Under the pieces are notes generated by a model that saw only the letters and a program-made list of their open reading frames with translations, did not search any database and was not told where the DNA came from. From the NCBI GenBank assembly GCA_943359485.1, contig CALRHR010000001.1, positions 51,141 to 115,140 of the forward strand: DNA of 64,000 nucleotides, read 5' to 3'. The translations under genes were made by a program, and so were the position numbers. Source of the stretch: Candidatus Nomurabacteria bacterium (lineage in GTDB: Bacteria > Patescibacteriota > Minisyncoccia > Phycocordibacterales > UBA9973). Numbering within the stretch: the stretch's first letter is position 1; every line of letters starts with the position of its first letter. Positions 1 through 64,000 of the stretch are shown piece by piece.

Positions 1-1276
1 TATCAATAACAAAAGCACTGTGCACAAAGTCCCCGAGGGGAAATCTTACGGACCAGTAGAAGTGAGTTTGAGGAAAAGTAAACTTTTTGTAAACCTGTCG
101 AGTCAGATAAATGCTTGGTCAAGTCATGGAGATTCAGTAAAAAAAGCACCGACTGGTTTCAAAATTATTGCGACTTCTAAGGGTGGCAAAGTAATCGAAG
201 CGATGGAAAATACCAAAGAAAAACTTTACGCGGTGCAGTTCCATCCGGAAGTCGAGCAGACAGAAGATGAAAATATTATTTTAAATAATTTTGTAAAGAA
301 AATTTGCGCTTGTAAACAAGACTATTTTAAAAAAGATGCAATAAAAACCATTTGTAAAGAGATAGGCGAGAATACAAAAAATATTTTAGGTGATAAAGGC
401 GTAGCCATCATAGGAGTTTCCGGTGGAGTGGATTCTACGACACTTGCGGCGATACTGACGCCAGTACTAGGTAAACAATTGAAGGCATTCTTGGTAGACA
501 CTGGTGGAATGCGGAAGGGTGAAATAGAAAAAGTTAAAAGTATTGCAAAGAAAGCAAAAATAAATCTGGAAGTGATAAGTAAATACAAAAACAAATTTAT
601 CGAAAATGTGGGAAAAAGCATAAATGCGGAAGAAAAAAGAAAAAATTTTCGTGAGGTTTATGGGGAAGTTTTTAAAGAAGTGGCAAAATTTTACGGAGCG
701 ACGCACATGATCCAAGGCACTCTTGCCACTGATTTGATAGAGTCAGGATCTACGGGAAAATCTGCATTGATCAAAACTCATCACAATGTGGATTTGAAAT
801 TGGGACTCAAAGAAATAATGCCGTTCGCTGACTTTTTTAAATTTGAAGTGCGTGATATAGCGCGGTCATTTGGTTTAGGAGAATTAGTTTCAGGGCGTCA
901 GCCATTTCCTGGACCAGGATTGTATTTACGGGTAGTGGGGGTACCGGTAACCACAGAATTACTGGAGATTGTGCGTGAAGCCGATGACGAAGTAAGAAAA
1001 ATTTTAGAAAAACATAATTTATATAATAAAATTTCACAAACGATAGTAGCTCTTCTCGGCACGAAGACTGTTGGTGTTAAAGGCGACGGGCGAGTTTACG
1101 GATATTCTTTGGTGGTTCGCACAGTAGAGACGGCAGATTTTATGACAGTTAAAGGTTTTTATTTGCCACCTATTGTCTGCGAGGAAATCACCAATACTTT
1201 AGTCAAACATCCAAAAATTGTCCGTGTTCTTTACGACTGGACGACCAAACCCCCAGCCACGACAGAATTTGAATAA
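1..1276 (+). CDS. guaA: GMP synthase (glutamine-hydrolysing), 5' end truncated by window edge
   Basis: The frame is open back to position 1. It contains the GATase His motif QFHPEV, the ATP-pyrophosphatase P-loop GVSGGVDSTT, and a conserved guaA C-terminal dimerisation domain. Confidence 0.9.
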   Translation, partial: INNKSTVHKVPEGKSYGPVEVSLRKSKLFVNLSSQINAWSSHGDSVKKAPTGFKIIATSKGGKVIEAMENTKEKLYAVQFHPEVEQTEDENIILNNFVKKICACKQDYFKKDAIKTICKEIGENTKNILGDKGVAIIGVSGGVDSTTLAAILTPVLGKQLKAFLVDTGGMRKGEIEKVKSIAKKAKINLEVISKYKNKFIENVGKSINAEEKRKNFREVYGEVFKEVAKFYGATHMIQGTLATDLIESGSTGKSALIKTHHNVDLKLGLKEIMPFADFFKFEVRDIARSFGLGELVSGRQPFPGPGLYLRVVGVPVTTELLEIVREADDEVRKILEKHNLYNKISQTIVALLGTKTVGVKGDGRVYGYSLVVRTVETADFMTVKGFYLPPIVCEEITNTLVKHPKIVRVLYDWTTKPPATTEFE

Positions 1277-1322
1277 GGTGGTATAATACATTTATGATTA
1301 AGAATATTATTTTATAAATTTT

Positions 1323-2018
1323 ATGGAGAAAAAATCTTTTCAAGAAAATCCTGACAATCACTTTGACACTGAAATGCGTTTGAGGGCATTAGAGGGTGCT
1401 GAAGCAAGCCATAGTGCAAAAATGGCTGATGAAGACCGTTTGGGCGTACCAAGCTACGATGAAAGTATGGTTTCAGATTGGATTAGAAACAGGATAGATA
1501 TACCAAAGGATATGATAGGGGGGAAAGGTGTATTTAAAGTTGAAACAAGTGCACAACCAGAAGGGGATTATGAAAGAGATTTAAAAATACTTCAAGCTCT
1601 TACAAAAGATCAGCTAGACAAACTTTTAGCCACAGTAGAAAATGAAAGCAAGAAAGACAAAGGGCTTTTTTCTAAAGGCGATTTACTAAATGGATATGCA
1701 ATTGATCCTGAAACCTTACAATCTTTACAAACTAGGGACCACCATGGGACGGCGAAAGATCTTGCGCTAAGCATATTGTATAGTATGGATGATGAAAAAA
1801 TTACTGAAAATACAGAAAATTATTTAATGAGAAGAATCATAGCGGGCATGGTTTTTTTTAAGGTGCCTGGTTTTAGAACTCCCATAATAAAATTTAACCC
1901 ATTCGTTTCAGTAAAAACAAACGATAAAGTACCTGAAGACAATGTTAAAAAAATTTCAAACCACCTAAAGCGAGAAAGAAAATTATTGCCCATTACTTCA
2001 GATTTTCAAGTACTTTAG
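1323..2018 (+). CDS. hypothetical protein
   Basis: 231 aa ORF with no recognisable motif. Confidence 0.5.
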   Translation: MEKKSFQENPDNHFDTEMRLRALEGAEASHSAKMADEDRLGVPSYDESMVSDWIRNRIDIPKDMIGGKGVFKVETSAQPEGDYERDLKILQALTKDQLDKLLATVENESKKDKGLFSKGDLLNGYAIDPETLQSLQTRDHHGTAKDLALSILYSMDDEKITENTENYLMRRIIAGMVFFKVPGFRTPIIKFNPFVSVKTNDKVPEDNVKKISNHLKRERKLLPITSDFQVL

Positions 2019-2034
2019 GATGTTTTTCTTCCTA

Positions 2035-2062
2035 TCTCTAATTCGCGCGAATAGACGAATAG
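2035..2062. promoter_or_regulatory. palindromic element TCTCTAATTCGCGCGAATAGACGAATAG upstream of ArsR-like gene
   Basis: Near-perfect palindrome CTAATTCGCGCGAATAG. A second copy lies at 2367-2400, directly after the same gene. Confidence 0.5.
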
Positions 2063-2105
2063 ATATAGTGTGTTATGTTATATAAAGTTTTGGTATAATA
2101 AAAGA

Positions 2106-2372
2106 ATGAACGAGAAGGAACTCGAAAAAGTTTTAAAAGCGCTTGCTAATAAGCGCCGGGTTGCGATTTTAAAATTTCTCAAGCATACCAAGCAGGCATC
2201 GGTGGGGGAAATCGCAGACGCTATAAAATTGTCTTTCAAAGCAACATCAAAACATCTAATGATTCTTTCAAATACAGATATAGTTGAAAAAGAGCAGAGT
2301 AGTCTCACGATGCTTTATTTTGTACCCAAGACCAATCATCCAATAGTTTCTAAATTATTATCCATTATCTAA
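2106..2372 (+). CDS. ArsR/SmtB-family winged-helix transcriptional regulator
   Basis: The HTH core RRVAILKFL...ASVGEIADAIKLSFKATSKHLMIL is typical of ArsR. The likely start is the internal ATG at 2106 rather than the ORF-track start at 2070. Confidence 0.7.
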   Translation: MNEKELEKVLKALANKRRVAILKFLKHTKQASVGEIADAIKLSFKATSKHLMILSNTDIVEKEQSSLTMLYFVPKTNHPIVSKLLSII

Positions 2373-2400
2373 TCTCTAATTCGCACGAATAGGCGAATAG
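2367..2400. promoter_or_regulatory. second copy of the ArsR-flanking palindrome (TCTCTAATTCGCACGAATAGGCGAATAG)
   Basis: Near-identical to the element at 2035-2062. Confidence 0.5.
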
Positions 2401-2407
2401 TTTAAAT

Positions 2408-3049
2408 ATGCAGGATTTTACTAAAAAAGAAAAAGCTTTATTAAAGAAATTGGATACTCCAGCGAAGGTGCAGGATTTTTTAAATGGAATTCCTTTTAAT
2501 TTTGAAAAAAGGGGAGAGACATTAAAATCCCCATTAATGGTTTTACGAACAAAAAGCGCGCATTGTTTCGAGGGGGCGCTTTTGGGCGCATATATTTTAT
2601 CTCTTCATGGTTTCACTCCATATGTTTTGCATTTAAAAAGTATCAAAGATGACTACGATCATATCATAACGCCATTTAAGATTGAGGGATTGTGGGGCGC
2701 GCTTTCTAAAACCAATCATGCGGTCTTGCGTTATCGCGAGCCAATCTATAAAAATATTCGTGAGCTCGCGATCTCGTATTTTCATGAATATTTTTTAAAT
2801 GATGGAAAGAAAACTTTGAGACAGTACTCCCAACCTTTAAATTTAAATACTTTAAATAAACCCACCCGACCGAACGGTCGTCCGGGCGGGAATTGGGTAA
2901 CTAGTGAAAAAGATTTGTGGTATATAGATAAAAAATTAGATAAAATAAAACACTATGACATCATACCTAAAGCGCACATAAAAAATCTGCGCAAAGCAGA
3001 CAAAATTGAAATCAAGGCAGGGAAGGTGGTAGAATACAAGAAGCCATAA
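2408..3049 (+). CDS. hypothetical protein, possibly a transglutaminase/papain-like Cys-His fold
   Basis: SAHCFEGALLGAYIL resembles the transglutaminase-core Cys motif, and a downstream DYDHII provides a candidate His. The match is weak. Confidence 0.3.
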   Translation: MQDFTKKEKALLKKLDTPAKVQDFLNGIPFNFEKRGETLKSPLMVLRTKSAHCFEGALLGAYILSLHGFTPYVLHLKSIKDDYDHIITPFKIEGLWGALSKTNHAVLRYREPIYKNIRELAISYFHEYFLNDGKKTLRQYSQPLNLNTLNKPTRPNGRPGGNWVTSEKDLWYIDKKLDKIKHYDIIPKAHIKNLRKADKIEIKAGKVVEYKKP

Positions 3050-3081
3050 ATTCTTGAGGGCTACAAAAATGAGATGTAATC

Positions 3082-3113
3082 CTTACTTCACTAACGGCCG
3101 TCAGTGTGGTAAG
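3082..3113. promoter_or_regulatory. palindromic box CTTACTTCACTAACGGCCGTCAGTGTGGTAAG upstream of PaaX-like gene
   Basis: It has a CGGCCG-centred inverted repeat nested inside a CTTAC...GTAAG outer repeat. A near-identical copy lies at 3698-3733. Confidence 0.5.
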
Positions 3114-3121
3114 ATAATCAC

Positions 3122-3697
3122 ATGAGGGGACAAATACTTTTAAAGGCTCTGGAAGTGCTCACAGATTGCGCATTGACTCAAGTTGATTTTATTGAGGCAG
3201 TGCTTGCGAGTGGTTACGGGGCGGGTTTAGGGAAACTTGATTATGAATTTAGAAAAAGGCGAAGTGTAAGAGAGCGGGCAAATCTCAGAGAAGAGTATAA
3301 AACAGAACGCCGAAGGAGATTACAAAATTTTTTATACCAGATGAAACATGACGGATTGCTGGATGCTACTAAAGATAATAAATTGACCGTTTCTATAAAA
3401 GGAAAACAAAAAATAAAGGAACTAAAAAATAAATTACCTGGGCGTTACTACCTTAAAACAAAGACAACACAGATCACCATCATTAGTTTTGATATACCAG
3501 AGAAATTAAGGAGAAAGCGAAACTGGTTACGGGAAGTGATTAGGAATCTTGGGTTTAAAATGATACATCAGAGTGTTTGGATGGGGAAAAACAAAATCCC
3601 TGCAGAATTCATAGAGGATCTTGAGAACTTAAGAATTTTGGAATATGTTGAGATTCTGGAAGCTACTAAGAGCGGAAGTTTGAAGAAATTGGTATAA
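3122..3697 (+). CDS. short PaaX-family-like regulator (winged helix plus PaaX/Cas2-like middle domain)
   Basis: ITIISFDIPEKLRRKRNWLREVIRNLGFKMIHQSVW matches the PaaX WDGKW...L.QGFG block and the Cas2-like beta-alpha-beta pattern. It is a paralog of the 32676-33221 gene. Confidence 0.5.
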   Translation: MRGQILLKALEVLTDCALTQVDFIEAVLASGYGAGLGKLDYEFRKRRSVRERANLREEYKTERRRRLQNFLYQMKHDGLLDATKDNKLTVSIKGKQKIKELKNKLPGRYYLKTKTTQITIISFDIPEKLRRKRNWLREVIRNLGFKMIHQSVWMGKNKIPAEFIEDLENLRILEYVEILEATKSGSLKKLV

Positions 3698-3733
3698 TCT
3701 TACTCTACTAACGGCCGTCAGTTGGGTAAGATT
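3698..3733. promoter_or_regulatory. downstream copy of PaaX-like flanking palindrome (ATCTTACTCTACTAACGGCCGTCAGTTGGGTAAGAT)
   Basis: Matches the 3082-3113 element. Confidence 0.5.
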
Positions 3734-3966
3734 TGGATAATTGCTAGATTGCTAGATTGCTAGGAGTCTTCTTTTCTTCTTTTTCATGGCAGTATTCTTT
3801 TTGGGTTTTCTGTATTGTTCGTTTTTTTTATTTTCAGTATTTTTAATTATTACGACATTTAAAATGCATCAATATTAGACGATACAGGATGGGGCGGCGA
3901 GAATTGGGGAGATGGTTAATTTTCACAAAAATCTTGCTCTTCTCGGAGCCTTGCTGATGCTTTTGT

Positions 3967-4413
3967 CTATTCCTTTGCCTTGGGTGGTCTCTCTAGCTCT
4001 GCAATAGCTTGATCTAAAAAATCATTTGCTTTTTTTATCTCTTCTGCCGTAATTCTATTTTCCCCTGTCTTTCTATCTTCTCCTGTACGTAATCCTTCTT
4101 CAAATACTTTAAAATTTTCAAAATCAACTAGCAAACTTGCACTTAAATCTATCCTTGATTCTATCGCATGTAAAAAATATCTAACTATCTTCAGAAAAAA
4201 ACTTTTTCTGCATTTATATATAGCAAATTCTGGATTTGTTTTTGGAGTTAATAAGTATTCTGGTATTTCATCAATAAAATCATTACGAAAAATACGAAAT
4301 ATTTCTAAATATCGTTCTTTTGGACTTTCTATATTTTTTGTAGCAAGAAATTTTTGATTTAGCGCTCGTGTTTTAGACGTACCCTCATATGCAGTTGTTT
4401 GTCGAGCTTCCAT
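3967..4413 (-). CDS. hypothetical protein
   Basis: 148 aa ORF lying downstream of nrdB on the same strand. Confidence 0.45.
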   Translation of the reverse strand: MEARQTTAYEGTSKTRALNQKFLATKNIESPKERYLEIFRIFRNDFIDEIPEYLLTPKTNPEFAIYKCRKSFFLKIVRYFLHAIESRIDLSASLLVDFENFKVFEEGLRTGEDRKTGENRITAEEIKKANDFLDQAIAELERPPKAKE

Positions 4414-4471
4414 TTTTTTATTTTAATACATCCTTAAATGAATATTTTTATAGGAATTTAATTTACTTCTA

Positions 4472-5491
4472 TTATTTTTCTTCTCTTTTTTCTTCCTTTT
4501 TCTTTTCTTCCTTTTTGTGTCCGTGAGCGTCGACTTCGTAAGAAGTGTTTTGTTGTTCGAAAAAGTTTACCAGTTCAAATACATCGGTCGCTGTAGACAT
4601 CCATTTTGCAGGATTAGTAACACCGAAATGTGGTTCAAGTCCTAGTTCTTCCAGCCGGCGGTCGGCCACATACTGTACATATTGGTTCACATAGTCGGCA
4701 TTGAGTCCTAGAATCCCTTTAGGGAACATATCTTTGTTGTAATTATTTTCAAGACTTACTCCTTCAATAATAATATCTCTTATTTCCTTCGCAAATTCTT
4801 CAGTTAGGAGTTCTGGATTTTCTTCAAGAATTGTATGGATGAGCTGAATGCCAAATTTTAAGTGTAGAGATTCATCACGCAAGACCCAATTAATCATTGA
4901 ACCTAGATTGCGAAGCTGATTTCTCTGGCGGAAAGAAAGAGCTACCATAAAACCAGAATAAAACCAGGTGCCTTCCATTACTATGTTAGTGGCGACTAAG
5001 TTCCGCAAGAAATCTTTTTTGCCTTCAGTGGTTTCAATGTTGAGCGTGTCTTCTGTCATTCGGATAAGATATTTATTTACAAAATTTTCTTTTTTTACGA
5101 TCGAATCAATCTCTAAATGCACACCATAGACTCGGTCGCGGTCAAGCGGGAATGTTTCGAGCACATATTCAAAGGCGACACAGTGGTTCGCTTCTTCAAA
5201 CATTTGCTTGGCAATGTAGAGGTGGCATTCAGGAGATTTTAGATAGGGATAAATTCCAAGTGCCAGCGATCTGTTGACGATAAGTTCTGTAGGATTAAAA
5301 AATGCCATCAAAAATTCTACAGTATGTCTTTCATCCTCAGTCATATTTTTCCAGTCGGACAAATCTTCACCTAGTGGGATTTCGTGCGGGAACCAGCTGT
5401 TTCTAACTGCCTGATTGTAAAGGTCGTAAGCCCATTTATAATTCATGGGGTGTAGATTCATGTCTGTTGGGGATGCTTTTCCTAATATCAT
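4472..5491 (-). CDS. nrdB: ribonucleotide reductase class I beta subunit (R2, ferritin-like)
   Basis: Carries the di-iron ligand motifs (EANHCVAFEY, ESLH). It also has an unusual Lys/Glu-rich C-terminal tail. Confidence 0.85.
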   Translation of the reverse strand: MILGKASPTDMNLHPMNYKWAYDLYNQAVRNSWFPHEIPLGEDLSDWKNMTEDERHTVEFLMAFFNPTELIVNRSLALGIYPYLKSPECHLYIAKQMFEEANHCVAFEYVLETFPLDRDRVYGVHLEIDSIVKKENFVNKYLIRMTEDTLNIETTEGKKDFLRNLVATNIVMEGTWFYSGFMVALSFRQRNQLRNLGSMINWVLRDESLHLKFGIQLIHTILEENPELLTEEFAKEIRDIIIEGVSLENNYNKDMFPKGILGLNADYVNQYVQYVADRRLEELGLEPHFGVTNPAKWMSTATDVFELVNFFEQQNTSYEVDAHGHKKEEKKKEEKREEK

Positions 5492-5582
5492 AAAAATTAG
5501 TTTCTAGTTGCTAGGTTCTAGGTTCTAGCAGTTTATTTATTAATCTTTTCTAGTCCCTAGAAGCTAGTCCCTAACACCTAAC

Positions 5583-8141
5583 TCATTGGCAACTCTCGCA
5601 CAATAACGCATCCTGCGGGTCTTCAGGCAAGTGTATACGCATTGGTTCTGTGTTTTCTTTTTTGATGTTCTCTGATGCTTCAGGGAGAGATGTTGGTGTT
5701 TCTATATTTTCAATTATTGGGGTTGCTTGTATTGTTTTATCGCGTAATACTGAGAAGCCTTTTTTACCCAAAGCAGTCCCTTTGTTGACTGTCGTTGTGG
5801 ATTGCTCGGCGCTGTGGCGTGGTTTCATGTGGAGATAGTAAGTGGTCTTTAGTCCTTTATCCCACGCGCTCGTATAAACATTCATGATTTCATCGATGTC
5901 GCGAATTTCTAGATACATGTTGCGAGAAATTCCCATATCTACCCATTTTTGTGCACGCGCGGCGACTTCAATGTAGGCATAAGGGGAAACAGAAAAAGAA
6001 GTTTTGTAGATTCTTTTAATATGATCTGGAATTTTCTCAATACTCTCGATGTCTCCGTGATTCTCGAGTATTTGTTCGCGTGTATTTTCCCACAAGTTTT
6101 CTTTTTGCAGAGCTTCCATCATATTTGGATTTACCTCAAGATACTTGCCGGAAATTTTATTTCGGGAAAACATCTGGGTGAACCTCGGGTCGATTCCCGG
6201 AGAAGTCCCTGCCACTAGTCCAATGTTGGCATTCGGCGCGATGGCTAGGAGTGTGGCGTTCCGCATACCTCTTTTTACTTTGGCACGCAGAGTATCCCAG
6301 TCTAAAAGCGGAAGCAATTTTGCTGATTCTTTTTTCACAGTTAATTCGCGTTCGCGATCCACTTCGAGTACTGCTAGAGTGTCTATCGGTACTTGTCCTT
6401 TTGACCAGCCCGAACCCTTAAAATTTTTATAACTTCCTCGTTCTTCTGCTAAATTTGCGGATTCATCTATGGACATGTAAGAGATAAATTCAAAAACTTG
6501 GTCCGCAAAATCTGCAGCCCCTGTGTCTTCATAAGAATAGCCAAGTTGTTCGATCGAATCAGCGAAGCCCATTAGTCCCAAGCCGACGGCGCGGTTTTCG
6601 GAATCTGCGCGAATTGCTTCCGGAATTGGAAGTTTATTAATGTCTACTAAGTTATCAAGCTGGCGAGTGGCTAGACGCACGGATTCTTCTAACCGGTGCC
6701 AGTCAATCTGTCCGTTTACAATATGCCGTGGAAGATTTATTGAAATTAAATTACAAACAGCAATGTTGTCTCCATCTGTCGGTAAAGTAACTTCGGTGCA
6801 AAGGTTGGAACAATGAATAGTGCCAGTGTTGTTATTGAGCGCGCGCATATTTATAGTATCTTTCCAAGTAAGCCACGGATGGGAAGTCGTTTCAAGCGAA
6901 ATTAGGATATTCTTGTATTGCTGGCGAGCTGGCATTACACTGAACATCTTCATTTTTCCCTGTTTTGCCAAAGCTACATATTCATTATATCTCTTAGAAA
7001 ATTCTTTACCCACAAGCTCGTTTAAGTCTTTAACTTCATTGGGGTCGAACAGATACCATTCGTCACTGTTTAAAACACGCTTCATAAACTCATCCGAAAT
7101 AAATACTGCAGTGTTGGCAGTACGAGTTCTCCTGTAGTCGTCTCCGTTGTTTTGTTTTAAATCTAAAAAATCTTGAAAATTTAAATGCCAATTTTCCATA
7201 TAAAAACACAACGCGCCCTTTTTTTTGCCACCTCGTTGGACTGCGCGCACAGCGGAATCAATGATGTGCATGAAAGGAACCGGTCCAGAAGAAATGGTAT
7301 TGTTGGATTTTAGAACTGATCCCTCGGCGCGGAGTTTGGTTACCGCAAGTCCGATACCACCGGTCGCTTTAGATAAAAGCAAAACATCTGAAACAGTTTT
7401 TCCGATATGTTCCATGTTGTCGTGAATTTCCATTAGGAAACAATTGGAAAGTTTTGGATTCGGAGTGCCGGCACCGATGTTGGAACTTCCAGCCGAGAGG
7501 TACTCCAGTTTAGACATCTTGTCGTAAAATTTCTTAGCCCACCCTGTAGCGTCTTTTTCATTCAGCGACATTCCCATAGCGACGCGCATCCAGAAATATT
7601 GTGGCGTTTCGAGTGGAGATTGTTTTTCATTCTTCATCAAGTAGCGATTCTGCATTGTGGAGAGTCCAGAATATTTATACAGTTCATCGTTTTCTATTTT
7701 CAAGTGCGAAGCGAGCACTTCTAGATCAAAAATTGTTACCATTCTTTTATCCAAAAGTCCTTTTTCAACTGCATTTAAGATGTAATTTTTAAAATGAGCA
7801 CTGTGAAGTTTGGCAAATTCTTCTTTTGATATGTTTTTTGACTCGTCGTGATCGTAATCCCCAATGACTTTCTTGTAAATGTCCTTCAAAAGTAGGCGAG
7901 TAGCTATTTTGTCGAAATCTCCGCTGTATTGAGTGTTCTGTAGGGCGGCGTTTATGGTCGCCGCGTCCATTTCTTCGGTAGTAATGCCGTCATATAAGGT
8001 GAGTTGTGTTTCTGATGCTATTTGGATAACTTTACTGATTGGGTCACTCAATCCATAACACGTCCTTTCGATTGATTTGTTGATTCGGTCGGCATTGAAG
8101 GGAACTTTTGTGCCGTCTCTTTTAGTAATTGTGAGTGTCAT
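5583..8141 (-). CDS. nrdA: ribonucleotide reductase class I alpha subunit
   Basis: Has an N-terminal ATP-cone, the active-site block NLCTEV and a C-terminal CESCQ tail. Confidence 0.9.
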   Translation of the reverse strand: MTLTITKRDGTKVPFNADRINKSIERTCYGLSDPISKVIQIASETQLTLYDGITTEEMDAATINAALQNTQYSGDFDKIATRLLLKDIYKKVIGDYDHDESKNISKEEFAKLHSAHFKNYILNAVEKGLLDKRMVTIFDLEVLASHLKIENDELYKYSGLSTMQNRYLMKNEKQSPLETPQYFWMRVAMGMSLNEKDATGWAKKFYDKMSKLEYLSAGSSNIGAGTPNPKLSNCFLMEIHDNMEHIGKTVSDVLLLSKATGGIGLAVTKLRAEGSVLKSNNTISSGPVPFMHIIDSAVRAVQRGGKKKGALCFYMENWHLNFQDFLDLKQNNGDDYRRTRTANTAVFISDEFMKRVLNSDEWYLFDPNEVKDLNELVGKEFSKRYNEYVALAKQGKMKMFSVMPARQQYKNILISLETTSHPWLTWKDTINMRALNNNTGTIHCSNLCTEVTLPTDGDNIAVCNLISINLPRHIVNGQIDWHRLEESVRLATRQLDNLVDINKLPIPEAIRADSENRAVGLGLMGFADSIEQLGYSYEDTGAADFADQVFEFISYMSIDESANLAEERGSYKNFKGSGWSKGQVPIDTLAVLEVDRERELTVKKESAKLLPLLDWDTLRAKVKRGMRNATLLAIAPNANIGLVAGTSPGIDPRFTQMFSRNKISGKYLEVNPNMMEALQKENLWENTREQILENHGDIESIEKIPDHIKRIYKTSFSVSPYAYIEVAARAQKWVDMGISRNMYLEIRDIDEIMNVYTSAWDKGLKTTYYLHMKPRHSAEQSTTTVNKGTALGKKGFSVLRDKTIQATPIIENIETPTSLPEASENIKKENTEPMRIHLPEDPQDALLCESCQ

Positions 8142-8273
8142 AGGATAGTATTATAATCTTTCCGCAAGATACAAAGCAAGTTGATATCTTTAAAATTATC
8201 ACAACAAAAAATAATCGTCACCTCGTCAATACGAGGGCTAGAAAATCCTTTAAAATTTTGGTAAAATGACCTT

Positions 8274-8741
8274 ATGTTTAGAAAAAACAAACAAGAGAGG
8301 ATTATGGTCTTTGGAACTTTCGATGGATTACACCCAGGACACCTTAATTTTTTCAAACAAGCGAGAAAATTATCCAAAACTCCCTTTTTGATCGTTTCGG
8401 TGGCGCGTGACCGCAATGTTTTTCGGATAAAAAAACAATTTCCAATTCTTCCCGAGAAGAACAGAGTAATTTTAGTTGAAAAATTAATTAAAAAAAATTT
8501 AGTAAACAAAGTTATACTCTCCGGAATAAAAAACCATATTCCGCATATTATAAAAGAGCGCCCTGATATAATTGCGCTTGGTTATGACCAAAAAGCTTAT
8601 ACTAAAAATCTTCAAAAAGATTTGAAAAATAAAGGCATCTTGATAAAAATAGTTCGTTTGAAGTCCTACAAAGAAAAAATCTACAAAAATAGTTTGCTCC
8701 GACCACTTCGCCCGAAAATAATCACCACCCCCTTCGCCTGA
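8274..8741 (+). CDS. cytidylyltransferase-like nucleotidyltransferase (RibL/FAD-synthase-like HxGH family)
   Basis: FGTFDGLHPGH is the (T/H)xGH nucleotidyltransferase motif. The probable start is the ATG at 8304. Confidence 0.6.
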   Translation: MFRKNKQERIMVFGTFDGLHPGHLNFFKQARKLSKTPFLIVSVARDRNVFRIKKQFPILPEKNRVILVEKLIKKNLVNKVILSGIKNHIPHIIKERPDIIALGYDQKAYTKNLQKDLKNKGILIKIVRLKSYKEKIYKNSLLRPLRPKIITTPFA

Positions 8742-8761
8742 AGCGAAGCGCCCCTCCTTTA

Positions 8762-8790
8762 AAAGGAGGGGAGGGTTACCACCTTGCTTG
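8762..8790 (+). terminator. stem-loop CCCCTCCTTTAAAAGGAGGGG after the nucleotidyltransferase gene
   Basis: Perfect 8-bp GC-rich hairpin. Confidence 0.4.
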
Positions 8791-8843
8791 AGTTTTCCAC
8801 ATTTGTACTTGTGCAGAAGGTTATCTTAAGGTAAACTTCAGGT

Positions 8844-9116
8844 ATGTCTATAAAAACAAACAATATGTCAAGCATTATTGGATTAAAAGATTTGCGTCTC
8901 AACACCGGTAAATATGTTTCTGCTATCGAAAAGGGCAGGTCTTTTACCGTTGTTCGTCGTTCTAGGCCCATATTTAAAATGATGCCAGTGGATGAATGGG
9001 GGGATGAGGGTGTCTGGAAAACCTTAGTAGACTTTAGGGATAAAAATGGTAATGGTATCAACGCAAGGGATTTGCTTAAAATGTTAAACAAAATAGATAA
9101 GAATGAAAAAGCATGA
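8844..9116 (+). CDS. putative type II antitoxin (Phd/YefM-like)
   Basis: 90 aa ORF overlapping the following RelE-like gene by 14 nt. Confidence 0.5.
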   Translation: MSIKTNNMSSIIGLKDLRLNTGKYVSAIEKGRSFTVVRRSRPIFKMMPVDEWGDEGVWKTLVDFRDKNGNGINARDLLKMLNKIDKNEKA

Positions 9117-9336
9117 GAAGTTGCTAAGAAAACTTTCCTCTCAAGATAGAAAGCGTGTCACGCTAGCAGTTGGTTTGATATACGCAAATAATTATCAGAT
9201 GCTTGATGTGAAAAAATTATCTGGTTTTGAAACATATAGAATACGAGTAGGAAAGTTTCGCATTAAATTCATTAAGCATGAAACCTTTAATGAAATAATT
9301 GAAATTGTAAGACGCGACGACAATACTTATTCTTAA
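9103..9336 (+). CDS. RelE/ParE-family toxin
   Basis: The C-terminal block YRIRVGKFRIKFIKHET...IEIVRRDD is a RelE/ParE signature. Confidence 0.65.
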   Translation: MKKHEKLLRKLSSQDRKRVTLAVGLIYANNYQMLDVKKLSGFETYRIRVGKFRIKFIKHETFNEIIEIVRRDDNTYS

Positions 9337-9377
9337 ATTTCTACCATCTCAAGCATATGCGTGGGATAGTAGAAAAG

Positions 9378-11186
9378 TTAAACAAGTTTGGCAGGCGCGG
9401 CGCCCTTGGTGGATATTTCTTCCAATAATTTTTTTAATAATTCTTCTTGTGACACATTCGACTTGCTAGTCTCAGTGCCATTCTCGCCTTCGCTCGTCGG
9501 CATTTGCCCTCCATCTCTAGATTCTAAAGTTAGTTTTCCACTTTCTATTTCTTTGTCTCCAATGACTACCCAATAAGGGATTTTATTGTTTTTTGCGTCG
9601 CGGACTTTTTTACCGAGATTTTCGTCTTCATTTGCTAGTTCTACTCGAATATTGTTTTCTTTTAATAACTCAAAAATATTTTTTGCATATTCATTATGAT
9701 TTTCTCGCACGGGTATGATTTTGATTTGCACCGGAGAGAGCCAAAGGGGGAAGTTCCCAGAGTAGTGTTCAATAAGTATTCCCATAAATCTTTCTGGAGA
9801 GCCTACAATTGCTCTGTGTATCATGACTGGAGTTTTTTCCTTGCCATCAGCATCGGTATAAGTTAGTTTAAATCTTTGAGGCATTATGAAATCAAGTTGT
9901 ATTGTAGAAATTTGCCACTCTCTTCCCAGAGAGTCTTTTGTAATTATATCCATTTTAGGTCCGTAAATTGCGGCTTCTCCAACACCTATTTCATATTTGA
10001 TCTTGTTTTCTTTTAAAATATTTTCAAGAATTTCTTGAGATCTTTCCCAGACTTCAGGACTACCTAGATATTTTTCTGGTTTTTCAGGATCCCAGAGAGA
10101 GAGTCTTATTTTGTAATTCATTTTGTAAGTCGTGAGAGCTTTCTTAACTACTCCAAGAATATTCTCAAACTCACTTTTTATTTGATCTTCTCTGCAAAAT
10201 GCGTGACCATCATCTTGGCAAAAGCATCTGAGTCTGGTTAATCCACTAAGTTCTCCTGGTCGTTCATCTCTATAAAGATTTGCAAAATCTGCATACCGGA
10301 TGGGTAGGTCGCGATAACTTCTCGGACGAGAAGCATATATTTGGGTGTGTTGTGGGCAGTTCATTGGTTTCAGAAAAAAGTCTTCTTCACTGTATTGTGA
10401 ACGAACAGTAAGCATGTCTTCTTTATATTTTTCATAATGACCAGAAATTTTAAATAATTCTGCTTTATTAAAATTTGGAGTATGTACTTCACCAAAACCA
10501 AGTTCAGCATTAAGTTCTCTACAGAAGTTTATTATGGAGTTACGAATAAAAGCTCCTTTTGGTGTGAACATTGGCATACCGCTTCCGACTAAGTCAGAAA
10601 ATACAAATAAGTCTAATTCTTTCCCTAATTTCTTATGATCCCTTTTTTTAGCTTCTTCTCTTTGGTCTATATATTTTTCCAATTCTTCTTTTGTTTCAAA
10701 TGCTAAACCATAAATACGGGTAAGCATTTTGTTTTTTTCATCTCCGCGCCAGTAGGCGCCGGCGACACGGTCGAGTTTGAAAGCATCAATGGGAAGATCT
10801 TTGTTTGGATGTTCTAAATGTCCTCCTTTGCATAAATCAACTAAAGTTCCAGATGTATAAAAAGTTAATTTTTTCCCCTCGGAGGCAAATTCCTCAAGCA
10901 GTTCAGTTTTGTATTCATTCCAGGCAAATTCCGCTCTAGCTTCTTCTAGTGTTACTTCGCGGCCGGTAAATGTATCCCAAGTCTTTATAATTTCCCGCAT
11001 TTTCTTTTCTATTTTAGGAAAATCTTCGACAGAAACTGCCTTTGGTAAATCAAAGTCTTGATAAAAACCATCATCAATAGCTGGACCAATGGCATTCTTG
11101 GCTCCTGGGTAGAGTTCTTTTATGGCTGTTACCAAAAGGTGTGCCAAGGTGTGTCTTATTTTGTAGGCATTAGTTACTTTTTCCAT
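9378..11186 (-). CDS. thrS: threonyl-tRNA synthetase
   Basis: Class II motifs are present including LTRLRCFCQDDGHAFC (ThrRS motif 2/3 region), along with an N-terminal HxxxH editing-like domain and a C-terminal anticodon-binding domain. Confidence 0.85.
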   Translation of the reverse strand: MEKVTNAYKIRHTLAHLLVTAIKELYPGAKNAIGPAIDDGFYQDFDLPKAVSVEDFPKIEKKMREIIKTWDTFTGREVTLEEARAEFAWNEYKTELLEEFASEGKKLTFYTSGTLVDLCKGGHLEHPNKDLPIDAFKLDRVAGAYWRGDEKNKMLTRIYGLAFETKEELEKYIDQREEAKKRDHKKLGKELDLFVFSDLVGSGMPMFTPKGAFIRNSIINFCRELNAELGFGEVHTPNFNKAELFKISGHYEKYKEDMLTVRSQYSEEDFFLKPMNCPQHTQIYASRPRSYRDLPIRYADFANLYRDERPGELSGLTRLRCFCQDDGHAFCREDQIKSEFENILGVVKKALTTYKMNYKIRLSLWDPEKPEKYLGSPEVWERSQEILENILKENKIKYEIGVGEAAIYGPKMDIITKDSLGREWQISTIQLDFIMPQRFKLTYTDADGKEKTPVMIHRAIVGSPERFMGILIEHYSGNFPLWLSPVQIKIIPVRENHNEYAKNIFELLKENNIRVELANEDENLGKKVRDAKNNKIPYWVVIGDKEIESGKLTLESRDGGQMPTSEGENGTETSKSNVSQEELLKKLLEEISTKGAAPAKLV

Positions 11187-11266
11187 ACTTCTACAATAGC
11201 ACATTTTTAATTTTTACAAAACATTTCGTTTGCTTTTAACCTTGAATATGCTAATATGTATTCATT

Positions 11267-11491
11267 ATGGTAGTAAGAATGAGACATACAAAATCGCATA
11301 CGAAGAATCGTCGAAGTCATCATGCTTTGGAGAGTACAAGCTTTACAAAATGTGAAAACTGTAAAGTATTGAAAAGGCGTCACACTGTGTGCTCTCTCTG
11401 CGGATTTTATCGCGGTAAAAAAGTATTGGATTTAGTAAAAAAAGCTGAAAAGAAACAAAAGAAAGAAAAAGCAAAGAAGGCACAAGCATAG
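11267..11491 (+). CDS. rpmF: 50S ribosomal protein L32
   Basis: Matches bL32 over RRSHHAL...CxxC...YRGKKV. Confidence 0.75.
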   Translation: MVVRMRHTKSHTKNRRSHHALESTSFTKCENCKVLKRRHTVCSLCGFYRGKKVLDLVKKAEKKQKKEKAKKAQA

Positions 11492-11563
11492 CGATTAGGC
11501 CTTAGGCACTAGGCACTAGCAAATTAACGCTAAAGCCTAACGCTTAGAGCCTAACGCCTAAAC
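11491..11563. repeat. CTAGGC/CCTAAC hairpin repeat element
   Basis: The 5' arm is TTAGGCCTTAGGCACTAGGCACTAGC and the 3' arm is GCTAAAGCCTAACGCTTAGAGCCTAACGCCTAA; the arms are imperfectly complementary. It belongs to a family with copies at 5497, 23445, 51621 and other sites. Confidence 0.6.
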
Positions 11564-11565
11564 AA

Positions 11566-12534
11566 ATGGCAAATAGGCACCTTTCAAGATCAATAGTGCT
11601 TCAGACTCTTTTTGAGTGGGATTTCTTGCTTGCCTCGCAGAAGCAGAGCGAAGGCGGGCCTGCAGAAAAAAAGGGTGCAAATTCTCGGGCTGGCCAAATT
11701 AAAGAAATATTAAATAAAAATCTAAAAGAATTTGCTTCCGGACTCGAGGATGATAATTTTGTTTTATCTCTCATTGACCAAGTATTGGAAAAACAATCCA
11801 AAGTTGATGAAATCATAGAAGCATCCGCACCAGACTGGCCAATAGACAAGATTTCTGTGGTGGACAGAAATATCCTGCGAATTGGGTTGACGGAGCTTCT
11901 TTTTGGTGACAGGTCGCAGGTGCCTCCGAAGGTGGCGATAAATGAAGCCATAGAATTGGCAAAAACTTTTGGCGGAGAAAATTCCGGTAAATTTATAAAT
12001 GGCGTGCTTGGCTCAGTTTATAAGGAGATAGGCTCTCCGGGCAAGGAACAAATTAGTAAAAATACATATGCTGATAAGCCACTCGACATCTCAGAACTTC
12101 CAGTAGAAAAAAAGGGCGGAGCGTTGGTTTATACTAAAGGAGAAGATGGTCAATTTTTATTGGCTTTAGTGCATGATGTTTTTGGTTACTGGACTATATC
12201 CAAGGGAGGTATTCTAAATGAAGAAAATGAAAGAGAGGCGACAAAGAGAGAAATAAAAAAAGAAATTGGAATCGACATAGAGATAGAAAAAAAACTTGGA
12301 GAGAATGAATATGTGGCTTCTCACCCATCCAAGGGAAAAAGTTTAAAAAAAGTAGTTTACTTTTTGGCATATAGCGAGTATAAAGAGTTGGTGCTCGAAA
12401 AGTCGAGCGGACTAGACGGGGCCAGGTGGTTTGAACTTTCTCTTATACCAGAATTGCGTATATATAACGACATCATTCCACTTATCAGTAAAGCAGTCGA
12501 AATACTGGGTAGTGAAAAGTCACAAAGTTTATAA
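11566..12534 (+). CDS. nusB: NusB antitermination domain fused to C-terminal NUDIX hydrolase domain
   Basis: The N-terminal part contains [27 protein letters not shown], the NusB signature. The C-terminal part contains the NUDIX box [22 protein letters not shown]. Confidence 0.75.
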
Positions 12535-12550
12535 AGTAGAAAGTAATAAA

Positions 12551-13258
12551 ATGACAAATAAAACAACAGATCTCGCAGATTTTGAGAAAAAAATAAAAAT
12601 AATTTTTAAAGACAAAAATTTACTTAAGCAGGCTTTCATTCATCGTTCTTACATTAATGAAAACACCGGCACAAAACTTTCACACAATGAAAGGCTTGAG
12701 TTTTTGGGTGATGCCGTGCTAGAGCTCATTGTCACCGACTTTTTGTATAAAAAATATCCGAGCTATACCGAAGGGGAACTGACGGCTCTGCGTTCGGCCT
12801 TAGTCAATGCCGTTATTATTTCTGAAATGGCTCTTGCTGTCGGTATGAATGATTATTTGTTTTTATCAAAGGGTGAATCCAAAGATAACGGCAAAGCAAG
12901 GCAATACATTTTAGCAAATACCTATGAAGCATTTATTGGGGCTTTGTATTTAGATCAGGGTTATGATGCGGTGGATAAATTTGTTTACAAAACTTTACTT
13001 GGCAAGACAGATGAAATAGTAAGTAAAAAACTTTGGCGTGACGCCAAGTCTTTGGTACAGGAACGAGCGCAAGAATTTGTAAATGTTACGCCTGCATACA
13101 AAGTTCTATCCGAGTCTGGCCCTGATCATGACAAGCATTTTACTGTTGGTATTTATTTCGGGCTTAATTTAATTGCTCAGGGTAAAGGTAAGTCTAAACA
13201 AGAAGCCGAGCAGAAAGCAGCCGAAGCTGCCCTAAAGGTGAAGGATTGGATGGATTAA
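12551..13258 (+). CDS. rnc: ribonuclease III
   Basis: Contains the ERLEFLGDAVLEL signature and a C-terminal dsRBD. Confidence 0.9.
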   Translation: MTNKTTDLADFEKKIKIIFKDKNLLKQAFIHRSYINENTGTKLSHNERLEFLGDAVLELIVTDFLYKKYPSYTEGELTALRSALVNAVIISEMALAVGMNDYLFLSKGESKDNGKARQYILANTYEAFIGALYLDQGYDAVDKFVYKTLLGKTDEIVSKKLWRDAKSLVQERAQEFVNVTPAYKVLSESGPDHDKHFTVGIYFGLNLIAQGKGKSKQEAEQKAAEAALKVKDWMD

Positions 13259-13277
13259 ATATGGTAAGATAAGCATC

Positions 13278-15413
13278 ATGCGGCTTAAACATCTCGAACT
13301 AAATGGTTTTAAATCTTTTGCTCAAAAAACAGTTTTGGAATTTGAGACTCCAGTTGTGTGTGTAGTTGGACCAAATGGTTCTGGAAAATCAAATGTAGTG
13401 GAGGCATTTCGTTTTGTCTTGGGTGAGCAGTCTATGAAGTCTATGCGTGGTAAATCCGGCCTAGACCTTGTTTTCAAAGGTTCAAAAAATTTACCGAAAG
13501 GTAGCCGAGCGAGTGTATCTATTTATTTCAATAACCCTGATAAAGTTTTTAAGCTTGAAAATGACGGTGGGGAAAATATAAATTTAAATTACGATACTAT
13601 CAGTATTTCCCGTGAAGTTTATATAGATGGACGGAATATTTACACTTTAAATGGTAGCGAAGTTCGTTTGAAAGATATTCATCAGCTTCTTTCTTCGGTT
13701 AACATAGGCGCAAGTGGGCACCATATCATTTCGCAAGGTGAGGCCGACAGAATCTTGAATGCAAATCCGAAAGAGAGGAAAGAAATGGTGGAAGACGCAT
13801 TGGGGCTGAAAATTTATCAATATAAGATCAAGGAGAGTGAGCGCAAGCTTGAGCGAACAAATACAAACATGAAAGAAGTGTCGATGTTGCGACGAGAAAA
13901 TGCTCCGCATCTTAATTTTTTAAAAAAACAAGTAGAAAAATTTGAAAAGGTAAAAGAAATGCAGGCTGAGCTTGCAACTCTTTACATGGAGTATCTGGGG
14001 AAAGAAAATGTTTATTTAGAAAAAGCAAAGAAAAATCTCTTACTAGAAAGAAAAAATATTACAAGTGAGCTTGAGAGTGTAACCAAAAAAATCTCTGAGA
14101 CTAAAGAAGAAAAGGAAAATAAAAAAATAGAAGAATTAAAAATAGTTGAGTCAAAATTAAACGAACTTCGCTTACAAAAAGGTGAACTAGAACGAAAACT
14201 TGGTCGCATTGAGGGAATACTGGAAGCTAAAGAGCACAAGGTTAATCTTGCTGGCAGGTGTCCTTTGTGTGGCAGTGTTATCAAGAAAATAGATCCGGAA
14301 CAGATAGAAAAAAAAGACCACGAAGAAAAAGAATTAGCTGAATTGAAAAATTCGCAAGTGGAGATTCTTGCTCTGATTGAAAAAATAAAAATCGAAGAAG
14401 ATATGCAGTTGAGTTTTGTTGAAAAGTTGAAAACAGAAATAAATCAAGAAATGGAAGCCTTGCGAGACCTGGAGCGAGAAAAGTTTACCTGGAAAGTTAG
14501 AAATCAAGAGCTTCATTCTGCCCTCGATCTTTTACTTATAAAAGAAGGGAATTTGAAAGTGCGCACGGAGTCTTTTGAAAATGAAATCAAGGAAGGTGTG
14601 GCTCTGGTGGGGCAAAACATTTTGGCTTTTCGTAACTCTGTTATTTCAGCCGACACATTGGACATAAATGAGGTTGAGCAGACAGAACTCAAGAAAAGAA
14701 TCGAACGGTTAAAAATAAAATTAGAAGACGCGGGTCTTAGTAACGGGGCTGAACTGATAAAAGAATTTGAAGATATGTCGCAGAGGGATCTATTTTTAGC
14801 GAAAGAGCTCCTCGATCTTACTAAGAGCATTGAGTTCTTAGAGAAACTAATTGCAGACTTGAAAGAAAAAATTGATAAAGAGTTTAAAGAAGGAGTAAAA
14901 AAAATAAATGTGGAATTTCAAGAATTCTTTACACTTCTCTTTGGTGGGGGACACGGCGCGTTAGCTATTGTGGTAGAAAACAAAAAGAAGAGACGGAGTG
15001 AGGATGAATCTCTCGAAATCTCTCGAGATGATTCTACTGAATCAGATATTGTTTTTGAACAGGGGATCGAGATCAATGTTTCGCTTCCGCGCAAAAAAGT
15101 TAAAGAACTACATGCATTGTCCGGAGGGGAACGGTCACTCACATCTATTGCACTCCTTTTCGCTATGTCGCAAGTCAATCCACCACCATTTTTAGTACTA
15201 GACGAAACAGATGCTGCGCTTGATGAAGCGAATTCGCGTAAATATGGCGATATGCTGGAGAAACTTTCCAAAAGTTCCCAACTTATTGTTGTGACTCACA
15301 ATCGTGAGACTATGTCTCGCGCTGGAGTGATTTATGGGGTGACCATAGGGAGGAACGAAGCCTCCAAGCTTCTCTCTGTTAAATTCGATGAAGCTGCCGC
15401 GATTGCAAAATAA
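13278..15413 (+). CDS. smc: SMC-family ATPase with shortened coiled coil and central CxxC (zinc-hook-like) motif
   Basis: The head has the N-terminal Walker A FKSF...GPNGSGKSN...FVLGEQS and C-terminal LSGGERSLTSIALLFAM...LVLDETDAALD. It is only 711 aa and carries CPLCG at the coiled-coil apex. Confidence 0.7.
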   Translation: MRLKHLELNGFKSFAQKTVLEFETPVVCVVGPNGSGKSNVVEAFRFVLGEQSMKSMRGKSGLDLVFKGSKNLPKGSRASVSIYFNNPDKVFKLENDGGENINLNYDTISISREVYIDGRNIYTLNGSEVRLKDIHQLLSSVNIGASGHHIISQGEADRILNANPKERKEMVEDALGLKIYQYKIKESERKLERTNTNMKEVSMLRRENAPHLNFLKKQVEKFEKVKEMQAELATLYMEYLGKENVYLEKAKKNLLLERKNITSELESVTKKISETKEEKENKKIEELKIVESKLNELRLQKGELERKLGRIEGILEAKEHKVNLAGRCPLCGSVIKKIDPEQIEKKDHEEKELAELKNSQVEILALIEKIKIEEDMQLSFVEKLKTEINQEMEALRDLEREKFTWKVRNQELHSALDLLLIKEGNLKVRTESFENEIKEGVALVGQNILAFRNSVISADTLDINEVEQTELKKRIERLKIKLEDAGLSNGAELIKEFEDMSQRDLFLAKELLDLTKSIEFLEKLIADLKEKIDKEFKEGVKKINVEFQEFFTLLFGGGHGALAIVVENKKKRRSEDESLEISRDDSTESDIVFEQGIEINVSLPRKKVKELHALSGGERSLTSIALLFAMSQVNPPPFLVLDETDAALDEANSRKYGDMLEKLSKSSQLIVVTHNRETMSRAGVIYGVTIGRNEASKLLSVKFDEAAAIAK

Positions 15414-15517
15414 TTGTTTTGTTTTGTTATTGTAATTTACGATTTTTTAGAAAAACATGGCACTTTCCTTTAAATAGTGTTATACTATAGATATTAACAG
15501 TAATAACTTTAAAAAAT

Positions 15518-15706
15518 ATGGCAGATTTACAAGCTTTGTGTATGAAGTGCAGGACTAATAATAAGCCGACCATGCAGAAGATGACTAACCCAGTGGTTAC
15601 TAAAAACGAAAAGGGGAGGTATTCAGCTAAGGGCACTTGTGCCGTATGTGGAGGCAATATGTTCAAGTTTATGTCTGCGGTTGATGGAGAGGCGATGATG
15701 AAATAA
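15518..15706 (+). CDS. small zinc-ribbon protein
   Basis: Two CxxC pairs (CMKC...CAVCG) in 62 aa, with a terminator immediately downstream. Confidence 0.5.
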   Translation: MADLQALCMKCRTNNKPTMQKMTNPVVTKNEKGRYSAKGTCAVCGGNMFKFMSAVDGEAMMK

Positions 15707-15730
15707 AGGTATAAAATTCCAAAAAAACAA

Positions 15731-15760
15731 AAAGCCTCCATAGGGGCTTTTTGTTTTTTT
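15731..15760 (+). terminator. rho-independent terminator
   Basis: GCCTCCATAGGGGC hairpin followed by TTTTTGTTTTTTT. Confidence 0.75.
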
Positions 15761-15785
15761 GGTGTATAAGTGGTAAAATTAGCTT

Positions 15786-16760
15786 ATGATAAAAAATATT
15801 CTGTTTACCAGGGTGATTCCCAACATTACTATTTCAATGTTGAAAGAGAAAGGTTATGAGGTAGATGTAAACGAAAAAGACCAAGTCCTAACTCAACCTG
15901 AATTAATTAACTTACTAAAACAAAAACCATATGACGGAGTAGTGACACTACTGACTGATAAAATTGACAAGAAAGTCTTTGACGCAACGCCCTCAACAAA
16001 AATATTTGCTAATTATGCTTCTGGCTTTGACAATATTGATATTGTTTTAGCGAAAGAGCGTGGGGTGACGGTTACAAATGCACCCACGGATCTGACGTCT
16101 ATATCTGTGGCCGAACACGCTGTCGCATTTATGTTTGCTTTAGCCAAGAGACTCGTGGAGGCAGATAAATTTGTACGAGAAGGTAAGTACGACGGCTGGG
16201 CGCCGATGAAATTTCTGGGGAATAGTTTATCTGGTAAAACTATTGGCATAGTGGGTACTGGACGAATAGGAGAGAAGGTGGCTAGTCTTTGTAAAGGTTT
16301 GGGTTTAAAAATAATTTATACCAATAATTCTAAAAATGAAAACATTGAGAGAGAAACTGGAGCGACTTACTGCAATTCCCTAGATGAACTTTTAAGAGAA
16401 GCGGATTTTGTGAGCCTGCATGTGCCACTCTTGCCTTCAACCACACATTTGATAAATGAAACTAATTTGAATTTAATGAAGCCGACTAGTTTTCTCATAA
16501 ATACTTCTCGGGGGGCGGTGATAGATGAAGTGGCGCTGGAGAAAGCCCTCAGGGGGAAAGTTATTGCTGGTGCCGGGCTCGATGTTTTTGAATTTGAACC
16601 GAAAGTCACTCCGGGGCTAACTTCTCTTTCTAATGTTATTCTCACTCCTCATATTGCCTCTGCAAATCTAGACGCTCGTGAGGCTATGGGGAGAGTCGTC
16701 GCCGAAAATCTAATTGACTTTTTTGAAGGCAGGGTTCCAAAAGATATAGTGAGTAAATAA
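15786..16760 (+). CDS. D-isomer-specific 2-hydroxyacid dehydrogenase (glyoxylate/hydroxypyruvate reductase-like)
   Basis: Has the NAD-binding motif GIVGTGRIGEKVA and the catalytic R/E/H region. Confidence 0.8.
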   Translation: MIKNILFTRVIPNITISMLKEKGYEVDVNEKDQVLTQPELINLLKQKPYDGVVTLLTDKIDKKVFDATPSTKIFANYASGFDNIDIVLAKERGVTVTNAPTDLTSISVAEHAVAFMFALAKRLVEADKFVREGKYDGWAPMKFLGNSLSGKTIGIVGTGRIGEKVASLCKGLGLKIIYTNNSKNENIERETGATYCNSLDELLREADFVSLHVPLLPSTTHLINETNLNLMKPTSFLINTSRGAVIDEVALEKALRGKVIAGAGLDVFEFEPKVTPGLTSLSNVILTPHIASANLDAREAMGRVVAENLIDFFEGRVPKDIVSK

Positions 16761-16775
16761 AATTAATCTAGAACT

Positions 16776-18086
16776 TTGATGCCGATAATTTCCAATACAA
16801 AAGAATTGAGTTTAAACTTATTGCGAGAAAAAGCCTTAGCTATTGCTGAGGCAGGATTATCTGCGCTTGATTCCTCTATAGTTATCAGAAATTCTCTAAA
16901 ACTTGAGAACAATAATATTTATGTCGGTGATAAAATTTTTCCTATTTTGGCATCAAGCAAATTAATAGTAATTGGTGTAGGTAAATGCGCTATCAATGCG
17001 GTTTCGGAGGTAGAAAAAATTTTAGGTGACCACATAACTTCTGGTATTGTATTGGATGTTCATGAAAACACTACCTGTAAATTTAAAAAGATTAAATGTA
17101 TTACCGGCTCTCATCCAACTCCGACCGAGAAAAATGTTGTAGCAACAAAAGAAATTGTTGCCATGCTTTCTGACCTTACTCCTTCTGACTTAGTTTTATT
17201 TATTATCTCTGGTGGAGGCTCGGCGCTCTTGTGTCTACCTGAAGAAGGTTCAGTTTACCTAGATGAATCATTGATTGTTTCTGAACTTTTTCGTGTCGGG
17301 GCCTCCATTAAAGAATTGAATACACTTCGCAAACATATCTCTCTGGCTCGCGGAGGGTATTTGGCTAAATACGCATATCCCGCTCATGTAGTATCACTTA
17401 TTTTCTCTGATGTTCCTGGGAATGATATTAATTTCATTTCTTCGGGGCCGACGGTAAAAGATATGACTACAATTGTCGATGCGGAGGCAGTTCTATCCAA
17501 GTATCAAATTCTAAAAAAATGTAATATTCTACATTGTGGATTGATTGAAACTCCCAAAGATGAAAAATATTTTTCTAATGTATATAATTATCTTGTTCTT
17601 TCAAACGAACATGCCCTTAAAGCAATGTCTCTCAAGGCGAAAAGTCTTGGTTTGCGCCCTTCGATTCAAGATACCAAAATGGTGGGTGAAGCCAAGGTCG
17701 TTGGTGAAAGAATTGCTAAAGAAATTTCCCAAGCGGACGAGGGCAGAGTACTTCTTTACGGAGGCGAAACTACTGTGGTAATCCATGGCCATGGACGAGG
17801 TGGTCGAAATCAAGAGCTAGCGCTGGGAGCGTTAAAAAATATTCAAACTGATACCTTAGTCCTTTCTCTGGCTTCTGATGGAAAAGACAATGGTCCTTAT
17901 GCTGGAGCGATAATGGATCGAGAAATTTTAGAGAATTCAAATTCCAAAGGACTTGATTCGCAGATATTTTTTGCAGAAAATAATGTAAGTGAGTTTTTTG
18001 AACAAAGTGGTGGGCTTTTGAAAACGGGTGATACAGGTTCGAATGTTTCTGACCTGATTATCGCCATAAAAGATATACAAACTTAG
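16776..18086 (+). CDS. glycerate 2-kinase (MOFRL/GckA family)
   Basis: LLYGGETTVVIHGHGRGGRNQELALG is the MOFRL signature. Confidence 0.75.
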   Translation: MMPIISNTKELSLNLLREKALAIAEAGLSALDSSIVIRNSLKLENNNIYVGDKIFPILASSKLIVIGVGKCAINAVSEVEKILGDHITSGIVLDVHENTTCKFKKIKCITGSHPTPTEKNVVATKEIVAMLSDLTPSDLVLFIISGGGSALLCLPEEGSVYLDESLIVSELFRVGASIKELNTLRKHISLARGGYLAKYAYPAHVVSLIFSDVPGNDINFISSGPTVKDMTTIVDAEAVLSKYQILKKCNILHCGLIETPKDEKYFSNVYNYLVLSNEHALKAMSLKAKSLGLRPSIQDTKMVGEAKVVGERIAKEISQADEGRVLLYGGETTVVIHGHGRGGRNQELALGALKNIQTDTLVLSLASDGKDNGPYAGAIMDREILENSNSKGLDSQIFFAENNVSEFFEQSGGLLKTGDTGSNVSDLIIAIKDIQT

Positions 18087-18114
18087 TCGATTAATTTTAA
18101 TTTTTAATAAACAT

Positions 18115-20568
18115 ATGCCAAACGAATTAATTAATTTAAAAAAAAATGTGGTCTGGATGGAAAAAGTAGGGATTAAAGATGTGCCGGAAGTCGGAGGGAA
18201 GAATGCGTCTCTAGGAGAGATGATAAGTAATCTGATACCACAGGGAGTTAATATTCCTTCTGGCTTTATTGTGACGGCGAGTGCTTATCGTTATTTTTTA
18301 AAAACAACTAAGCTTGATGAATTTATAAGAAACACCCTGGAAGGATTAAATACAAGTAACTTAAAAGATTTAAATAAAAGGGCGCTTGCGGTGCGTAAAG
18401 AAATCGTGCAAAAGCAATTTTCTAAAGATCTTGAAGATGAAATAAAACAAGCTTATGTTGAGATGGAAAAACGTTACGGAAAAAATATTGATGTGGCGGT
18501 GCGTTCTTCGGCCACGGCGGAAGATTTACCTGGAGCTAGTTTTGCCGGTGAACACGACACATACTTAGGTATCAGAGGTGCGCAAAATATCATAAAAGCG
18601 GTGAAGTCGGCTATGGCGTCACTTTTTACTGTGCGAGCGATCTCGTATAGAGTTGATAAGGGATTTAGTCATTTTGATGTTGCGCTTTCAGTTGGGATAG
18701 AGAGGATGGTTCGTTCCGACAAAGGATGCTCGGGCGTGATGTTTACTCTGGATACTGAGTCTGGTTTTCGTGACAGTATTATTATAAACGGTTCTTGGGG
18801 TCTGGGTGAAATGATTGTGCAAGGAGAAGTGACACCTGATGAATTTATTGTTGCTAAAAAAACTTTACGCACGGCCAGCAATCCGATAATTTTTAAAAAA
18901 CTAGGCACTAAGGCCAAAAAAATGATTTATGCGACAAATAAGGTTACATTTAATCAAACTAAAGTACTTAATACCACAGACAAAGAACGAAATAATTTTG
19001 TATTGACTGATAAAGAAATAATCAAGCTCTCGGAGTGGGGATTAAAAATAGAGGAACATTATACAACTTATAATAAAGGAAAGTGGACTCCGATGGATAT
19101 CGAGTGGGCCAAGGACGGTAATACCGGCGAATTGTTTATCGTACAAGCTAGACCAGAGACTATTCACGCTGGCCGAGATTTTTCTACTGTTCGCGAATAT
19201 CAAAGGAAAGAAGAAGGCAAACTTATCGTCAAAGGAGCTTCGGTGGGTAGTAAGATTTCTATTGGAAAAGCTCGAGTGATTTTAAATGTAAAAGAAATCG
19301 GTCAATTTAAAAAAGGAGAAGTTTTAGTGACGGATATGACTGATCCAGACTGGGAGCCGATTATGAAAATTGCTTCGGCTATCGTCACCGATAAAGGCGG
19401 TCGGACTTCTCACGCGGCTATCGTCTCGCGGGAGCTTGGGATTCCGGCAGTTGTCGGTTCAGAGTTTGCGACCAAGAAAATAAAAACAGGACAGATGTTG
19501 ACGGTGGATACTAGCGGTTCGGATGGTCTGGTTTTTGAAGGGGCGTTGAAATTTGAAGTGATGGAACACAACATAAAAGATATTCCTAAAACCAAAACCC
19601 ACATCATGATGAACATCGCCACCCCGGATACGGCTTTTGAAAAATCATTTTTACCCAATAAGGGAGTGGGTCTGGCACGCGAAGAATTTATCATTGCTTC
19701 GGTTATCGGTATTCATCCAATGGCTTTAATTAACTATAAGAAACTTGAACCGTTACTTAAGAAAAAAATTGATGCGCGAACTCTCGGCTGGGATAGTAAG
19801 ACAGATTTTTATATCGATAATTTGGCGTATGGTATAGCCAAAATCGGTGTCGCCTTTGCGCCCAATCCAGTTATTGTTCGTTTTTCTGATTTTAAAACAA
19901 ACGAGTATCGAACTCTTCTTGGAGGTGATCTTTATGAACCGAAAGAAGAAAATCCAATGATTGGTTGGCGTGGCGCTTCACGATATTATGATCCAAAATT
20001 TATAGAAGCCTTTCGTTTGGAATGTAAGGCAATCAAAAAGGTTCGTGATGGAATGGGAATTACAAATATTATTCCGATGGTGCCTTTTTGTCGCACACCA
20101 GAAGAAGGTCAAAAAACTTTAGAGGTTATGGCAGAAATGGGGTTGCCGACAGCCTGGAGTTCTCGTAAAAAAAACGATCAAAATATTAGCCAGATTGTTC
20201 CCGTTTATGTTATGTGTGAAATTCCTTCCAATGTTTTATTAGCTGATGAATTTCTGGAAATTTTTGATGGAATGTCTATTGGCTCGAATGATCTTACTCA
20301 GCTTGTGTTGGGACTGGACCGAGATTCAGGTATTGTGTCGCATGTAGCCAACGAAAAAAATGAAGCTGTTAAAAAAATGATTAGTACTATCATTAAAAAA
20401 TGTAAGGAAAAAGGAAAATACATCGGCATTTGCGGACAAGCTCCTTCCGACCATCCGGATTTCGCCAAGTTCTTAGTACAAGAGGGTATTGAAAGTATGT
20501 CGCTCAATCCTGATACTGTCGTAAAGACAACTCTCGCTGTTTTCGAAGAAGAAAAAAACTTGGTCTAA
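18115..20568 (+). CDS. ppsA: phosphoenolpyruvate synthase (pyruvate, water dikinase)
   Basis: Carries the mobile His-domain motif GGRTSHAAIVSRELGIPAVVG, an N-terminal ATP-grasp-like domain and a C-terminal PEP-utilising domain. Confidence 0.9.
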   Translation: MPNELINLKKNVVWMEKVGIKDVPEVGGKNASLGEMISNLIPQGVNIPSGFIVTASAYRYFLKTTKLDEFIRNTLEGLNTSNLKDLNKRALAVRKEIVQKQFSKDLEDEIKQAYVEMEKRYGKNIDVAVRSSATAEDLPGASFAGEHDTYLGIRGAQNIIKAVKSAMASLFTVRAISYRVDKGFSHFDVALSVGIERMVRSDKGCSGVMFTLDTESGFRDSIIINGSWGLGEMIVQGEVTPDEFIVAKKTLRTASNPIIFKKLGTKAKKMIYATNKVTFNQTKVLNTTDKERNNFVLTDKEIIKLSEWGLKIEEHYTTYNKGKWTPMDIEWAKDGNTGELFIVQARPETIHAGRDFSTVREYQRKEEGKLIVKGASVGSKISIGKARVILNVKEIGQFKKGEVLVTDMTDPDWEPIMKIASAIVTDKGGRTSHAAIVSRELGIPAVVGSEFATKKIKTGQMLTVDTSGSDGLVFEGALKFEVMEHNIKDIPKTKTHIMMNIATPDTAFEKSFLPNKGVGLAREEFIIASVIGIHPMALINYKKLEPLLKKKIDARTLGWDSKTDFYIDNLAYGIAKIGVAFAPNPVIVRFSDFKTNEYRTLLGGDLYEPKEENPMIGWRGASRYYDPKFIEAFRLECKAIKKVRDGMGITNIIPMVPFCRTPEEGQKTLEVMAEMGLPTAWSSRKKNDQNISQIVPVYVMCEIPSNVLLADEFLEIFDGMSIGSNDLTQLVLGLDRDSGIVSHVANEKNEAVKKMISTIIKKCKEKGKYIGICGQAPSDHPDFAKFLVQEGIESMSLNPDTVVKTTLAVFEEEKNLV

Positions 20569-20597
20569 AATAAGTTGTAATATTTTTGCAAATTAAA

Positions 20598-21854
20598 ATG
20601 CCGATTATTAAAAATCTTAAAGCCAAAGAAATTCTGGATTCACGGGGGAATCCGACAGTCAGTGTAATTTGTGAGCTCGAAAGTGGTGCTTCGGGCGAGG
20701 CCTCAGTGCCGTCTGGGGTGAGCACTGGTGAAGGCGAAGCCTATGAACTCAGAGACAACGATGGTACAAGATATAACGGCAAGGGTGTATTGAAAGCAGT
20801 CGAAAATGTAAATACTCAAATCAGTGAATCGTTAATTGGCCAAGAATTAAATCAAAAAACTTCAGACCAAGCATTGATAGATTTAGATGGCACGAAGAAT
20901 AAAAAAAGATTAGGGGCCAATGCCATACTCGCAGTATCACTGGCTTTTGCTCGCGCTTGCGCTAGAGAGAAAAAAATCCAACTTTATGAACACATTGCTA
21001 ATTTATATTTTAAAAATGGAGAGGCACGAATGTATGACTTACCTCAACCTTCCTTCAACACTATTGAGGGTGGTCGGCATTCTGAGAGTGGGCTTTCATT
21101 TCAGGAGTTTATGCTCTTGCCGACAGAATTTAAAACTATGAAAGAAAAAGTAGTCGTAGAGCAAAAAGTCATGAAAGCATTACAGGATATTCTTTTAAAA
21201 GATGGCGAGGAAGTGACGATGGGGGACGAAGGAGGACTTGCACCCAAGCTCTCGTCAAACGAAAACGCGCTTGAATATTTAGAAAGAGCGATAGTTTCGG
21301 CTGGTTACGATACAAATCAAATAAAAATTGGGCTAGATGTGGCGGCCACTTCGTTCTTTGAAAATGGTCAGTATTTTTTTGAAAATAAAATAGTTAGCCG
21401 AGAAAAGATGATTTCAGTGTATGAAGATTTGTGTAGCCGGCACAATATAATTTCTATTGAAGATGGTCTTGAAGAAAAAGATTTTGAAGGATTTTCACAA
21501 ATAACACAAAGATTAGGTGGAAAAATAAATGTAGTGGGGGATGACCTTACTGTCACAAATGTGGGATTAATAAAAAAAGCAATTCAAGAAAAATGCATCA
21601 ATGCGGTTGTAATAAAACCAAATCAGATTGGTACGCTAAGTGAAACTTTGGAAGCTATAAAACTAGCTAAGGCCAACAATATTAAAATTTTTGTGTCACA
21701 TCGAGGCGGGGAGACAGAAGACACTTTTATTGCCGATTTAGCTGTGGCTGTGGGAGCAGATTTTATAAAAGCTGGGGGTCCGACTAAAAAAGAGCGTATA
21801 TGTAAGTATGAGAGATTAATTGAAATTGAACAGGTTTTAACTATAAAAATATAG
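20598..21854 (+). CDS. eno: enolase
   Basis: Contains SHRGGETEDTFIADLAV and is conserved along its full length. Confidence 0.95.
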   Translation: MPIIKNLKAKEILDSRGNPTVSVICELESGASGEASVPSGVSTGEGEAYELRDNDGTRYNGKGVLKAVENVNTQISESLIGQELNQKTSDQALIDLDGTKNKKRLGANAILAVSLAFARACAREKKIQLYEHIANLYFKNGEARMYDLPQPSFNTIEGGRHSESGLSFQEFMLLPTEFKTMKEKVVVEQKVMKALQDILLKDGEEVTMGDEGGLAPKLSSNENALEYLERAIVSAGYDTNQIKIGLDVAATSFFENGQYFFENKIVSREKMISVYEDLCSRHNIISIEDGLEEKDFEGFSQITQRLGGKINVVGDDLTVTNVGLIKKAIQEKCINAVVIKPNQIGTLSETLEAIKLAKANNIKIFVSHRGGETEDTFIADLAVAVGADFIKAGGPTKKERICKYERLIEIEQVLTIKI

Positions 21855-21996
21855 CTTTTTTCTACACGACAACTAGTCTTGACTTCCATCTATGCTTGGC
21901 ATATACTCTTCTGAGCGTCTTTCCATTGGTTGGATAGGCGTTTTGATTTACTCCACCAAGTCGGGGTAAAATACTCTTTGACAAAAGAATAGGTTT

Positions 21997-22030
21997 TTTA
22001 GAACAGGTGCAAGTCTGTTCTGTTTTTTTG
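21997..22030 (+). terminator. rho-independent terminator downstream of eno
   Basis: AGAACAGGTGCAAGTCTGTTCT hairpin followed by GTTTTTTTG. Confidence 0.55.
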
Positions 22031-22037
22031 AGTAAAT

Positions 22038-22104
22038 CCGCACACTTATATTTTGATCGTTTTTCAAACGCGCTTTTAGCGCAATCAAAAAATAAGTGTG
22101 CGGG
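22038..22104. repeat. extended hairpin element CCGCACACTTAT...ATAAGTGTGCGG (copy 1, upstream of 16S rRNA)
   Basis: The 12-bp outer inverted repeat carries nested inner stems (TTTTGAT/ATCAAAA, GCGCT/AGCGC). A second copy with the same outer stem and compensatory inner stems lies at 29264-29331. Confidence 0.6.
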
Positions 22105-22267
22105 TAAAGTATAAATAATTTTTAGAGCAAAGATTGAACTCTAACGAATCCAACAAAAATAATACGAATCGTAACATCCAAGGGTCGACGATGCAAAGCA
22201 TCGGAGATACTGAGGAGCGAAGCGACGAATGTACTGTTTTTTGTTTTGTTTCGTTCTAATTAACTTT

Positions 22268-23910
<1,643 letters not shown>

Positions 23911-24137
23911 TTGAAAACTATCCCGGTCCTCTTCGGAGGGCTGAGTGTCAGACCCGTTCTGACCGGATTTATTGAGTCGGTATTGTGTCGCTCAATTGAC
24001 GACACAATAGTTTTTGCTCAAACTTAAAATGAGCTAGACTATATGGAAAGACATATAAAATAAAAAAGTTTCAGCCTTCGGGCTGATCCGCCTCTGGCGG
24101 AAAAAAGGAACGAAACAAAACAAAGGACAGTAACAAA

Positions 24138-24170
24138 AAACACCACATGGAAACATGTGGTGTTTTTTGT
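24138..24170 (+). terminator. rho-independent terminator after the rRNA unit
   Basis: CACCACATGGAAACATGTGGTG followed by TTTTTTG. Confidence 0.65.
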
Positions 24171-24185
24171 TATAATAAAATTATC

Positions 24186-24869
24186 ATGAAACAAGGACCA
24201 CCAGAAAGACCAAAAATAAATGAAATATTTAGTCAAATTGAATGGAATTCTGGACAATCAAAGATACCAGAAGAGGTTTCAGATTCGCTTAAAATACTTT
24301 GTGAAACTGGCATAGTTACTAGATGGTCTACTGATCATAGATTTAAAATCCCAGAAAATTTTATGGTTGATGGAGTATTTGTAAAATTCGATTCAACTTT
24401 ACCCCTTGAAATAGGTGATAAAAGTCAAAGAAAAGCCTTTTTTCAGTTAGCTCAACCGTTTTCAAAGAAAAAACTTTTAGAAGCAGTCAAAGCGTACAAG
24501 AAGTTGGAAAATTTTGCATCACCAGATAATAAGGAAGAGCCAGTGATGTCTTTTGAGTTATTTACTTATCCTACTGGCTCAGCTCGTGGTATAGGACGAA
24601 ACAATTTTTATTTTAGATTTTCAGTTTCACCAACTGACATGTATGCAAATAAAGAGTATGTTATAAGATTTAGAAAAGAACATCCAGAAAAATATAAATC
24701 TATATGCGATAAATTGTATTCAAAAAAGGAAGGTAGCCTAGAAGAATTATTTGATGAAAGTTATCTGGCCCATAAAAAACAACTGCAAGAAGAATTAGAT
24801 AGAGAAGTTTACGAGGCTTATAAAATAATGCGTGGTTATGGGTTTTCAGACCACGACCTTTGTGGTTAA
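24186..24869 (+). CDS. hypothetical protein
   Basis: The ORF-track start at 24147 lies inside the terminator hairpin, so the real start is more likely the MKQGPPERP ATG at 24186. Confidence 0.45.
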   Translation: MKQGPPERPKINEIFSQIEWNSGQSKIPEEVSDSLKILCETGIVTRWSTDHRFKIPENFMVDGVFVKFDSTLPLEIGDKSQRKAFFQLAQPFSKKKLLEAVKAYKKLENFASPDNKEEPVMSFELFTYPTGSARGIGRNNFYFRFSVSPTDMYANKEYVIRFRKEHPEKYKSICDKLYSKKEGSLEELFDESYLAHKKQLQEELDREVYEAYKIMRGYGFSDHDLCG

Positions 24870-24889
24870 TTTTTTGATATAATTCATTT

Positions 24890-25810
24890 ATGCCAACCGA
24901 TACTAAAAAAAGAATTGGAATATTACGAGGAGGGACAGGGAGACATTATAAATCTTCTTTACAAAAAGGAGGGGATATTATTTCGCATATTTCGGAAAAA
25001 TTATCGGACAAATATAAACCAGTTGATATTTTGATCGATAAAGATTATGTCTGGCATGTAAATGGCGTACCCGTAAATCCTGGAAATTTAGTTAATAAAA
25101 TTGATGTGGCTTGGAATCTTTCTCACCCAAGCTTTTCAAATATCTTAACGAGTTTTTCTATTCCGACCATTGGAGTTGGAACTTTCCTCTCCACCCTTAT
25201 GAACAATAGAGAAATGTTTCGCAACCATGTGAAAAGTATCGGAATCTCTATGCCTCGGCATATTGTGTTGCCAGTTTACCAGAAAGATTTCGATGGTCCG
25301 CAGGAAAAATATGCCATAAAAAAAGCTAAAGAAATTTTTGATAAATTTTCTTCGCCGTGGATTGTAAAATCTCTCACTCCGGACTATGACATGGGTATTC
25401 ATGTGGCGAAAACTTTTCCAGCGCTTGTAAATGCGATAGATGACGGAGTAGCTCACAAGCAAAGTATTATCGTTGAAGAATTTATTTCAGATAAAATCGC
25501 CAGTATTCATTCTGTGCCTGCGTTTCGTGGGGAGGATATTTATGCTTTTCCAGCAGTTAGTGTTTCTGGAAGTTTTTCTAGTACAGAGAGGGAGAAGCTC
25601 GCTAGCATCGCCAGATATTTACATAGGCACATTGACGCCAAGCATTATTTAAAATCTGACTTTGCTCTGAATTCTCGAGGGAAAGTTTATCTATTAAGTG
25701 TGGAATTAACCCCAGACCTAAAAAAAGATTCTCATCTCCATTTTGCTTGCGAATCTGTCGGCTCCGATACGCGCCATGTGGTGGAACATATTCTCGAGAG
25801 AGTTTCGTAA
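24890..25810 (+). CDS. ATP-grasp enzyme, D-alanine--D-alanine ligase-like
   Basis: The N-terminus IGILRGGTGRHYKSSLQKGG resembles the Ddl N-domain, and VEEFI plus an ATP-grasp C-terminal pattern follow. Confidence 0.45.
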   Translation: MPTDTKKRIGILRGGTGRHYKSSLQKGGDIISHISEKLSDKYKPVDILIDKDYVWHVNGVPVNPGNLVNKIDVAWNLSHPSFSNILTSFSIPTIGVGTFLSTLMNNREMFRNHVKSIGISMPRHIVLPVYQKDFDGPQEKYAIKKAKEIFDKFSSPWIVKSLTPDYDMGIHVAKTFPALVNAIDDGVAHKQSIIVEEFISDKIASIHSVPAFRGEDIYAFPAVSVSGSFSSTEREKLASIARYLHRHIDAKHYLKSDFALNSRGKVYLLSVELTPDLKKDSHLHFACESVGSDTRHVVEHILERVS

Positions 25811-25814
25811 AATT

Positions 25815-25890
25815 ATTTACGGGCCGTAGTATACTGGGTCGTACGCATCCTTCGGGAGGATGTAGCCCCTGTTCGATGCCGGGCGGCCCG
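25815..25890 (+). ncRNA. GC-rich structured element (candidate small RNA or terminator)
   Basis: ACGGGCCG...CGGCCCG forms an outer stem and CATCCTTCGGGAGGATG an inner UUCG-type hairpin. The local GC content is far above the surroundings. Confidence 0.3.
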
Positions 25891-25931
25891 ACAAGTTGCT
25901 TTACTATTTTTAGTGGATTATAATAAAAAGT

Positions 25932-26273
25932 ATGAAGAAAGTCGTAAAAGATACAAACAAAGAAATGAAGCATTATCTGGGGGTACTTAACGAAATGCAT
26001 GGTGAAAACCTAAAGGGAATTAGAGAGGGTTTTATTCCCATAAATAGAAAACTAGATACTATTACAGAGACCTTAGATAAGCATACAAAAAAACTGGGCT
26101 CTCATTCTGAGATGATAGGTTCTTTGATGAAGGATGTTTCTACTTTAAAATCTGATATGACGATAGTTAAAGGAGATCTCTCTACTATAAAAGGTGATTT
26201 AAAGAAAAAAGTTGACTATGATGATTTTCTTTCTCTAGTACGAAGAGTTCAAAAAATAGAGGCGAAGATATAA
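25932..26273 (+). CDS. hypothetical coiled-coil protein ending RVQKIEAKI
   Basis: 113 aa protein that shares its C-terminus and its 3' flank TAAAATATAAnCAAAATAAT with the gene at 27589-27855. Confidence 0.5.
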   Translation: MKKVVKDTNKEMKHYLGVLNEMHGENLKGIREGFIPINRKLDTITETLDKHTKKLGSHSEMIGSLMKDVSTLKSDMTIVKGDLSTIKGDLKKKVDYDDFLSLVRRVQKIEAKI

Positions 26274-26288
26274 AATATAACCAAAATA

Positions 26289-27496
26289 ATGAGCAGAAAA
26301 TTTATTATAATCATTTCAATAATTCTTGTAGCCTTTTTTACGACAGAGATTTTTGTCTATAAAAGTAGTTCTTGGGTGTCCGAAAACGAAACAACTACCT
26401 CTTCTGCGCTAGATTCTACAAAACACAGCTCGCTTTTATTTTCAGGGATTTTATTATCTGGGGAAATTCAGGGTCACATATCTCATGGAGAAAAATTCCA
26501 AAAAGATATTGGCCATGGTTTGGTTTTTGAGTTGGTGCCTGATGATTACGGATGGAAAGTTGTTATATCTGCAAAAATAAAGAAAGTTAATGATTATAAT
26601 TTTACTCTGTCTACACCTTCATTCCATGGCGATAATCCAACTTATATTCAAGGGAGAGACTTTACTGATTTAGTCGGTTTTGTTCCAGATCCACTGAATA
26701 ACTTCACCAGAAACATACGAGACTTTTCTTTTGTTCTAAGTAGTGCTGACGCAGATGCTATGGCTATTGCTATCAATAATCTTACTTCGGGTAAAGTTTC
26801 AGATTTTTCACCAGATATTCCTACGGGTCAAGGTAAATTAACCTTTGCAAACACGGAACTCGGCCCTATTGTGCCTGGCCAAGACACATTCATTAAGTCA
26901 ACAGATTTTAGTGTTGATGTAACATTTCCAGAAGTAAACAAGGATTTAAATCCTTTCCCTGTAAAATCAATTAATATGAACTCTTCAGATGGAGGTTTAG
27001 TGAAGGTGACTGCTTATCAGGTTCCCACAAGAGTTCGGTATGCTGCAAATAATTATAGAATTGAGGCTACATCTGCTGGCGTGAATGATAAACTTTACTA
27101 TATAAAGAAATTCTGGTTCCTTTTGCTGGTGATCCAGACTTAAAGTTAGTTAGAAGTACTAATGGAAAGGAAGGTGTCGTTGTCATAGAGTATCCATCCG
27201 CCGCCGATGGCGGGCGGGAGGCTTGGCATATTCTTACCAGTAAGAACGGGAAAATAGTTCGACTTGATAGGTCGGAATTTTTGAAAAAACCTATTTTACA
27301 AGCTGATTCGGAGAATTGGAGTAGTGTTAGCGATTTTTATGTTATGGCTTATGCTGGAGTTGAAGTTCACGGGGACGAAATAATAGAAACAATTCCAACC
27401 AATCCTTTAAATGGCGCCAAGAATACTACTTTAGAATTTCATTTCAAGTTTACTGGCGATGCAATAGAACTAATGTCAGTCAAGAAAGTCCAGTAG
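26289..27496 (+). pseudogene. secreted/membrane-anchored protein gene split by a -1 frameshift near 27100
   Basis: Frame 0 (26289-27143) carries an N-terminal TM/signal sequence. Frame 2 is open continuously from 27092 to 27496 and overlaps the frame 0 ORF by about 50 nt around the A-rich stretch TATAAAGAAATTC. Confidence 0.5.
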
Positions 27497-27524
27497 TAAG
27501 TGCGATAGATTGTTTTTATTTAGC

Positions 27525-27557
27525 CTAGACAGAGGCTTAGGCTCTGTCTAGTTTGCT
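27525..27557. repeat. hairpin CTAGACAGAG-GCTTAGG-CTCTGTCTAG
   Basis: 10-bp perfect stem with a TTAGG loop; related to the CTAGGC element family. Confidence 0.5.
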
Positions 27558-27588
27558 TTGATAGTTTGAGTGGTCTATAATACAAGAC

Positions 27589-27855
27589 ATGAAGGTTAAA
27601 AGTAATGATAAAGGATCTAAGATGACAATAGATAAATTGGCGATAATGGTTGCCAAAGGTTTTGCAAATGTGGCTACAAAAGAAGATTTCAAGAGTTTAG
27701 AAGCAAGAATGGCAACTAAAACGGATGTTGAAGGTATAAAAAACCAGCTTGCCGGCATGAATAAAAGAATAGATGATTTTGCAGAAACTAAAGTTTCTAA
27801 AATTATGTATAAAGGACTTGAAAGTCGAGTTCAAAAAATTGAAGCTAAAATATAA
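27589..27855 (+). CDS. hypothetical coiled-coil protein (paralog of 25932-26273)
   Basis: Has an identical C-terminal RVQKIEAKI and the same 3' flank. Confidence 0.5.
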   Translation: MKVKSNDKGSKMTIDKLAIMVAKGFANVATKEDFKSLEARMATKTDVEGIKNQLAGMNKRIDDFAETKVSKIMYKGLESRVQKIEAKI

Positions 27856-27882
27856 AATATAAACAAAATAATTCAAGTTAAT

Positions 27883-28803
27883 TTATAATTTTACTAACTC
27901 TTTTTCTAACGAAGAAATAGATCGCTCCAAGTATTTCTGTAGTAATTTATCACTTACTCTTAATAACCTTAAATTATTTAAAGGAAGTTCTATTTCTTGT
28001 TTTTGAAAAACTTTTGCTGAAACTTTACTGTCCACTTTTTCTGTATAAACGTCTTTCCCTTGATGGTATTTTATACTCAAAAAAAGTTTACGTATTGTAG
28101 TGATTATAAATTGTTCTAATTCTCCACTTATCATTTCTTTGGCCAACTCTTTTTTGTCATCAATTTCATCTTTAAGAATATCGTTTCCACTTTCTAGATA
28201 TGTATAAAGTCTTTGCGCATATTCTTTTTCTTGTAAATTGCCTCTTTTTAAATCATTAATAAAATCACCTAAAATTTTATCTAACGCGGGGGTTGGCATT
28301 AAAGCCATTTTGATTTGTTCTGGTGGAATTACATCTTTTTGAGCAGAAATCCTTGTTGCACCATCCCTTAGTCTTTCATTCAACAGAACTTTATTTTGTG
28401 GTTTATGTAATGCTTGATGATGTCTTTCCCAATGATTTCTAAAAAATACTTGTTCTGCTGTTTCCCTAGGAAAACTTGAAATATGTGATACAGAATATTC
28501 TTTGGGCTCCATGATTAAAATCATTCCTCGGTTTTCTCCCGTATCTAAATTATCATATACTTTACCACGGCCAGATTTTCTTCTTTGGTCTATAATTTGT
28601 TCTGCTTTAGTCCAATGTTTTATGCAAAAACTAGGAGCTACTGACAAAGTAGCTAAACCTTCTCTAAAGCGAAAACCTTCAGTATTAATGGCCTCAAAAT
28701 CTTTAGCAAGAGTATCGTGATAGTAATACTTCCGGGGGTTTGCCCGCTCTTTTGATTCTTTTTTTTCTAAGCTAGGATTTGTGAAATTATCTTCAATTCT
28801 CAT
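27883..28803 (-). CDS. hypothetical protein
   Basis: 306 aa ORF with no recognisable motif. Confidence 0.45.
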   Translation of the reverse strand: MRIEDNFTNPSLEKKESKERANPRKYYYHDTLAKDFEAINTEGFRFREGLATLSVAPSFCIKHWTKAEQIIDQRRKSGRGKVYDNLDTGENRGMILIMEPKEYSVSHISSFPRETAEQVFFRNHWERHHQALHKPQNKVLLNERLRDGATRISAQKDVIPPEQIKMALMPTPALDKILGDFINDLKRGNLQEKEYAQRLYTYLESGNDILKDEIDDKKELAKEMISGELEQFIITTIRKLFLSIKYHQGKDVYTEKVDSKVSAKVFQKQEIELPLNNLRLLRVSDKLLQKYLERSISSLEKELVKL

Positions 28804-28984
28804 ATATGAATTATAACACTAATTTATGTATTCCCATTGGCTCGAATTTTTGATACAATATAGTAAAGAATTGTTTTTATCTGTAGCGGGTGGTCGCACT
28901 CACATAGGCACATATGTTGGAGTTTCGCCATCACCCGCTTCAAATGAAAATAATAAAATAAAAAATCACAAAATATTTTTTGTG

Positions 28985-29113
28985 ATTTTTTATTTTGTAC
29001 ACTTCACTTCGTTCAGTGTCCTCAATTTTGTAATTTGCTACGCAAAAATAAAATTGGTTTGTACATTCACTTCGTTCAGTGTCCTCAATTTTTTAAATTT
29101 TCTTCGAAAATAA
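28985..29113. repeat. two tandem copies of a ~65-bp repeat containing ACTTCACTTCGTTCAGTGTCCTCAATTTT
   Basis: Two direct copies at about 85% identity. A third partial copy TCACTTCGTTCA lies at 29427. Confidence 0.6.
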
Positions 29114-29263
29114 AAAATTGGGAGTTATCCACAGTTTTGTGAAAAAAGTATTGTATTTAATTTCTATATGCGGGATAATTAAAGAGTTCCCGCAATAATT
29201 ATTGAAAATATTTTTTCTTTAATTTTAAAAAAATGTTTTCAGGTCGTTTTATTGCAAACTAGA

Positions 29264-29331
29264 CCCGCACACTTATTTGCTTGAAGCGCCATAGACGCAA
29301 GTTGCAAATATCAAGCACATAAGTGTGCGGG
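29264..29331. repeat. extended hairpin element CCCGCACACTTAT...ATAAGTGTGCGGG (copy 2)
   Basis: Shares the outer stem of the 22038-22104 element, and its inner stem TTGCTTGA/TCAAGCAA carries compensatory changes. Confidence 0.6.
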
Positions 29332-29360
29332 TAAAATTTAATAATTTAATTAAAAATCAT

Positions 29361-29423
29361 ATGGCAGCAAAAAAAAAGAAAGTAGCAAAGAAGGCAGCAA
29401 AGAAGGGAAAGAAACGAGCGTAG
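29361..29423 (+). CDS. candidate micro-ORF encoding a 20-aa lysine-rich peptide MAAKKKKVAKKAAKKGKKRA
   Basis: The ATG sits 30 nt after the hairpin element and a rho-independent terminator follows. Real coding status is uncertain. Confidence 0.25.
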   Translation: MAAKKKKVAKKAAKKGKKRA

Positions 29424-29460
29424 TTTTTCACTTCGTTCAAGATCACGACAAATGTCGAGA

Positions 29461-29491
29461 TCTTTAAAAAACTTCCGTCGAACGACGGAAG
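29461..29491 (+). terminator. rho-independent terminator
   Basis: AACTTCCGTCGAACGACGGAAGTT followed by TTTTTTT. Confidence 0.75.
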
Positions 29492-29592
29492 TTTTTTTAT
29501 TTTGCCTGTTCCGTACCAAAATCAACGATATCCAGAAATAGGTAAAAATAAAAAGCTTTTATATTTTGGTGTAGGATGCTAGTATTATACTT

Positions 29593-32121
29593 ATGGGTCT
29601 ATTCAGTAAAATATTTGGCGACGAAAGCTCGAAATTCATCGGTCAAGCTGAGAAAATAGTAGTCAAAATCAATGCTCTCGAGGCGGGTATTTCAAAGTTG
29701 GCTGATTCTGATTTTCCCCAAAAAACGCAGGAATTCAAGGATAGACTGGGTAAGGGTGAGACCTTGGATGATATCTTGCCGGAAGCCTTTGCTCTAGTAA
29801 GAGAAGCCCAAAGAAGAACTTTGGGAATTCGGCTTTATGATGTTCAACTTATTGGAGGATTAGCTCTCCATCAAGGTAAAATTGCCGAAATGAAAACAGG
29901 TGAAGGAAAGACAAATGTTGCTACGCTCCCGCTTTATTTAAATGCTTTGACGGGAGAGGGCACACACCTTGTTACTGTGAATGATTATCTGGCGCGTCGT
30001 GATGCGGTTTTGATGGGTCAAGTTTATAATTTCCTTGGTCTCTCCATTGGTGTTATAAATTCAAATAATATTTCTTATCTTTATGATCCCTCGCACAAAG
30101 AAGAAGATAAAGAACGAGATCAAGTTGGTGAGTTTAAAATTATTTATGATTTTTTAAAACCATCTACTCGCAGAGGTGCATATGCCGCTGATATCACATA
30201 TGGCACGAATCATGAATATGGGTTTGATTATCTACGAGATAATTTAGCAGTATCAATCGAAGGTCTGGTTCAGCGTGGACATCATTTTGCTATTGTCGAC
30301 GAAGTGGATTCTATTTTAATAGACGAAGCGCGTACTCCGCTTATTATCTCAAGTGTGGCTGGAGACTCGGAAGATTTTTATGTAAAATTTTACCAAATCG
30401 CCAAACAGTTGAAGCGAGATACAGATTATGAAGTGGATGAAAAATTGCGCACGATAACTTTAACCGATACGGGTATAACTAAAGCTGAACAACTCCTCGG
30501 AGTGGGAAATATTTACACGGAAAAAGGCATAAAATATGTGCATCATTTAGAAACCGCAGTCAAAGCGCAAGCTATTTTTGAAAAAGATAAAGACTATGTG
30601 GTCAAAGAAGGGGAGGTGGTCATTGTTGACCCCTTTACTGGACGCTTGCAACCGGGACGGCGTTGGAGTGAGGGAATACATCAGGCGATTGAAGCCAAAG
30701 AGGGCGTAAAGATCGAAAAAGAAACTCGCTCGTCCGGCTCGATTACTTTTCAGAACTATTTTAGATTCTATAAAAAGCTCTCAGGTATGACAGGCACGGC
30801 AGCAACTTCTGCCGAAGAATTTTTGAAAGTTTATGGGCTTGATGTTGTTGTGATTCCGACCAATCGTCTGGTGGTGCGTAAAGATTTAAATGATTTAATT
30901 TTTCAAACTGAGAAGGGCAAGTTCCAAGCAATAGCCAAAAAAGTGAAAGAATTAAATATCCAAGGTCAGCCGGTTTTGATTGGTACTATATCTATTGAGA
31001 AGAATGAACTTTTGTCCGTATACCTAAAACAAGAAGGCGTACAGCATACGATTTTAAATGCCAAGAACCATGAGAAGGAAGGTGAAATCATCGCTCAAGC
31101 TGGGAAGCGTGGTGCGGTCACTATCGCTACGAATATGGCTGGGCGTGGTATAGATATAAAACTTGGTGGCAATCCAATTGTCAAAGAAGAATATGAATTT
31201 GTAAAAAGTGTTGGTGGACTGTTTGTGTTAGGAACAGAAAGGCATGAAGCTAGGAGAATTGACAATCAGCTTCGAGGTCGTTCCGGCCGGCAGGGTGACC
31301 CGGGCGAGACGCAGTTTTTTGTTTCGCTAGAAGATGATTTGATGCGTGTTTTCGGATCGGAGAAAATTAAAACTATGATGGGTAGATTTGGTATACCAGA
31401 AGATATGCCGATTGAAAATCGCTTTATCGGCAAAACTCTTGAAGGAGCACAGTCAAAGATAGAGGGTTTTCATTTTGATGCTCGTAAGCATACTCTGGAA
31501 TACGATGATGTGATGAATCATCAAAGAAAAATAATTTATGAGAGACGGCAGAAGATGCTTTTTGCTGACAAGGAGGGTATCGAAAAAGTTTTAGAGGATA
31601 CCTCAGCCGGACGCGAAAATGCGGAAAATATTATAAAAGAAAAAAGAGAAAAGCTGGGCGAGGCCGGATTTCTAGAAACTGTCAGGCGAATTGCTTTATA
31701 CACAACTGATACATTATGGATGGAACATCTGGAAGCGATGGATTATTTGCGTAGTTCGGTTAACTTGCGCGCGTATGGTCAACGGGAACCGATAGTGGAA
31801 TATAAGAAAGATGGCTTGGCGATGTTTAAAGAAATGGAAGAAGTTTTCAAAGAACAAGTTTTTTCATTAATTACTACAATTCAAGAAGCTCCAAAGGGAG
31901 ACGATGTAGGAATGAAGCAAACTCTGGTGACCAGTCACGCTGAACCTAGTGAAATGGGAGGTGCGAAAGATTTATCGGATGTAGCTGGGGTAAAAAATGA
32001 AGTCGGCCGCAATGATCCTTGCCCATGTGGAGCTATCAATCCCGCTACCGGTGAAGTCTACAAATACAAAAAATGCGGCCTCATAAACGCTTCGCAACAC
32101 AGAAAATCATTAATTAATTGA
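29593..32121 (+). CDS. secA: preprotein translocase ATPase SecA
   Basis: Has the DEAD-like motor motifs (GEGKTNVATLP, DEVDSILIDEARTPLIIS) and the C-terminal zinc finger CPCG...KKCG. Confidence 0.95.
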   Translation: MGLFSKIFGDESSKFIGQAEKIVVKINALEAGISKLADSDFPQKTQEFKDRLGKGETLDDILPEAFALVREAQRRTLGIRLYDVQLIGGLALHQGKIAEMKTGEGKTNVATLPLYLNALTGEGTHLVTVNDYLARRDAVLMGQVYNFLGLSIGVINSNNISYLYDPSHKEEDKERDQVGEFKIIYDFLKPSTRRGAYAADITYGTNHEYGFDYLRDNLAVSIEGLVQRGHHFAIVDEVDSILIDEARTPLIISSVAGDSEDFYVKFYQIAKQLKRDTDYEVDEKLRTITLTDTGITKAEQLLGVGNIYTEKGIKYVHHLETAVKAQAIFEKDKDYVVKEGEVVIVDPFTGRLQPGRRWSEGIHQAIEAKEGVKIEKETRSSGSITFQNYFRFYKKLSGMTGTAATSAEEFLKVYGLDVVVIPTNRLVVRKDLNDLIFQTEKGKFQAIAKKVKELNIQGQPVLIGTISIEKNELLSVYLKQEGVQHTILNAKNHEKEGEIIAQAGKRGAVTIATNMAGRGIDIKLGGNPIVKEEYEFVKSVGGLFVLGTERHEARRIDNQLRGRSGRQGDPGETQFFVSLEDDLMRVFGSEKIKTMMGRFGIPEDMPIENRFIGKTLEGAQSKIEGFHFDARKHTLEYDDVMNHQRKIIYERRQKMLFADKEGIEKVLEDTSAGRENAENIIKEKREKLGEAGFLETVRRIALYTTDTLWMEHLEAMDYLRSSVNLRAYGQREPIVEYKKDGLAMFKEMEEVFKEQVFSLITTIQEAPKGDDVGMKQTLVTSHAEPSEMGGAKDLSDVAGVKNEVGRNDPCPCGAINPATGEVYKYKKCGLINASQHRKSLIN

Positions 32122-32124
32122 TCT

Positions 32125-32592
32125 ATGCAAAAAATCATTACCAATCTTTGTATTATTCACCAGCATCCAAAGATTTTACTTGGTATGAAGAAAAGGGGAT
32201 TTGGATCGGGGCGTTGGAATGGTTTTGGTGGGAAGGTAGCAGACCATGAGAGTGTGATTGGTTCATTACACAGAGAATTAAAAGAAGAGGCAAATATTGA
32301 AGTTGAAAATCCAGTAAAGTTGGGTATCTTGGAATTTGAATTTATTAAGAATGGCGAAGTGATAGAAGTACATATATTTAAAGCCAGTAAATTTAAAGGA
32401 GAACCAACTGAAACCGAAGAAATGTCTCCGAAATGGTTTTATGTGGACGAGATTCCTTTTGCTGACATGTGGCCGGATGATATTTATTGGATGCCACTTT
32501 TTTTAAAAAATAAAAAATTTAAAGGCAAATTCACATTTGGAGAGAATGATTCTGTTTTAGAATCTAATTTAGAAGAGGTGGAAGATTTATGA
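32125..32592 (+). CDS. NUDIX hydrolase (MutT-like)
   Basis: Contains the NUDIX box GGKVADHESVIGSLHRELKEEANI. Confidence 0.75.
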   Translation: MQKIITNLCIIHQHPKILLGMKKRGFGSGRWNGFGGKVADHESVIGSLHRELKEEANIEVENPVKLGILEFEFIKNGEVIEVHIFKASKFKGEPTETEEMSPKWFYVDEIPFADMWPDDIYWMPLFLKNKKFKGKFTFGENDSVLESNLEEVEDL

Positions 32593-32630
32593 AAATACCA
32601 GAAAAAGATTTTATTATCATAAAAAAATCT

Positions 32631-32662
32631 ACTACAAAAATACACGGCCGTGTTGTTTTATA
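32631..32662. promoter_or_regulatory. palindromic box CTACAAAAATACACGGCCGTGTTGTTTTATAG upstream of second PaaX-like gene
   Basis: Contains the perfect palindrome ACACGGCCGTGT. A copy lies at 33235-33266. Confidence 0.5.
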
Positions 32663-32675
32663 GTATAATAGGAAT

Positions 32676-33221
32676 ATGCGTAATAGGATTGATTATAAAA
32701 GAATTATTTTAACGACGGTTGCAACTGCAGGAATTTTAGCGGTGGCGGTTCTTGCACCGAATGTCCTGCAAGTTCTAAAGCCTTTTTTAAAGCAAAAGAA
32801 AAGATATAACCTTAAATACTATTTAAATCAAAAAGCAAAGAAACTTATAAAAAATGGTTTTCTTAAAATAGGCACTGAAGACGGGAAACAATTTTTATCG
32901 CTCACAGAAAAAGGAGAGTCTAAATTGAAATTTTATAAGGTTATAGAAAAAAAGAAAAATATTAAATGGGATGGCAAATGGAGGGTAGTTATTTTTGATG
33001 TATGGGAAAAAGCCAGATCAAAAAGAGATCTTTTACGCATGGAAATTAAAAATTTTGGATTTATCCAGCTCCAGCAAAGTGTATGGATTTATCCTTATCC
33101 GTGCGCAGAATTCATTGAGCTTTTAAAGGCAGATTTATCTTTTGGTAAAAATATTAGATATATGGTTGTGGAAAAATTAGATCACGATGAGAATTTGAAG
33201 AAAAAGTTTGGTTTTGGGTAA
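32676..33221 (+). CDS. short PaaX-family-like regulator (paralog of 3122-3697)
   Basis: WDGKWRVVIFDVWEKARSKRDLLRMEIKNFGFIQLQQSVW matches the PaaX WDGKW motif and the Cas2-like fold pattern. Confidence 0.5.
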   Translation: MRNRIDYKRIILTTVATAGILAVAVLAPNVLQVLKPFLKQKKRYNLKYYLNQKAKKLIKNGFLKIGTEDGKQFLSLTEKGESKLKFYKVIEKKKNIKWDGKWRVVIFDVWEKARSKRDLLRMEIKNFGFIQLQQSVWIYPYPCAEFIELLKADLSFGKNIRYMVVEKLDHDENLKKKFGFG

Positions 33222-33234
33222 ATTATAGATATGC

Positions 33235-33266
33235 TACAAAATTACACGACCGTGTAGTTTTGTATT
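33235..33266. promoter_or_regulatory. downstream copy of palindromic box (CTACAAAATTACACGACCGTGTAGTTTTGTAT)
   Basis: Matches the 32631-32662 element. Confidence 0.5.
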
Positions 33267-33312
33267 GCGGATGGTTTTGTGATATTGTTTATGTATAGTT
33301 TTTAAATAGAAA

Positions 33313-33978
33313 ATGAATAATCAGGAGCCACAACCAGGATTTTATTATCATTATAAGCATGACCCGAAAGAGGATGTCAGGAATTATGCCTACGAAGTCC
33401 TGAATATTGCGCATCATACAGAAATCGAGGACTTGGATGAAAATGCAATGGTGGTGTATAGACCGCTATATGAATCAGGTGTTTATAAATTGGGCAAGCA
33501 TTGGGATGCCAGACCGATGAAGATGTTTCTGGAGAATATACTGAAAGATGATAAAGAAATAAAGCGTTTTACGAAAATTACTGACCCCAAAATAATTTCT
33601 GAATTAGAAAAAATTAAAAATCAAATGTATGGAAATAACACTACGACTATTACCTATCAGGATTTTGAAAAAGTTGATATACGGGCGGGGGAGATTTTAA
33701 AGGCGGAAGATTTTCCAGAAGCCAGAAAGCCGATGTATAAAATAACAGTGGATTTTGGCGCAGAGATCGGAATAAAGATGTCTTCCGGGCAATTTACGCA
33801 TCACTATACCAAAGAAGAATTAGTGGGGAAAATGATTATTGGCGTGCTGAACTTTCCACCCAAAAAGATCGGTCCATTTTTCTCGGAATTTTTAACCTTA
33901 GGACTTGCCGATGAAGAAGATAAAGTAGTACTTCTCATGCCTACCCAAAAAGTTCCAAAGGGTGCAAAAATGATGTAA
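33313..33978 (+). CDS. CsaA/Trbp111-like tRNA-binding domain protein with an uncharacterised N-terminal domain
   Basis: The C-terminal half (DIRAGEILKAEDFPEARKPMYKITVDFG...EELVGKMIIGVLNFPPKK) follows the tRNA-binding OB-fold pattern. Confidence 0.55.
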   Translation: MNNQEPQPGFYYHYKHDPKEDVRNYAYEVLNIAHHTEIEDLDENAMVVYRPLYESGVYKLGKHWDARPMKMFLENILKDDKEIKRFTKITDPKIISELEKIKNQMYGNNTTTITYQDFEKVDIRAGEILKAEDFPEARKPMYKITVDFGAEIGIKMSSGQFTHHYTKEELVGKMIIGVLNFPPKKIGPFFSEFLTLGLADEEDKVVLLMPTQKVPKGAKMM

Positions 33979-34086
33979 GAATTAAAACAAGAAATAGATA
34001 AATTTAATACAGAAATTTGGTGGGAGGTTGTTGTTGAAAAATAAGAATTATTCTAGACATAAATAGAATTATGTTATAATCATTTT

Positions 34087-34827
34087 ATGATGAGTAAATC
34101 ATATTATACTTCAAAAAATAACAATAAAATTTTAGACAATCAAGACAAGCCATACCATTTAAAAATAAGAGATTTACCGCAAGATGAAAAGCCTCGTGAG
34201 AAACTTCTTAAACATGGTCTTTCTTCTGTTTCTGTCTCTGAGTTATTGGCTTTAGTCTTGAACACTGGAACAAAAAAAGAAGGTGTTTTGGAAATGTCTT
34301 CTAGGGTTATCAAGGATTATGGTGAGGGAAGTATTATGAATGAAAAGAATCCAGTAAATTTGGCTAAAAATTTTAATGTTCCCATCATTAAAGCAATTGC
34401 CATCGTTGCCTGCGCTGAATTAGGTAGAAGATTTTTTCAAAAAAATAATTCTTCTTTTCCTGTTATCAGGACTGCTCGCGAAGTTTATGAATATGTTGCC
34501 GATATGCATAATCTTTCCAAGGAACACATAAGAGGTATTTATTTAAATGCGCATTTCAAAGTGATTCATGATGAAATTATTTCCATTGGCACGGTCGATG
34601 CCAACATCATTCATCCGCGTGAAGTTTTTAAGCCCGCGCTCGAACATTGCGCCGTCGCTTTGATTTTAGTTCACAATCATCCCTCTGGTGTTACTACGCC
34701 TTCTTTGGCTGATTTATCTATTACTAAACAGCTTATTGAAGCGGGTAAATTTTTGGGAGTTGATTTGATAGATCACATTATTGTTACGCATGATGCCTTC
34801 GCTAGTATTCCCGGGAATTATCGTTAA
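34087..34827 (+). CDS. radC: RadC-like JAB/MPN domain protein
   Basis: Contains HNHPSGVTTPSLADLSITKQL, the JAMM-like RadC signature. Confidence 0.75.
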   Translation: MMSKSYYTSKNNNKILDNQDKPYHLKIRDLPQDEKPREKLLKHGLSSVSVSELLALVLNTGTKKEGVLEMSSRVIKDYGEGSIMNEKNPVNLAKNFNVPIIKAIAIVACAELGRRFFQKNNSSFPVIRTAREVYEYVADMHNLSKEHIRGIYLNAHFKVIHDEIISIGTVDANIIHPREVFKPALEHCAVALILVHNHPSGVTTPSLADLSITKQLIEAGKFLGVDLIDHIIVTHDAFASIPGNYR

Positions 34828-34865
34828 TTTTTAGTCGAAATATTATTTAATAATTTTTTTATTTT

Positions 34866-35198
34866 ATGTCTACATCTGCAATTTTGTCTAGCTATTATCA
34901 AGTGTATCAAATTCGTTTGCCGAAATACTGGCTGGTGCGGGATGAGCCAGTTGATTTGAATGATTTTAATCACAAGAAATTGTTGTTTCATGTTAGTCAA
35001 AATGATTATTTTTCCACCCTAGCTACCATCTTAAGATTTTATGAAGAATCAGTAAATGACAAAAATATAACAGAGGAAGAGATGCGTCTGCTCCAGAGTA
35101 AAATAATTAAAAATATTATTCAAGACCTTCTATATCTTGAGAAAAATTATGTTATAGTACCGAAAGATAGAAATAGATTAGATGAAAAACTTAATTAA
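34866..35198 (+). CDS. hypothetical protein
   Basis: 110 aa ORF overlapping the murE start. Confidence 0.4.
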   Translation: MSTSAILSSYYQVYQIRLPKYWLVRDEPVDLNDFNHKKLLFHVSQNDYFSTLATILRFYEESVNDKNITEEEMRLLQSKIIKNIIQDLLYLEKNYVIVPKDRNRLDEKLN

Positions 35199-36423
35199 AA
35201 TATTTAAAATTATATATTGGAGAATCAAATCTTTTATTATTAGATATTATTTTGGCAACCCAGCAAGAAAATTAAAAATCGTGGGAGTTACAGGCACCAG
35301 TGGCAAGACGACGACAGCGACGCTTTTGTATAAAATCGCTCTTCAACTCGGATACAAAGCTGGACTAATAAGTACAGTGGAAATTTTAGCTAATGGAATA
35401 GATTTACAAATTGAACACAAAACACCAACAACCCCAGACTCTGTAACTCTAACTAAAATTTTTAAAAAAATGGTAGATGAAAAATGTGAATATGTTTTTA
35501 TGGAAGTCTCCAGTCATGCTGTCGTCCAAGGGCGCGTCGCTAATGTTGATTTTATTGGCGGGATCTTTACGAATTTTTCACAAGACCACTTAGATTACCA
35601 TAAAAACATGGAAGAATATTTTGAGGCCAAAAAGAAATTTTTTAAAATGCTTTCTCCGGGTGCTTTTGCTCTTGCGAACGCTGACGATAAATATGGCGAC
35701 AGGATGCTAGAGGGGATAGTGGCCAAGCCATCTCTGTATGGCATAGAAAATAAAGATGTAAAATTTTACGGACAAATTTCTAAACTTGATTTTTCTGGTC
35801 TTGAGTTGATTTTTAACGGACAAAAAATTAACTCCAAAATGCTCGGTAAATTCAATGCTTACAATCTACTTGCAGTCTGGAGCACATGTTCACTCTTGGG
35901 TTTTGATATGGATAAGGTGAATAAAATTTTAGAAAATGTAGAACCACCTCGCGGACGGTTCGAACATTTTACTTCAAAGGGAGGAGTTCTTATTATTGTC
36001 GATTATGCTCACAAACCGGATGCTCTTGAAAAAGTACTTTCTGCAGTAAAAGAAATTAAGTCTGGTTCCGGTAAAATAATTTCTGTTTTCGGCTGTGGAG
36101 GAGACCGCGATCCATTTAAGCGTCCAGTAATGGGAAAAATCGGGGTTAGCATGTCCGATATTGCTATATTTACTTCTGACAATCCACGCAGTGAAGATCC
36201 AGATGTAATTATTGCTCAAATGAAAACAAATTTATCTGTTGAAGATTTGCAAAAAGTGAAAACAATTCCAAACCGACACGAAGCAATTCGGGAGTCTGTA
36301 AAAATTGCTCAAAATGGAGACATTATCCTAGTTGCCGGCAAGGGTCACGAAGACTATCAAATAATTAAGGGCGTCAAGAGCCACTTTGACGATATGGAGG
36401 AGTTGAAGGAGGCATTTCAATAG
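35182..36423 (+). CDS. murE: UDP-N-acetylmuramoyl-L-alanyl-D-glutamate--2,6-diaminopimelate ligase
   Basis: Has the Mur ligase P-loop VGVTGTSGKTTT, DYAHKPDAL and the MurE-specific TSDNPRSEDP. Confidence 0.8.
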   Translation: MKNLIKIFKIIYWRIKSFIIRYYFGNPARKLKIVGVTGTSGKTTTATLLYKIALQLGYKAGLISTVEILANGIDLQIEHKTPTTPDSVTLTKIFKKMVDEKCEYVFMEVSSHAVVQGRVANVDFIGGIFTNFSQDHLDYHKNMEEYFEAKKKFFKMLSPGAFALANADDKYGDRMLEGIVAKPSLYGIENKDVKFYGQISKLDFSGLELIFNGQKINSKMLGKFNAYNLLAVWSTCSLLGFDMDKVNKILENVEPPRGRFEHFTSKGGVLIIVDYAHKPDALEKVLSAVKEIKSGSGKIISVFGCGGDRDPFKRPVMGKIGVSMSDIAIFTSDNPRSEDPDVIIAQMKTNLSVEDLQKVKTIPNRHEAIRESVKIAQNGDIILVAGKGHEDYQIIKGVKSHFDDMEELKEAFQ

Positions 36424-36447
36424 AAATAAATTTTATAAAGCAATCTA

Positions 36448-36475
36448 TCTAGGCAAGCTTGCCTAGCGAACTGCT
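36448..36475. repeat. perfect palindrome CTAGGCAAGCTTGCCTAG
   Basis: 18-bp perfect palindrome belonging to the CTAGGC motif family. It has the same GCAAGCTTGC centre as CTCCGCAAGCTTGCGGAG at 58133-58150. Confidence 0.5.
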
Positions 36476-36575
36476 CGTCGCTCAAGAAAATAATAAATAG
36501 AATACTATTTTTATTTTCTAAGCTCCTGTGCAAGGCTTTCTAAAACTTATTTCTATTTTATGCTAGTATATTTTT

Positions 36576-37904
36576 ATGGTTGATTACAAGCAATATTTCA
36601 AAGGTAAAAAGATCACAGTCATGGGTCTAGGGCTTTTGGGGCGTGGTGTGGGAGACACGGCCTTTCTTGCTGAATGTGGAGCACAACTCACAGTTACTGA
36701 TTTAAAAACAAAAGAACAATTAAAAGAATCACTAAAAAAGCTCAAGAAATATAAAAATATCAAATATGTTCTGGGTGAACACCGCCTAGAAGATTTCAAG
36801 AATAAATACATGATTTTAAAAAATCCAGACATACCACTTGATTCTGTCTATATAAAAGAGGCTAGAAAAAATAAAATTCCAATAGAGATGAGTGCTTCAC
36901 TTTTTGTTAAACTTTCTGGTCTCAAAACAATTGCTGTGACTGGTACTCGCGGTAAATCCACAGTAACACACCTAATTGCCCACATTCTTGAATCTGCGGG
37001 TAAAAAAATAATTCTAGGAGGAAATGTGCGCGGTGTTTCAAATTTGCAGTTATTGAAAAATGTAAAAGGTGGTGAAATGACAGTTCTAGAATTAGACTCC
37101 TGGCAGTTGCAAGGATTCGGTGACGCTAAAATGTCCCCAAATATTTCTGTCTTCACCACTTTTTTTTCAGATCATATGAAATATTACAGGGGTAGTATGC
37201 AGAAATATTTCAAAGATAAAGCAAATATTTTTAAATTCCAGCAAAAAAATGATGTTTTGGTTGTTGGAAAACAAGCCCTACCTTTTATTAAAAAATGGCA
37301 AAAAGAAAACAAAGAAAGAATTAAAAGCAAAATAATCACAGCAGGAGAAAAGCTGCCAAAAAATTGGAAATTAAATTTACCCGGTGTTCATAATGAATAT
37401 AATGCCATGCTGTCAGTCGATGTTGCTAGGCTGGTTAATATTCCAGACGATAAAATAAAAAAATACCTTACTACTTTTATAGCCCTACCTGGTAGATTGG
37501 AATTTTTACGTTCTGTCAGTGGTATAGAAATATACAATGATAATAGTTCAACTACTGCAGAAGCTACCTTGGTTGCCTTGCGTGCTTTGGGTAAGCAAAA
37601 AAATATTATTCTTATAGCTGGTGGTTTCAATAAAGGGCTAAACATGAATGATTTAATTAAAGAAATTCCAAAATATTGCAAAGAGGTGATATTGCTCTCT
37701 GGTACTGGAACAGAATTAATAAAAAATAAAATAAAAAATTCACTAGAAGTGGACAGTATGAAAAAAGCAGTGACGGAAGCACGAGCTCTGGCCAAGGTGG
37801 GGGATATCATACTTCTTTCTCCAGCTTTTGCTTCCTTTGGAATGTTTAAAAACGAATATGATCGTGGAGATCAGTTTGTAAATTTAGTTAAAAAACTTAA
37901 ATAA
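36576..37904 (+). CDS. murD: UDP-N-acetylmuramoylalanine--D-glutamate ligase
   Basis: Has an N-terminal Rossmann-like domain (VMGLGLLGRG) and the Mur ligase P-loop IAVTGTRGKST. Confidence 0.8.
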   Translation: MVDYKQYFKGKKITVMGLGLLGRGVGDTAFLAECGAQLTVTDLKTKEQLKESLKKLKKYKNIKYVLGEHRLEDFKNKYMILKNPDIPLDSVYIKEARKNKIPIEMSASLFVKLSGLKTIAVTGTRGKSTVTHLIAHILESAGKKIILGGNVRGVSNLQLLKNVKGGEMTVLELDSWQLQGFGDAKMSPNISVFTTFFSDHMKYYRGSMQKYFKDKANIFKFQQKNDVLVVGKQALPFIKKWQKENKERIKSKIITAGEKLPKNWKLNLPGVHNEYNAMLSVDVARLVNIPDDKIKKYLTTFIALPGRLEFLRSVSGIEIYNDNSSTTAEATLVALRALGKQKNIILIAGGFNKGLNMNDLIKEIPKYCKEVILLSGTGTELIKNKIKNSLEVDSMKKAVTEARALAKVGDIILLSPAFASFGMFKNEYDRGDQFVNLVKKLK

Positions 37905-38682
37905 GGTTTATTTTAACTTTTCCAAACCATTTTTTCACTAAAAATTCTAGGTTTTGCGTTTTGTCGGTGACTAGTATTTTTATACTTTTATTTTTGGAAA
38001 GCTTTTTGGTTATCTCTGGGTGTTTCGCAAAATATTCGTTTAGTTTCTTAGGGATTATTTCATCTTGAGAAATCAAGGTTACATTTTTTGGTATTATTTT
38101 TTTTATTTCTTTTTTAAAAATAGGGTAGTGAGTACAACCTAATATAAGAGCATCTATATTTTTATTCATTAGTGGCCTTAGATATTTTAAAAGGAAAAAT
38201 GTGGCTAATTTATGTTCTCCTTCTTCTATTAGTGGCACTAGAATTGGTGCAGGATTTTGAAATATTTTTATGTTTTTATTTAATTTATTTATTTCTAATG
38301 GAAAAGTATTAGAAGCTACTGTGCCCAGAGTGGCGAGTATCCCAACTTTCTTATATTTAGAAGCCTCTTCGGCAGCGGGAATTAAAACACCAAGGACTTT
38401 TCTGTCTTTGAAGTTTTTTGGTAGATAGTCTTGTTGTATTTGTCGCAGGGCTCTGGCTGAAGCAGTATTGCAAGCGATGATGATGACAGCGCAGTTTTCT
38501 TTACGGAAAAGATAGTCCACAGCTTCCTTGGTAAATTCATAGACGGCTTCGTGAGATTTGTTGCCGTAAGGAACCCTTTTAGTGTCTCCAAAGTAGACAT
38601 AGTCATATTCCGGCATCATTTTTCGTATTGCTTGTGCGATAATTAGGCCCCCCAAGCCCGAATCAAATATTCCAATTTTCAT
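37897..38682 (-). CDS. murI: glutamate racemase
   Basis: Contains IFDSGLGGL and ACNTAS, the conserved catalytic Cys regions. Confidence 0.85.
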   Translation of the reverse strand: MKIGIFDSGLGGLIIAQAIRKMMPEYDYVYFGDTKRVPYGNKSHEAVYEFTKEAVDYLFRKENCAVIIIACNTASARALRQIQQDYLPKNFKDRKVLGVLIPAAEEASKYKKVGILATLGTVASNTFPLEINKLNKNIKIFQNPAPILVPLIEEGEHKLATFFLLKYLRPLMNKNIDALILGCTHYPIFKKEIKKIIPKNVTLISQDEIIPKKLNEYFAKHPEITKKLSKNKSIKILVTDKTQNLEFLVKKWFGKVKINLI

Positions 38683-38707
38683 ACCTGTATTTTAACATAT
38701 TACTCAT

Positions 38708-40000
38708 TTGTGGTATATTGACTATGAATTTATGAATCTAGACCTATCAAAAATTAACACTTCTAAAATACTCAGTGCAAGAAAAGTATTCTTCATAGGT
38801 ATCGGAGGGATTGGTATTTCGGCTATTGCGCGGATGATGCATTTGGAGGGCAAAGATATTTCTGGTTCGGATATGTCAGAAGGAGAACTTACACGTGAAT
38901 TGCAAGAACTTGGGATAAAGATAACTATCGGGCAGGGATTTGAACTCATACCTAAAGATACAGACCTCATCGTATATACCATCGCCATTCCGCATTATGA
39001 CCCAAAGCTCTTCGAGCAGATCAAGAACTCTGGAATAGAGATGCGGAGCTATCCACAGACCCTCGGCATTGTTACTGCTAATAAATTTACTATTGCTGTC
39101 GCCGGTACTCACGGCAAGACCACAACAACTGCGATGATTGCAAAGATTCTTGTAGACGCAGGACTAGATCCATCTGTTGTTGTCGGCTCCTTACTCAAAG
39201 ATTACAAATCTAATCTTATCGTAGGTCACAGCGAATACTTTGTCGTCGAGGCCTGCGAGTACGAACGTTCATTTTTAAATATTCATCCCAAGCTCTTGGT
39301 GATCACCAACATTGAGGCAGACCATCTCGACTATTACAAAGATTTGGAAGATATCCAGGGTGCATTTAAAGAGCTCGAGGGTCAGAGTGAGAATGTTATT
39401 AAAGACTACTCTAGGTATCTCGACAAGGTTCCGAAGCTTCTGGTTCCTGGGGTTCACAACCGCTTGGATGCGGCTGCATCTTTAGCTGTGGCGGATTTTC
39501 TCAAGATTGATCTCAAGGTTGCCCAAAATTCCCTCGAAACTTTCCAGGGCACTTGGCGCAGGCTCGAGAAAAAGGGTACAACATCCGAGGGAACTATTGT
39601 CTACGATGACTATGCCCACCACCCGACAGAAATCAAAGCAAGCTTGCAAGGGCTTCGAGAGCTTTACCCCAACAAAAATATTACAGTCTTGTTCCAACCC
39701 CACCTTTACAGCCGAACCAAGGCACTTTTTGATGATTTTGCTAAAAGTTTTAAAGGAGCGGATAGGATATTACTCCTTCCCATTTACTTTGCTCGTGAAG
39801 CTAAGGATGAAAGTATTTCAAGCGAGAAATTAGGGGAGGCTATCTCTAAAAATGGTGAAAATGCGCAGGCTTTTCCTGACTTTGAATCTGCTGAGAGGGT
39901 AGTTTCTTCCTTGAATCTAGGTAAAGATGACATATTTGTGACGATGGGAGCGGGGGAGGCGTACAAAGTTGCCGAGAAAGTTTTCAACACCCAAAATTAA
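38708..40000 (+). CDS. murC: UDP-N-acetylmuramate--L-alanine ligase
   Basis: Contains FIGIGGIGISAIA, IAVAGTHGKTTTT and DDYAHHP. Confidence 0.85.
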   Translation: MWYIDYEFMNLDLSKINTSKILSARKVFFIGIGGIGISAIARMMHLEGKDISGSDMSEGELTRELQELGIKITIGQGFELIPKDTDLIVYTIAIPHYDPKLFEQIKNSGIEMRSYPQTLGIVTANKFTIAVAGTHGKTTTTAMIAKILVDAGLDPSVVVGSLLKDYKSNLIVGHSEYFVVEACEYERSFLNIHPKLLVITNIEADHLDYYKDLEDIQGAFKELEGQSENVIKDYSRYLDKVPKLLVPGVHNRLDAAASLAVADFLKIDLKVAQNSLETFQGTWRRLEKKGTTSEGTIVYDDYAHHPTEIKASLQGLRELYPNKNITVLFQPHLYSRTKALFDDFAKSFKGADRILLLPIYFAREAKDESISSEKLGEAISKNGENAQAFPDFESAERVVSSLNLGKDDIFVTMGAGEAYKVAEKVFNTQN

Positions 40001-40241
40001 CCCATTTCTAGTAAGTTCTGTCAAGTAGATAATTCTAAAAAATCCTTATTTTATAAGGCTTTTTTGACTTGACAGAGCCATAAATCATGGTATAACTATT
40101 GACTTTTAAATCAAAGTATGCTACTATATCTGTATAACCTTATTTTATAGGTGCAAGCCTATTAAATAACGGTTTTTTTAGTTTTAGGGCAACTTAATAC
40201 TAAATATCAGTACTGGGTTTGGCGGAGCATAACCGCTATAT

Positions 40242-40910
40242 ATGAAAAATAAAAAATTAATACATTTCGTGGAATCGTTGATTCTCTTACCAATGATTAC
40301 CGTGTCGCAAGCACCTATGGGCCCTACCCAAACTGCTTTAAACACTGTATCTTTTCCCCAAATTGTATTATCACAAAAACTAAATAAGACTGCGGATTCT
40401 ATGAATTCCATCTTTGCTGTTGATAGCACAGAAAAAGATGCTAAAAATCTTAAGGCTTTGGAATTAGAGAATCTAAAAATCAAAGAAACTAAAGCAGGCC
40501 TGATCGATGCTTATTTCCAGAGACGCGATATGCCACTTTATGGCTATGGTATGAAGATGGTAGAAGAAGCCGACAAGAATGAAATCGATTGGCGTCTTTT
40601 ACCAGCGATTGCTGTTCGAGAATCCACAGGCGGGAAATTTGCTTGCAAGAAAGCTACTTGTAACTCTTTTGGGTGGGGTTCATGTAAAATTGGGTTTAAG
40701 TCGAATGACTTAGCCATCGAAACGGTAGCCAGGAATCTCGGGGGGAACAATCCAAAAACAGCGAACCATTACGATAAAAAGACTACTCTGCAGATTTTGC
40801 GTGCTTACAATCCGCCGTCCATCGTGCCTCTTTATGCTGAGCAAGTGATCTCCATCATGAATATAATCGGCCTTGAAGAGCCAACAGAAACCCCTGTTGT
40901 AGCTATATAA
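40242..40910 (+). CDS. secreted hypothetical protein
   Basis: Has an N-terminal signal-like hydrophobic segment and a mature region with several Cys residues. Confidence 0.45.
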   Translation: MKNKKLIHFVESLILLPMITVSQAPMGPTQTALNTVSFPQIVLSQKLNKTADSMNSIFAVDSTEKDAKNLKALELENLKIKETKAGLIDAYFQRRDMPLYGYGMKMVEEADKNEIDWRLLPAIAVRESTGGKFACKKATCNSFGWGSCKIGFKSNDLAIETVARNLGGNNPKTANHYDKKTTLQILRAYNPPSIVPLYAEQVISIMNIIGLEEPTETPVVAI

Positions 40911-40981
40911 TAAAAAACCTAAAATAAAAAATCTCTGTGAAAGGCTCCAGCTAGGCTGGAGGAATGTAGAGATTTTTTATT

Positions 40982-42172
40982 TTAGGTTTTTATGTTCCAC
41001 AAATCCCAAACATTTTTTGCTAAATTTATTTTCGGTCCTTCCATAGCAAAATAATGCAGGTCAATGAAGGGCAGGGAGTTACATTCAATAATTCCCCATC
41101 TTTGCGTATCTGGATCCTTGGTTGGATCTTCCATAATTAAATCAAAACCCGCCACTGGTGCTTCTACTATTTTACCAGCTTTTTGGAAAATTTTGTGAAT
41201 CCTTGGGTGTATTTCTGGGAGCATTTCTTTAGTATAGCTACCGTACATTCGGCCTGTCTTGGCTGAGAGGTTAATGGTTGTGCCAAGAGGTGGCACGGTT
41301 TCAATGGTCTGACCCTGCCTTTTTATAAAATTTAGTAAATCTTCGTTGATCAAAATCTCGGATAGTTTTTCGTGACGGTTGGCATTTTTATTTTCTATAT
41401 GTTCTCGGATAGTTTTTTTACCGTCCCCAGTGATTTGTGGCGGGTCTCCACGGAAAAATCCTACTAGCTCGCCATTAATGACGGTAGCTCTATAAATACT
41501 ACCATGGAGATGTTCCTGTATTACTACAGATGGAGTAATCTCCTTAGCTAAATTAAATGCATTTTTTAATTCTTCCTCGGTATTTATGTTAGTTGTAGTG
41601 TGTCGTCCTCGTGAGCCATGTCTTGGTTTGATGATTACCGGTTTGCATAGTTCATGGAAGGATCCTTTGGCAAACTTCCATAGGTAAGTTTTTTTTGTTT
41701 TTGGGACGGAAATGCTATTTTCATTTAGCATATTGAAAAGAATAAATTTGTCATCTAGCCATCTGTAGCCACCTTGATTCATCCATGGTGGGATTGGCAG
41801 ACTTTCGAAATAGAAAACTTTATTATTTATTTTTGCCTTATATAGCTCAATAGGCTTACCAAATATAACGACTTGGGACATGTGAATATCCCGCCTTATT
41901 GCTTCTTCCCAAATTAATTTCGAACGGCCAGTTAAGGCCTTTTCGACATCAAAGTTAAATCTGACTATTCCGATATAAGACATTCCCGTAAATAATATTT
42001 TCTCAACCAAAGACGCAAAATTTCGTCTTCTATTGGTCGAAGATAAATTAAAAATTTTAGTGTCAAACTGGTCAGTAACTTCATTCAAGAAGTTTCCAAT
42101 CAACAAGAGTTTGTGATTAATCGGGCTAGTTCCGCAAGCGCTACATTTATGGCGGGTATTGTCTTCTCTCAT
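40982..42172 (-). CDS. ATP-grasp domain ligase (RimK/cyanophycin-synthetase-like)
   Basis: Shows an ATP-grasp pattern (KPRHGSRGRHTT..., EHLHG, IIECNSLP). It sits next to the mur cluster. Confidence 0.5.
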   Translation of the reverse strand: MREDNTRHKCSACGTSPINHKLLLIGNFLNEVTDQFDTKIFNLSSTNRRRNFASLVEKILFTGMSYIGIVRFNFDVEKALTGRSKLIWEEAIRRDIHMSQVVIFGKPIELYKAKINNKVFYFESLPIPPWMNQGGYRWLDDKFILFNMLNENSISVPKTKKTYLWKFAKGSFHELCKPVIIKPRHGSRGRHTTTNINTEEELKNAFNLAKEITPSVVIQEHLHGSIYRATVINGELVGFFRGDPPQITGDGKKTIREHIENKNANRHEKLSEILINEDLLNFIKRQGQTIETVPPLGTTINLSAKTGRMYGSYTKEMLPEIHPRIHKIFQKAGKIVEAPVAGFDLIMEDPTKDPDTQRWGIIECNSLPFIDLHYFAMEGPKINLAKNVWDLWNIKT

Positions 42173-42339
42173 AATATCTTTTTAGTTTAAATTTAAAAAA
42201 GACAAACAAAAAACCAAGGAGAGAGTTTAAGTTTCCCTAAACTAACCACTTGGTTTTTGTAAAATCTTAGTGTCCTCCCAACATAGTATTTTTGTAATTA
42301 CAAAACACTACTAAATCGACCAGTACATTATACCACCTC

Positions 42340-43482
42340 CTATTCCAAATGCACAAGTGTCATCTTTTGATCCTTTGGTTCAAACAGGGTGATCTGGAAA
42401 TTATAGTTCTTCCCGAGCTCCAATTTCTCACGGAGCTTTGCCTCAGTTGGAAAGGTAGAGTTGTGTACTAGTCCAGCTACGCCTTCTTTTATAGACACCA
42501 GAGCACCATGCTTATTATATTTTATAACAACACCTTTTATAATATCACCCTTTTTTAGTTTACCCTCGAACTCTTTCCATGGGTTTTCTTTCAAAGCTTT
42601 TACTGAAAGAGAAACTTTTCCGTCTTTTATTTCGATGACTTTGGCGCGGGTTTTGTCGCCGACTTTAAATATATTGCGAGGGTCTTCCACTAACCCCCAA
42701 TCAAGCTCCGAGATGTGAACCAATCCTTCCAGACCATCTTCGAGCTTTAGGAATATTCCGAAGTCAACTATTCCTGCTACAGTACAGTCGAGTTCATCGC
42801 CAATACTATACTTGCTTAAAATTTCCTTCTTTTCTTCTGGGTTGTTGTTTTTCTCTGAGAAAATTAATTTACCTTCTTTTGGAAGTGTGGAAATGATCAT
42901 TACCTCTATGTAAGTGTTGACGAGCTTTTTCAATTCTTTTAATATTTTATCTTTATCCGAATCAAGCACGCGAGGGTAGTGTTCGGCCTTGAGCTGGGAA
43001 GCGGGTAGGAATCCCTGGATGCCTTGCCATTCTAAAATGAGTCCACCCTTGTTGGCATCTTTGACTTCCAGATTTAGTATCGTTTTTTCTTTGATTGCCT
43101 TTTCAGCTTCGTTCCAGGTCAATGCTTGTTTGGCTTCTTTCAGAGACAGTTCTACATACCCATCTTCGTTTTCTGTATCGACAATCTTTGCTTTAATTAT
43201 GTCGCCGATGCTGATTTTTTTGATTATGTCCCTAGCATTGATAAATTCTCGGCCGTAAATAATTCCCGTGCCGAAAGGTGAGAGGTCAACGAAAACAGAT
43301 GATTTTTCGACACTAATTACTGGACCTTCAACAAGGGCATCTACTTCTGGTTTACTTCCACTTCGGTCTAGAATGGATTTCAAAACTAAATTTTCCTCAC
43401 CTGCATCAGCTATACCTGAAGCATTGCGGGCAGGTTCTACTATTTCTTTGTCTTTTGTCATATAAATTAAAAAATCCGCCAA
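42340..43482 (-). CDS. rpsA: 30S ribosomal protein S1 (short four-domain form)
   Basis: Repeated S1 OB-fold domains (GDIIKGVVIKYNKHGALVSI, GDKTRAKVIEIKDGKVSLSVKAL). Confidence 0.85.
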   Translation of the reverse strand: MADFLIYMTKDKEIVEPARNASGIADAGEENLVLKSILDRSGSKPEVDALVEGPVISVEKSSVFVDLSPFGTGIIYGREFINARDIIKKISIGDIIKAKIVDTENEDGYVELSLKEAKQALTWNEAEKAIKEKTILNLEVKDANKGGLILEWQGIQGFLPASQLKAEHYPRVLDSDKDKILKELKKLVNTYIEVMIISTLPKEGKLIFSEKNNNPEEKKEILSKYSIGDELDCTVAGIVDFGIFLKLEDGLEGLVHISELDWGLVEDPRNIFKVGDKTRAKVIEIKDGKVSLSVKALKENPWKEFEGKLKKGDIIKGVVIKYNKHGALVSIKEGVAGLVHNSTFPTEAKLREKLELGKNYNFQITLFEPKDQKMTLVHLE

Positions 43483-43602
43483 ACAAAAATTTTGAAGCGG
43501 ATATAAGGTCTAGGTTCTTAAGACAAAAGGTCAAAAGGGTTACCCTAAATCCTGCTATTAATTACTTTGAGTCTATCAAAAAACCTGCTATAATGCAAAT
43601 CG

Positions 43603-44229
43603 ATGATAATAACATATTTCGGTAAACAGTTTTTTAAGATCCAGAAAGGAGAGATGGCTCTGGCCTTTAATCCTGTCAGCAAAAATTCCAAATCAGGCAT
43701 TTCGGCGCATTTTGGAGCAGACATTGCTCTTGTGACCACGAACCATCCGGATTATAACGGTATAGATCAATTAAGCCATGGTGAGAGAGTGCCCTTTGCA
43801 GTGACTGGTCCGGGTGATTACGAAGTTGAAGAAATTTTTATAAAAGGGGTGATGTCGGAGGCCACCCTGGCAGGCAAAAAATATATTAATACAATTTATT
43901 CTCTCTCTGTAGACAATATCAAGATTGTATTTTTGGGGGCTCTTTCGAATGCCGAACTTGGGAAGGAGGCGCATGAAGTTATCGGTAATCCTGACATTCT
44001 TTTTATTCCGGTTGGAGGCAGTGACTTGCTTGATGCAAAAACTGGAGCTAAACTGGCACTATCATTCGAGCCGAAACTCATTATTCCTATGGACTACGAT
44101 AGTGTTTCCCTTAAAGCATTTTTAAAGGAAATAGGAGAAGAGGCATCCGAAGTATCCGAGAAATTGACTCTTAAGTTAAAAGATTTAGAAGGTAAAGAAG
44201 GTGAGGTAGTCGTTTTATCAGCAATATAA
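43603..44229 (+). CDS. MBL-fold metal-dependent hydrolase (UPF0173-like)
   Basis: Shows the ITYFG...F pattern and a conserved His/Asp distribution. Confidence 0.55.
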   Translation: MIITYFGKQFFKIQKGEMALAFNPVSKNSKSGISAHFGADIALVTTNHPDYNGIDQLSHGERVPFAVTGPGDYEVEEIFIKGVMSEATLAGKKYINTIYSLSVDNIKIVFLGALSNAELGKEAHEVIGNPDILFIPVGGSDLLDAKTGAKLALSFEPKLIIPMDYDSVSLKAFLKEIGEEASEVSEKLTLKLKDLEGKEGEVVVLSAI

Positions 44230-44262
44230 TCAGATAGCGCTCCAAGTGCTACTTGTAAAAAT

Positions 44263-44517
44263 ATGCGAAAAATTATTCACAATTTAAGACAACAGCCAGA
44301 AGAAGTAAGGAGGAATATTTTACATATCCTGACCATTGTCTGTGGAGTCATTCTTTTATCTTTTTGGGTTTATTCCTTGGGGACAAATTTAGGAAGTGAA
44401 GATACGCAAGCAAAAATAGAGAATGGTTTAAAGCCACTGTCTGCGCTTAGGGGTAACATTATTGGTGGGTACAACAGTATTTCAAATCCAGATCCAGATT
44501 TAACTTTACCGGAATAG
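44263..44517 (+). CDS. small membrane protein
   Basis: A single TM helix (ILHILTIVCGVILLSFWVY). Confidence 0.4.
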   Translation: MRKIIHNLRQQPEEVRRNILHILTIVCGVILLSFWVYSLGTNLGSEDTQAKIENGLKPLSALRGNIIGGYNSISNPDPDLTLPE

Positions 44518-44551
44518 TAAAATATGTCAGAGTAATTTATTTTAATTTAAA

Positions 44552-47011
44552 ATGGCGAAAAAAATTTTAGAATCAAACCAAGAAAAAGCACGAGACACAG
44601 TTTTACCTGTTGATGTTGTGACTGAAATGAAAGAGTCCTATTTGGCTTATGCCATGTCGGTCATTACTTCGCGTGCCCTACCGGATGTACGAGATGGGTT
44701 AAAACCTGTGCATCGTCGCATACTTTTTGCTATGCATGAAATGGGGCTGACCGCTTCCGCTAGGTTTAGGAAATCTGCGGCAGTAGTCGGAGATGTGCTC
44801 GGAAAATATCACCCACACGGGGATGTGGCAGTTTATGATTCGATGGTGGGCATGGCCCAAGAATTTTCTTATCGTTACCCATTTATTTTAGGACAGGGAA
44901 ACTTTGGATCCATAGATGGGGACAACGCTGCGGCAATGCGTTATACCGAAGCCAAGATGTCCAAAATTTCGAGTGAACTTCTGCGAGATTTAGAAAAAGA
45001 AACAGTAGACTTTCGTCCGAACTATGACCAGACCCGCAAAGAGCCGATAGTTTTTCCTTCGAGTGTGCCAGCGTTATTATTAAATGGTACTCTTGGTATC
45101 GCTGTTGGTATGGCGACTAATATTCCACCTCATAATTTAGGAGAAGTACTAGACGGAGCGTTGGCCTTGATCGAAAACGAAGATGCCACAACCGAAGACT
45201 TGATGCAGTTCATCAAGGGCCCTGATTTTCCAACCGGTGGAATTGCTTATGGGTCTAAAGACATGCTACACGCATATTCATCTGGTCGCGGAGGGGTGGT
45301 TTGTCGAGGTGAGGCAGAAATTACAGAAGATAAAAATGGCAATCCGCAAATCGTTATTACTTCGATTCCTTTCCGGGTAAACAAATCTAACTTGATCATG
45401 GCGATAGCGGAGTTAGTGCAAGAAAAAAAATTGGAAGGTATCAAAGGTCTGCGAGATGAATCCACCAAAGATATCAGAGTCGTTATTGATTTAAAGAACA
45501 ATGCTCATCCGGAAAAAGTTTTAAATTATATTTATAAAAATACTCAACTTGAATCCAACTTCAATTTTAATATTGTTGCCTTGGTGGATGGTGTTCCACA
45601 GACCCTTTCACTCAAGTCAATTTTGACCGAATTTATTTCTCATCGAAAGGAAGTGGTAAAGAGGCGGAGTATTTATGATCTACGCCGTGCCGAGGAGCGT
45701 GAGCATATTCTGCTTGGTTTAAAAAAGGCGTTGGATAAAATAGATCGAGTCATCACAATCATTCGTGGTTCAAAAGATTCACACATTGCTAAAGTTAATT
45801 TAATAAAAGAATTCAAATTTTCCGACTTGCAGGCGATCGCGATTTTGGAAATGAAACTTTCCAAGCTCGCCGGACTGGAGAGAAAAGCCGTGGAAGACGA
45901 ACTAAAAGAAAAACAGAAATTTATTGCCGAGATGAAAGAAATTTTGGCCAGTACAAAAAGAGTTTTGAAAATAATTTCCGATGAATTAAAAGAAATTCGT
46001 GAGAAGTATGCTGATGAACGCCGCACCAAGATAGTCAAAGGTGGGGTTAAAGAAATTTCTGATGAAGACCTAGTTCCAGAAAAAGAAACCATGCTTGTAC
46101 TCACCGCTGGTGGATATGTAAAGTGTACAGATCCTTCTGAATATCATGCCCAAAAGCGTGGTGGGGTTGGCGTAATTGATTTAGAAACCAAAGAAGAGGA
46201 TTTTGTTACTAAACTTGTCTCAGGTTCGACGCACGATGATATGCTTTTTTTCACAAATCTGGGTAAAGTTTATCAAATTAAAATGTATGATATCCCAGAG
46301 GGTAGGAGAGCTACAAAAGGTAAGTCCATTATGAATTTCTTAGCTCTTTCTGCCGAAGAAAAAGTGAGCTCAATATTGGCAATGCCGAAAGATAAAGGTC
46401 TAACCACCACCTCTCTAATGCTTGTAACAAAAAATGGTATAGCTAAAAAAATGTCTTCAGGTGGTTTCAAAGATGTGCGTCGTAGTGGTATTATAGCCAT
46501 TCGTTTAGATAAAGGAGATGAATTAATTTCTGCGCTTTTAACAGAAAAAGGTGATGAAGTGATTTTAGCAACTACAGAAGGACAATCTATTAGATTTAAA
46601 GAGTCCGATGTGCGTGAGATGGGTCGCACTGCAGGTGGCGTCACAGGTATAAAAATGAAAAAAGATGATGAAGTTATCAGTGTTGATGTTATTAAAAAAG
46701 ATCAAAAAGACGGAACCTTCCTAGTAATGAGCGCCAACGGTTTTGGTAAAAAAACTAATTTAAAAGAATATAAAGTTCAGCGTCGTAGTGGTTCAGGCAT
46801 AAAAACAGCCAAAGTTACAGCTAAAACCGGTAAACTCATCGTCGCTAAGGTTTTAACCGGCAATGAATTAGAATTGATAGCCATGTCAAAAAAGGGGCAG
46901 GTTATTCGCACACCCCTAAAAGACATTTCATCTTCAGGCCGTCAAACTCAAGGAGTAACCATCATGCGTCTCCGTCCTGGAGATGGCATAGCGTCACTTA
47001 CCTGTATTTAA
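44552..47011 (+). CDS. gyrA: DNA gyrase subunit A
   Basis: Contains the [11 protein letters not shown] signature and active-site Tyr region, followed by C-terminal beta-pinwheel repeats. Confidence 0.95.
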
Positions 47012-47013
47012 CC

Positions 47014-47032
47014 TGTCAAAGGCGGGCTTTGA
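47014..47032. repeat. REP hairpin GTCAAAGGCGGGCTTTGAC
   Basis: Perfect 7-bp stem; identical copies lie at 47658 and 47738. Confidence 0.7.
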
Positions 47033-47642
47033 CATCAAAATTCAGTGTTTGCTCTATAAAGTTTTTAGTGTCTCCAAAAGTTTCCAGTAAGAATTCTTTA
47101 CTAACTATTGGCAAGTTTCGGTCTGATGCATAATCATTATAACTACCCCACTGATATTCTTTTGGATGTTTCACTAATCCATCTTTTACTGGATTCATGT
47201 GAATATAAGATGATGTCCACATCAGCTGAGGATCGCCTTTAATAAGTACTGCCTTAAATTTGTCTTGAAAAACATGCCCAACTTTTTTATATTTTTTATT
47301 AATGTATCTAGAATAACTAGTACAAAGTTTTAACATTAATTTTGAAATTGGCATGTCTACAATTTGTTCAATTAGAAAATGGAAGTGGTTTGGCATCAGA
47401 CAAAAAGCATACAAATTAAAAGCCCCTTTTTCCATTTTAGTTATCCTGATTCTAGAGTAGGGTAGGGCAGTTAATTTTTCTTTGTTTAATTCTTCTTCAG
47501 TAAATCCCAAAGACAGTCCCAGTCTAAAGAGGAAAGCTCTATAATCCTGCTCATCGAAAAATATCTTCTCCTTATTATTGCCACGATTATAGATGTGATA
47601 AATACCACCAGGAGCAAATTCTTTAAAGTCTCTATTATTCAT
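47016..47642 (-). mobile_element. IS200/IS605-like Y1 (HUH) transposase, REP-associated tyrosine transposase type
   Basis: Contains YHIYNRGN, the HUH motif MPNHFHFLI and a catalytic Tyr region. REP hairpins flank it on both sides. Confidence 0.8.
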
Positions 47643-47654
47643 ACTTGTAAGTAT

Positions 47655-47760
47655 ATGTCAAAGGCGGGCTTTGACAAGGGGAAGTTATCAACAGGGCATA
47701 TAAAATGTGTCAAAGTGTGCCAAGGGCGATGTGTCAAAGGCGGGCTTTGACACACAGTTT
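47655..47760. repeat. cluster of REP hairpins (two perfect GTCAAAGGCGGGCTTTGAC copies plus one degenerate copy)
   Basis: Perfect copies at 47658 and 47738; degenerate copy GTCAAAGTGTGCCAAGGGCGATGTGTC at about 47708. Confidence 0.7.
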
Positions 47761-47800
47761 TGAGCTTGTTTGCTTTTTTATAAAAGGTTATAATTAAACA

Positions 47801-48319
47801 ATGTTCTCCGATCCGGTAAAAAATTTAAAAGCTTTGGGGTTGCGGGAGACTGACATTGTGGCGGATTTGGGTGCCGGGACAGGATACTATGCTATTGCCG
47901 CAGGTCACATTGTGACCAAGGGGAAAGTTTATGCAGTTGAAATAGCGGAAGACTTCCTTCATACAATAAAAAATAAAACTAAAGAAGCACATCTCTCTAA
48001 TGTCGAAATTCTCTGGGGAGATGTTGAAAAGATAGGTGGCACAAAAATCGGTGACGGCATTGCTGATGCAGTTATTGCCTCAAATGTGCTTTTCCAAGTT
48101 GAGGATAAAGATGGATTTATTAATGAAACAAAACGAATTTTAAAGCCGAAAAGCAAAGTCTTGCTAGTAGACTGGTCTTCAGATTCTCCACTTATGGGGT
48201 TAAAACATTCCGTACATAAAGACAAAGCACGGGAGATGTTTGAAAAAAAGGGTTTTGTTTGGCAACGGGACATTGACGCTGGAGCGCATCACTATGGTAT
48301 GATATTAATCAAGAATTAA
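47801..48319 (+). CDS. class I SAM-dependent methyltransferase
   Basis: Contains motif I VADLGAGTGYYA. Confidence 0.7.
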   Translation: MFSDPVKNLKALGLRETDIVADLGAGTGYYAIAAGHIVTKGKVYAVEIAEDFLHTIKNKTKEAHLSNVEILWGDVEKIGGTKIGDGIADAVIASNVLFQVEDKDGFINETKRILKPKSKVLLVDWSSDSPLMGLKHSVHKDKAREMFEKKGFVWQRDIDAGAHHYGMILIKN

Positions 48320-48325
48320 TTTGCA

Positions 48326-49624
48326 ATGAAAAGCAATTTTCAAATTATAGTTTTAGTTGTCTTTATTGTATTTGCCATTTTCGGCGTTTTGGTTTTTTCT
48401 GGCACTATACCGATAGGTGACAATGGTGAGCCGGGGTCTTTGGGCACAGTTACTTTATGGGGGACAGTCAAAAGCGAGGCGATGATTCCTATTCTCGAAG
48501 AATTCAATCTTGCCAACCCGACTTTTATCTTAAAGTATGTTCAGAAATCTACAGATTCGTTCGACCAAGACCTACTTGAAGCTTTAGCTGAAGGTAGGGG
48601 TCCCGACATTGTTTTCATGACAGATGAATTAGCATTTCACTATAATAATAAAATTTTTACCATTCCATTTGCCAGTTATCCGCTCGCTTCATTCAAAAAT
48701 AATTTCGCTAGTGCTGGAGAAGTTTTTCTGACTTCAAAGGGTATTATGGCTTTTCCTATTTCTATTGATCCGCTTGTGTTGTATTACAATCGTAGTATTT
48801 TAGATGCAAATGGTGTGGTGTATCCCCCAGTCTATTGGGACGAAGTCTCTCTACTTATTCCCACTTTAACCAAAAAAGACGATAGCAACAGAATATCAAA
48901 AAGCACCATAGCGTTGGGGCATTTTTCAAATATAGCTCATGCCAAGGACATTATTTCCACTTTATTTATGCAGGCGGGTAGCTCCATTGTAGCCGAGAAA
49001 AGTGGCATTTTTAGCTCTAGCTTGGATGTACCAGGTAGGCAAGATAACCCTAGTGCAAGTTTGAAATTTTACACTGACTTTGCCGACCCAAACAGCGAGT
49101 CGTATTCCTGGAATAAATCTTTTTCAAACTCCAGAGACAGCTTTTCCAAAGGGGACTTGGCATTTTATATTGGTTACGCGAGCGAGCTTTCATCGCTCAT
49201 AAATAAAAATCCGAATCAAAATTTCGGAGTGGCACCACTTCCACAAAAACGAAATGCTAATTTTAAATTAACCGGAGCTCACATTACTGGTGTTTCTCTT
49301 TTGTCATCTTCCAAGAACTTTTCTACCGCCCTTACTGCGGCGAGTCTCATAGCTACGAGCAACTTCGCTTCCAAATTTGCCACGATTTTTGGGGTAGCCC
49401 CAGCCCGCCGGGATCTGCTTGCCGTCAAAAAGGCGGATGATAGCTTTATGCCGACGGTGTACAATTCCGCGCTCTTCGGAAAGAGCTGGCTCGATCCTTC
49501 CCCCAAAGATACAGATGTTATCTTCCGCCTTATGGTCGATGGAGTTCTTTCCAACAGTATAACTCCGGACAATGCCGTATCCGATGCAGATAGCAGACTT
49601 AACATTTTATTGCTTCAGCCATAG
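48326..49624 (+). CDS. extracellular solute-binding protein (ABC transporter family 1-like), membrane-anchored
   Basis: Has an N-terminal TM/signal segment and resembles a periplasmic binding protein over its length. Confidence 0.5.
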   Translation: MKSNFQIIVLVVFIVFAIFGVLVFSGTIPIGDNGEPGSLGTVTLWGTVKSEAMIPILEEFNLANPTFILKYVQKSTDSFDQDLLEALAEGRGPDIVFMTDELAFHYNNKIFTIPFASYPLASFKNNFASAGEVFLTSKGIMAFPISIDPLVLYYNRSILDANGVVYPPVYWDEVSLLIPTLTKKDDSNRISKSTIALGHFSNIAHAKDIISTLFMQAGSSIVAEKSGIFSSSLDVPGRQDNPSASLKFYTDFADPNSESYSWNKSFSNSRDSFSKGDLAFYIGYASELSSLINKNPNQNFGVAPLPQKRNANFKLTGAHITGVSLLSSSKNFSTALTAASLIATSNFASKFATIFGVAPARRDLLAVKKADDSFMPTVYNSALFGKSWLDPSPKDTDVIFRLMVDGVLSNSITPDNAVSDADSRLNILLLQP

Positions 49625-49654
49625 GCTGATCCGCCTTGGGCGGAAAAATCAATC

Positions 49655-50050
49655 ATGAAAAATATAAAAAAAATTCTCATAAATATCACGGCATTCCTGA
49701 TTGTATTTATGTTGCTTGTTACACCAGTATTGTCTTTTGCGTATAATATCAGGGATCCGATAGTGCCACCTTGTCCGGCGACTGGGTGTGGGTGGAATGA
49801 ATTTTTAATGCTTATAAACAATGTAATTTATTTTATTCTGTATGGTTTGGCTATGCCTATTGCTGCCATTATGTTTGCGTATGCCGGAGTTCTTCTCGTC
49901 CAAGCGCAAGGTGGGGAAGCCAAAACTAAAGCCAAAGAAATTTTCCTGAACGCTGTGTACGGCCTGGCCATAGCCGCCGCTGCCTGGCTGATAGTCAAAA
50001 CCTTACTCGCTGTGTTGGGTTACAAAGATGCCGCTTGGATTGGATTTTAG
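49655..50050 (+). CDS. small two-TM secreted/membrane protein, member of paralog array (pilin-like architecture)
   Basis: Signal peptide, a CPATGC pair, then helix, an AKTKAK loop and a second helix. Confidence 0.55.
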   Translation: MKNIKKILINITAFLIVFMLLVTPVLSFAYNIRDPIVPPCPATGCGWNEFLMLINNVIYFILYGLAMPIAAIMFAYAGVLLVQAQGGEAKTKAKEIFLNAVYGLAIAAAAWLIVKTLLAVLGYKDAAWIGF

Positions 50051-50053
50051 TGT

Positions 50054-50482
50054 GTGTATGTTATAATAAAAGCAATGAAATTTATTAAGAAAAATTTTTA
50101 TATCATAGTACTGCTGACTTTTTTGGTTGTTATGCCTATCCTTTCTTTTGCGCAAGCTACGCCTGGCGGGAACCCTATAAGTACACCTGGTGGAAATGCC
50201 GGATGTGACCCCTCGAAGAAAATCTGCAATCCGATAAAAACCGACACCTTAAATGGCTTTATCAGGGCTATCCTTGAAGGCGTCTTCAAGATCGGCTTGC
50301 CTATTTTAGCGTTGGCATTTGTTTTTGTTGGTTTTCTGTTTGTGCAGGCCAGGGGTAATTCGGAAGAATTGACCAAGGCCAAAGATGCTCTGTTGTATAC
50401 TTTAATCGGTGCAGCGGTGATCCTCGGGTCGTGGGCTATCGCACAGCTTATCACTGAAACAGTGACCGCATTAAAACCGTAA
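50054..50482 (+). CDS. small two-TM protein paralog
   Basis: Signal peptide ending SFAQA, a Cys pair, then helix, an EELTKAKD loop and a second helix. Confidence 0.55.
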   Translation: MYVIIKAMKFIKKNFYIIVLLTFLVVMPILSFAQATPGGNPISTPGGNAGCDPSKKICNPIKTDTLNGFIRAILEGVFKIGLPILALAFVFVGFLFVQARGNSEELTKAKDALLYTLIGAAVILGSWAIAQLITETVTALKP

Positions 50483-50517
50483 GGTATGGTTGATTATTAA
50501 TAAAAATAAAAATAAAT

Positions 50518-50820
50518 ATGATGTGTAATCAAGAAGGTTTAATTGAAATGGTGTGTAGGTTGGGTGATCTTTTCAGTATTGTTGTTCCGGTATTAGTGGG
50601 CTTGGGAGTTGTTTACTTTGTCTGGGGTGTCGTTCAATATGTTATTGCTGATGATGTAGAGGCAAAGTCGAAGGGCAAAGACAGGATAATCTTTGGCATT
50701 ATCGGTTTGGCTGTGATTGTTAGTTTGTGGGGGTTAGTGTTCATTCTTACGGATACTTTTTTTGGTGTAGATGCAGGCATGGAAGGTGCCCCTGATTTTC
50801 AAGGTCTACTTCCTGAATAA
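50518..50820 (+). CDS. small two-TM protein paralog
   Basis: Has the core YFVWGVVQYVIADDVEAKSKGKDRIIFGIIGLAVIVSLWGLV. Confidence 0.55.
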   Translation: MMCNQEGLIEMVCRLGDLFSIVVPVLVGLGVVYFVWGVVQYVIADDVEAKSKGKDRIIFGIIGLAVIVSLWGLVFILTDTFFGVDAGMEGAPDFQGLLPE

Positions 50821-50825
50821 AAAAT

Positions 50826-51563
50826 ATGAAAAAATACGCACAAAAAATAGTAAAATTTATTCCAATACTTTTTATTTTAACCTTTGTTCCATTTTTAGTT
50901 TTTGCCCAACCCATACCCCCTTCTGCGCCTTCCGGTTTGGCTGCTGTAATAAATAAAATCAGTGCTTTGCTTAGCTCACTTCTCCCCGTACTTATTTCCC
51001 TAGGAGTACTCTATTTTATTTGGGGAGTTATTATTTATTTTATTGCTGACGATGCAGAGGCAAAGTCGAAGGGCAAAGACAGGATAATCTACGGCATTAT
51101 CGGCCTTGCTGTCATTGTCAGTGTTTGGGGACTGGTTGCCATCTTAAATCAAACTCTTGGTTTGAGTGGGAACTCTGGTTTATCTGGCGTGAGTGCTCCT
51201 TCTAGTATTTCAAATTTGGCACCCTCTTCCAATGTATTACCTTCATGTTCATATATGATAAGTAATAAACCAAAGCTGGCGAATTATCTGGAGTACTTTA
51301 CTTGTATAATTGCTCAATCAGTCATCCCACTTATCTTTGCCATAGCTGTCGTGACCTTTATCTGGGGTGCGGTAAAGTTCTTTATCATCAATGCGGAAGA
51401 GGAAGCCAAAAGAGATCAGGGCAAGCAGTTCATGCTCTGGGGTATTATTGCCCTCGCGGTGATGATCAGTGTTTGGGGTTTGGTCAAAATTCTGGGAGAG
51501 ACCGTGAATATAGATACAAACTATCTGCCTTCAGTTCAGCCGTACAGTTCATCCCGGCCGTAG
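50826..51563 (+). CDS. small two-TM protein paralog with a tandem-duplicated helix-loop-helix module
   Basis: Signal peptide followed by two copies of the module (ADDAEAKSKGKDRIIYG... and NAEEEAKRDQGKQFMLWG...). Confidence 0.55.
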   Translation: MKKYAQKIVKFIPILFILTFVPFLVFAQPIPPSAPSGLAAVINKISALLSSLLPVLISLGVLYFIWGVIIYFIADDAEAKSKGKDRIIYGIIGLAVIVSVWGLVAILNQTLGLSGNSGLSGVSAPSSISNLAPSSNVLPSCSYMISNKPKLANYLEYFTCIIAQSVIPLIFAIAVVTFIWGAVKFFIINAEEEAKRDQGKQFMLWGIIALAVMISVWGLVKILGETVNIDTNYLPSVQPYSSSRP

Positions 51564-51620
51564 CCCTTGCTTTTATTATTAGTATGTTTGTGTTAGAATT
51601 AACAGGTCGTTTATTAATTA

Positions 51621-51700
51621 AGTCAGGTACTAGGTGTTAGGCGCTAGGCATTAGCATAAAATCAAGCTAAAGCTTAAAGTCTAAATTCCTAAAGCCTAAA
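51621..51700. repeat. CTAGGC/CCTAAA hairpin repeat element
   Basis: The arms CTAGGTGTTAGGCGCTAGGCATTAGC and GCTAAAGCTTAAAGTCTAAATTCCTAAAGCCTAAA are imperfectly complementary. Confidence 0.6.
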
Positions 51701-51703
51701 AAA

Positions 51704-52090
51704 ATGAAAAATAAATTAATGGTTTTGTCGGGTTTTGTTATGGGTTTGGTTCCGGTCGTGGCGTTAGCGCAGAATACTGGTGGTACTCCTACTGTGTGTA
51801 CTGCGGGTCCTGTGACAACCTTTCAGGGTGCCTTGTGTAAAATTGGGGAGATTATGAATGCAATCATTCCGATTTTGATAACACTGGGTGTACTGTACTT
51901 TGTCTGGGGAGTTATTTCGTATGTTATTGCTGATGATGAAGAGGCAAAGTCAAAGGGACGAGACAGGATAATCTACGGTATTATCGGCTTGGCTGTTATC
52001 ATTTCTGTTTGGGGATTGGTGAAGATTTTGTCAAATACTTTTGGGCTTACAAATGTACAGCAAATTACTTTTCCGACTGTTTCTTACTAA
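51704..52090 (+). CDS. small two-TM protein paralog
   Basis: Signal peptide and a Cys pair, then the core YFVWGVISYVIADDEEAKSKGRDRIIYGIIGLAVIISVWGLV. Confidence 0.55.
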   Translation: MKNKLMVLSGFVMGLVPVVALAQNTGGTPTVCTAGPVTTFQGALCKIGEIMNAIIPILITLGVLYFVWGVISYVIADDEEAKSKGRDRIIYGIIGLAVIISVWGLVKILSNTFGLTNVQQITFPTVSY

Positions 52091-52140
52091 TCTATAAAGT
52101 GTCGCACCAAGAATCGTGCGACATGATTTCGTAAAATCAC

Positions 52141-52488
52141 ATGAATTTATTTCTCGGTCTTTTCTCTGCCAGGGTGGCTTATGCGAGCGTTGATACCTTT
52201 ATGAATAGCGTAGGCGAGCTTATCATAAATCCGCTCATCAATTTTCTTTTTGCTCTAGCGGTGGTGTATTTTCTGTATGGCGTGTTTGAATTTCTGTCCA
52301 ATCAGGAAAATGAAGACAAGAGAACAGCCGGCAAGAGCCACATGCTTTGGGGAATTGTCGGCATCACCATCATGATGGGTGTGTGGATCATCTTTGGTCT
52401 TATTCTGGACACTTTTAACTTAAGAGGTGACATAGATGTCAGTTCAGGAGGGGTTATAAATGTGAAGTTGCCACCATACAATCCTTAA
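52141..52488 (+). CDS. small two-TM protein paralog (divergent)
   Basis: A helix, an ENEDKRTAGKSHMLWGIVG loop and a second helix. Confidence 0.45.
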   Translation: MNLFLGLFSARVAYASVDTFMNSVGELIINPLINFLFALAVVYFLYGVFEFLSNQENEDKRTAGKSHMLWGIVGITIMMGVWIIFGLILDTFNLRGDIDVSSGGVINVKLPPYNP

Positions 52489-52624
52489 TAGAGAATTCAT
52501 CTCAAGAGAATAAATTCAAATTAGAGACATAAAAAGGGCGACTTCGCAAAAGCGAAGTCGCCCTTTTAGGTTCTGGAGTCAGTTTACTTTGCACAGCATA
52601 GATCTTTTGTGGTATACTGCAACT

Positions 52625-52855
52625 ATGAAAAATATCATTCAATTTTCAATCGAAAAAGGGCAGGATGGGTATTACATTGCTACAGCAAATGATTTTGCTA
52701 TTATTACCCAAGCGAAAAATTTAGAAGATTTGTTTGTAAATATTAAAGAAGCCACCGAGCTTCACTTTGAAGAAATTTTAGAAGAAGAAACATCTCTGAG
52801 CCGCAATCCTTCAATTTTTATAAACTACGAAATGCCTATCGCGCTCTATGCCTAA
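52625..52855 (+). CDS. hicB: HicB-family antitoxin
   Basis: UPF0150-like over IEKGQDGYYIATANDF...IKEATELHFEE, and it overlaps hicA. Confidence 0.6.
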   Translation: MKNIIQFSIEKGQDGYYIATANDFAIITQAKNLEDLFVNIKEATELHFEEILEEETSLSRNPSIFINYEMPIALYA

Positions 52856-53090
52856 ATTAAAGCGACTTTCTGGCAAAGAAGTCATAACTTTTTGTGAACA
52901 ACACAATTTTAGTATCAGTAGACAGAAAGGAAGCCATATTAATTTGGTACGAATTGTTTCAGAGAAAAAACAAGTGGTGACCGTGCCAAATCATAAAGAA
53001 ATAGACAGAGGAACATTGCATAATATTTTCAAGAAACTGTCTTCATTCATTCCTGAAGAAGATTTAAGAAAATTTTTCTTTACTGACTAG
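52848..53090 (+). CDS. hicA: HicA-family toxin (mRNA interferase)
   Basis: LKRLSGKEVITFCEQHNFSISRQKGSHINL matches the HicA KGSH motif. Confidence 0.65.
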   Translation: MPKLKRLSGKEVITFCEQHNFSISRQKGSHINLVRIVSEKKQVVTVPNHKEIDRGTLHNIFKKLSSFIPEEDLRKFFFTD

Positions 53091-53102
53091 GTAAAATCAA
53101 AA

Positions 53103-53160
53103 AGGCGGTCGTTCATCGCTGAACGGGTCCGCCTTTTGTTTTGCGCGTGGGGCTCGCACG
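53103..53160. terminator. bidirectional terminator hairpins
   Basis: AAAGGCGGTCGTTCATCGCTGAACGGGTCCGCCTTTTGTTTTG, plus a second hairpin CGCGTGGGGCTCGCACGCG. Confidence 0.6.
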
Positions 53161-53248
53161 CGCGATGTTTTCATGAGCCCTCCTTTCTCCGAAGTTGATC
53201 TGCTTCGGGCAGAGACCTTCTTTGCGCTGGTCAGGCGCTCCGAGAGAA

Positions 53249-54253
53249 TTACTCCCGGATGTATACACCTGTGGCTGGGGTTGCCCCCTCGCCACAGAAC
53301 TTCCAGATCCCCGCCATCCCGATGGACGGCGGGGGGGTGGTGCCGAAGGTCTCTGTATGAGATCCTCCGTCCGGGTCAAACACCTTCATGGAGCCCCGAT
53401 CGGGACCCCACTGGCTGTTGATCCGTAGGTTCCGTTCGTAACAGCCATCTGTTCCGAACGGGTAGAGGGTGGGTGTCGGCCCTACCTTCGCGGGCGCCGG
53501 GGCTGTCGAGGCCACCGGCGTGGATGTCCGGCTACCTGCCGGTGAGGGGGGTGCGGGAGGTAACAATCCCCCAAAAAATCCACCCACTGTCTCCCGGATC
53601 TCGGTCCCGACCCGTTGGGCTACTTTGTCGCCGACTACAGCCTTTTTTGCTGTGTCGATAGCCACTGGGCCGATGCCGCGCCCCTCGGATGCCGCCTGAT
53701 CTGCTTCCTCCCACTTCGTCGTGGGGGCGGGAATCGCGGGGACCGTCATTGGCGTCGCCGACTTCGGCCGAGCCATCTCGGCCGATCGTGGCATTTCCCT
53801 TGCCACGAAAAGGGAAATCAACACTATTCCGAAGATGGTGAGCGCTGGCTTCACTCGGCCGTGTGCCGTCATTGCGGCGATCACGACCGAACAAAAAAAC
53901 AGCGCTACCCAAATTAAGATATCCGTACTGGCTGTTGGGTATAGCCATGGGCGTGGTCCCGTGGTGAGAAAGTAGCTGAAGGCGAAGTTATTGCTAACTC
54001 CGACAACAGTAGTTCCCACCATCATGACGAATGTAAGCGTAGAGAACCCGACGATGAATTTCTTCATTCCATCGGAAATTCCGCCGCCGTGTGCCGCCGC
54101 GGGTCGCGAGAGGCCGCCCCAGCCTTGGTGCTGGGCCAGCTTGTAAAGGCCGTACAGCACTCCGCCGACGATAGCGACGGTCCAGGGGTTCCAGCCGAAT
54201 GAGCTCGACACCCAATACACTCCCAGGGCCGCGATTGCAAATTTCCAAAACAT
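53249..54253 (-). CDS. polytopic membrane protein with Pro/Thr-rich extracellular C-terminal region (GC-rich island gene C)
   Basis: Several predicted TM helices and a high-GC codon bias. The leader repeat lies immediately upstream. Confidence 0.55.
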   Translation of the reverse strand: MFWKFAIAALGVYWVSSSFGWNPWTVAIVGGVLYGLYKLAQHQGWGGLSRPAAAHGGGISDGMKKFIVGFSTLTFVMMVGTTVVGVSNNFAFSYFLTTGPRPWLYPTASTDILIWVALFFCSVVIAAMTAHGRVKPALTIFGIVLISLFVAREMPRSAEMARPKSATPMTVPAIPAPTTKWEEADQAASEGRGIGPVAIDTAKKAVVGDKVAQRVGTEIRETVGGFFGGLLPPAPPSPAGSRTSTPVASTAPAPAKVGPTPTLYPFGTDGCYERNLRINSQWGPDRGSMKVFDPDGGSHTETFGTTPPPSIGMAGIWKFCGEGATPATGVYIRE

Positions 54254-54254
54254 T

Positions 54255-54600
54255 TCATTTCTTCCTTAACTCCGTCCCCTTGACTGGGCAACATGGAGTT
54301 GGAGCAGACTGATCAGAGTACTACAACCGCTTGCGCGTTTGTCTTACTTTGAATAGTCTGCCCGCTAGGAAGCCGGATTTTTTCTCTCCTCTCCTTACCC
54401 CCTCCGCTTTCAGCACCTCCCCCTAAATAGGGGGAGGCCGGGTAGGGGTACAAAGGGGTGAGGGTTCAGCTACATGGCGGGCAAACCATTCATTTTGCTC
54501 GAAATTCTACTTACTTCTTATTTAATTTTCGAAGGTCAGCTTTACCTATGTATTGTATCACACTTATGACAAAAAGTCAAGCCCTTTGGGCTGAATTTGT
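54255..54600 (-). promoter_or_regulatory. ~310-bp AT-rich leader, copy 1: near-consensus sigma-70 promoter plus structured 5' UTR
   Basis: On the minus strand the promoter reads TTGACT-N17-TACAAT (about 54560-54590). The leader has a conserved P1 hairpin UCGAAAAUU...AAUUUCGA and a closing helix UGCCCG/CGGGCA around a variable GC-rich core. It is duplicated at 56190-56500. Confidence 0.6.
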
Positions 54601-54783
54601 CCTTATTTTGTAAGGTTAAAATGATAAAAGGGCCGCCTCAGTGAAGAGACAGCCCTTTGTTTTGCGCTGGGCCTGTGCGCGATTTGGGCCCTGGGTTGAC
54701 GAGTCCCCGTTGCGTCACTCTGGTTTGTTCCCTCCAGACGGGAGACCTCTATTTTGTAAGCGCTGGTCAGGTGCTTTGTCTTT

Positions 54784-55281
54784 TTAGGGGCAGTACCGGC
54801 TTGCCCCCTCTTCGAGGGGGTTGAACGGCCGTTTCTTCCCGTCCTCCCCGACGATCTCGTCGGGGCAGCCGAATTTCTTGTGTTTGGGGGTCCCTACCCC
54901 CAGAATTTTGTCGACGGCCTGGTCGAGCGCTTGCCCGACAGAGACCGCCGACTTGCCGTCGCCGAGTCCAAGACTCCCGAGGACCTTGTTGATCCCCTCG
55001 AGGGCCGCGTTCCCGGCGGTCTTTCCGATCTCAAGCGCGCGCCGATTGCGCAGCGCGCGGGCCTTGGCTAGAATCGTCGGAGTGCTGTCCTCCGGATGCG
55101 CCTCGAGCCAGGCCAGCGTCTTGCTGGCCCCGTCATAGAGCGCCTTCGCTCCCTCGATTGTTGTAGCGGCTGGAGCCTTCTCCAGAGCCGCCACTTTCTG
55201 CGCCATTTTTTCTTGTCGGCTGGCGCCACAACCGACCGCCGTGAGTGCCACGGCGAGCACGAACGTCAAGAGGAAATTCAT
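54784..55281 (-). CDS. putative lipoprotein (GC-rich island gene B)
   Basis: The signal sequence MNFLLTFVLAVALTAVGC has a lipobox-like Cys, and a strong GGAGG SD lies upstream. The region is high-GC. Confidence 0.5.
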   Translation of the reverse strand: MNFLLTFVLAVALTAVGCGASRQEKMAQKVAALEKAPAATTIEGAKALYDGASKTLAWLEAHPEDSTPTILAKARALRNRRALEIGKTAGNAALEGINKVLGSLGLGDGKSAVSVGQALDQAVDKILGVGTPKHKKFGCPDEIVGEDGKKRPFNPLEEGASRYCP

Positions 55282-56153
55282 TTCTTCCCTCCCCCTCCAA
55301 ACATTCCCTTGACTATCCACTCCAGGGGCTGGGTGACTACCTCACCCAGGGAGTGTTTGGCGGCCAACTCCCCAATGCCGCCAATCTTCCATTTCCTAAT
55401 ACCCCCGAGGACCTCGTCCCAACGGGAGCAGACGATGGCTCCGACGAGCGCTATCATCTGCCACCCGAGAACTCCCCACCCCATAGCCTTCTCCCCGAAG
55501 AGAAACGAGTTAATGGTTGCCCAAAAACCGAATTCCCCCAGGGGATCCTCGAGCGGAGTCGTTGCCACAGCCCAGAACTGGGCTTTGGCGATTTCGATGG
55601 GGTTTAGGGTTGCTGGCGCCGCGGTAGGGTCCACCCACCACAAAAACACCACCCCTAACACCATCCACACCGTCGTGCGAAGTACCCAGTTGTTGTCGCC
55701 GAGCCGGATCAGGACACTCCGCCCGATCTCCGCAGCCCCACGGCCGTGAGTCTCGATTCCCGCGAAGATGGCGAAGACCGCGAGCGTGGTCACGAGGGCA
55801 ACTAGCGTAAAGGCTGGGTAGCCGAACCAAAAACCGAAGACGATCCAGTAGAGTACTATGAACAGCGCCCCCCAGAATCCCACGGTCTTCGGCTTGATCA
55901 CTACCTCGCCTTCGTCGCAAGCGCCATCGCCTACGACTTCGGCCCTAATGATGTGTCGTCCCGGTTTGAGGTCTTTGAGCTCGAAGCTCGCGACCCCGCC
56001 TTCCGTCTTTACGGCGCGCTTGCGCTTGCCGTCGACCGAGAAACGAACCTGGACTTCTTTCTCGCCACCTTTTTTCCCGGCGGTGGCCGGCCGGTCTGAC
56101 ACGACGGCTTCCGCCACCGTGTCTTTCTCTACTAAACTCAAAGTCAAAATCAT
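55278..56153 (-). CDS. membrane protein with N-terminal soluble beta-rich domain (GC-rich island gene A)
   Basis: Starts MILTLSLVE after an AGGAGA SD, has several TM helices and shows high-GC codon bias. Confidence 0.55.
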   Translation of the reverse strand: MILTLSLVEKDTVAEAVVSDRPATAGKKGGEKEVQVRFSVDGKRKRAVKTEGGVASFELKDLKPGRHIIRAEVVGDGACDEGEVVIKPKTVGFWGALFIVLYWIVFGFWFGYPAFTLVALVTTLAVFAIFAGIETHGRGAAEIGRSVLIRLGDNNWVLRTTVWMVLGVVFLWWVDPTAAPATLNPIEIAKAQFWAVATTPLEDPLGEFGFWATINSFLFGEKAMGWGVLGWQMIALVGAIVCSRWDEVLGGIRKWKIGGIGELAAKHSLGEVVTQPLEWIVKGMFGGGGKK

Positions 56154-56189
56154 TATCTTTCTCCTAATCAAATTTTTTCTCGAGCACAC

Positions 56190-56500
56190 GATTCAGAATA
56201 CTACAACCACTTGCGTGTTTGTCGTTTCCTGAATAGTCTGCCCATCAATGAGCCGATGCATTTCCTCTCCCTGCGAAGGGGGAGATTTGAGAGGGGGTCT
56301 CAAGAATTACCACCCCTAGCCCCTCCTTAATCAAGGAGGGGAGGAAACATAAAATACTCAGCTTCTTAACGGGCAAACCATTCATTTCCCCGCCAGTCTG
56401 GCCGGGGTAAATTGCTCGAAATTCTACTTACTTCTTATTTAATTTTCGAGTAACAGCTTTACCTATGTATTGTATCACACTTATGACAAAAAGTCAAGCC
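56190..56500 (-). promoter_or_regulatory. ~310-bp AT-rich leader, copy 2
   Basis: About 100 bp are near-identical to copy 1, including TTGACTTTTTGTCATAAGTGTGATACAATACATAGGTAAAGC, and the same P1 hairpin and closing helix are present. Confidence 0.6.
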
Positions 56501-56626
56501 TAAATGCTCCAAAACAGCCTTATTTTACAGGCTATTTTGGGGCATTATTGACATTAGTCTTGTATTGTGTTTTTAAAAAAGTCTATAGTTCTTGTCTTAA
56601 TCTAATTCAAATGATATTATATAAAT

Positions 56627-56857
56627 ATGAACACCGTAACCTTACCCAAAAATCAATACATGCAAATTTTAAGCACTCAAGACAAATTTCAAGTGGATTT
56701 GTCTCGCTTGGAGAGAATGGTTTCTTATATGGTTCAAGATGAAGTTAGTCCGGTGTATATGACCAGACTTTCTAAGATAGAGAAAGGTCTTTCCGCTGGC
56801 AAAGGTGTTAAGTTTAAAAATAAAAGTGAACTCAAAAAATTCTTTCGTTCTTTATAG
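56627..56857 (+). CDS. putative antitoxin partner of a RelE/ParE toxin
   Basis: 76 aa ORF sitting 2 nt upstream of the toxin gene. Confidence 0.45.
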   Translation: MNTVTLPKNQYMQILSTQDKFQVDLSRLERMVSYMVQDEVSPVYMTRLSKIEKGLSAGKGVKFKNKSELKKFFRSL

Positions 56858-56859
56858 TT

Positions 56860-57144
56860 ATGAATAATTTAGAGAAGATGAATTTTATTTTTTCTCTGGA
56901 ATTTAAAAAAATTCTAGAGAAAATGGCAAAGAAAGATAAATTAGGATTAAAAAAAATAGAAGACCAAGTATATAAAATAATCTCTAATCCACTCATAGGT
57001 AAACCTCTTCGTAATGTTATGAAAAGTTATCGACGAGTTCATATAGGGCATTTTGTTTTGATTTATAAAATAGAGAACGGAGAGATAACATTTGCAGATT
57101 ATGACCATCATGATCGCATTTATAAAAAATATTCTCTAACCTAA
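56860..57144 (+). CDS. RelE/ParE-family toxin
   Basis: KPLRNVMKSYRRVHIGHFVLIYKIENGEITFADYDHHDRIY is a RelE/ParE signature. Confidence 0.65.
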   Translation: MNNLEKMNFIFSLEFKKILEKMAKKDKLGLKKIEDQVYKIISNPLIGKPLRNVMKSYRRVHIGHFVLIYKIENGEITFADYDHHDRIYKKYSLT

Positions 57145-57145
57145 T

Positions 57146-58057
57146 ATGCTACTTTCTGCCATCATCACAATAATCGGCCTCTCGCTCTTTGAAGCAGTTT
57201 CTTCGGTTGACAATGCCATCATCAATGCGGAAGTTCTCTCGACCATGGGGGCCAAGGCACGGCGCTGGTTTTTGACTTGGGGGATGTTCATTGCGGTCTT
57301 TCTAGTTCGCGGGCTTTTACCTTTTGCAATAATCTGGGCTTTTAATACATCTCTCTCACCACTCCAAGTTTTATCTGCGGCCTGGTCTTCAGATCCGCTC
57401 GTTTTGGCGTCCATAGAAAAGTCCGCGCCGATACTCCTCGTCGCCGGGGGAGTTTTCTTGTTATTTTTATTTTTGCATTGGCTTTTCTTGGAAGAAAAAC
57501 ATTTGGGTTTGCCTATGGCAGAGAAATTCTTTATGAAGAATGGGGTTTGGTTTTATGCCACTGTATCAGTCCTTCTTTCAATTATCGCTTGGTTTGCATT
57601 AAAGGAGAGCAACCTGATGGGCTTTGGTGCTGTTGTTGGTTCCAGTTTATTTTTTATTACGCATGGTTTCAAGCAAAATGCCGAGGAGCAAGAAAAAAAA
57701 CTGCTCGGGTCGGCACACTCTGATCTCTCCAAGCTTTTTTTCTTGGAAATAATTGATACTACATTTTCTATCGATGGTGTGCTCGGCGCTTTTGCTTTTA
57801 CTCTTTCGGTGCCACTCATTCTGCTTGGCAATGGTTTCGGAGCGCTCTTGGTGCGGGAGCTGACGATTCGCAATATCGAACGAATAAAAAAATATGTTTA
57901 TTTAAAAAATGGGGCGATGTATTCCATTCTGGTTTTGGGGATGATTATGATACTGCACAGCTTTGGGTTTCACATACCGGAATACGCTTCGCCACTTTCT
58001 ACTTTTATCATTATTGGATTCTTTTTTTGGAAGTCGCGAAAATCGTTGCAGGTGTAG
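57146..58057 (+). CDS. TerC/DUF475-family integral membrane protein
   Basis: The EAVSSVDNAIINA motif (ExxLSxDNA) occurs near the start of a polytopic membrane protein. Confidence 0.5.
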   Translation: MLLSAIITIIGLSLFEAVSSVDNAIINAEVLSTMGAKARRWFLTWGMFIAVFLVRGLLPFAIIWAFNTSLSPLQVLSAAWSSDPLVLASIEKSAPILLVAGGVFLLFLFLHWLFLEEKHLGLPMAEKFFMKNGVWFYATVSVLLSIIAWFALKESNLMGFGAVVGSSLFFITHGFKQNAEEQEKKLLGSAHSDLSKLFFLEIIDTTFSIDGVLGAFAFTLSVPLILLGNGFGALLVRELTIRNIERIKKYVYLKNGAMYSILVLGMIMILHSFGFHIPEYASPLSTFIIIGFFFWKSRKSLQV

Positions 58058-58093
58058 TTTTTGAGAGGCCTTTCGCAGGTCGTTCGACTCTGA

Positions 58094-58127
58094 GAGTCTC
58101 AGACTCGATGAGCCGACGGGCCGAGAA
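58094..58127. repeat. 32-nt repeat TCGACTCTGAGAGTCTCAGACTCGATGAGCCGA (copy 1)
   Basis: Contains the palindrome TCTGAGAgTCTCAGA. A second copy lies at 59657-59689. Confidence 0.6.
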
Positions 58128-58200
58128 GTTCGCTCCGCAAGCTTGCGGAGACAGATTGCCTATCAAAAACTATACCAAGAAAGATTTTCACAACTAAAAC

Positions 58201-58230
58201 AAAAAAATCCCCGAGCGGGGATTTTTTTGT
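58201..58230. terminator. bidirectional rho-independent terminator
   Basis: AAAAAAATCCCCGAGCGGGGATTTTTTTG. Confidence 0.8.
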
Positions 58231-58235
58231 TTCGG

Positions 58236-58745
58236 TTATGCATGCTTTAGGGGTGTGTCGTGATAGTTTTGCTCTCCGCGGAATACCCTCCTAACTAAGA
58301 TGACTATCAAGAGAATTAATATCGCAAGAAGAATCCATTGAACAAGCCCAGAAGGCATGAAACTATTTGAACCATAGATGACATTGGCAGCAAGTTCTTT
58401 GACATCTTCCGCAGTCTTGACTGGTTCGTCGGCAGTAGAAGTTGTGGCAACTTTGTTCGTAGCAGGCGCTGCTTTTCTCACGGTAGTCGTAGTGGTAGTT
58501 GCCTGTGGAGCATAAGCGTTAGTATTTCCTGAGTAAATAGTAGGCGCGTCGGAATACTCAGTATTAGTATTTACTCCCGCAGAATTGTCTCGTACAGTAG
58601 CCCACTTAGTGCTGTTGTAAGGGGTAACATACCCGGCTCTGTCGGCACTTGCTTCTGTGGGTACAAACATGACCCCTAGAGCCAAAATAGTGAATGCTTG
58701 TAAGCCATAAAATGCTATATTTAATTTTTGATTATATTTATTCAT
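58236..58745 (-). CDS. membrane-anchored surface protein, Thr-rich
   Basis: Has an N-terminal signal/TM segment and a C-terminal TM anchor, with a poly-Thr stretch. Confidence 0.5.
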   Translation of the reverse strand: MNKYNQKLNIAFYGLQAFTILALGVMFVPTEASADRAGYVTPYNSTKWATVRDNSAGVNTNTEYSDAPTIYSGNTNAYAPQATTTTTTVRKAAPATNKVATTSTADEPVKTAEDVKELAANVIYGSNSFMPSGLVQWILLAILILLIVILVRRVFRGEQNYHDTPLKHA

Positions 58746-58783
58746 ACTTATAGTATAGCATATATAAAAACAAATGTCAAGTT

Positions 58784-59653
58784 TTAACGGCTCCTGCTGC
58801 CACCTTGAGGATTTCGACGTCCTGAAGAACTGTCAGCACTGCGAGTTTGCGGAGAAGTAGTAGTTCTTTCTGCTCCTCCCGTTCCTCCTGTTGTTCCCAT
58901 TGTGCCCGTTCTTGCCTTTGTTCCTGTGCGTGCGGGGCTCCCAGTGTGTCCAATGCTTCCAGTGTGTCCGGTGTCCACTCGATTTCGAATCACTCCAGGT
59001 CTATATACAACTCCTCGGCTTCCATAACCACTCCTATGAATGATCACTGGACGAGAAGCGTCTGCTTGTTTCTTTGCAACACCAGCTGCAATTTTAGCTA
59101 ATTTCTCGTCATGTTTTAATTGCGCCTTTGTTTTTTCGCTAGTTGTTAATTCAGATATCAAGTTGCCATCAGCATCGTACTTTCTTTTTAAAGCACCTCT
59201 TCCGGCAGCTACTTTTTCAGTATTAGCTGTGGTAAAAAGTTTTTCATCGTCTTCTTGAGTTCTAGATAATTTTTCTTCATCTTCATCTTCAGCTTTAGCT
59301 ATTTCTACATCCGCTTTCGCCAAAGCAAGTGCCTTTTCAGCTGCTTGAATATCAGCTTTATTTTCTGGATCTTCCTTAGCAACACTAAGGTCATAGGTAG
59401 CTTCCACAACAGCTTTTTCAGCTTTAGCAATAGCTGCCTTACTTGCTTGCATTTCTGGAGACAAAAAAGTTCCTGCTGCTATGGCGGCAGTAGCGAATTT
59501 TCTTCCAATTCCGCTATGATTATTTTTAGTTCTTGCTATTTCTCTAGCCCTCAGCTCTGAAGCTGTTAACTCCGTAGTTCCTTCTTCTGGAATAAATTCA
59601 CGTCTAGAACCTCCTATATTTTCCATTCCCATAGTATTTTTAGTTTCAGCCAT
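58784..59653 (-). CDS. low-complexity Ala/Lys/Glu-rich protein with Gly/Thr/Arg-rich C-terminal tail
   Basis: 289 aa with no signal peptide, containing repeats TGHTGSIGHTGSPARTGTKARTGT. Confidence 0.45.
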   Translation of the reverse strand: MAETKNTMGMENIGGSRREFIPEEGTTELTASELRAREIARTKNNHSGIGRKFATAAIAAGTFLSPEMQASKAAIAKAEKAVVEATYDLSVAKEDPENKADIQAAEKALALAKADVEIAKAEDEDEEKLSRTQEDDEKLFTTANTEKVAAGRGALKRKYDADGNLISELTTSEKTKAQLKHDEKLAKIAAGVAKKQADASRPVIIHRSGYGSRGVVYRPGVIRNRVDTGHTGSIGHTGSPARTGTKARTGTMGTTGGTGGAERTTTSPQTRSADSSSGRRNPQGGSRSR

Positions 59654-59656
59654 AGG

Positions 59657-59689
59657 TCATCGACTCTGAGAGTCTTAGACTGATGAGCT
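59657..59689. repeat. 32-nt repeat TCGACTCTGAGAGTCTTAGACTGATGAGCTGA (copy 2) in the 5' UTR of the 58784-59653 gene
   Basis: Matches the 58094-58127 copy. Confidence 0.6.
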
Positions 59690-59810
59690 GATCCGCCTTT
59701 GGCGGAAATTATTAATAAATTAAACTTTCCTAAATTATACTTTATATTGCAAGATTTTACAACCTTATACTAAGATAAGTGTATTATGGTATATAAAACC
59801 TTTTTGTCAA

Positions 59811-59895
59811 TGGTGCTGGAGGGGGGACTCGAACCCCCAAGCCTTGCGGCACTAGTTCCTAAGACTAGCGCGTATACCAATTCCGCCACTCCAGC
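59811..59895 (-). tRNA. tRNA-Leu (anticodon UAG)
   Basis: Cloverleaf with a long variable arm, anticodon loop CUUAGGA and an encoded CCA end. Confidence 0.8.
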
Positions 59896-59953
59896 GTCTT
59901 TTCAAATATACTTCGTATTTGAAATTTCGATTCACGAAACCGACGCTGGAGTG

Positions 59954-59985
59954 TCGGCCTCCTCACTTTGTTCGGATGAAAAATA
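59954..59985. terminator. perfect 14-bp hairpin GGATGAAAAATAAA-GCAG-TTTATTTTTCATCC
   Basis: Lies downstream of tRNA-Lys on the minus strand. Confidence 0.5.
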
Positions 59986-60035
59986 AAGCAGTTTATTTTT
60001 CATCCACTCCAGCTTCTAAAGTGCTCATGCACTTT

Positions 60036-60110
60036 GTGCGTCCAGAAGGGATCGAACCTTCGACCTTATCCTTAAGAGGGATCTGCTCTACCAGCTGAGC
60101 TATGGACGCA
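60036..60110 (-). tRNA. tRNA-Lys (anticodon CUU)
   Basis: Acceptor stem TGCGTCC/GGACGCA and anticodon loop CUCUUAA. CCA is not encoded. Confidence 0.75.
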
Positions 60111-60251
60111 AATATATTCAATTTTAAAACAAGACTTTACCATTAATAATCTTTCGACCTACCAAAACAGCTATGGACGCAAATATATTTAATTTTTAAA
60201 CAAGACTTTACCACCAACAATCTAACGATTTACCAAAACAGCTAAGGGCGC
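60097..60251. repeat. tandem ~72-bp duplication that includes the first 14 nt of tRNA-Lys and its upstream region
   Basis: AGCTATGGACGCAAATATATT...CCAAAAC occurs twice, followed by a third partial copy AGCTAAGGGCGC. Confidence 0.7.
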
Positions 60252-60291
60252 ATGTTTAATTTTCTAAAATAATTACAAATTTATAATTATT

Positions 60292-60376
60292 CTGGTGCTC
60301 GGGATGGGAGTCGAACCCATACCCCTTACGAGATTCGATTTTAAGTCGAACGCGTATACCAATTCCGCCACCCGAG
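60292..60376 (-). tRNA. tRNA-Leu (anticodon UAA)
   Basis: Long variable arm, anticodon loop CUUAAAA and an encoded CCA end. Confidence 0.8.
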
Positions 60377-60570
60377 CAGTTGTCTAAGTCTAACTGAAAA
60401 AAGTATTTTTTTCAATCCCTATTTACAGATTACATATCAGGTTATATAATATTCAGATGAGTATGGAAACTTCCGATCCCCAACTATCATTAGGAAATTC
60501 TGAGCTCTTGGAAGACCTAAAGTCACTCGTTGCTAAAAGATTATAAAAAATGAGATAGTATATTATTTAT

Positions 60571-61089
60571 ATGTCGGAAAAACTATTCAAAAGTGTCCCT
60601 AGTGCAGTTATTGAGAGAACTGAAATGGGTATGGTGGGACAAGTAAGAGAACTCGTAAGATTGATTCTTTGGGATAAAGTTCTGCGCGATAAACTTGTAG
60701 ACAATCCAATTGGAAAAGAAGGTCTGGATGCACTCAAGAGGCTCGGCAAAAATTTTTCTATTGTTCTTGCGGATAGTGTCCCCGTCTTAGGATCCGTTGT
60801 TCATTGGAGTGCAGATGTCTTAAAATTATCAAAACATGATGCAACTCCGGATGTTTCCAAATTAACAGCATGGGGAGCAAATATAATTGATGTATTAACT
60901 CTTGATACTATTCCCTCATATTGGATTCAAGCAGCTCTTCAATTGAGAAAAGATCTACCTAAGCTTCAGGCATTATTGAAACTTATTCAGAAGATACGCA
61001 CAGAAGAGATGGAAGATTATGAGGAAAATCAATCTCAAGTTGATGGTGCAATAAGAGTTTTTGGCACCGAAGAAAGAGATGAAAAATAA
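60571..61089 (+). CDS. hypothetical protein
   Basis: 172 aa ORF. Confidence 0.45.
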   Translation: MSEKLFKSVPSAVIERTEMGMVGQVRELVRLILWDKVLRDKLVDNPIGKEGLDALKRLGKNFSIVLADSVPVLGSVVHWSADVLKLSKHDATPDVSKLTAWGANIIDVLTLDTIPSYWIQAALQLRKDLPKLQALLKLIQKIRTEEMEDYEENQSQVDGAIRVFGTEERDEK

Positions 61090-61092
61090 AAT

Positions 61093-61323
61093 ATGGATAA
61101 AAAAGAAGCTTTAAAAATACTTATAGAACACAGTTTTGTCTTCACTAAAGATGTGCAAGAAAAATTGATTGCGGGTATTCCCGCTATGACTTTGCGAGAT
61201 GTTGATGCTCTGGGCAAGCTTTTAGCGTCACTAAAACAAAAGAGTATTATTTCTTATGATGCTGACATGAAGAAAATAAATCAAATGATTTTGGTGGTTG
61301 AAAAAGAAAAGGGAAGTGTCTGA
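61093..61323 (+). CDS. hypothetical protein
   Basis: 76 aa ORF starting immediately after the preceding ORF. Confidence 0.4.
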   Translation: MDKKEALKILIEHSFVFTKDVQEKLIAGIPAMTLRDVDALGKLLASLKQKSIISYDADMKKINQMILVVEKEKGSV

Positions 61324-61341
61324 TGTTTTTCTGTTTCTTTG

Positions 61342-61413
61342 AGGCGTGGGTGGGAATCGAACCCACGCATGTCGGTTTTGCAGACCGAAGCGTTACCATT
61401 TCGCCACCACGCC
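61342..61413 (-). tRNA. tRNA-Cys (anticodon GCA)
   Basis: Acceptor stem GGCGTGG/CCACGCC and anticodon loop CUGCAAA. Confidence 0.75.
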
Positions 61414-62133
61414 TTTTAAATGAAAATCGATTATTTTTCTAATTTTCCTATCAACAACCTTTGGTCGTAATTCAAAGTAGTTATTGAATATTTTAAATTT
61501 TCGCATAAAAAATGAATTAATGCTAGTGCCTTTGTATATTAGTTTGAATATTTGTAGAGAATCTTTTGTGTTGTATATTGCTTGGAAAGATCTCTTACTT
61601 GAATAAATTTTACCTTCTTTAATCCCAATTTTTCTAAAAACATGATTCATTTTTTCAAGAAATATTTTACTACCACTAGTAAATATCACACGAACCCTTT
61701 TTATTATTAATTTTTGGGTTTTACCTTTGGTTTGTGCAAAGTGAACACATCCATCTCCATCAAAATATCCCCTCATAAAATGACCTAAGTATTTTTGTGG
61801 AACTTTTGGGAACTTTATAGTTAGAGATTTGTTTGGATATAGACCTAATCTAAAAAGGTCATTGTATATTTTATGACTACCTATTCTTAACGCAAAGCAA
61901 ACTTTTCCTCTGATAAAATTCGACCTTTTCTGGTTTGTTTTGTGTTCTGAACCCAACCATGTTTTTATTCTTTCTATGGAATCTTTATCTGTGCTAGCTA
62001 TTTGGATATATTTACCACGCATATAAGGTGAATCATCCAAACTTCCATCAGCATAAATATATCCCAAAACATAGGCCATATTCGGGGACCATTTTTCGAA
62101 GAATTTTTCATTAACTTTATATTTTATTCCCAC
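61393..62133 (-). CDS. LAGLIDADG-family homing endonuclease (two-motif, single-chain)
   Basis: Two LAGLIDADG motifs are present (LGYIYADGSL and MRGYFDGDGCV). The last 7 codons GGC GTG GTG GCG AAA TGG TAA coincide with the 5' end of tRNA-Cys on the same strand. Confidence 0.75.
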   Translation of the reverse strand: MGIKYKVNEKFFEKWSPNMAYVLGYIYADGSLDDSPYMRGKYIQIASTDKDSIERIKTWLGSEHKTNQKRSNFIRGKVCFALRIGSHKIYNDLFRLGLYPNKSLTIKFPKVPQKYLGHFMRGYFDGDGCVHFAQTKGKTQKLIIKRVRVIFTSGSKIFLEKMNHVFRKIGIKEGKIYSSKRSFQAIYNTKDSLQIFKLIYKGTSINSFFMRKFKIFNNYFELRPKVVDRKIRKIIDFHLKGVVAKW

Positions 62134-62173
62134 TTTTATATTATAAGTGGTAATTAATTATACTGCAACTTGA

Positions 62174-62494
62174 TTACTTTTCTCGTAGCAATTCGTCAAT
62201 TTTTTGGCGGTTTTTTTCACCCAGATCAATGGCAATGTCGACAAAGGGGATGGTCTTGACGGGCATGTTTTTTTTCAAGTATTCCCGCAGTTCTGGTCTT
62301 TTGCGTTTGGCAAATTCTAGCGCGGTTTTTTCTTTTGAATCTGGAAGTACTGTAATAAATATCGTTGCCCGTTTTAAGTCGGGGGAACAGGTGGCGGCTA
62401 TCACGGTAATAAGTGAAGTTTTATTGTTTTCTCTTCCCAAAAAAATTGCCGCTAATTCTTTTATTTGATTTGCAACTTTATTATTTCTCTCCAT
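62174..62494 (-). CDS. rbfA: ribosome-binding factor A
   Basis: Matches RbfA over LITVIAATCSPDLKRATIFITVL, and sits directly downstream of infB as in the nusA-infB-rbfA operon. Confidence 0.7.
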   Translation of the reverse strand: MERNNKVANQIKELAAIFLGRENNKTSLITVIAATCSPDLKRATIFITVLPDSKEKTALEFAKRKRPELREYLKKNMPVKTIPFVDIAIDLGEKNRQKIDELLREK

Positions 62495-62521
62495 AATTTT
62501 AGATTAAGAATGTTTAAAAAA

Positions 62522-64000
62522 TTATTTCTGCGCCACACTAAATAATTCCACGACATCACCCGCTACGATTTCTATTTTAGATTCTACCATCATGCCAAAT
62601 TCCTTTCCCTCGGATACTTCGCTGGTTTTCATTTTACCTTGTTCCAAGTTTACGATTTTTCCACGACCGATTTCGAAATCTCGACGCATGATTTTAACCG
62701 TTCCATTTAGAACCATGGTTCCCTCGATTACTTTTCCGCCAACGATTTGGCGCTCGCGGGTTCGACTGAAAGCTCGGATGATCTTTGCTTTGCCAGTTGT
62801 TAACATGGTTTCGATCCTCGGCCGGCGGTTTTCCATTTCGACTTCCAGCCACTCGGTCAGTTTATAGATAATATTAAATAAGTTAATCCGGAGGCCTCTT
62901 TTTTGGGCAAGTTCTGTAGCATTTTTATCTATTTTGACATTGAAGCCAATAACGATGATGTTTCCACTGTCGGAAATATTTTTTATGTCTGATTCGCCGA
63001 TAGTTCCTACGCTCTTACTAATGATTTTAAATTCTGCTCCCTCGGTTTTTATCTTTGCTATTTCTTTTTCGATGGCTTCGAGAGTCCCGGAGACATCGGC
63101 TTTTAATATTATTGGAATTATTTTTTTTGTTGATTCTGTTTCGCGAGTAGAAAGGTCAGACCTTTTTGAATTCTCAAGGTCAGACCTTGGGGAATTATTT
63201 TTTATATATTCTTCGGCATCTTTTTTATTTTGAAAAGATTTAAAGATTGCTCCAACTCTCGGCATTTTGTCGAAGCCGACAATCCGTACCGGGGAAGACA
63301 TGGAGACAGAATCCATCATACTCCCTTTGAAATTTTCTATGATGCGCGTGGAGCAGATACAATCTTCTACCACAACCGTCATTCCTTTTTTCAAGGTTCC
63401 ATTTTTAACAATTAGCGTCGCCACGATTCCACGCTTAGAATCCAAATTTGCTTCAATGACGACTCCGGAGGCAGCTTCATCGATATTTCCAGTAAAGTTT
63501 TCCATCTCGGCCATAATTAAGATAAGTGACAGGAGGTTATCCACTCCTGTGCCTGTCTTTGCAGAAATTTCTACGCACGGGATCTTGCCACCATAATTTT
63601 CCAGATAAATTTCTTTTTCTACTAATTCTGTTTTTGTTTTTTCTACATTTGCGCCTGGCTTGTCTATCTTGTTGATTGCTACGATGCACACAGTGTTGCT
63701 TTCATTTATAGTTTTCCAGGCTTCCAATGTCTGTGGCTTGACGCCATCTTCTGCAGAAACTACCAATATTGCGATGTCGGCCACGGCTGCTCCGCGCTCG
63801 CGCATTTTCGAAAAAGCTTCATGGCCAGGTGTATCTAGAAAGGTGATTTTGCGACTAGCAAAATCATCCCGAGATTTTCGAGGGATAGCTCGATTCACTT
63901 CGTTCTCTCGGGATTTCGGTTCCTCTTGAGGAACCTCAACTTCATAGGCAGAAATATTTTGAGTTATGCCACCGATTTCACCTTCTGTCACATTTGTTTT
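62522..64000 (-). CDS. infB: translation initiation factor IF-2 (C-terminal part; gene continues beyond window)
   Basis: Has G-domain motifs ([12 protein letters not shown]) followed by domains II to IV. The track's first Met lies inside the G-domain, so the true start is upstream of position 64000. Confidence 0.9.

Follow-up and report, generated by a model that had tools for sequence, protein, structure and literature searches.

Paired boxes around three small regulator genes of a Candidatus Nomurabacteria genome: putative cognate operators of mini-PaaX and ArsR-like proteins

Three regulator genes between matched boxes

Three genes for small regulators, one ArsR-like and two PaaX-like paralogs (hereafter mini-PaaX paralogs 1 and 2), each lie between matched boxes in the window, that is, the whole 64 kb stretch of DNA analysed here. 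The ArsR unit and the gene behind it comprise the following features:

2034–2062, forward strand: ArsR upstream box, ATCTCTAATTCGCGCGAATAGACGAATAG, ~30 nt upstream of the −10 element; also upstream in 5/5 orthologous loci
2091–2099, forward strand: extended −10 of the ArsR gene, TGGTATAAT, 6 nt before the ATG at 2106; read from the sequence
2106–2372, forward strand: ArsR/SmtB-type winged-helix regulator, 88 aa; Pfam HTH_5, E 2e-8
2372–2400, forward strand: ArsR downstream box; its first base is the final base of the stop codon, and its end is 7 nt from the next ATG
2408–3049, forward strand: gene after the ArsR unit, 213 aa; transglutaminase/vasohibin-like matches, only weak

The two mini-PaaX units are laid out in the same manner:

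3082–3113, forward strand: putative paralog-1 upstream operator, a 32-bp dyad, CTTACTTCACTAACGG-CCGTCAGTGTGGTAAG; orthologous box in all paralog-1-type loci with both flanks
3107–3115, forward strand: paralog-1 extended −10, TGGTAAGAT, within the upstream operator (right arm) and 6 nt from the ATG at 3122
3122–3697, forward strand: mini-PaaX paralog 1, 191 aa; N-terminal winged helix and C-terminal Cas2-like PaaX_M domain
3699–3730, forward strand: putative downstream copy of the paralog-1 operator, CTTACTCTACTAACGG-CCGTCAGTTGGGTAAG; starts 1 nt past the stop codon
32632–32663, forward strand: putative paralog-2 upstream operator, CTACAAAAATACACGG-CCGTGTTGTTTTATAG; conserved in L002–L007
32676–33221, forward strand: mini-PaaX paralog 2, 181 aa; PadR/MarR-type winged helix and PaaX_M domain
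33234–33265, forward strand: putative downstream copy of the paralog-2 operator, CTACAAAATTACACGA-CCGTGTAGTTTTGTAT; 13 nt past the stop codon, in 6/6 orthologs
33313–33978, forward strand: gene after paralog 2, a fusion of DUF1653 and a tRNA-binding domain (Pfam)

The box pairs were thus found for all three genes where the original prediction had placed them, or 1–5 nt away. The two ArsR boxes are 93% identical and those of paralog 1, which extend over 3082–3115 and 3699–3732 around the 32-bp dyad cores, 88% identical. The motif ACGGCCGT, which forms the centre of the PaaX-type boxes, occurs five times in the window against 0.32 occurrences expected, which rules out chance as the origin of the box pairs. 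As predicted, the boxes are paralog-specific and tied to their genes, in the manner of cognate operators, which they putatively are: full boxes, half-boxes and cores are all confined to the gene flanks within the window, and palindromes at many unrelated loci, the outcome named as fatal to the prediction, were not encountered there. Each locus contains exactly two copies, with no others in the 64 kb window or within ±2.5 kb of the homologous loci, the exclusivity scan having covered 64 kb of the source genome and ~5 kb around each related gene. Further targets may thus exist beyond this DNA, and the two flanking sites may not be the principal task of these regulators.

Wherever both flanks of a homologous locus are available, the box-gene-box layout is found again, namely in ~54 relatives of paralog 1 (all paralog-1-type loci with both flanks), in 6/6 paralog-2 orthologs (L002–L007), in 3/3 distant PaaX_M family members and in 5/5 ArsR orthologous loci. 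Two loci that seemed to lack the pair, L058 and L083, turned out to have miscalled start codons, and both possess it. This retention in every homologous locus examined indicates that the downstream copies are under selection, and the arrangement as a whole probably serves for self-repression, with an additional site at the 3′ end.

Several further candidates for boxes were discarded. Two occurrences of ACGGCCGT, at 54825 and 55740, are located inside an unrelated island of 54%–61% GC, and a 46-nt repeat at 26245 and 27827 corresponds to the C-terminal coding sequence common to two paralogous small proteins. The prediction that both PaaX-type upstream boxes begin with CTACAAAAAT did not survive: in the case of paralog 1, this sequence is at 3061–3070, 12 nt upstream of the palindrome, and is not conserved in paralog-1 orthologs, so that the apparent common prefix is a chance match and CTACAAAAAT belongs to the paralog-2 palindrome only. 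It is mildly enriched in the window, with 24 matches at up to one mismatch against 13.8 expected, a count reached in 1 of 100 shuffles.

The assignment of the 88-aa protein, which is of minimal size, to ArsR-type regulators holds, since, besides the HTH_5 match, it scores above the cut-off of NCBIfam NF033788 (57.6 bits; cut-off 55); its score against PF01022 is 34.2 (cut-off 22), and the search yielded 863 homologs. It also matches the model of the autorepressor SdpR at 46 bits. The upstream box combines a 12-bp palindrome, ATTCGCGCGAAT, which is typical of the ArsR/SmtB family, with a directly repeated GCGAATAG-type half-site; this third half-site, as well as the second box copy right behind the stop codon in all six genomes, sets the unit apart from both ArsR/SmtB and SdpR systems. 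The sequence TG(a/c)TATAAT followed, after 6–7 nt, by ATG is also present in the ArsR orthologs L088–L091, and the position of the −10 element 6 nt before the ATG implies a leaderless mRNA.

Mini-PaaX proteins and their family

Both PaaX-like proteins match the Pfam family PaaX_M (PF20803) above the gathering cut-off of 24, with E values of 4e-12 and 2e-20 (46.5 and 73.2 bits), which bears out the PaaX/Cas2-like fold attributed to them; the possibility that they might lack any winged-helix or PaaX similarity does not apply, as each combines a winged helix with a PaaX_M domain. Foldseek ranks Cas2 proteins first, with PaaX (8a39) and Rv0674 (3kfw) next; AF2 models, on which the paralog-1 result is partly based, have a moderate pLDDT of 78, and that of paralog 1 is of poor quality at the N-terminus. 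Alignment to Escherichia coli PaaX with hhalign (probability 90%, E 1.6e-6) spans PaaX residues 56–147, including the WDGKW motif.

PaaX (TIGR02277; structures 8a39, 3l09 and 3kfw), a repressor in E. coli and Pseudomonas that responds to phenylacetyl-CoA, displays the same succession of an N-terminal winged helix and a Cas2-like central, dimerisation domain. However, PaaX is 316 aa long, whereas the mini-PaaX proteins, of 181–191 aa, end 10–20 residues past the Cas2-like domain, and neither has a Pfam match to PaaX_C. Similarly, the match to TIGR02277 covers only profile positions 43–136 of 279 and reaches 35.8 bits against a cut-off of 264.55. Lacking the PaaX_C effector domain, mini-PaaX proteins have no known ligand input. 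A further difference is that there are no paa genes near the mini-PaaX genes, the neighbours being guaA, nrdAB, gyrB and thrS or secA and murE. From PadR/MarR-type repressors, mini-PaaX would differ in dimerising through a ferredoxin-fold, Cas2-like domain rather than through helical extensions. The family is large, with 5,358 clusters (50% identity) at E ≤ 1e-3 and 419 at E ≤ 1e-30, and nearly all of the best 150 clusters consist of proteins of ~155–260 aa, mostly 170–215 aa, i.e. without the C-terminal third of PaaX.

An identity as CRISPR Cas2, a stand-alone protein of ~90 aa encoded beside cas1 and a CRISPR array, was considered and rejected: the Cas2 models TIGR01573 (23.2 and 17.6 bits; cut-off 24.5) and PF09827 (21.3; cut-off 23.8) remain below their cut-offs, and the domain forms one protein with a winged helix. 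Of the neighbours examined, none is annotated as cas1, and the defence and phage libraries returned nothing but the sub-threshold Cas2 matches. The acidic residue at the end of β1 of the Cas2-like domain is invariant in paralog 1 (D124) and conserved in at least 90% of paralog-2 sequences (D108); an acidic residue is also present at this position of E. coli PaaX, a plain repressor. A PDB sequence search with the family profile gave no match, an HMM search of all ORFs in the window revealed no third PaaX_M paralog, and our literature search found no papers that join PaaX with Cas2.

Operator architecture, promoters and specificity

PaaX-type boxes are dyads of 32–34 bp, with outer arms of 5–6 bp placed 22 bp apart around the central ACGGCCGT core, and, in the upstream copies, overlap the −10 element. 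E. coli PaaX binds TGATTC-N27-GAATCA and autorepresses the Px promoter by RNA polymerase exclusion (PMC9493321). The mini-PaaX boxes resemble this operator in their far-spaced short inverted repeats (~6-N22-6 compared to N27) and in their overlap with the −10, from which repression by occlusion of the regulator's own promoter, as in PaaX, is predicted; they differ in the presence of the central core and in occurring as a pair that brackets the regulator gene. Compared to PadR/MarR-type operators, the half-sites are much further apart. A simple model of one dimer with two recognition helices leaves both the 28-bp centre-to-centre distance of the arms and the conserved core unexplained.

The upstream copies contain an extended −10 (TGnTAnnnT) 6–9 nt from the ATG, which implies leaderless mRNA and autorepression; the paralog-2 upstream operator abuts the −10 TATAAT at 32664–32669, 6 nt before the ATG at 32676. 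Among paralog-1 orthologs, the two copies are strongly asymmetric in this respect: 32/33 upstream copies have the final T of the −10 (TAnnnT), compared to 7/33 downstream copies (p 1e-10), and the TG extension is found in 27/33 versus 6/33 (p 4e-7). The paralog-1 downstream copy in the window still has TAAGAT and, judging by this motif, may have promoter activity. No literature on Patescibacteria promoters or leaderless transcripts was found, and none of the papers listed by looser term matching was relevant.

The arms of paralog-1 boxes follow the pattern (C/T)(T/C/A)TAC…GTA(A/G/T)(A/G). In 34/46 loci, one and the same sequence makes up all four outer half-arms of the genome, and between genomes there are at least six arm variants. 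These variants are partitioned perfectly by column 69 of the alignment, which belongs to the helix before the wing, with N accompanying CTTAC, K accompanying TCTAC and V, I or L accompanying TTTAC; the mutual information of this column is 1.45 bits versus 1.0 for the next-best column. The tree further contains an independent switch from I to R together with TCCAC arms, nested within the TTTAC clade, and a single contig carries two paralog-1-like genes, one with TCTAC arms and K69 (read from L040, which has the same match) and the other with TTTAC arms and I (L061). This covariation comprises few independent events and was read on a neighbour-joining tree. The pairing of K or R with C:G and of hydrophobic residues with T:A is compatible with direct base readout, and N69, in the recognition helix of paralog 1, is likely to be a specificity residue.

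An altogether different reading, that the palindromes are RNA hairpins serving as terminators or 3′-end stabilisers and that the copies resemble each other through gene conversion rather than protein recognition, appears very improbable. The PaaX-type boxes do fold at −9 to −15.6 kcal/mol (z-scores −2.2 to −5.4) and are located at gene boundaries, and canonical terminators with a hairpin and a T-run are unenriched here (13 versus 9.4 ± 3.1 expected), so that unconventional terminators could be in use. However, the boxes are not followed by a T-run, none of them was picked up by the terminator scan, and Rfam has no family match at the boxes. The greater part of the upstream copy precedes the inferred transcription start, and hairpins provide no explanation for four matching half-arms per genome or for the tracking of residue 69. 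The boxes are better described as DNA dyads than as RNA hairpins because the symmetry runs through the central 4 nt, which would form the loop (position 2 is symmetric in 46/46 loci), because G.T and A.C mismatches, balanced in upstream copies (58 versus 57) and modestly shifted towards A.C in downstream copies (31 versus 50), carry no clear strand signal, and because the ArsR boxes have the same layout although neither folds into a significant hairpin (z −0.6 and −1.8).

Taking the observed boxes, their conservation and co-variation with the protein, the promoter asymmetry, the protein folds and the synteny described below together, we infer binding, dimerisation and repression as follows. 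Mini-PaaX proteins would be two-domain repressors without the ligand-binding PaaX_C domain, which, by homology with PaaX and Cas2, would dimerise through the Cas2-like domain, such that the two recognition helices of the dimer read the outer arms of the 32–34 bp dyad. The upstream operator holds the extended −10 and the start point of the leaderless transcript, so that a bound dimer would block RNA polymerase, resulting in negative autoregulation as described for PaaX at Px. Overall, we regard it as probable that each box pair represents the cognate operators of the regulator encoded between them, with autorepression at the upstream site and an auxiliary copy at the 3′ end.

Possible roles of the downstream copy

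The downstream copy begins 0–60 nt past the stop codon and, in the paralog-1 lineage, would be a binding site stripped of promoter determinants. The most economical reading, that it is merely the operator of the next gene's promoter, with neither looping nor a boundary function, is possible but seems doubtful to us as a complete account. In its favour, −10-like elements (in the window, GATATT with TG at 33281–33286 and TATAGT at 33294–33299) and a co-directional gene come within ~20–50 nt after the downstream box in paralog-2 loci; in the ArsR unit, the box ends 7 nt before the next ATG in the window and a co-directional gene is 15–37 nt from the box in 4/5 orthologs (~190 nt in L092). The genes at 33313–33978 and 2408–3049 are hence candidate targets of the paralog-2 and ArsR downstream boxes, respectively. 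Nevertheless, the gene that follows changes between genomes in both cases (DUF1653 in three genomes and others in four for paralog 2), whereas the place of the box next to the regulator's stop codon does not change, 0–16 nt past it in 5/5 ArsR orthologs irrespective of the following gene, and its distance from the next promoter is variable (e.g. ~45 nt in L092). For paralog 1, whose next gene in the window (3967–4413) is convergent, control of the next gene is not a general reason for the box, because 31 of 47 downstream neighbours in the lineage are convergent and the −10 T and the TG are gone from the downstream copies, yet the box is retained in every locus. Regulation of the next gene, one of the explanations originally put forward, accordingly fits paralog 2 and ArsR but fails as a general explanation for paralog 1. 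In the former two units, the downstream copy would lie in or just upstream of the next promoter and probably couples the following gene to the regulator.

The original prediction also entertained a movable cassette. In its strongest form, with the palindromes as terminal repeats and the winged-helix/Cas2-like protein as a nuclease or recombinase, this reading of the box-gene-box unit as a mobile or selfish element is highly unlikely. Homology between loci does begin and end exactly at the boxes, the acidic β1 residue of the Cas2-like domain is kept (as it is, however, in the repressor PaaX), and a true palindrome-flanked transposase unit of the IS200-like type is present in the same window at 47011–47752. 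For the ArsR unit, the neighbours differ in all six genomes, with no extra box copies seen, and orthologs of the 213-aa gene in L009 and L010 are accompanied by neither ArsR nor box, so that the notion of a movable unit retains some footing there. The PaaX-like genes, by contrast, are single-copy per orthogroup and reside in neighbourhoods conserved across deep protein divergence, with gyrB upstream in 22 paralog-1 loci, thrS downstream in 26 and nrdB in the closest relatives, and with secA…murE in 6/6 paralog-2 loci, even though the proteins have diverged to 40%–60% identity. Being syntenic (gyrB/guaA…thrS/nrdB and secA…murE), they are not mobile, and extra or solo box copies are absent from the window and from the loci within ±2.5 kb. 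In REP-associated IS200-like units (RAYT/REPtron), such as the one in the window, a gene is likewise flanked by a palindrome that its product should recognise, but the protein is an HUH Y1 transposase, of another class than mini-PaaX. REP sequences normally exist as numerous scattered copies; mini-PaaX boxes, by contrast, are found solely as a pair at the gene flanks, and the genes between them are syntenic.

It is scarcely credible that the downstream copy is a functionless relic of an operator-promoter duplication, for instance, of a tandem gene duplication after which the second gene disappeared. Both copies do point the same way, as direct repeats, and share, within a genome, idiosyncratic, non-symmetric positions, but a relic would neither persist and co-vary with the upstream copy across proteins diverged to 40% identity nor recur in three unrelated regulator lineages.

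Under the preferred reading, that of cognate operators, the paralog-1 downstream copy is most likely an auxiliary operator acting through cooperative looping with the promoter operator, by holding a protein roadblock where the unit ends, or both. Auxiliary operators that act by looping include lac O1/O2/O3, λ OL-OR around cI-rexAB and the flanking sites of phage 186 CI; such a site, which accompanies a repressor gene or promoter at a distance of a few hundred bp and is devoid of a promoter of its own, could raise the local concentration of the repressor. The mini-PaaX units similarly have a second putative cognate site a few hundred bp from the regulator's promoter, which could act in the same way. 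They differ in that this site is always in the first non-coding DNA past the stop codon and in the absence of helical phasing: across operator spacings of 613–705 bp, no periodicity was found (Rayleigh maximum R 0.28, p 0.14). Looping of the two operators, which is compatible with the data, therefore gains no positive support from the spacing, and no higher-order oligomerisation is known in the mini-PaaX family.

More speculatively, and in our estimation improbably, the box-gene-box arrangement might be a general self-contained cassette of Paceibacteria, in which the regulator marks both ends of its own unit and the 3′ site provides a protein-dependent boundary. Such a site may serve as a terminator, insulator and gate for the DNA that follows, in genomes where canonical terminators are lacking and mRNAs are leaderless. 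In a more radical version, the conserved acidic pocket of the Cas2-like domain may confer nucleic-acid processing at the boxes, and the protein would then be more than a repressor.

Almost nothing of gene regulation in the candidate phyla radiation has been characterised, and the organisms are difficult to grow. For the mini-PaaX family, the present analysis yields predictions of the operators, of the promoter type (extended −10 and leaderless mRNA) and of a candidate specificity residue, all three of which are testable in vitro or in E. coli, without culture of the host. The co-varying protein-DNA pairs constitute a natural series of orthogonal repressor/operator sets. In three unrelated regulator lineages, a second cognate site has been retained right behind the stop codon, which suggests that small regulators are wired or insulated here in a manner typical of the lineage and, if looping or roadblocking were confirmed, would show how transcription units are delimited in compact, terminator-poor genomes.

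Box pairs around three regulator genes and their conservation

Sequence reading and a repeat finder confirmed that each of the three regulator genes of the window, two PaaX-like paralogs and an ArsR-like gene, lies between two copies of a palindromic putative operator (box).

Regulator genes and their boxes
2034-2062 and 2372-2400: boxes of the ArsR-like gene (2106-2372), copies 93% identical, seen by sequence reading and the repeat finder (family D14)
3082-3115 and 3699-3732: boxes of PaaX-like paralog 1 (3122-3697), copies 88% identical (repeat-finder family D11)
32632-32663 and 33234-33265: boxes of PaaX-like paralog 2 (32676-33221)

The window contains five occurrences of the core ACGGCCGT, where 0.32 would be expected; three of them are in PaaX-type boxes, and the remaining box carries ACGACCGT instead. 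Scans for full boxes (up to 7–8 mismatches), half-boxes and the ArsR core revealed no further boxes in the 64 kb. The proposal that both upstream PaaX-type boxes begin with CTACAAAAAT had to be dropped: this sequence is part of the paralog-2 palindrome, but upstream of paralog 1 it lies beyond the palindrome (3061-3070) and is not conserved in orthologs, and its enrichment in the window is mild (24 matches with at most one mismatch versus 13.8 expected; 1 of 100 shuffles attains 24).

The box-gene-box layout is universal among the retrieved loci, about 5 kb of each having been scanned. All six paralog-2 orthologs from other genomes (L002-L007) are located downstream of secA and are followed by murE in five cases, the corresponding position being beyond the fetched part of L007; each possesses an upstream box and a matching downstream box in the same orientation, with a core that varies among genomes (ACACGGCCGTGT, ATGCGGTCGTCT, GAGACGATCGTCTC) and agrees within each. 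For paralog 1, 80 metagenomic loci were retrieved and 56 distinct loci with both flanks compared: the best match between the upstream and downstream regions has a median of 21 identical bases out of 24, versus 16 of 24 in a control region, and each locus carries exactly two copies. Two apparent exceptions, L058 and L083, were rejected, as their start codons had been wrongly placed and the pair is present in both. Distant PaaX_M members (L093-L095; 51–56% identity to paralog 2) have their own 34–42 bp palindromes on both sides (3/3), and the five ArsR orthologs (L088-L092) all display a TCTCTAATTCGCGCGAATAGGCGAATAG-type box upstream and 0–16 nt past the stop codon.

The original prediction included the possibility that each regulator with its boxes constitutes a movable cassette. 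The PaaX-like genes are not mobile: paralog 2 stays in its secA…murE context; paralog 1 precedes a convergent nrdB-nrdA pair in the closest relatives, in which NrdB is about 90% identical and the regulator only 62–70%, and resides between gyrB (22 loci) and convergent thrS (26 loci) in most other genomes. Homology between loci starts and stops at the boxes, and no solo or extra boxes were seen in the window or the related loci. The ArsR unit, which has different neighbours in 6/6 genomes, may relocate. Its next gene in the window, encoding 213 aa (2408-3049), has neither ArsR nor a box beside it in L009 and L010; therefore, the unit is not a fixed partner of that gene, the orthologs of which (L009 350-940; L010 413-1021) directly follow an ORF resembling a membrane protein.

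Several other features of these loci were recorded. Just past the downstream box of paralog 1, TGCTAGAT is repeated three times in tandem (3742-3765) within a 233-nt gap; this gap and the ensuing convergent ORF (3967-4413; no Pfam match) are missing from the closest relatives, where nrdB ends 39–56 nt after the paralog-1 gene. In L095 (GCA_042570145.1 JBHPHJ010000006.1, 2501-5137), the PaaX_M gene and the adjoining PCRF/RF-1 gene occur twice, inverted, on a 10-kb contig, which could reflect misassembly or a genuine inverted duplication.

Elsewhere in the window, an IS200-like Y1 transposase gene (47016-47642, minus strand; PF01797, E 5e-12) directly after gyrA is flanked by three TGTCAAAGGCGGGCTTTGACA palindromes (47011-47034, 47653-47676, 47729-47752), and the whole (47011-47752) has the make-up of a REP-associated-transposase-like unit. 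A high-GC island (53100-56250; 54–61% GC versus about 37% for the genome) contains ACGGCCGT at 54825 and 55740, both rejected as boxes since the island is unrelated. It comprises two high-GC blocks, each followed by a near-identical low-GC segment (54302-54583 and 56182-56500; 81–96% identity), has minus-strand ORFs without Pfam matches (53249-54253, 54784-55320, 55278-56189), and is bordered by HicA (52848-53090) and ParE (56860-57144) toxin genes; it could represent foreign DNA, a duplicated insertion site or an assembly chimera. At 1,646 bases, the 16S rRNA gene (22266-23911) exceeds the 1,533-position model by about 110 bases, an insertion; no match to 23S or 5S rRNA was reported for the window. 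Two paralogous, coiled-coil-looking small proteins (25932-26273 and 27589-27855) are nearly identical in C-terminus (…RVQKIEAKI) and 3' flank, which explains a 46-nt repeat at 26245 and 27827. Three to four diverged copies of a 67–209 nt repeat at 50552-52042 (D1 at 50552, 50950 and 51834; D2 at 50672, 51070, 51418 and 51954) point to repeated units arranged as a tandem family. Finally, tRNA-Lys (60036-60109, minus strand) contributes its 5' part to a 71-nt segment that is tandemly repeated at 75% identity (60062-60203), which suggests a decayed tRNA copy.

A two-domain family related to PaaX

Profile searches bore out the PaaX/Cas2-like assignment of the two paralogs, which match the Pfam ‘PaaX central Cas2-like domain’ (PF20803) with 46.5 and 73.2 bits (cut-off 24) and narrowly miss the Cas2 models, as well as the ArsR-like assignment of the third regulator, an 88-aa ArsR/SmtB protein scoring above the NF033788 cut-off. 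The paralogs are homologous to one another (hhalign E 1.4e-13), and residues 56-147 of E. coli PaaX, a stretch running from the recognition helix through wing and linker to the middle of the central domain, align with paralog 2 (E 1.6e-6), including the WDGKW motif. In AlphaFold models of moderate confidence (pLDDT 78), the N-terminal region of both proteins is helical with a beta-hairpin as wing, and a beta-alpha-beta-beta-alpha-beta domain follows it; a three-helix winged helix is clear in the paralog-2 model, and the N-terminal residues of paralog 1 are poorly predicted. The C-terminal domain matches first Cas2 structures and then PaaX (8a39) and Rv0674 (3kfw), with Foldseek probabilities of 0.8–1.0. 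Both proteins lack PaaX_C, their chains ending soon after the Cas2-like domain, and TIGR02277 is matched with 35.8 bits against a cut-off of 264; accordingly, we refer to these two-domain proteins as ‘mini-PaaX’. They share two of the three domains of PaaX and depart from it in effector domain, equivalog score and genomic context. The family encompasses 5,358 representatives (50% identity) at E≤1e-3 and 419 at E≤1e-30; nearly all of the best 150 are ~155–260 aa long, mostly 170–215, and three shorter ones look partial.

Wide-dyad boxes and their putative readout

Paralog-1-type boxes are 32–34 bp dyads with arms (C/T)(T/C/A)TAC…GTA(A/G/T)(A/G) separated by 22 bp and a near-invariant centre, ACGG|CCGT. 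They resemble the operator of E. coli PaaX, TGATTC-N27-GAATCA, in consisting of short inverted repeats set far apart (PMC9493321). The window paralogs share the core and differ in the arms (CTTAC… in paralog 1, CTACAAAA… in paralog 2). Within a genome, all four outer half-arms agree exactly in 34/46 loci; among genomes, there are at least six arm variants. On a single contig carrying two paralog-1-like genes (L041 and L061), the first has TCTAC arms and a ACGATCGT core (read from L040, which has the same match) and the second (L061) TTTAC arms and a CCGGCCGT core.

Although the palindromes could fold as RNA hairpins (-9 to -15.6 kcal/mol), this reading is less favoured than a double-stranded dyad bound by a dimer. 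The dyads remain symmetric right at the middle, which would be unpairable in a hairpin loop (position 2 from the centre complementary in 46/46 and 45/45 boxes), and altered centres are other palindromes (CGATCG, TATATA, CATATG). Counts of G.T versus A.C mismatches (58 versus 57 in upstream copies; 31 versus 50 in downstream copies, a lean to A.C) show no clear wobble signal specific to one strand. The boxes are not followed by a T-run, a terminator scan placed no site at any of them (terminator-like sites in general are at chance level, 13 versus 9.4 ± 3.1), and no Rfam family matched any box. The ArsR box, with the same layout, combines an inverted repeat with a directly repeated half-site and forms no significant hairpin (z -0.6, -1.8).

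Protein and arm sequence covary. When 34 paralog-1-type proteins are aligned, a single column, N69 of the window paralog 1 (…RRLQNFLYQMKHDGL…, in the helix before the wing), partitions perfectly with arm type: N with CTTAC, K with TCTAC and V/I/L with TTTAC. Its mutual information, computed over phylogenetically related sequences, is the maximum possible, 1.45 bits (next-best column, 1.0). In a neighbour-joining tree of all 46 paralog-1-type proteins, TATAC loci have L or I and the TCGAC type Q at this column, and L029 (TCCAC, R) is nested within the TTTAC (V/I) clade, an independent arm/residue switch. Direct major-groove readout predicts such pairing of a basic residue with C:G and of a hydrophobic one with T:A or A:T; because independent events are few, the covariation is supportive rather than conclusive.

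Promoters and the role of the downstream copy

An extended -10 element, TGnTAnnnT, is formed by the right arm of the upstream box in 33 paralog-1-type loci of standard geometry, with the final T in 32/33 and TG in 27/33 (7/33 and 6/33 in downstream copies; Fisher p 1e-10 and 4e-7, values that overstate independence, as the loci are interrelated). The hexamer ends 6–9 nt before the ATG, a putative signature of leaderless mRNA.

Promoter elements of the window regulators
3107-3115: extended -10 of paralog 1, TGGTAAGAT; ATG at 3122
32664-32669: -10 of paralog 2, TATAAT, abutting the box, 6 nt before the ATG
2091-2099: extended -10 of the ArsR-like gene, TGGTATAAT, 6 nt before the ATG; box further upstream

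A protein occupying the upstream PaaX-type box would thus mask both the -10 and the transcription start, resulting in autorepression by occlusion, analogous to that exerted by PaaX at Px (PMC9493321).

The downstream copy is, judging from its conservation, clearly under selection. Regulation of the next gene, one of the explanations originally envisaged, is plausible for paralog 2 and ArsR, for which a co-directional gene always comes next and -10-like elements are located within the box or a short distance beyond it; yet the next gene changes among genomes and the promoter distance varies, whereas the box is fixed at the regulator stop codon. For paralog 1, the downstream neighbours are convergent in 31/47 cases and the downstream copy mostly lacks the promoter bases, so that control of the next gene cannot be its general reason. 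The downstream copy might instead be an auxiliary operator looping to the promoter operator, for which the 3' intergenic spacer would be the nearest non-coding DNA in such compact genomes, or a protein roadblock that would halt read-through from the regulator gene or keep convergent transcription from entering it. The data do not separate the two options; operator spacing (613–705 bp) showed no helical periodicity (p 0.14), which is neutral on loops of this size.

Looping repressors with auxiliary or flanking operators include those of lac, lambda and phage 186, and these operators resemble the pair around the regulator's own gene. The mode of working proposed for mini-PaaX would likewise parallel that of PaaX- and PadR-type autorepressors. 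Our literature search retrieved no paper linking PaaX with Cas2-like domains and nothing on promoters or leaderless transcripts of Patescibacteria; a looser search brought up nothing of relevance among the 12 papers listed. The class of molecule and the logic of autorepression are familiar, whereas no description appears to exist so far of the two-domain family, of the wide-dyad putative operators that co-evolve with it or of the 3' copy, which is strictly conserved and shared with an unrelated ArsR lineage.

Follow-up and report, generated by a model that had tools for sequence, protein, structure and literature searches.

Introduction

The hinge is treated as a defining and functionally important domain of SMC proteins, to which dimerisation, DNA binding and possibly the entry of DNA are ascribed. 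RecN is a short, hinge-less ATPase of the SMC superfamily that dimerises via the tip of its coiled coil. The arms of canonical Smc proteins comprise ~330–350 aa per strand, corresponding to ~47–50 nm (PMC5344682), and shortened arms of B. subtilis Smc function at particular lengths (Burmann et al. 2017, PMC5344682). In addition, B. subtilis carrying an Smc in which the hinge was replaced by the zinc hook of P. furiosus Rad50 grew normally on rich medium (PMC5344682), and hook and hinge are reported to be interchangeable constitutive dimerisers (PMC6969161). The literature searched yielded no account of a zinc hook on a natural bacterial Smc, nor of a short Smc in Patescibacteria. What appears to be new here is a natural, hook-bearing Smc of half length, together with its cassette-like alternation with a Cys-free tip.

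Results

A short smc gene next to rnc

The window (the whole stretch of 64,000 nt of DNA that was analysed) contains a bacterial 16S rRNA, and the relatives of the gene described here are labelled Patescibacteria. The ORF listing gave a sole ORF at 13278..15413 (+), with an ATG start and 711 aa. The features of the locus are the following:

12551..13258, + strand: rnc (RNase III), immediately upstream of the short smc gene (Pfam Ribonucleas_3_3, E 2e-36, plus dsrm)
13278..15413, + strand: short smc ORF, 711 aa plus stop
13278..13808, + strand: N-terminal half of the ABC head, aa 1–177 (aligned to B. subtilis Smc head residues 1–206)
13368–13391, + strand: Walker A GPNGSGKS, aa 31–38 (motif search)
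13728–13742, + strand: Q-loop ISQGE (motif search)
13809..14249, + strand: N-terminal arm helix, aa 178–324, with a break at 275–281 (AlphaFold2 DSSP, pLDDT ~80–92; TIGR02168 positions up to 305)
14217..14351, + strand: tip cassette inferred to be exchangeable, aa ~314–358, differing between hook-type and Cys-free relatives (protein and DNA alignments)
14250..14294, + strand: apical loop, aa 325–339, with the putative zinc hook GRCPLCG (conservation, PDB match, AlphaFold2)
14259–14270, + strand: CPLC, aa 328–331
14295..14942, + strand: C-terminal arm helix, aa 340–555, with breaks at 445, 454–464 and 486–489 (AlphaFold2; TIGR02168 positions 850 onward; fold match 5XEI)
14943..15410, + strand: C-terminal half of the ABC head, aa 556–711 (against the B. 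subtilis Smc head C-terminal region, E 4e-28)
15117–15131, + strand: signature LSGGE, aa 614–618 (motif search)
15192–15206, + strand: Walker B LVLDE, aa 639–643 (motif search)
15210–15224, + strand: D-loop
15288–15302, + strand: H-loop

All the head motifs that the original prediction had quoted as being of SMC type were located in this ORF, where FKSF corresponds to aa 11–14, FVLGEQS to aa 46–52 and LTSIALLFAM to aa 621–630. In two alignments of 47–48 sequences, the catalytic motifs of the family were all invariant, and the extreme C-terminus of the head was nearly invariant to its last residues.

The assignment of this head to the Smc branch was supported by profile, sequence and fold comparisons. 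Pfam SMC_N spanned aa 3–696 (E 5e-61, 206 bits), and the TIGR02168 model (SMC_prok_B) gave 484.1 bits, against 58 for Rad50, 45 for ASRP, 44 for RecF, 40 for RecN and 33 for SbcC; the cut-offs of the Rad50/SbcC models, none of which exceeded 58 bits, are 478–1087. The whole-protein score missed the TIGR02168 equivalog cut-off of 567 bits. Among PDB sequences, heads of B. subtilis Smc were matched at E 1e-72 and Rad50 heads at 1e-13. Foldseek returned as best match an Smc head with coiled coil and joint (5XEI), followed among its top matches by Smc, condensin and cohesin heads, some of them in Smc-ScpA complexes, with Rad50 appearing first at rank 15. The SMC-type character claimed for the head was thus borne out.

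The genetic context pointed in the same direction. The gap between rnc and the short smc is only 19 nt (13259–13277), and rnc lies directly 5' of the gene in 69 of 78 related loci, including loci of both tip types described below. Related loci keep the order thrS/rpmF/nusB-nudix/rnc->smc, and many genomes have rpsP-KH-trmD on the downstream side; this arrangement matches that of B. subtilis, rnc-smc-ftsY...rpsP-ylqC-trmD. One copy of the short smc was found per locus, and the 80 assemblies were all distinct. By sequence, fold and synteny, then, the short smc is the Smc orthologue; that the genome has another smc, of canonical form, at some other site is not excluded.

Search for partner genes

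Neither ScpA, ScpB nor SbcD was detected in the window by Pfam analysis of 20 unannotated or context ORFs or by phmmer with query sequences for the three proteins, in agreement with the absence of scpA, scpB and sbcD reported in the original prediction. The search was extended to the 10 kb on either side of smc in 80 related genomes (3,381 ORFs from 81 sequences, 1.57 Mb), and again none of the three was found by phmmer and motif search. The ScpA and ScpB queries were validated against solved chains; the SbcD query was unvalidated. In addition, the contig could be extended beyond the start of the window by ~8.7 kb, in which no partner gene was found, ~1.8 kb beyond the end of the window, available as short contigs, gave no relevant Pfam match, and no conserved nuclease neighbour was found across related loci. 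In other bacteria, scpAB usually lies away from smc, so its absence near the short smc says little. As no ScpA, ScpB or conserved partner was found in the regions searched, a cycle like that of Smc-ScpAB remains an assumption.

Loss of the hinge and of the distal arms

Residues 2–316 of the protein aligned to TIGR02168 positions 1–305 and residues 347–702 to positions 850–1180, from which it follows that ~545 profile positions are absent; the distal arms and the hinge (profile positions ~306–849) are replaced by ~30 residues. No match to SMC_hinge (Pfam) was obtained over the whole protein at E<=1, nor in the apex at E<=10. The AlphaFold2 model consisted of one long antiparallel helical hairpin, with a helix at 282–324, a loop at 325–339 and a helix at 340–444 around CPLC, so that the apex is a 15-residue loop without any folded domain. 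The original description of a miniaturised, hinge-free protein therefore stands, and a folded hinge-like domain around the CxxC, which it had named among its grounds for refutation, is absent from the AlphaFold2 model.

The arm helices have ~147 aa (N-terminal) and ~216 aa (C-terminal). Provided that it forms a canonical coiled coil, the N-terminal arm would be roughly 22 nm long, and the breaks predicted in the C-terminal arm helix probably correspond to the SMC joint. In both AlphaFold2 models, the heads were of low confidence (pLDDT 35–60), and the head geometry consequently rests on homology. In sum, the protein has lost its hinge and, from each coiled-coil arm, the distal ~55%, and has kept the full ATPase head and the head-proximal arm with the joint region.

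A CPxC motif at the apex

The protein has only three Cys residues, at positions 28, 328 and 331, the last two within the apex sequence GRCPLCGSVIKK (aa 326–337, nt 14253–14288). The CxxC had been placed at the mid-point of the protein; it does lie at the apex of the predicted hairpin, but slightly N-terminal of the arithmetic midpoint (aa 328–331 of 711). CPxC was kept in all 120 close homologues listed (70–100% identity), in many of which it is the sole Cys pair, and this invariance argues that it is not a chance feature. It was also invariant across 186 non-redundant hook-type proteins, and the Gly after the second Cys was as strictly invariant as both Cys, in homologues often otherwise devoid of cysteine.

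When the 98-aa apex was compared with 177,635 PDB sequences, the best match, a weak one (E 0.008), was the zinc hook of P. furiosus Rad50 (1L8D, 6ZFF), with GRCPLCG of the short Smc aligned on GKCPVCG of Rad50. The Pfam model Rad50_zn_hook (PF04423) did not match the apex of the window's own protein, and that of a Vogelbacteria relative matched it at E 0.004, below threshold. These data favour the proposal of a Rad50-like CxxC in place of an SMC hinge. Resemblance of the CPxCG apex to a Rad50/SbcC-type zinc hook is supported at the level of sequence, and zinc binding and hook-mediated dimerisation are inferred from it.

Two alternative tips in close relatives

All of the 150 top-ranking cluster representatives among the relatives were short and hinge-less, and the few taxon names among them were all Paceibacterota. 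Most of the 150 have, instead of the hook, a Cys-free tip made of a pair of short helices, a longer module than the hook that occupies the equivalent site of these orthologues. Pfam detected neither a hinge remnant nor a known domain in this Cys-free tip. The absence of the Cys pair from homologues had been put forward as grounds for refuting the hook; the pair is in fact present in every homologue with the short tip and is missing only where a longer, different tip takes its place.

Hook-type and non-hook forms were found interleaved inside the Nomurabacteria-level group. In close pairs of opposite type, the proteins part after RKLGRIEG and rejoin near LKNSQ, and DNA identity falls from 70–90% to 23–47% solely at the tip, over ~300 nt; protein and DNA alignments agree that this divergent block has sharp borders. 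Tip switching was assessed in a simple way, by pairwise identity, nearest neighbours and tight groups, the NJ tree being too poorly resolved. Flank identity was 0.763 between hook forms, 0.740 between non-hook forms and 0.741 between forms of different type. The nearest neighbour carried the other tip type for 19 of 87 sequences, and mixed types occurred in 5 of 29 tight groups; one pair with opposite tips (L006/L075) shared 88.9% identity outside the tip. A Fitch count gave 20 switches, a figure surely inflated by the poor resolution of the NJ tree, and the number of events is uncertain.

Because the two forms are interleaved, identity outside the tip reaches 89% and DNA divergence is confined to the ~300 nt of the tip, repeated exchange of the tip module is indicated. 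The alignments argue for several swaps of hook and Cys-free tips between close relatives, most likely through recombination. The broader proposal, that Paceibacterota organise their chromosome with a hinge-less, half-length Smc whose dimeriser cassette (zinc hook or Cys-free two-helix cap) has been repeatedly swapped by recombination, is in our judgement as apt to fail as to hold.

Discussion

Proposed mechanism and alternative readings

We consider it probable, without being certain, that the protein is the Smc orthologue of an ultra-small bacterium of the Nomurabacteria/Paceibacterota (Patescibacteria), without hinge and distal arms and with a Rad50-type hook; that it binds zinc, dimerises at its tip, acts on the chromosome and has partners is inferred. 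In such a protein, the zinc hook would take over the job of the hinge, two protomers being constitutively joined at their tips by one Zn2+ held by four Cys, two per chain. Engagement and disengagement of the heads driven by ATP would then drive a small SMC rod or ring on the chromosome of ~1 Mb, in which a kleisin encoded at another site would probably take part. The tip itself is a separable module; orthologues have the Cys-free helix pair in its stead at the corresponding locus.

The cysteines could also be read as an intramolecular motif that stabilises the turn, binds metal or acts in redox, the protein dimerising only via its heads or, as RecN-like proteins would, via its coiled coil, or remaining a monomeric hairpin. 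The window's sequence does not match the Pfam hook model, there are no Zn or dimer data, and close relatives manage with a Cys-free tip, so that the family can do without the cysteines. However, two Cys per chain are insufficient alone for a tetrahedral Zn site, the context G[KR]CP[VL]CG is that of the Rad50 hook and gave the best PDB match, and the fact that neither the two Cys nor the Gly behind them ever varies, in homologues often otherwise Cys-free, speaks for a specific metal site. The Cys-free tip, being a longer helical module, fits two routes to the same tip contact. We therefore hold the intramolecular motif to be unlikely. A different doubt concerns the partners, as the short Smc might act without kleisin or kite, for instance by simply clamping or bridging DNA under the control of ATP, the ScpAB genes having been lost in a reduced genome. 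No ScpA or ScpB was found in the 64 kb window, in the ~8.7 kb flank or in the 1.57 Mb that surround smc in the 80 related genomes, and the queries for both were validated, but absence from the neighbourhood is weak evidence where scpAB and smc are usually apart elsewhere. The C-terminus of the head, which is the binding site of the ScpA winged helix in solved complexes, is nearly invariant, and the best fold matches include Smc-ScpA complexes. Archaeal Smc complexes without a kite subunit have been reported (PMC7055376); on balance, a kleisin-free Smc seems improbable to us.

Two further readings would remove the protein from the Smc orthologues. It could be functionally a Rad50/SbcC-type ATPase of DNA-end repair, merely SMC-like in looks, given that a zinc-hook-like apex, short arms and the lack of a hinge are Rad50/SbcC hallmarks. 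This is very unlikely in view of the 484 bits on the SMC equivalog against at most 58 on every Rad50/SbcC model, the PDB matches (E 1e-72 for Smc heads, 1e-13 for Rad50), the rank of 15 of the first Rad50 fold, the conserved housekeeping rnc-smc synteny and the lack of an adjoining SbcD/Mre11 in 80 genomes, the latter with an unvalidated query. The PADLOC scores for mad3 (205 bits) and LmuB (101 bits) would suit a defence role, in which the protein would be the SMC-like sensor (Lamassu LmuB or MADS mad3), and LmuB, too, is a short ATPase that resembles SMC and has a zinc hook (bioRxiv 10.1101/2025.03.14.643221). Nevertheless, the mad3 model covers head positions only and its score equals that of the generic Pfam SMC_N (206 bits), the SMC equivalog score is far above those of PADLOC, no LmuA/LmuC or MADS genes lie nearby, and the gene is found as one copy per locus, among conserved core genes, in at least 78 species; a defence function is hardly credible. 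Membership of RecN (40 bits against a cut-off of 408) and of ASRP (45 bits against the NF045487 cut-off of 300, the host being bacterial and not archaeal) was also tried and rejected.

If the Smc orthologue with a hook-type or Cys-free tip is confirmed, hinge-specific functions would not be universal, and the family would be natural proof that the SMC hinge is dispensable and that any dimeriser suffices as long as the arm length is right. Evolution has apparently built the laboratory hook-for-hinge construct in the true Smc orthologue of a large lineage of bacteria, and near-identical proteins have apparently toggled between two unrelated tip modules. The family would also provide a natural data set for models of arm length and phase, and a compact SMC (~80 kDa, with an arm of roughly 22 nm) far easier for cryo-EM and single-molecule work than SMCs of 50 nm. 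A further question is whether the short Smc works with partners in genomes of ~1 Mb, and with which ones.

Comparison with known systems

With bacterial Smc (TIGR02168; B. subtilis), the short Smc shares the head, the ATPase motifs, the head-proximal coiled coil, the probable joint and the place after rnc; it differs in the ~545 missing profile positions, in helices of ~147 and ~216 aa compared with ~340 aa per arm, and in its CPxCG tip. The sequence G-[KR]-C-P-[VL]-C-G at an antiparallel coiled-coil turn is shared with the Rad50/SbcC hook (1L8D, 6ZFF, PF04423), but the head is not of Rad50 type, no Mre11/SbcD neighbour was found, and the Pfam hook match is sub-threshold or absent. RecN, in which CxxC is absent, was matched only far below its cut-off (40 against 408 bits).

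Lamassu LmuB and the archaeal ASRP/ClsN proteins are likewise short SMC-superfamily ATPases whose coiled coils end in a zinc hook; however, they are distant in sequence (101 and 45 bits, respectively), and neither is an Smc orthologue. LmuB requires LmuA and LmuC, and ASRP is confined to archaea. Marine Actinobacteria have SMC variants (Sussfeld et al. 2025, PMC12153180) that are, like the short Smc, true members of the SMC clade without a hinge. These variants explicitly have no CxxC, belong to another phylum and are not described as shortened (PMC12153180), whereas the Patescibacteria family is of half length and carries a hook or a two-helix tip.

The closest parallel in design is provided by the engineered Smc(Zh)/Mini-Smc proteins (PMC5344682), which combine an Smc head and a shortened arm with a Rad50 hook replacing the hinge. 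The arms of the short Smc are below the shortest functional engineered class (253–267 aa) and nearer to the minor natural mode of 163 aa (PMC5344682); since heads and hinges were located by alignment in that survey, hinge-less proteins would have gone uncounted. The engineered protein is a laboratory chimera with the P. furiosus hook, whereas the one described here is natural and widespread.

A short Smc without a hinge

The original prediction had proposed a miniaturised SMC-family ATPase with a Rad50-like CxxC at the apex of its coiled coil in place of a hinge. In the ORF listing of the window, the gene (short smc) is a single ORF, and its coordinates, its length and every motif string quoted in that prediction were found in the sequence. 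Its motifs, together with the secondary structure of an AlphaFold2 model built with a 47-sequence alignment, are as follows:

13278-15413, + strand: short Smc, 711 aa, ATG start
aa 31-38: Walker A, GPNGSGKS
aa 46-52: FVLGEQS
aa 178-274 and, after a short break, 282-324: helices of the N-terminal arm (AlphaFold2)
aa 325-339: apical loop of 15 residues, holding CPLC 328-331 (AlphaFold2)
aa 326-337 (nt 14253-14288, + strand): apex string GRCPLCGSVIKK, containing CPLC 328-331
aa 340-444, 446-453, 465-485 and 490-555: helices of the C-terminal strand, returning to the head (AlphaFold2)
aa 614-618: signature, LSGGE
aa 639-643: Walker B, LVLDE

The protein has three cysteines, at positions 28, 328 and 331. 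The window has a low GC content (~37%) and carries a bacterial 16S rRNA; the host belongs to Patescibacteria, identical or near-identical proteins being labelled Candidatus Nomurabacteria, Paceibacterota or Parcubacteria. Their database entries read simply "chromosome segregation protein" or "AAA family ATPase".

By every measure used, the head is a true SMC head, as had been proposed. Pfam SMC_N covers aa 3-696 (E 5e-61), and TIGR02168, the NCBIfam equivalog of bacterial Smc, gives 484 bits, versus at most 58 bits for Rad50 models, 45 for ASRP, 44 for RecF, 40 for RecN and 33 for SbcC. The curated cut-off of TIGR02168 (567 bits) was not reached, as the protein has no counterpart to the central part of the profile. 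The closest solved structures were B. subtilis Smc head constructs (E 1e-72), with Rad50 heads at just 1e-13, and a Foldseek search with the AlphaFold2 model ranked 5XEI first (Smc head, coiled coil and joint), followed by condensin and cohesin heads, with Rad50 at rank 15. Model confidence was pLDDT 80-92 for the arm helices and 35-60 for the heads, so statements on the head rest on homology.

Residues 2-316 map onto TIGR02168 positions 1-305 and residues 347-702 onto 850-1180; therefore, ~30 residues stand where the profile has ~545 positions, those of the hinge and of the outer portions of the two arms. Pfam SMC_hinge found no match in the protein, and no folded hinge-like domain was seen around the CxxC, which the model places in the loop between two helices. 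At ~147 residues, the helix of the N-terminal arm would be about 22 nm long, compared with 47-49 nm for canonical Smc arms (PMC5344682, PMC5526789). Interruptions of the modelled C-terminal strand (445-490) would fit the SMC "joint", a part of 5XEI. The short Smc thus combines an intact ATPase head of the SMC type with an antiparallel coiled coil of half length, in which the head-proximal part is kept; it lacks a hinge and has an invariant CPxCG at the turn.

A putative zinc hook at the apex

All 120 homologues at 70-100% identity kept CPxC followed by Gly, and many of them have no other cysteines. When the 98-residue apex was compared with all 177,635 distinct PDB sequences, the top two matches were the P. 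furiosus Rad50 zinc hooks 1L8D (E 0.008) and 6ZFF (E 0.03), with GRCPLCG aligned on GKCPVCG. The apex of the window's own protein does not reach the Pfam model Rad50_zn_hook, and that of a Vogelbacteria relative (CPVCGQ) matches it at E 0.004, below threshold. Motif, context, position at the antiparallel coiled-coil turn and conservation all fit a Rad50-type hook, in support of the original prediction; there are no metal-binding or dimerisation data, and both properties are inferred.

Genomic context

The short smc lies 3' of rnc (RNase III), with a 19-nt gap. The comparison took in the window and 80 related loci, each from a different species-level genome; smc could be recognised in 78, and rnc is directly upstream in 69 of these. 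The upstream order thrS / rpmF / nusB-NUDIX / rnc is kept across related loci, many of which have rpsP, a KH-domain gene and trmD on the downstream side. This neighbourhood matches the ancestral one seen in B. subtilis, rnc-smc-ftsY...rpsP-ylqC-trmD, which argues that the gene is the Smc orthologue rather than an accessory paralogue.

No kleisin-, kite- or nuclease-like gene was present among the conserved smc neighbours of related loci. The proposed absence of scpA, scpB and sbcD from the window also held, as probes for the three proteins gave no match there or in 1.57 Mb of related DNA. The probes for ScpA and ScpB were confirmed on solved chains (E 1e-49 to 1e-63), and that for SbcD is unvalidated. 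In other bacteria, scpAB is usually not adjacent to smc, so these negatives do not decide on an ScpAB partnership.

Other features of the window were also recorded:

11566-12534: fusion of NusB and NUDIX, 322 aa, immediately upstream of rnc-smc; fusion gene kept at this position in ~45 related loci
15518-15706: DUF5679 protein, 62 aa, two CxxC pairs, immediately downstream of smc
22266-23911: 16S rRNA gene, 1,646 nt versus a 1,533-position model (~110 nt extra, possibly insertions)
49655-52488: array of six small membrane-protein ORFs
53200-56200: GC-rich block of ~3 kb, 52-65% GC versus ~37% for the genome, with ORFs 53249-54253, 54784-55320 and 55278-56189, all on the minus strand
61393-62133, minus strand: free-standing LAGLIDADG endonuclease ORF, its 3' end overlapping tRNA-Cys (61341-61413)

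DUF5679 is absent from the conserved-neighbour families, but only ORFs of at least 70 aa were taken, and a 62-aa protein was undetectable. No 23S rRNA adjoins the 16S rRNA, and the rRNA genes are therefore unlinked. Both membrane-protein ORFs scanned matched T4SS_pilin (PF18895), and the other four show the same C-terminal motif by eye. The ORFs of the GC-rich block had no Pfam match, and the block could stem from a foreign island or from an assembly error.

Proposed exchange of the tip

An exhaustive search was carried out on 1.84 billion cluster representatives. The best 150 matches (524-782 aa, 42-69% identity; Paceibacterota or Vogelbacteria where named) were all short and hinge-less; 148 of them measure 643-782 aa, and the remaining two (524 and 584 aa) seem to be truncated. 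An apical CxxC was present in only eight: a mid-protein test gave seven, and the eighth, with CPLCG, is a representative from the window's own group that is truncated at its N-terminus. The other proteins, which often contain no Cys at all, carry a longer tip. Absence of the Cys pair in homologues, which would have counted against the original prediction, is confined to those with this different, longer tip; every homologue with the short tip keeps the pair. In the AlphaFold2 model of one such non-hook protein, two extra short helices (336-355, 359-374), predicted with moderate confidence and matched by no Pfam family, lie between the arm helices.

In 27 of the 80 species-level relatives (loci L044, L050, L052, L054-L057, L059-L066 and L068-L079; AlphaFold2 model m7812a323de09), a Cys-free tip of ~90 aa takes the position of the zinc hook, the orthologues being otherwise 61-89% identical; their smc gene is mostly at 10001-12280 in locus coordinates. 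Several records carry labels in conflict with the Nomurabacteria/Paceibacterota-type gene content around smc, namely L072 (JAMPXW010000001.1, Burkholderiales) and a number of TPA records titled "Candidatus Saccharibacteria" (e.g., L004, L010, L013), and are probably mis-binned or mislabelled assemblies.

Within the Nomurabacteria-level group, hook and non-hook types do not form separate clades. Mean identity outside the tip was 0.763 between hook proteins, 0.740 between non-hook proteins and 0.741 between types, and the nearest neighbour was of the opposite type for 19 of 87 sequences; the hook protein of L006 and the non-hook protein of L075 are 88.9% identical outside the tip. A non-redundant set of 271 proteins comprised 186 of hook type, with CPxC, and 85 of non-hook type, and both occurred in 5 of its 29 tight groups (flank identity of at least 85%). 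In protein alignments, close opposite-type pairs are nearly identical up to RKLGRIEG, then diverge into "...KISGRCPLCGSEIK..." or "...VEISQEEIKNIINEIN...IKPVLESIKNILKKF...", and re-converge ~45 (hook) or ~90 (non-hook) residues on. DNA identity, 70-90% along the gene, drops to 23-47% across only 270-360 nt. Both types lie directly 3' of rnc (43 hook and 26 non-hook loci), and no assembly gave two smc loci. A module of 90 residues cannot emerge time and again from nothing. On the simplest reading, the tip has been replaced repeatedly through recombination, the donor being of the opposite type. The trees are crude, so the exact count of exchanges is uncertain.

Other hook-like motifs, C[IRAG][YTAM]C[AGKN]Q, or CPVCGQ in the Vogelbacteria protein, occur in seven divergent short-Smc representatives (P0135, P0160, P0162, P0183, P0192, P0201 and P0267; 663-719 aa, 44-51% identity). 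In a crude tree, these seven are spread over four or five distinct positions, so that gain or exchange of hooks may have happened on several occasions in the wider family.

Proposed mechanism and alternatives

We propose that a single Zn2+ would be bound by four Cys, contributed by two chains, so that the chains would be constitutively dimerised tip to tip; their heads would engage on ATP binding. The resulting small rod or ring, probably closed by a kleisin encoded elsewhere, would work on a ~1-Mb chromosome as Smc does in other organisms. This is plausible because B. subtilis Smc supports normal growth with the P. furiosus zinc hook replacing its hinge, and its arms can be shortened, although only to particular lengths (PMC5344682). 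The Rad50 zinc hook is likewise described as a constitutive dimerization module interchangeable with the SMC hinge (PMC6969161); the apparent natural toggling between hook and helical cap in near-identical proteins is what such interchangeability predicts.

It seems unlikely that the Cys pair is anything other than an intermolecular hook, but this alternative is kept alive by relatives that manage without Cys and by the lack of Zn or dimer measurements. It is similarly doubtful that this SMC works without a kleisin, a possibility kept alive by the failure to find ScpAB in the window or in 1.57 Mb of related DNA. A role as a Rad50/SbcC-like repair ATPase is very improbable, being contradicted by the affinity of the head, by synteny and by the lack of a nuclease neighbour at related loci. 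Hardly credible is a defence sensor of the Lamassu LmuB or MADS mad3 kind: PADLOC did score mad3 at 205 bits and LmuB at 101, but the SMC model gives 484, the mad3 model behaves as a generic SMC_N, and the genomic context consists of core genes.

Comparison with known systems

The zinc-hooked Smc proposed here goes beyond the original prediction, whose observation was correct and whose interpretation is supported: the short hinge-less architecture is common to all best-matching relatives retrieved (Paceibacterota where named), and the tip seems to behave as an exchangeable cassette. Full-text searches of the literature found neither a natural zinc-hooked Smc from bacteria, nor the short Patescibacteria Smc, nor an exchange of tip modules described. 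Rad50/SbcC, archaeal ASRP/ClsN (PMC9389158) and Lamassu LmuB (bioRxiv 10.1101/2025.03.14.643221) are known to have zinc hooks, but none of them is the Smc orthologue. True SMCs without a hinge were described from marine Actinobacteria in 2025; these are explicitly without CxxC and are not said to be shortened (PMC12153180). The short Smc fails three architectural criteria of the Smc family (hinge, arm length and equivalog score); it is an Smc by descent and head, and resembles Rad50 at its tip.

Follow-up and report, generated by a model that had tools for sequence, protein, structure and literature searches.

The two 68-nt palindromic hairpins found upstream of a 16S rRNA gene and upstream of secA in a 64,000-nt stretch of DNA from Candidatus Nomurabacteria (hereafter the window) are probably copies of a non-autonomous, MITE-type mobile DNA element, a reading to which we give a probability of roughly 80%. 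Because the copies are flanked by target-site duplications and precise empty sites occur in syntenic relatives, the element is not a locus-specific regulatory signal. Its family comprises about 30 loci in the candidate phyla radiation (CPR; Candidatus Nomurabacteria/Paceibacteria), and the copies have a nearly fixed length of 66-72 bp, with no ORF and no coding capacity. A search of the literature on MITEs in Patescibacteria/CPR gave nothing relevant, and no published description of the element was found. This family of MITE-like palindromic insertion elements in Nomurabacteria/Paceibacteria is previously undescribed.

The window is a low-GC stretch (about 37% GC), and hundreds of homologues of its SecA, at 82-88% identity, are named Nomurabacteria by their sources. 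As listed in Table 1, both hairpins are built from 13-nt paired arms, (C/T)CCGCACACTTAT and ATAAGTGTGCGGG, with an arm spacing of 54 nt. The common outer stem of 12-13 bp that the preliminary description had reported is present in the sequence and is followed in both copies by a 1x1 mismatch, a 7-bp inner stem and a small three-way junction; the folding energies of -30.9 and -31.1 kcal/mol correspond to strongly negative z-scores of -8.9 and -6.5 against shuffles. The position described for the first copy was roughly right, but with arms of 13 nt it starts at 22037 rather than 22038. The 12-mer CCGCACACTTAT has four exact matches in the window, one per strand at each hairpin and nowhere else, and the 17-mer ATAAGTGTGCGGGTAAA (right arm plus GTAAA), with at most three mismatches, has four matches against 0.14 expected. 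The inner stems are unlike yet paired, TTTTGAT/ATCAAAA in one copy and TGCTTGA/TCAAGCA in the other, in agreement with the divergent but self-complementary stems noted before, and the interiors of the two copies run in opposite orientations. The tail GGGTAAA(G/A)T, also described as shared, does exist, but its GGG is the end of the right arm and its TAAA is the flanking repeat, that is, the target-site duplication. The further AT-rich similarity TAATAATTT lies outside the element, because the empty sites of relatives already carry this sequence. With a covariance model (R1) and filters off, the window yields copies 1 and 2 only.

Table 1. Coordinates of the features discussed (window positions unless a locus is named)
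Feature	Position	Strand	Basis or remark
Likely 16S promoter, TTGACT-17-TATACT	21879-21907	+	consensus scan, 10/12 match
boxA-like motif ACTCTTTGACAA in 16S leader	21973-21984	+	read from sequence; similar motif in L013
Upstream target-site duplication of copy 1, TAAA	22033-22036	.	
Element copy 1	22037-22104	.	covariance model R1, 77.6 bits, E 3.7e-16
Copy 1 left arm, TCCGCACACTTAT	22037-22049		
Copy 1 middle		 	inner stem, small GC hairpin and AT hairpin, between the arms
Copy 1 right arm, ATAAGTGTGCGGG	22092-22104		
Downstream target-site duplication of copy 1, TAAA	22105-22108	.	
16S rRNA gene	22266-23911	+	Rfam RF00177, 1346.9 bits
Promoter-like site upstream of copy 2, TTGTAT-17-GATAAT	29151-29179	+	read from sequence
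Upstream flank of copy 2, TAGA	29260-29263	.	decayed copy of the duplicated TAAA
Element copy 2	29264-29331	.	covariance model R1, 84.8 bits, E 7e-18
Copy 2 arms	29264-29276 and 29319-29331		
Downstream flank of copy 2, TAAA	29332-29335	.	
Tiny lysine-rich 20-codon ORF (MAAKKKKVAKKAAKKGKKRA)	29361-29423	+	translation; 29 nt downstream of copy 2
Intrinsic terminator	29466-29497	+	closes the small transcription unit ahead of secA
secA	29593-32121		downstream of the tiny-ORF unit
Y1_Tnp gene	47019-47657	-	best NCBIfam match REP-associated tyrosine transposase model, 67 bits, cut-off 80
GIY-YIG/element unit, L005	1519-1948		
GIY-YIG/element unit, L007	1350-1725		
GIY-YIG/element unit, L042	1489-2344		
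GIY-YIG/element unit, L050	1840-2338		

Further copies were searched for with the pattern CGCACACTTAT-N30-60-ATAAGTGTGCG in one genome per GTDB species and in JGI metagenomes; such an exact-arm search favours intact copies in the sample. The scans returned 15 loci in genomes and 19 in metagenomes, almost all of them from Nomurabacteria/Paceibacteria (Paceibacterota) or from genomes labelled 'Saccharibacteria', with 1-3 exact-arm copies per genome and two in the 64-kb window. The arm match reaches 13 bp, a length that the pattern did not require, in all loci save the variants L029, L033, L011, L042 and L050. The terminal inverted repeats are therefore of 13 bp, CCCGCACACTTAT...ATAAGTGTGCGGG, with the outer 10 bp or so best conserved and end sequences of CCCGCACACT...AGTGTGCGGG. 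The copies follow a common plan: inside the arms come a 1x1 position and a variable stem of 7 bp, then a GCGCC-loop-GGCGC hairpin and a second, short hairpin rich in AT. The same arms also bound other interiors of 2 bp (28-nt arms-only minis) and 111 bp (a 137-bp version).

In an alignment of 27 distinct copies, 97.6% of the cells were paired, compared with 30-57% in slid controls. Double-sided changes were observed in 13 of 25 pairs (77 cells), and none of 500 shuffles reached such covariation. The arms themselves covary, reading CTCGCAC/GTGCGAG in L029, CCCCCAC/GTGGGGG in L033 and L011, ..CTTAA/TTAAG.. in L042 and ..CTCAA/TTGAG.. in L050, and these variant-arm copies were found by the calibrated covariance model at E values of about 1e-13. 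Hence the idea that a conserved structured element, with further copies and covariation, would be found was well founded. Meanwhile, the covariance model detected no copies in 112 kb from seven relatives (L035-L041), and no copies were found in viral contigs with arm spacers of 0-30 or 30-60 nt. Rfam at gathering thresholds (window and early loci) and at permissive E-values (copy 2) gave sub-threshold miRNA-like hairpin noise only. A match in a 'Gammaproteobacteria' sequence (L014) consisted of two small GCACAC-TTAT-GTGTGC palindromes with no duplication and was treated as unrelated.

The flanks of the copies point to transposition. An exact 4-nt direct repeat abuts the 13-bp arms at 11 of 21 independent loci, and permutation of the flanks of these 21 loci gave a mean of 2.0 and a maximum of 9, with 0 of 20,000 permutations reaching the observed 11. 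The direct-repeat signal was seen in register (0,0) only, and an inverted 4-mer occurred once. When corrected coordinates at two loci and one 5-nt case were included, 14 of 24 repeats were exact and a further eight matched at three of four positions. The duplicated pairs include TTGA, CTTG, CAAG, TATA, TTAT, TGTA and several TAAA or TTTA, and the rare 4-mers CTTG, CAAG, TTAT, TGTA and TATA are equal on both sides. The duplicated target is mostly T-W-W-A (TAAA, TTTA, TTGA, TATA), beginning with T and ending with A in 19 of 24 symmetrised cases. Taken together with the empty sites, the exact flanking direct repeat identifies each copy as an insertion with a 4-bp target duplication, the signature of transposition.

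Empty sites were found at both positions occupied in the window. The 16S-leader site is empty in both syntenic relatives (L037 and L058, the latter with the enolase-16S synteny of the window). Their leaders read TTTGAGTAAGTATAAA(A)TAATTTTT, and the window reads TTTGAGTAAA[element]TAAAGTATAAATAATTTTT; downstream of copy 1 the window continues with TAAAGTATAAA.., and at this site the relatives read TTTGAGTAAGTATAAAT with no element. The site upstream of secA is empty in all seven relatives (L035-L041), which had been picked by SecA alone, blind to the element, and two of them (L036 and L040) read ttgcaaacTAAAatt at the empty site. In the SecA tree the filled and empty secA-upstream loci interleave, and the nearest sampled relatives of the window are empty (L039 and L040, 90.5% and 89.6% SecA identity). 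The 23S gene of L001 is likewise without both intragenic insertions of L033, one of which is common to L015. Conservation at orthologous positions in related genomes, which the preliminary description had put forward as a test of the element, was thus not observed, at either the 16S leader (empty in 2 of 2) or the secA-upstream site (empty in 7 of 7). A processing signal belonging to these two loci, another role proposed there, is contradicted by the same empty syntenic relatives and by the 4-nt direct repeats that mark the copies as insertions.

The rpsG stop codon carries the element in four lineages. As the duplication tracks the stop codon (TAAA with a TAA stop, TAGA with a TAG stop), this site argues for repeated hot-spot insertion rather than a single ancient event.

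Both window copies most likely lie within transcribed leaders. Copy 1 sits between the enolase gene and a lone 16S gene, 162 nt before the latter, and the promoter-like TTGAC(T/A)-17-TATA.. upstream of 16S is kept in L011, L013, L037 and L058 (five genomes with the window), so that the copy is most likely inside the transcribed 16S leader if, as we infer, the promoter is active. The motif ACTCTTTGACAA in this leader resembles the E. coli rrn boxA TGCTCTTTAACAA. For copy 2, the promoter-like TTGT(A/G)(T/A)-17-GATAAT is kept in all seven empty relatives (L035-L041), and the copy most likely belongs to the 5' leader of the tiny lysine-rich ORF, transcription from this site being predicted from its motif. 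The empty relatives keep the ORF, the upstream conserved block and the promoter-like site. Since relatives have both of these units but not the element, the copies in the window are tolerated passengers; judging from these relatives, neither the 16S operon nor the small ORF would need the element.

Several further observations were made around the two copies. At 1646 nt, the 16S gene exceeds its 1533-position model, and the surplus of about 110 nt coincides with an inverted repeat at 23418-23556, a short rRNA insertion typical of CPR bacteria. The region 29125-29497 upstream of secA forms a conserved mini transcription unit which, with its lysine-rich ORF, is also kept in L002, L006, L025, L032 and L035-L041. 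The unit contains a perfect DnaA-box-like TTATCCACA at 29125-29133 plus a conserved GGTCGTTTTATTGCAAAC block. Across relatives its ORF has 20-30 codons, is Lys/Arg-rich, has no Shine-Dalgarno sequence and gave no NCBIfam match; its product may be a tiny peptide that associates with ribosomes or binds nucleic acids. Just upstream, 28826-29113 (with a hairpin at 28870-28954) shows nucleotide-level conservation, also in L032 (43-273), L036, L038 and L040. This stretch contains ..GTAGCGGGTGGTCGCACTCA..GCCATCACCCGCTTCAAATG.. together with a long, though imperfect, inverted repeat. No Pfam match was obtained for its 95-aa ORF, and the stretch may specify a structured RNA that has escaped annotation, not a protein. 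Elsewhere in the window, the minus strand of 53100-56500 holds two blocks of 56-65% GC (37% in the genome), each after a similar AT-rich region of about 280 nt (54302-54583 and 56182-56500, 81-96% identical). The ORFs of these blocks (334 and 303 aa) had no Pfam match, and the interval 52.5-56.5 kb proved to be neither a hidden 23S gene nor a transposase. A perfect 24-nt inverted repeat AAAAACCTAAAATAAAAAATCTCT with a 31-nt spacer at 40913-40991 is unrelated to the element.

The insertions are not evenly spread, with enrichment in rRNA operons (including the inside of 23S) and beside highly expressed genes. The rRNA operons hold about 10 of 24 independent insertions. Three distinct positions are used in 16S leaders (window, L011 and L013) and two insertions lie in 16S trailers (L008 and L011). 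A point 24 nt before the 23S 5' end is filled in L001 and L022 by different subtypes, and the L034 insertion is found 22 nt after the 23S 3' end. Within the 23S genes of L015 and L033 it takes the place of apical-loop nucleotides in two small domain II hairpins, at Rfam LSU model positions ~650-670 and ~686-689; such intragenic sites account for 3 of about 30 copies. The non-rRNA insertions are placed 1-46 nt after stop codons and/or before named genes, those downstream being tuf, dnaK, csp, the HU gene, nusG-rplK, fusA, uvrA, rsmA and lemA, and the L042 copy ends 3 nt before the fusA ATG. As a separate observation, the 23S gene of L001, a Nomurabacteria genome, spans 3766 nt (670-4435) and encloses a group I intron at 1013-1252 as well as a pair of tRNA genes at 2970-3135, which suggests a split or heavily interrupted 23S.

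Such placement bears on the leading idea of the preliminary description, namely that the element is bound as double-stranded DNA, either as an operator or as a promoter-upstream element, by a protein that regulates highly expressed genes. The highly conserved arm sequences and the nearly fixed length would suit a binding site, and in L009, L026 and L030 the element directly abuts a TTGAC(A/T) -35 box followed by a good -10. However, the TTGA of these three boxes is the duplicated target, so the promoter is older than the element and was regenerated downstream of it. Moreover, copies are also found inside 23S, downstream of rRNA genes and downstream of promoters, the interior pairing and covariation would be purposeless in a duplex binding site, and relatives retain their promoters without the element. 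We thus regard an operator as highly improbable. A promoter-proximal element tied to its loci is at odds with copies in either orientation and after stop codons.

A stand-alone small non-coding RNA gene in several paralogous copies, which had also been suggested, is scarcely credible. The stable, conserved fold of about 68 nt with its three-way junction is what such a gene might show, but no promoter or terminator belonging to it recurs at a set distance, its ends coincide with the target-site duplications, some copies are within 23S or 3 nt away from a start or stop codon, the orientation is random, and no Rfam family matches.

A functional RNA hairpin deserves more attention. As a cis-acting processing or stability element, it might for instance be an RNase III site resembling a 23S intervening sequence, or else a 5' stem-loop with a protective role, and selection would retain it in rRNA operons and in leaders of genes with high expression. 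A mobile origin is compatible with this role if the element was exapted. The probable transcription of both window copies from conserved promoter-like sites accords with this explanation, as do the share of copies in rRNA leaders, trailers, 23S flanks and 23S hairpin loops, the copies before tuf, dnaK, csp, the HU gene, nusG-rplK and fusA, the strong covariation, and the rpsG-stop copies kept in four lineages with compensated arms. By analogy, the coaxial 13+7 bp helix is about as long as a minimal RNase III substrate. On the other hand, the closest relatives are without the element at orthologous sites, the target-site duplications indicate placement by insertion, and the three copies directly upstream of a -35 box would be untranscribed from that promoter. 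The pairing itself shows no preference for one strand either: among non-Watson-Crick cells read in the transcribed sense there are 13 G·U and 12 A·C, without bias, which speaks against strand-specific RNA selection. The interior is oriented about 11:9 relative to local transcription and is flipped between orthologous copies (L005 versus L007, L042 versus L050), which implies recurrent inversion between the 13-bp arms or repeated hot-spot re-insertion. A hairpin maintained for its RNA function is therefore possible but doubtful. Because there is no G·U versus A·C bias and interiors flip at orthologous sites, we favour a DNA-level palindrome over a dedicated RNA, and the data suggest that the palindrome is kept symmetrically at the DNA level, e.g. 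by correction between arms.

If the hairpins are mobile DNA as we propose, the element would move by cut-and-paste, with a trans-supplied enzyme making 4-nt staggered cuts. One copy would have landed in the transcribed 16S rRNA leader and the other, upstream of secA, in the 5' leader of the tiny lysine-rich ORF. Termini of the CCC...GGG type combined with T..A duplications suggest, as a lead, a DDE transposase like those of IS1380/piggyBac, and seamless excision of the piggyBac kind would leave sites either intact or cleanly empty. Once transcribed, the element would fold to a compact hairpin of about 20 paired positions. No transposase with the ends of the element was found in the roughly 500 kb of sequence examined, nor did the examined loci, a small search space, contain solo arms, long arm pairs or a DDE transposase adjoining any copy. 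Three features sit less easily with a MITE: the few copies are unusual, though the genomes are smaller than 1 Mb; arms and pairing are better kept than interiors and flanks, with compensatory changes; and neither this retention of pairing nor the rRNA-operon share is obviously predicted by a purely selfish element.

The only transposase-like gene of the window is Y1_Tnp, a RAYT-like gene, and a REP/REPIN-type palindrome moved on single-stranded DNA hairpins by such a REP-associated Y1/HUH transposase was therefore considered. The element is a hairpin with pairing kept symmetrically at the DNA level, and Y1_Tnp homologues occur in relatives (L035, L040 and L041) inside the mur cluster. But Y1_Tnp is surrounded by a different hairpin, TGTCAAAGGCGGGCTTTGACA, in three exact copies (47014, 47656 and 47732) that recur nowhere else in the window (region 47014-47752), the L041 gene is flanked by yet another hairpin, and none of the Y1 genes is flanked by the element, so the RAYT-like protein was rejected as its partner. 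In addition, a single element arm is not palindromic, and the variable 4-bp target duplications are unlike the products of IS200/IS605-type Y1 enzymes. A REP/REPIN origin is accordingly very unlikely.

In L005, L007 and L022, copies of the element adjoin a gene for an 84-aa GIY-YIG protein, which has arms-only mini-palindromes on either side. In many Paceibacteria this gene is antisense between rpsG and fusA, and it is bracketed by full-length copies, 28-nt minis or the 137-bp version, which looks like a composite unit. The GIY-YIG nuclease is probably not an autonomous partner, since its homologues are all at one syntenic rpsG-fusA place and most copies are without such a gene; it would rather seem to be cargo or a neighbour than the enzyme that mobilises the element.

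Because the element is enriched in rRNA operons and beside highly expressed genes, keeps its pairing and forms a helix of about 20 paired positions, there is room for use of the hairpin by the host. A secondary use of the transcribed hairpin, e.g. as an RNase III site, is possible by analogy. A more specific and rather unlikely proposal is that of a 'mobile intervening sequence', in which a seamless cut-and-paste hairpin transposon of IS1380/piggyBac type would home to rRNA and highly-expressed hot spots of CPR bacteria, with its hairpin co-opted as an RNase III processing/stability module. If so, at least some short rRNA insertions and IVS-like stem-loops of CPR ribosomes would have begun as MITE insertions.

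CPR/Patescibacteria have tiny genomes thought to carry few transposable elements, and the element would mark recent genome dynamics in these uncultured bacteria. Unusual insertions in CPR rRNA genes are known, and surveys took only those of at least 100 bp (PMC11270868). Some of the short rRNA insertions that lack an explanation thereby gain a concrete possible source, a 68-bp transposable hairpin that settles in 16S leaders, 23S flanks and 23S helix tips. Annotation should also allow for the fact that a mobile palindrome can pass for a regulatory RNA when it covaries and lies upstream of rRNA.

An integron attC site was rejected, as the ends are CCCGCAC/GTGCGGG, not RYYYAAC/GTTRRRY, and the copies are solitary with target duplications; a terminator was rejected on anatomy. 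Like REP/REPIN sequences, the element is a short hairpin repeat in intergenic DNA with a RAYT-like gene in the same genome. Unlike them, it has target-site duplications and non-palindromic arms, and the hairpins flanking the RAYT-like gene differ from it.

The element also resembles 23S intervening sequences (IVS), in that extended stem-loops are inserted at 23S helix tips (L015 and L033) and are sporadic among relatives. However, most copies lie outside 23S, and the intragenic sites are domain II hairpins 3' of helix 25, unlike classical IVS at the tips of helix 25 or helix 45. Tsurumaki et al. (2024) suggested that short CPR 23S insertions are of the RNase III-removed IVS type, and the 68-bp element falls below the 100-bp cut-off of their survey (PMC11270868).

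A further likeness is to piggyBac, for which CCC...GGG ends and a TTAA 4-bp duplication are the hallmark and variants TAAA and TCAA are reported (PMC10813416), and to IS1380, its prokaryotic counterpart (PMC5718144). The element shows both features, CCC...GGG termini and a TTAA-like 4-bp duplication, and its intact or cleanly empty sites would fit the seamless excision of piggyBac. Its duplicated 4-mers are more varied (CTTG, TGTA, TTAT), and the sequence examined contained no piggyBac/IS1380 transposase gene. We take the link as a resemblance rather than as demonstrated membership.

Among MITEs, the element shows terminal inverted repeats, a fixed-length duplication, precise empty sites and a small non-coding size; no cognate autonomous element with the same ends was found in the loci examined, which is weak evidence in so small a search space. 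The hairpin MITEs available for comparison are the Correia/NEMIS elements of Neisseria, the enterobacterial ERIC, the pneumococcal RUP and the Rickettsia palindromic elements. Like them, it is short and non-coding with terminal inverted repeats and short target-site duplications, is scattered in intergenic regions and inside transcripts or genes, varies in presence among relatives, and can form one hairpin as a whole when transcribed. In contrast to these elements of roughly 100-150 bp, it measures about 68 bp, and its 4-bp T..A duplication is unlike the TA duplicated by Correia and ERIC. It further differs from them in having few copies per genome, the same 13-bp ends across many Paceibacteria species, a conserved three-way-junction interior that flips, and a strong bias to rRNA operons.
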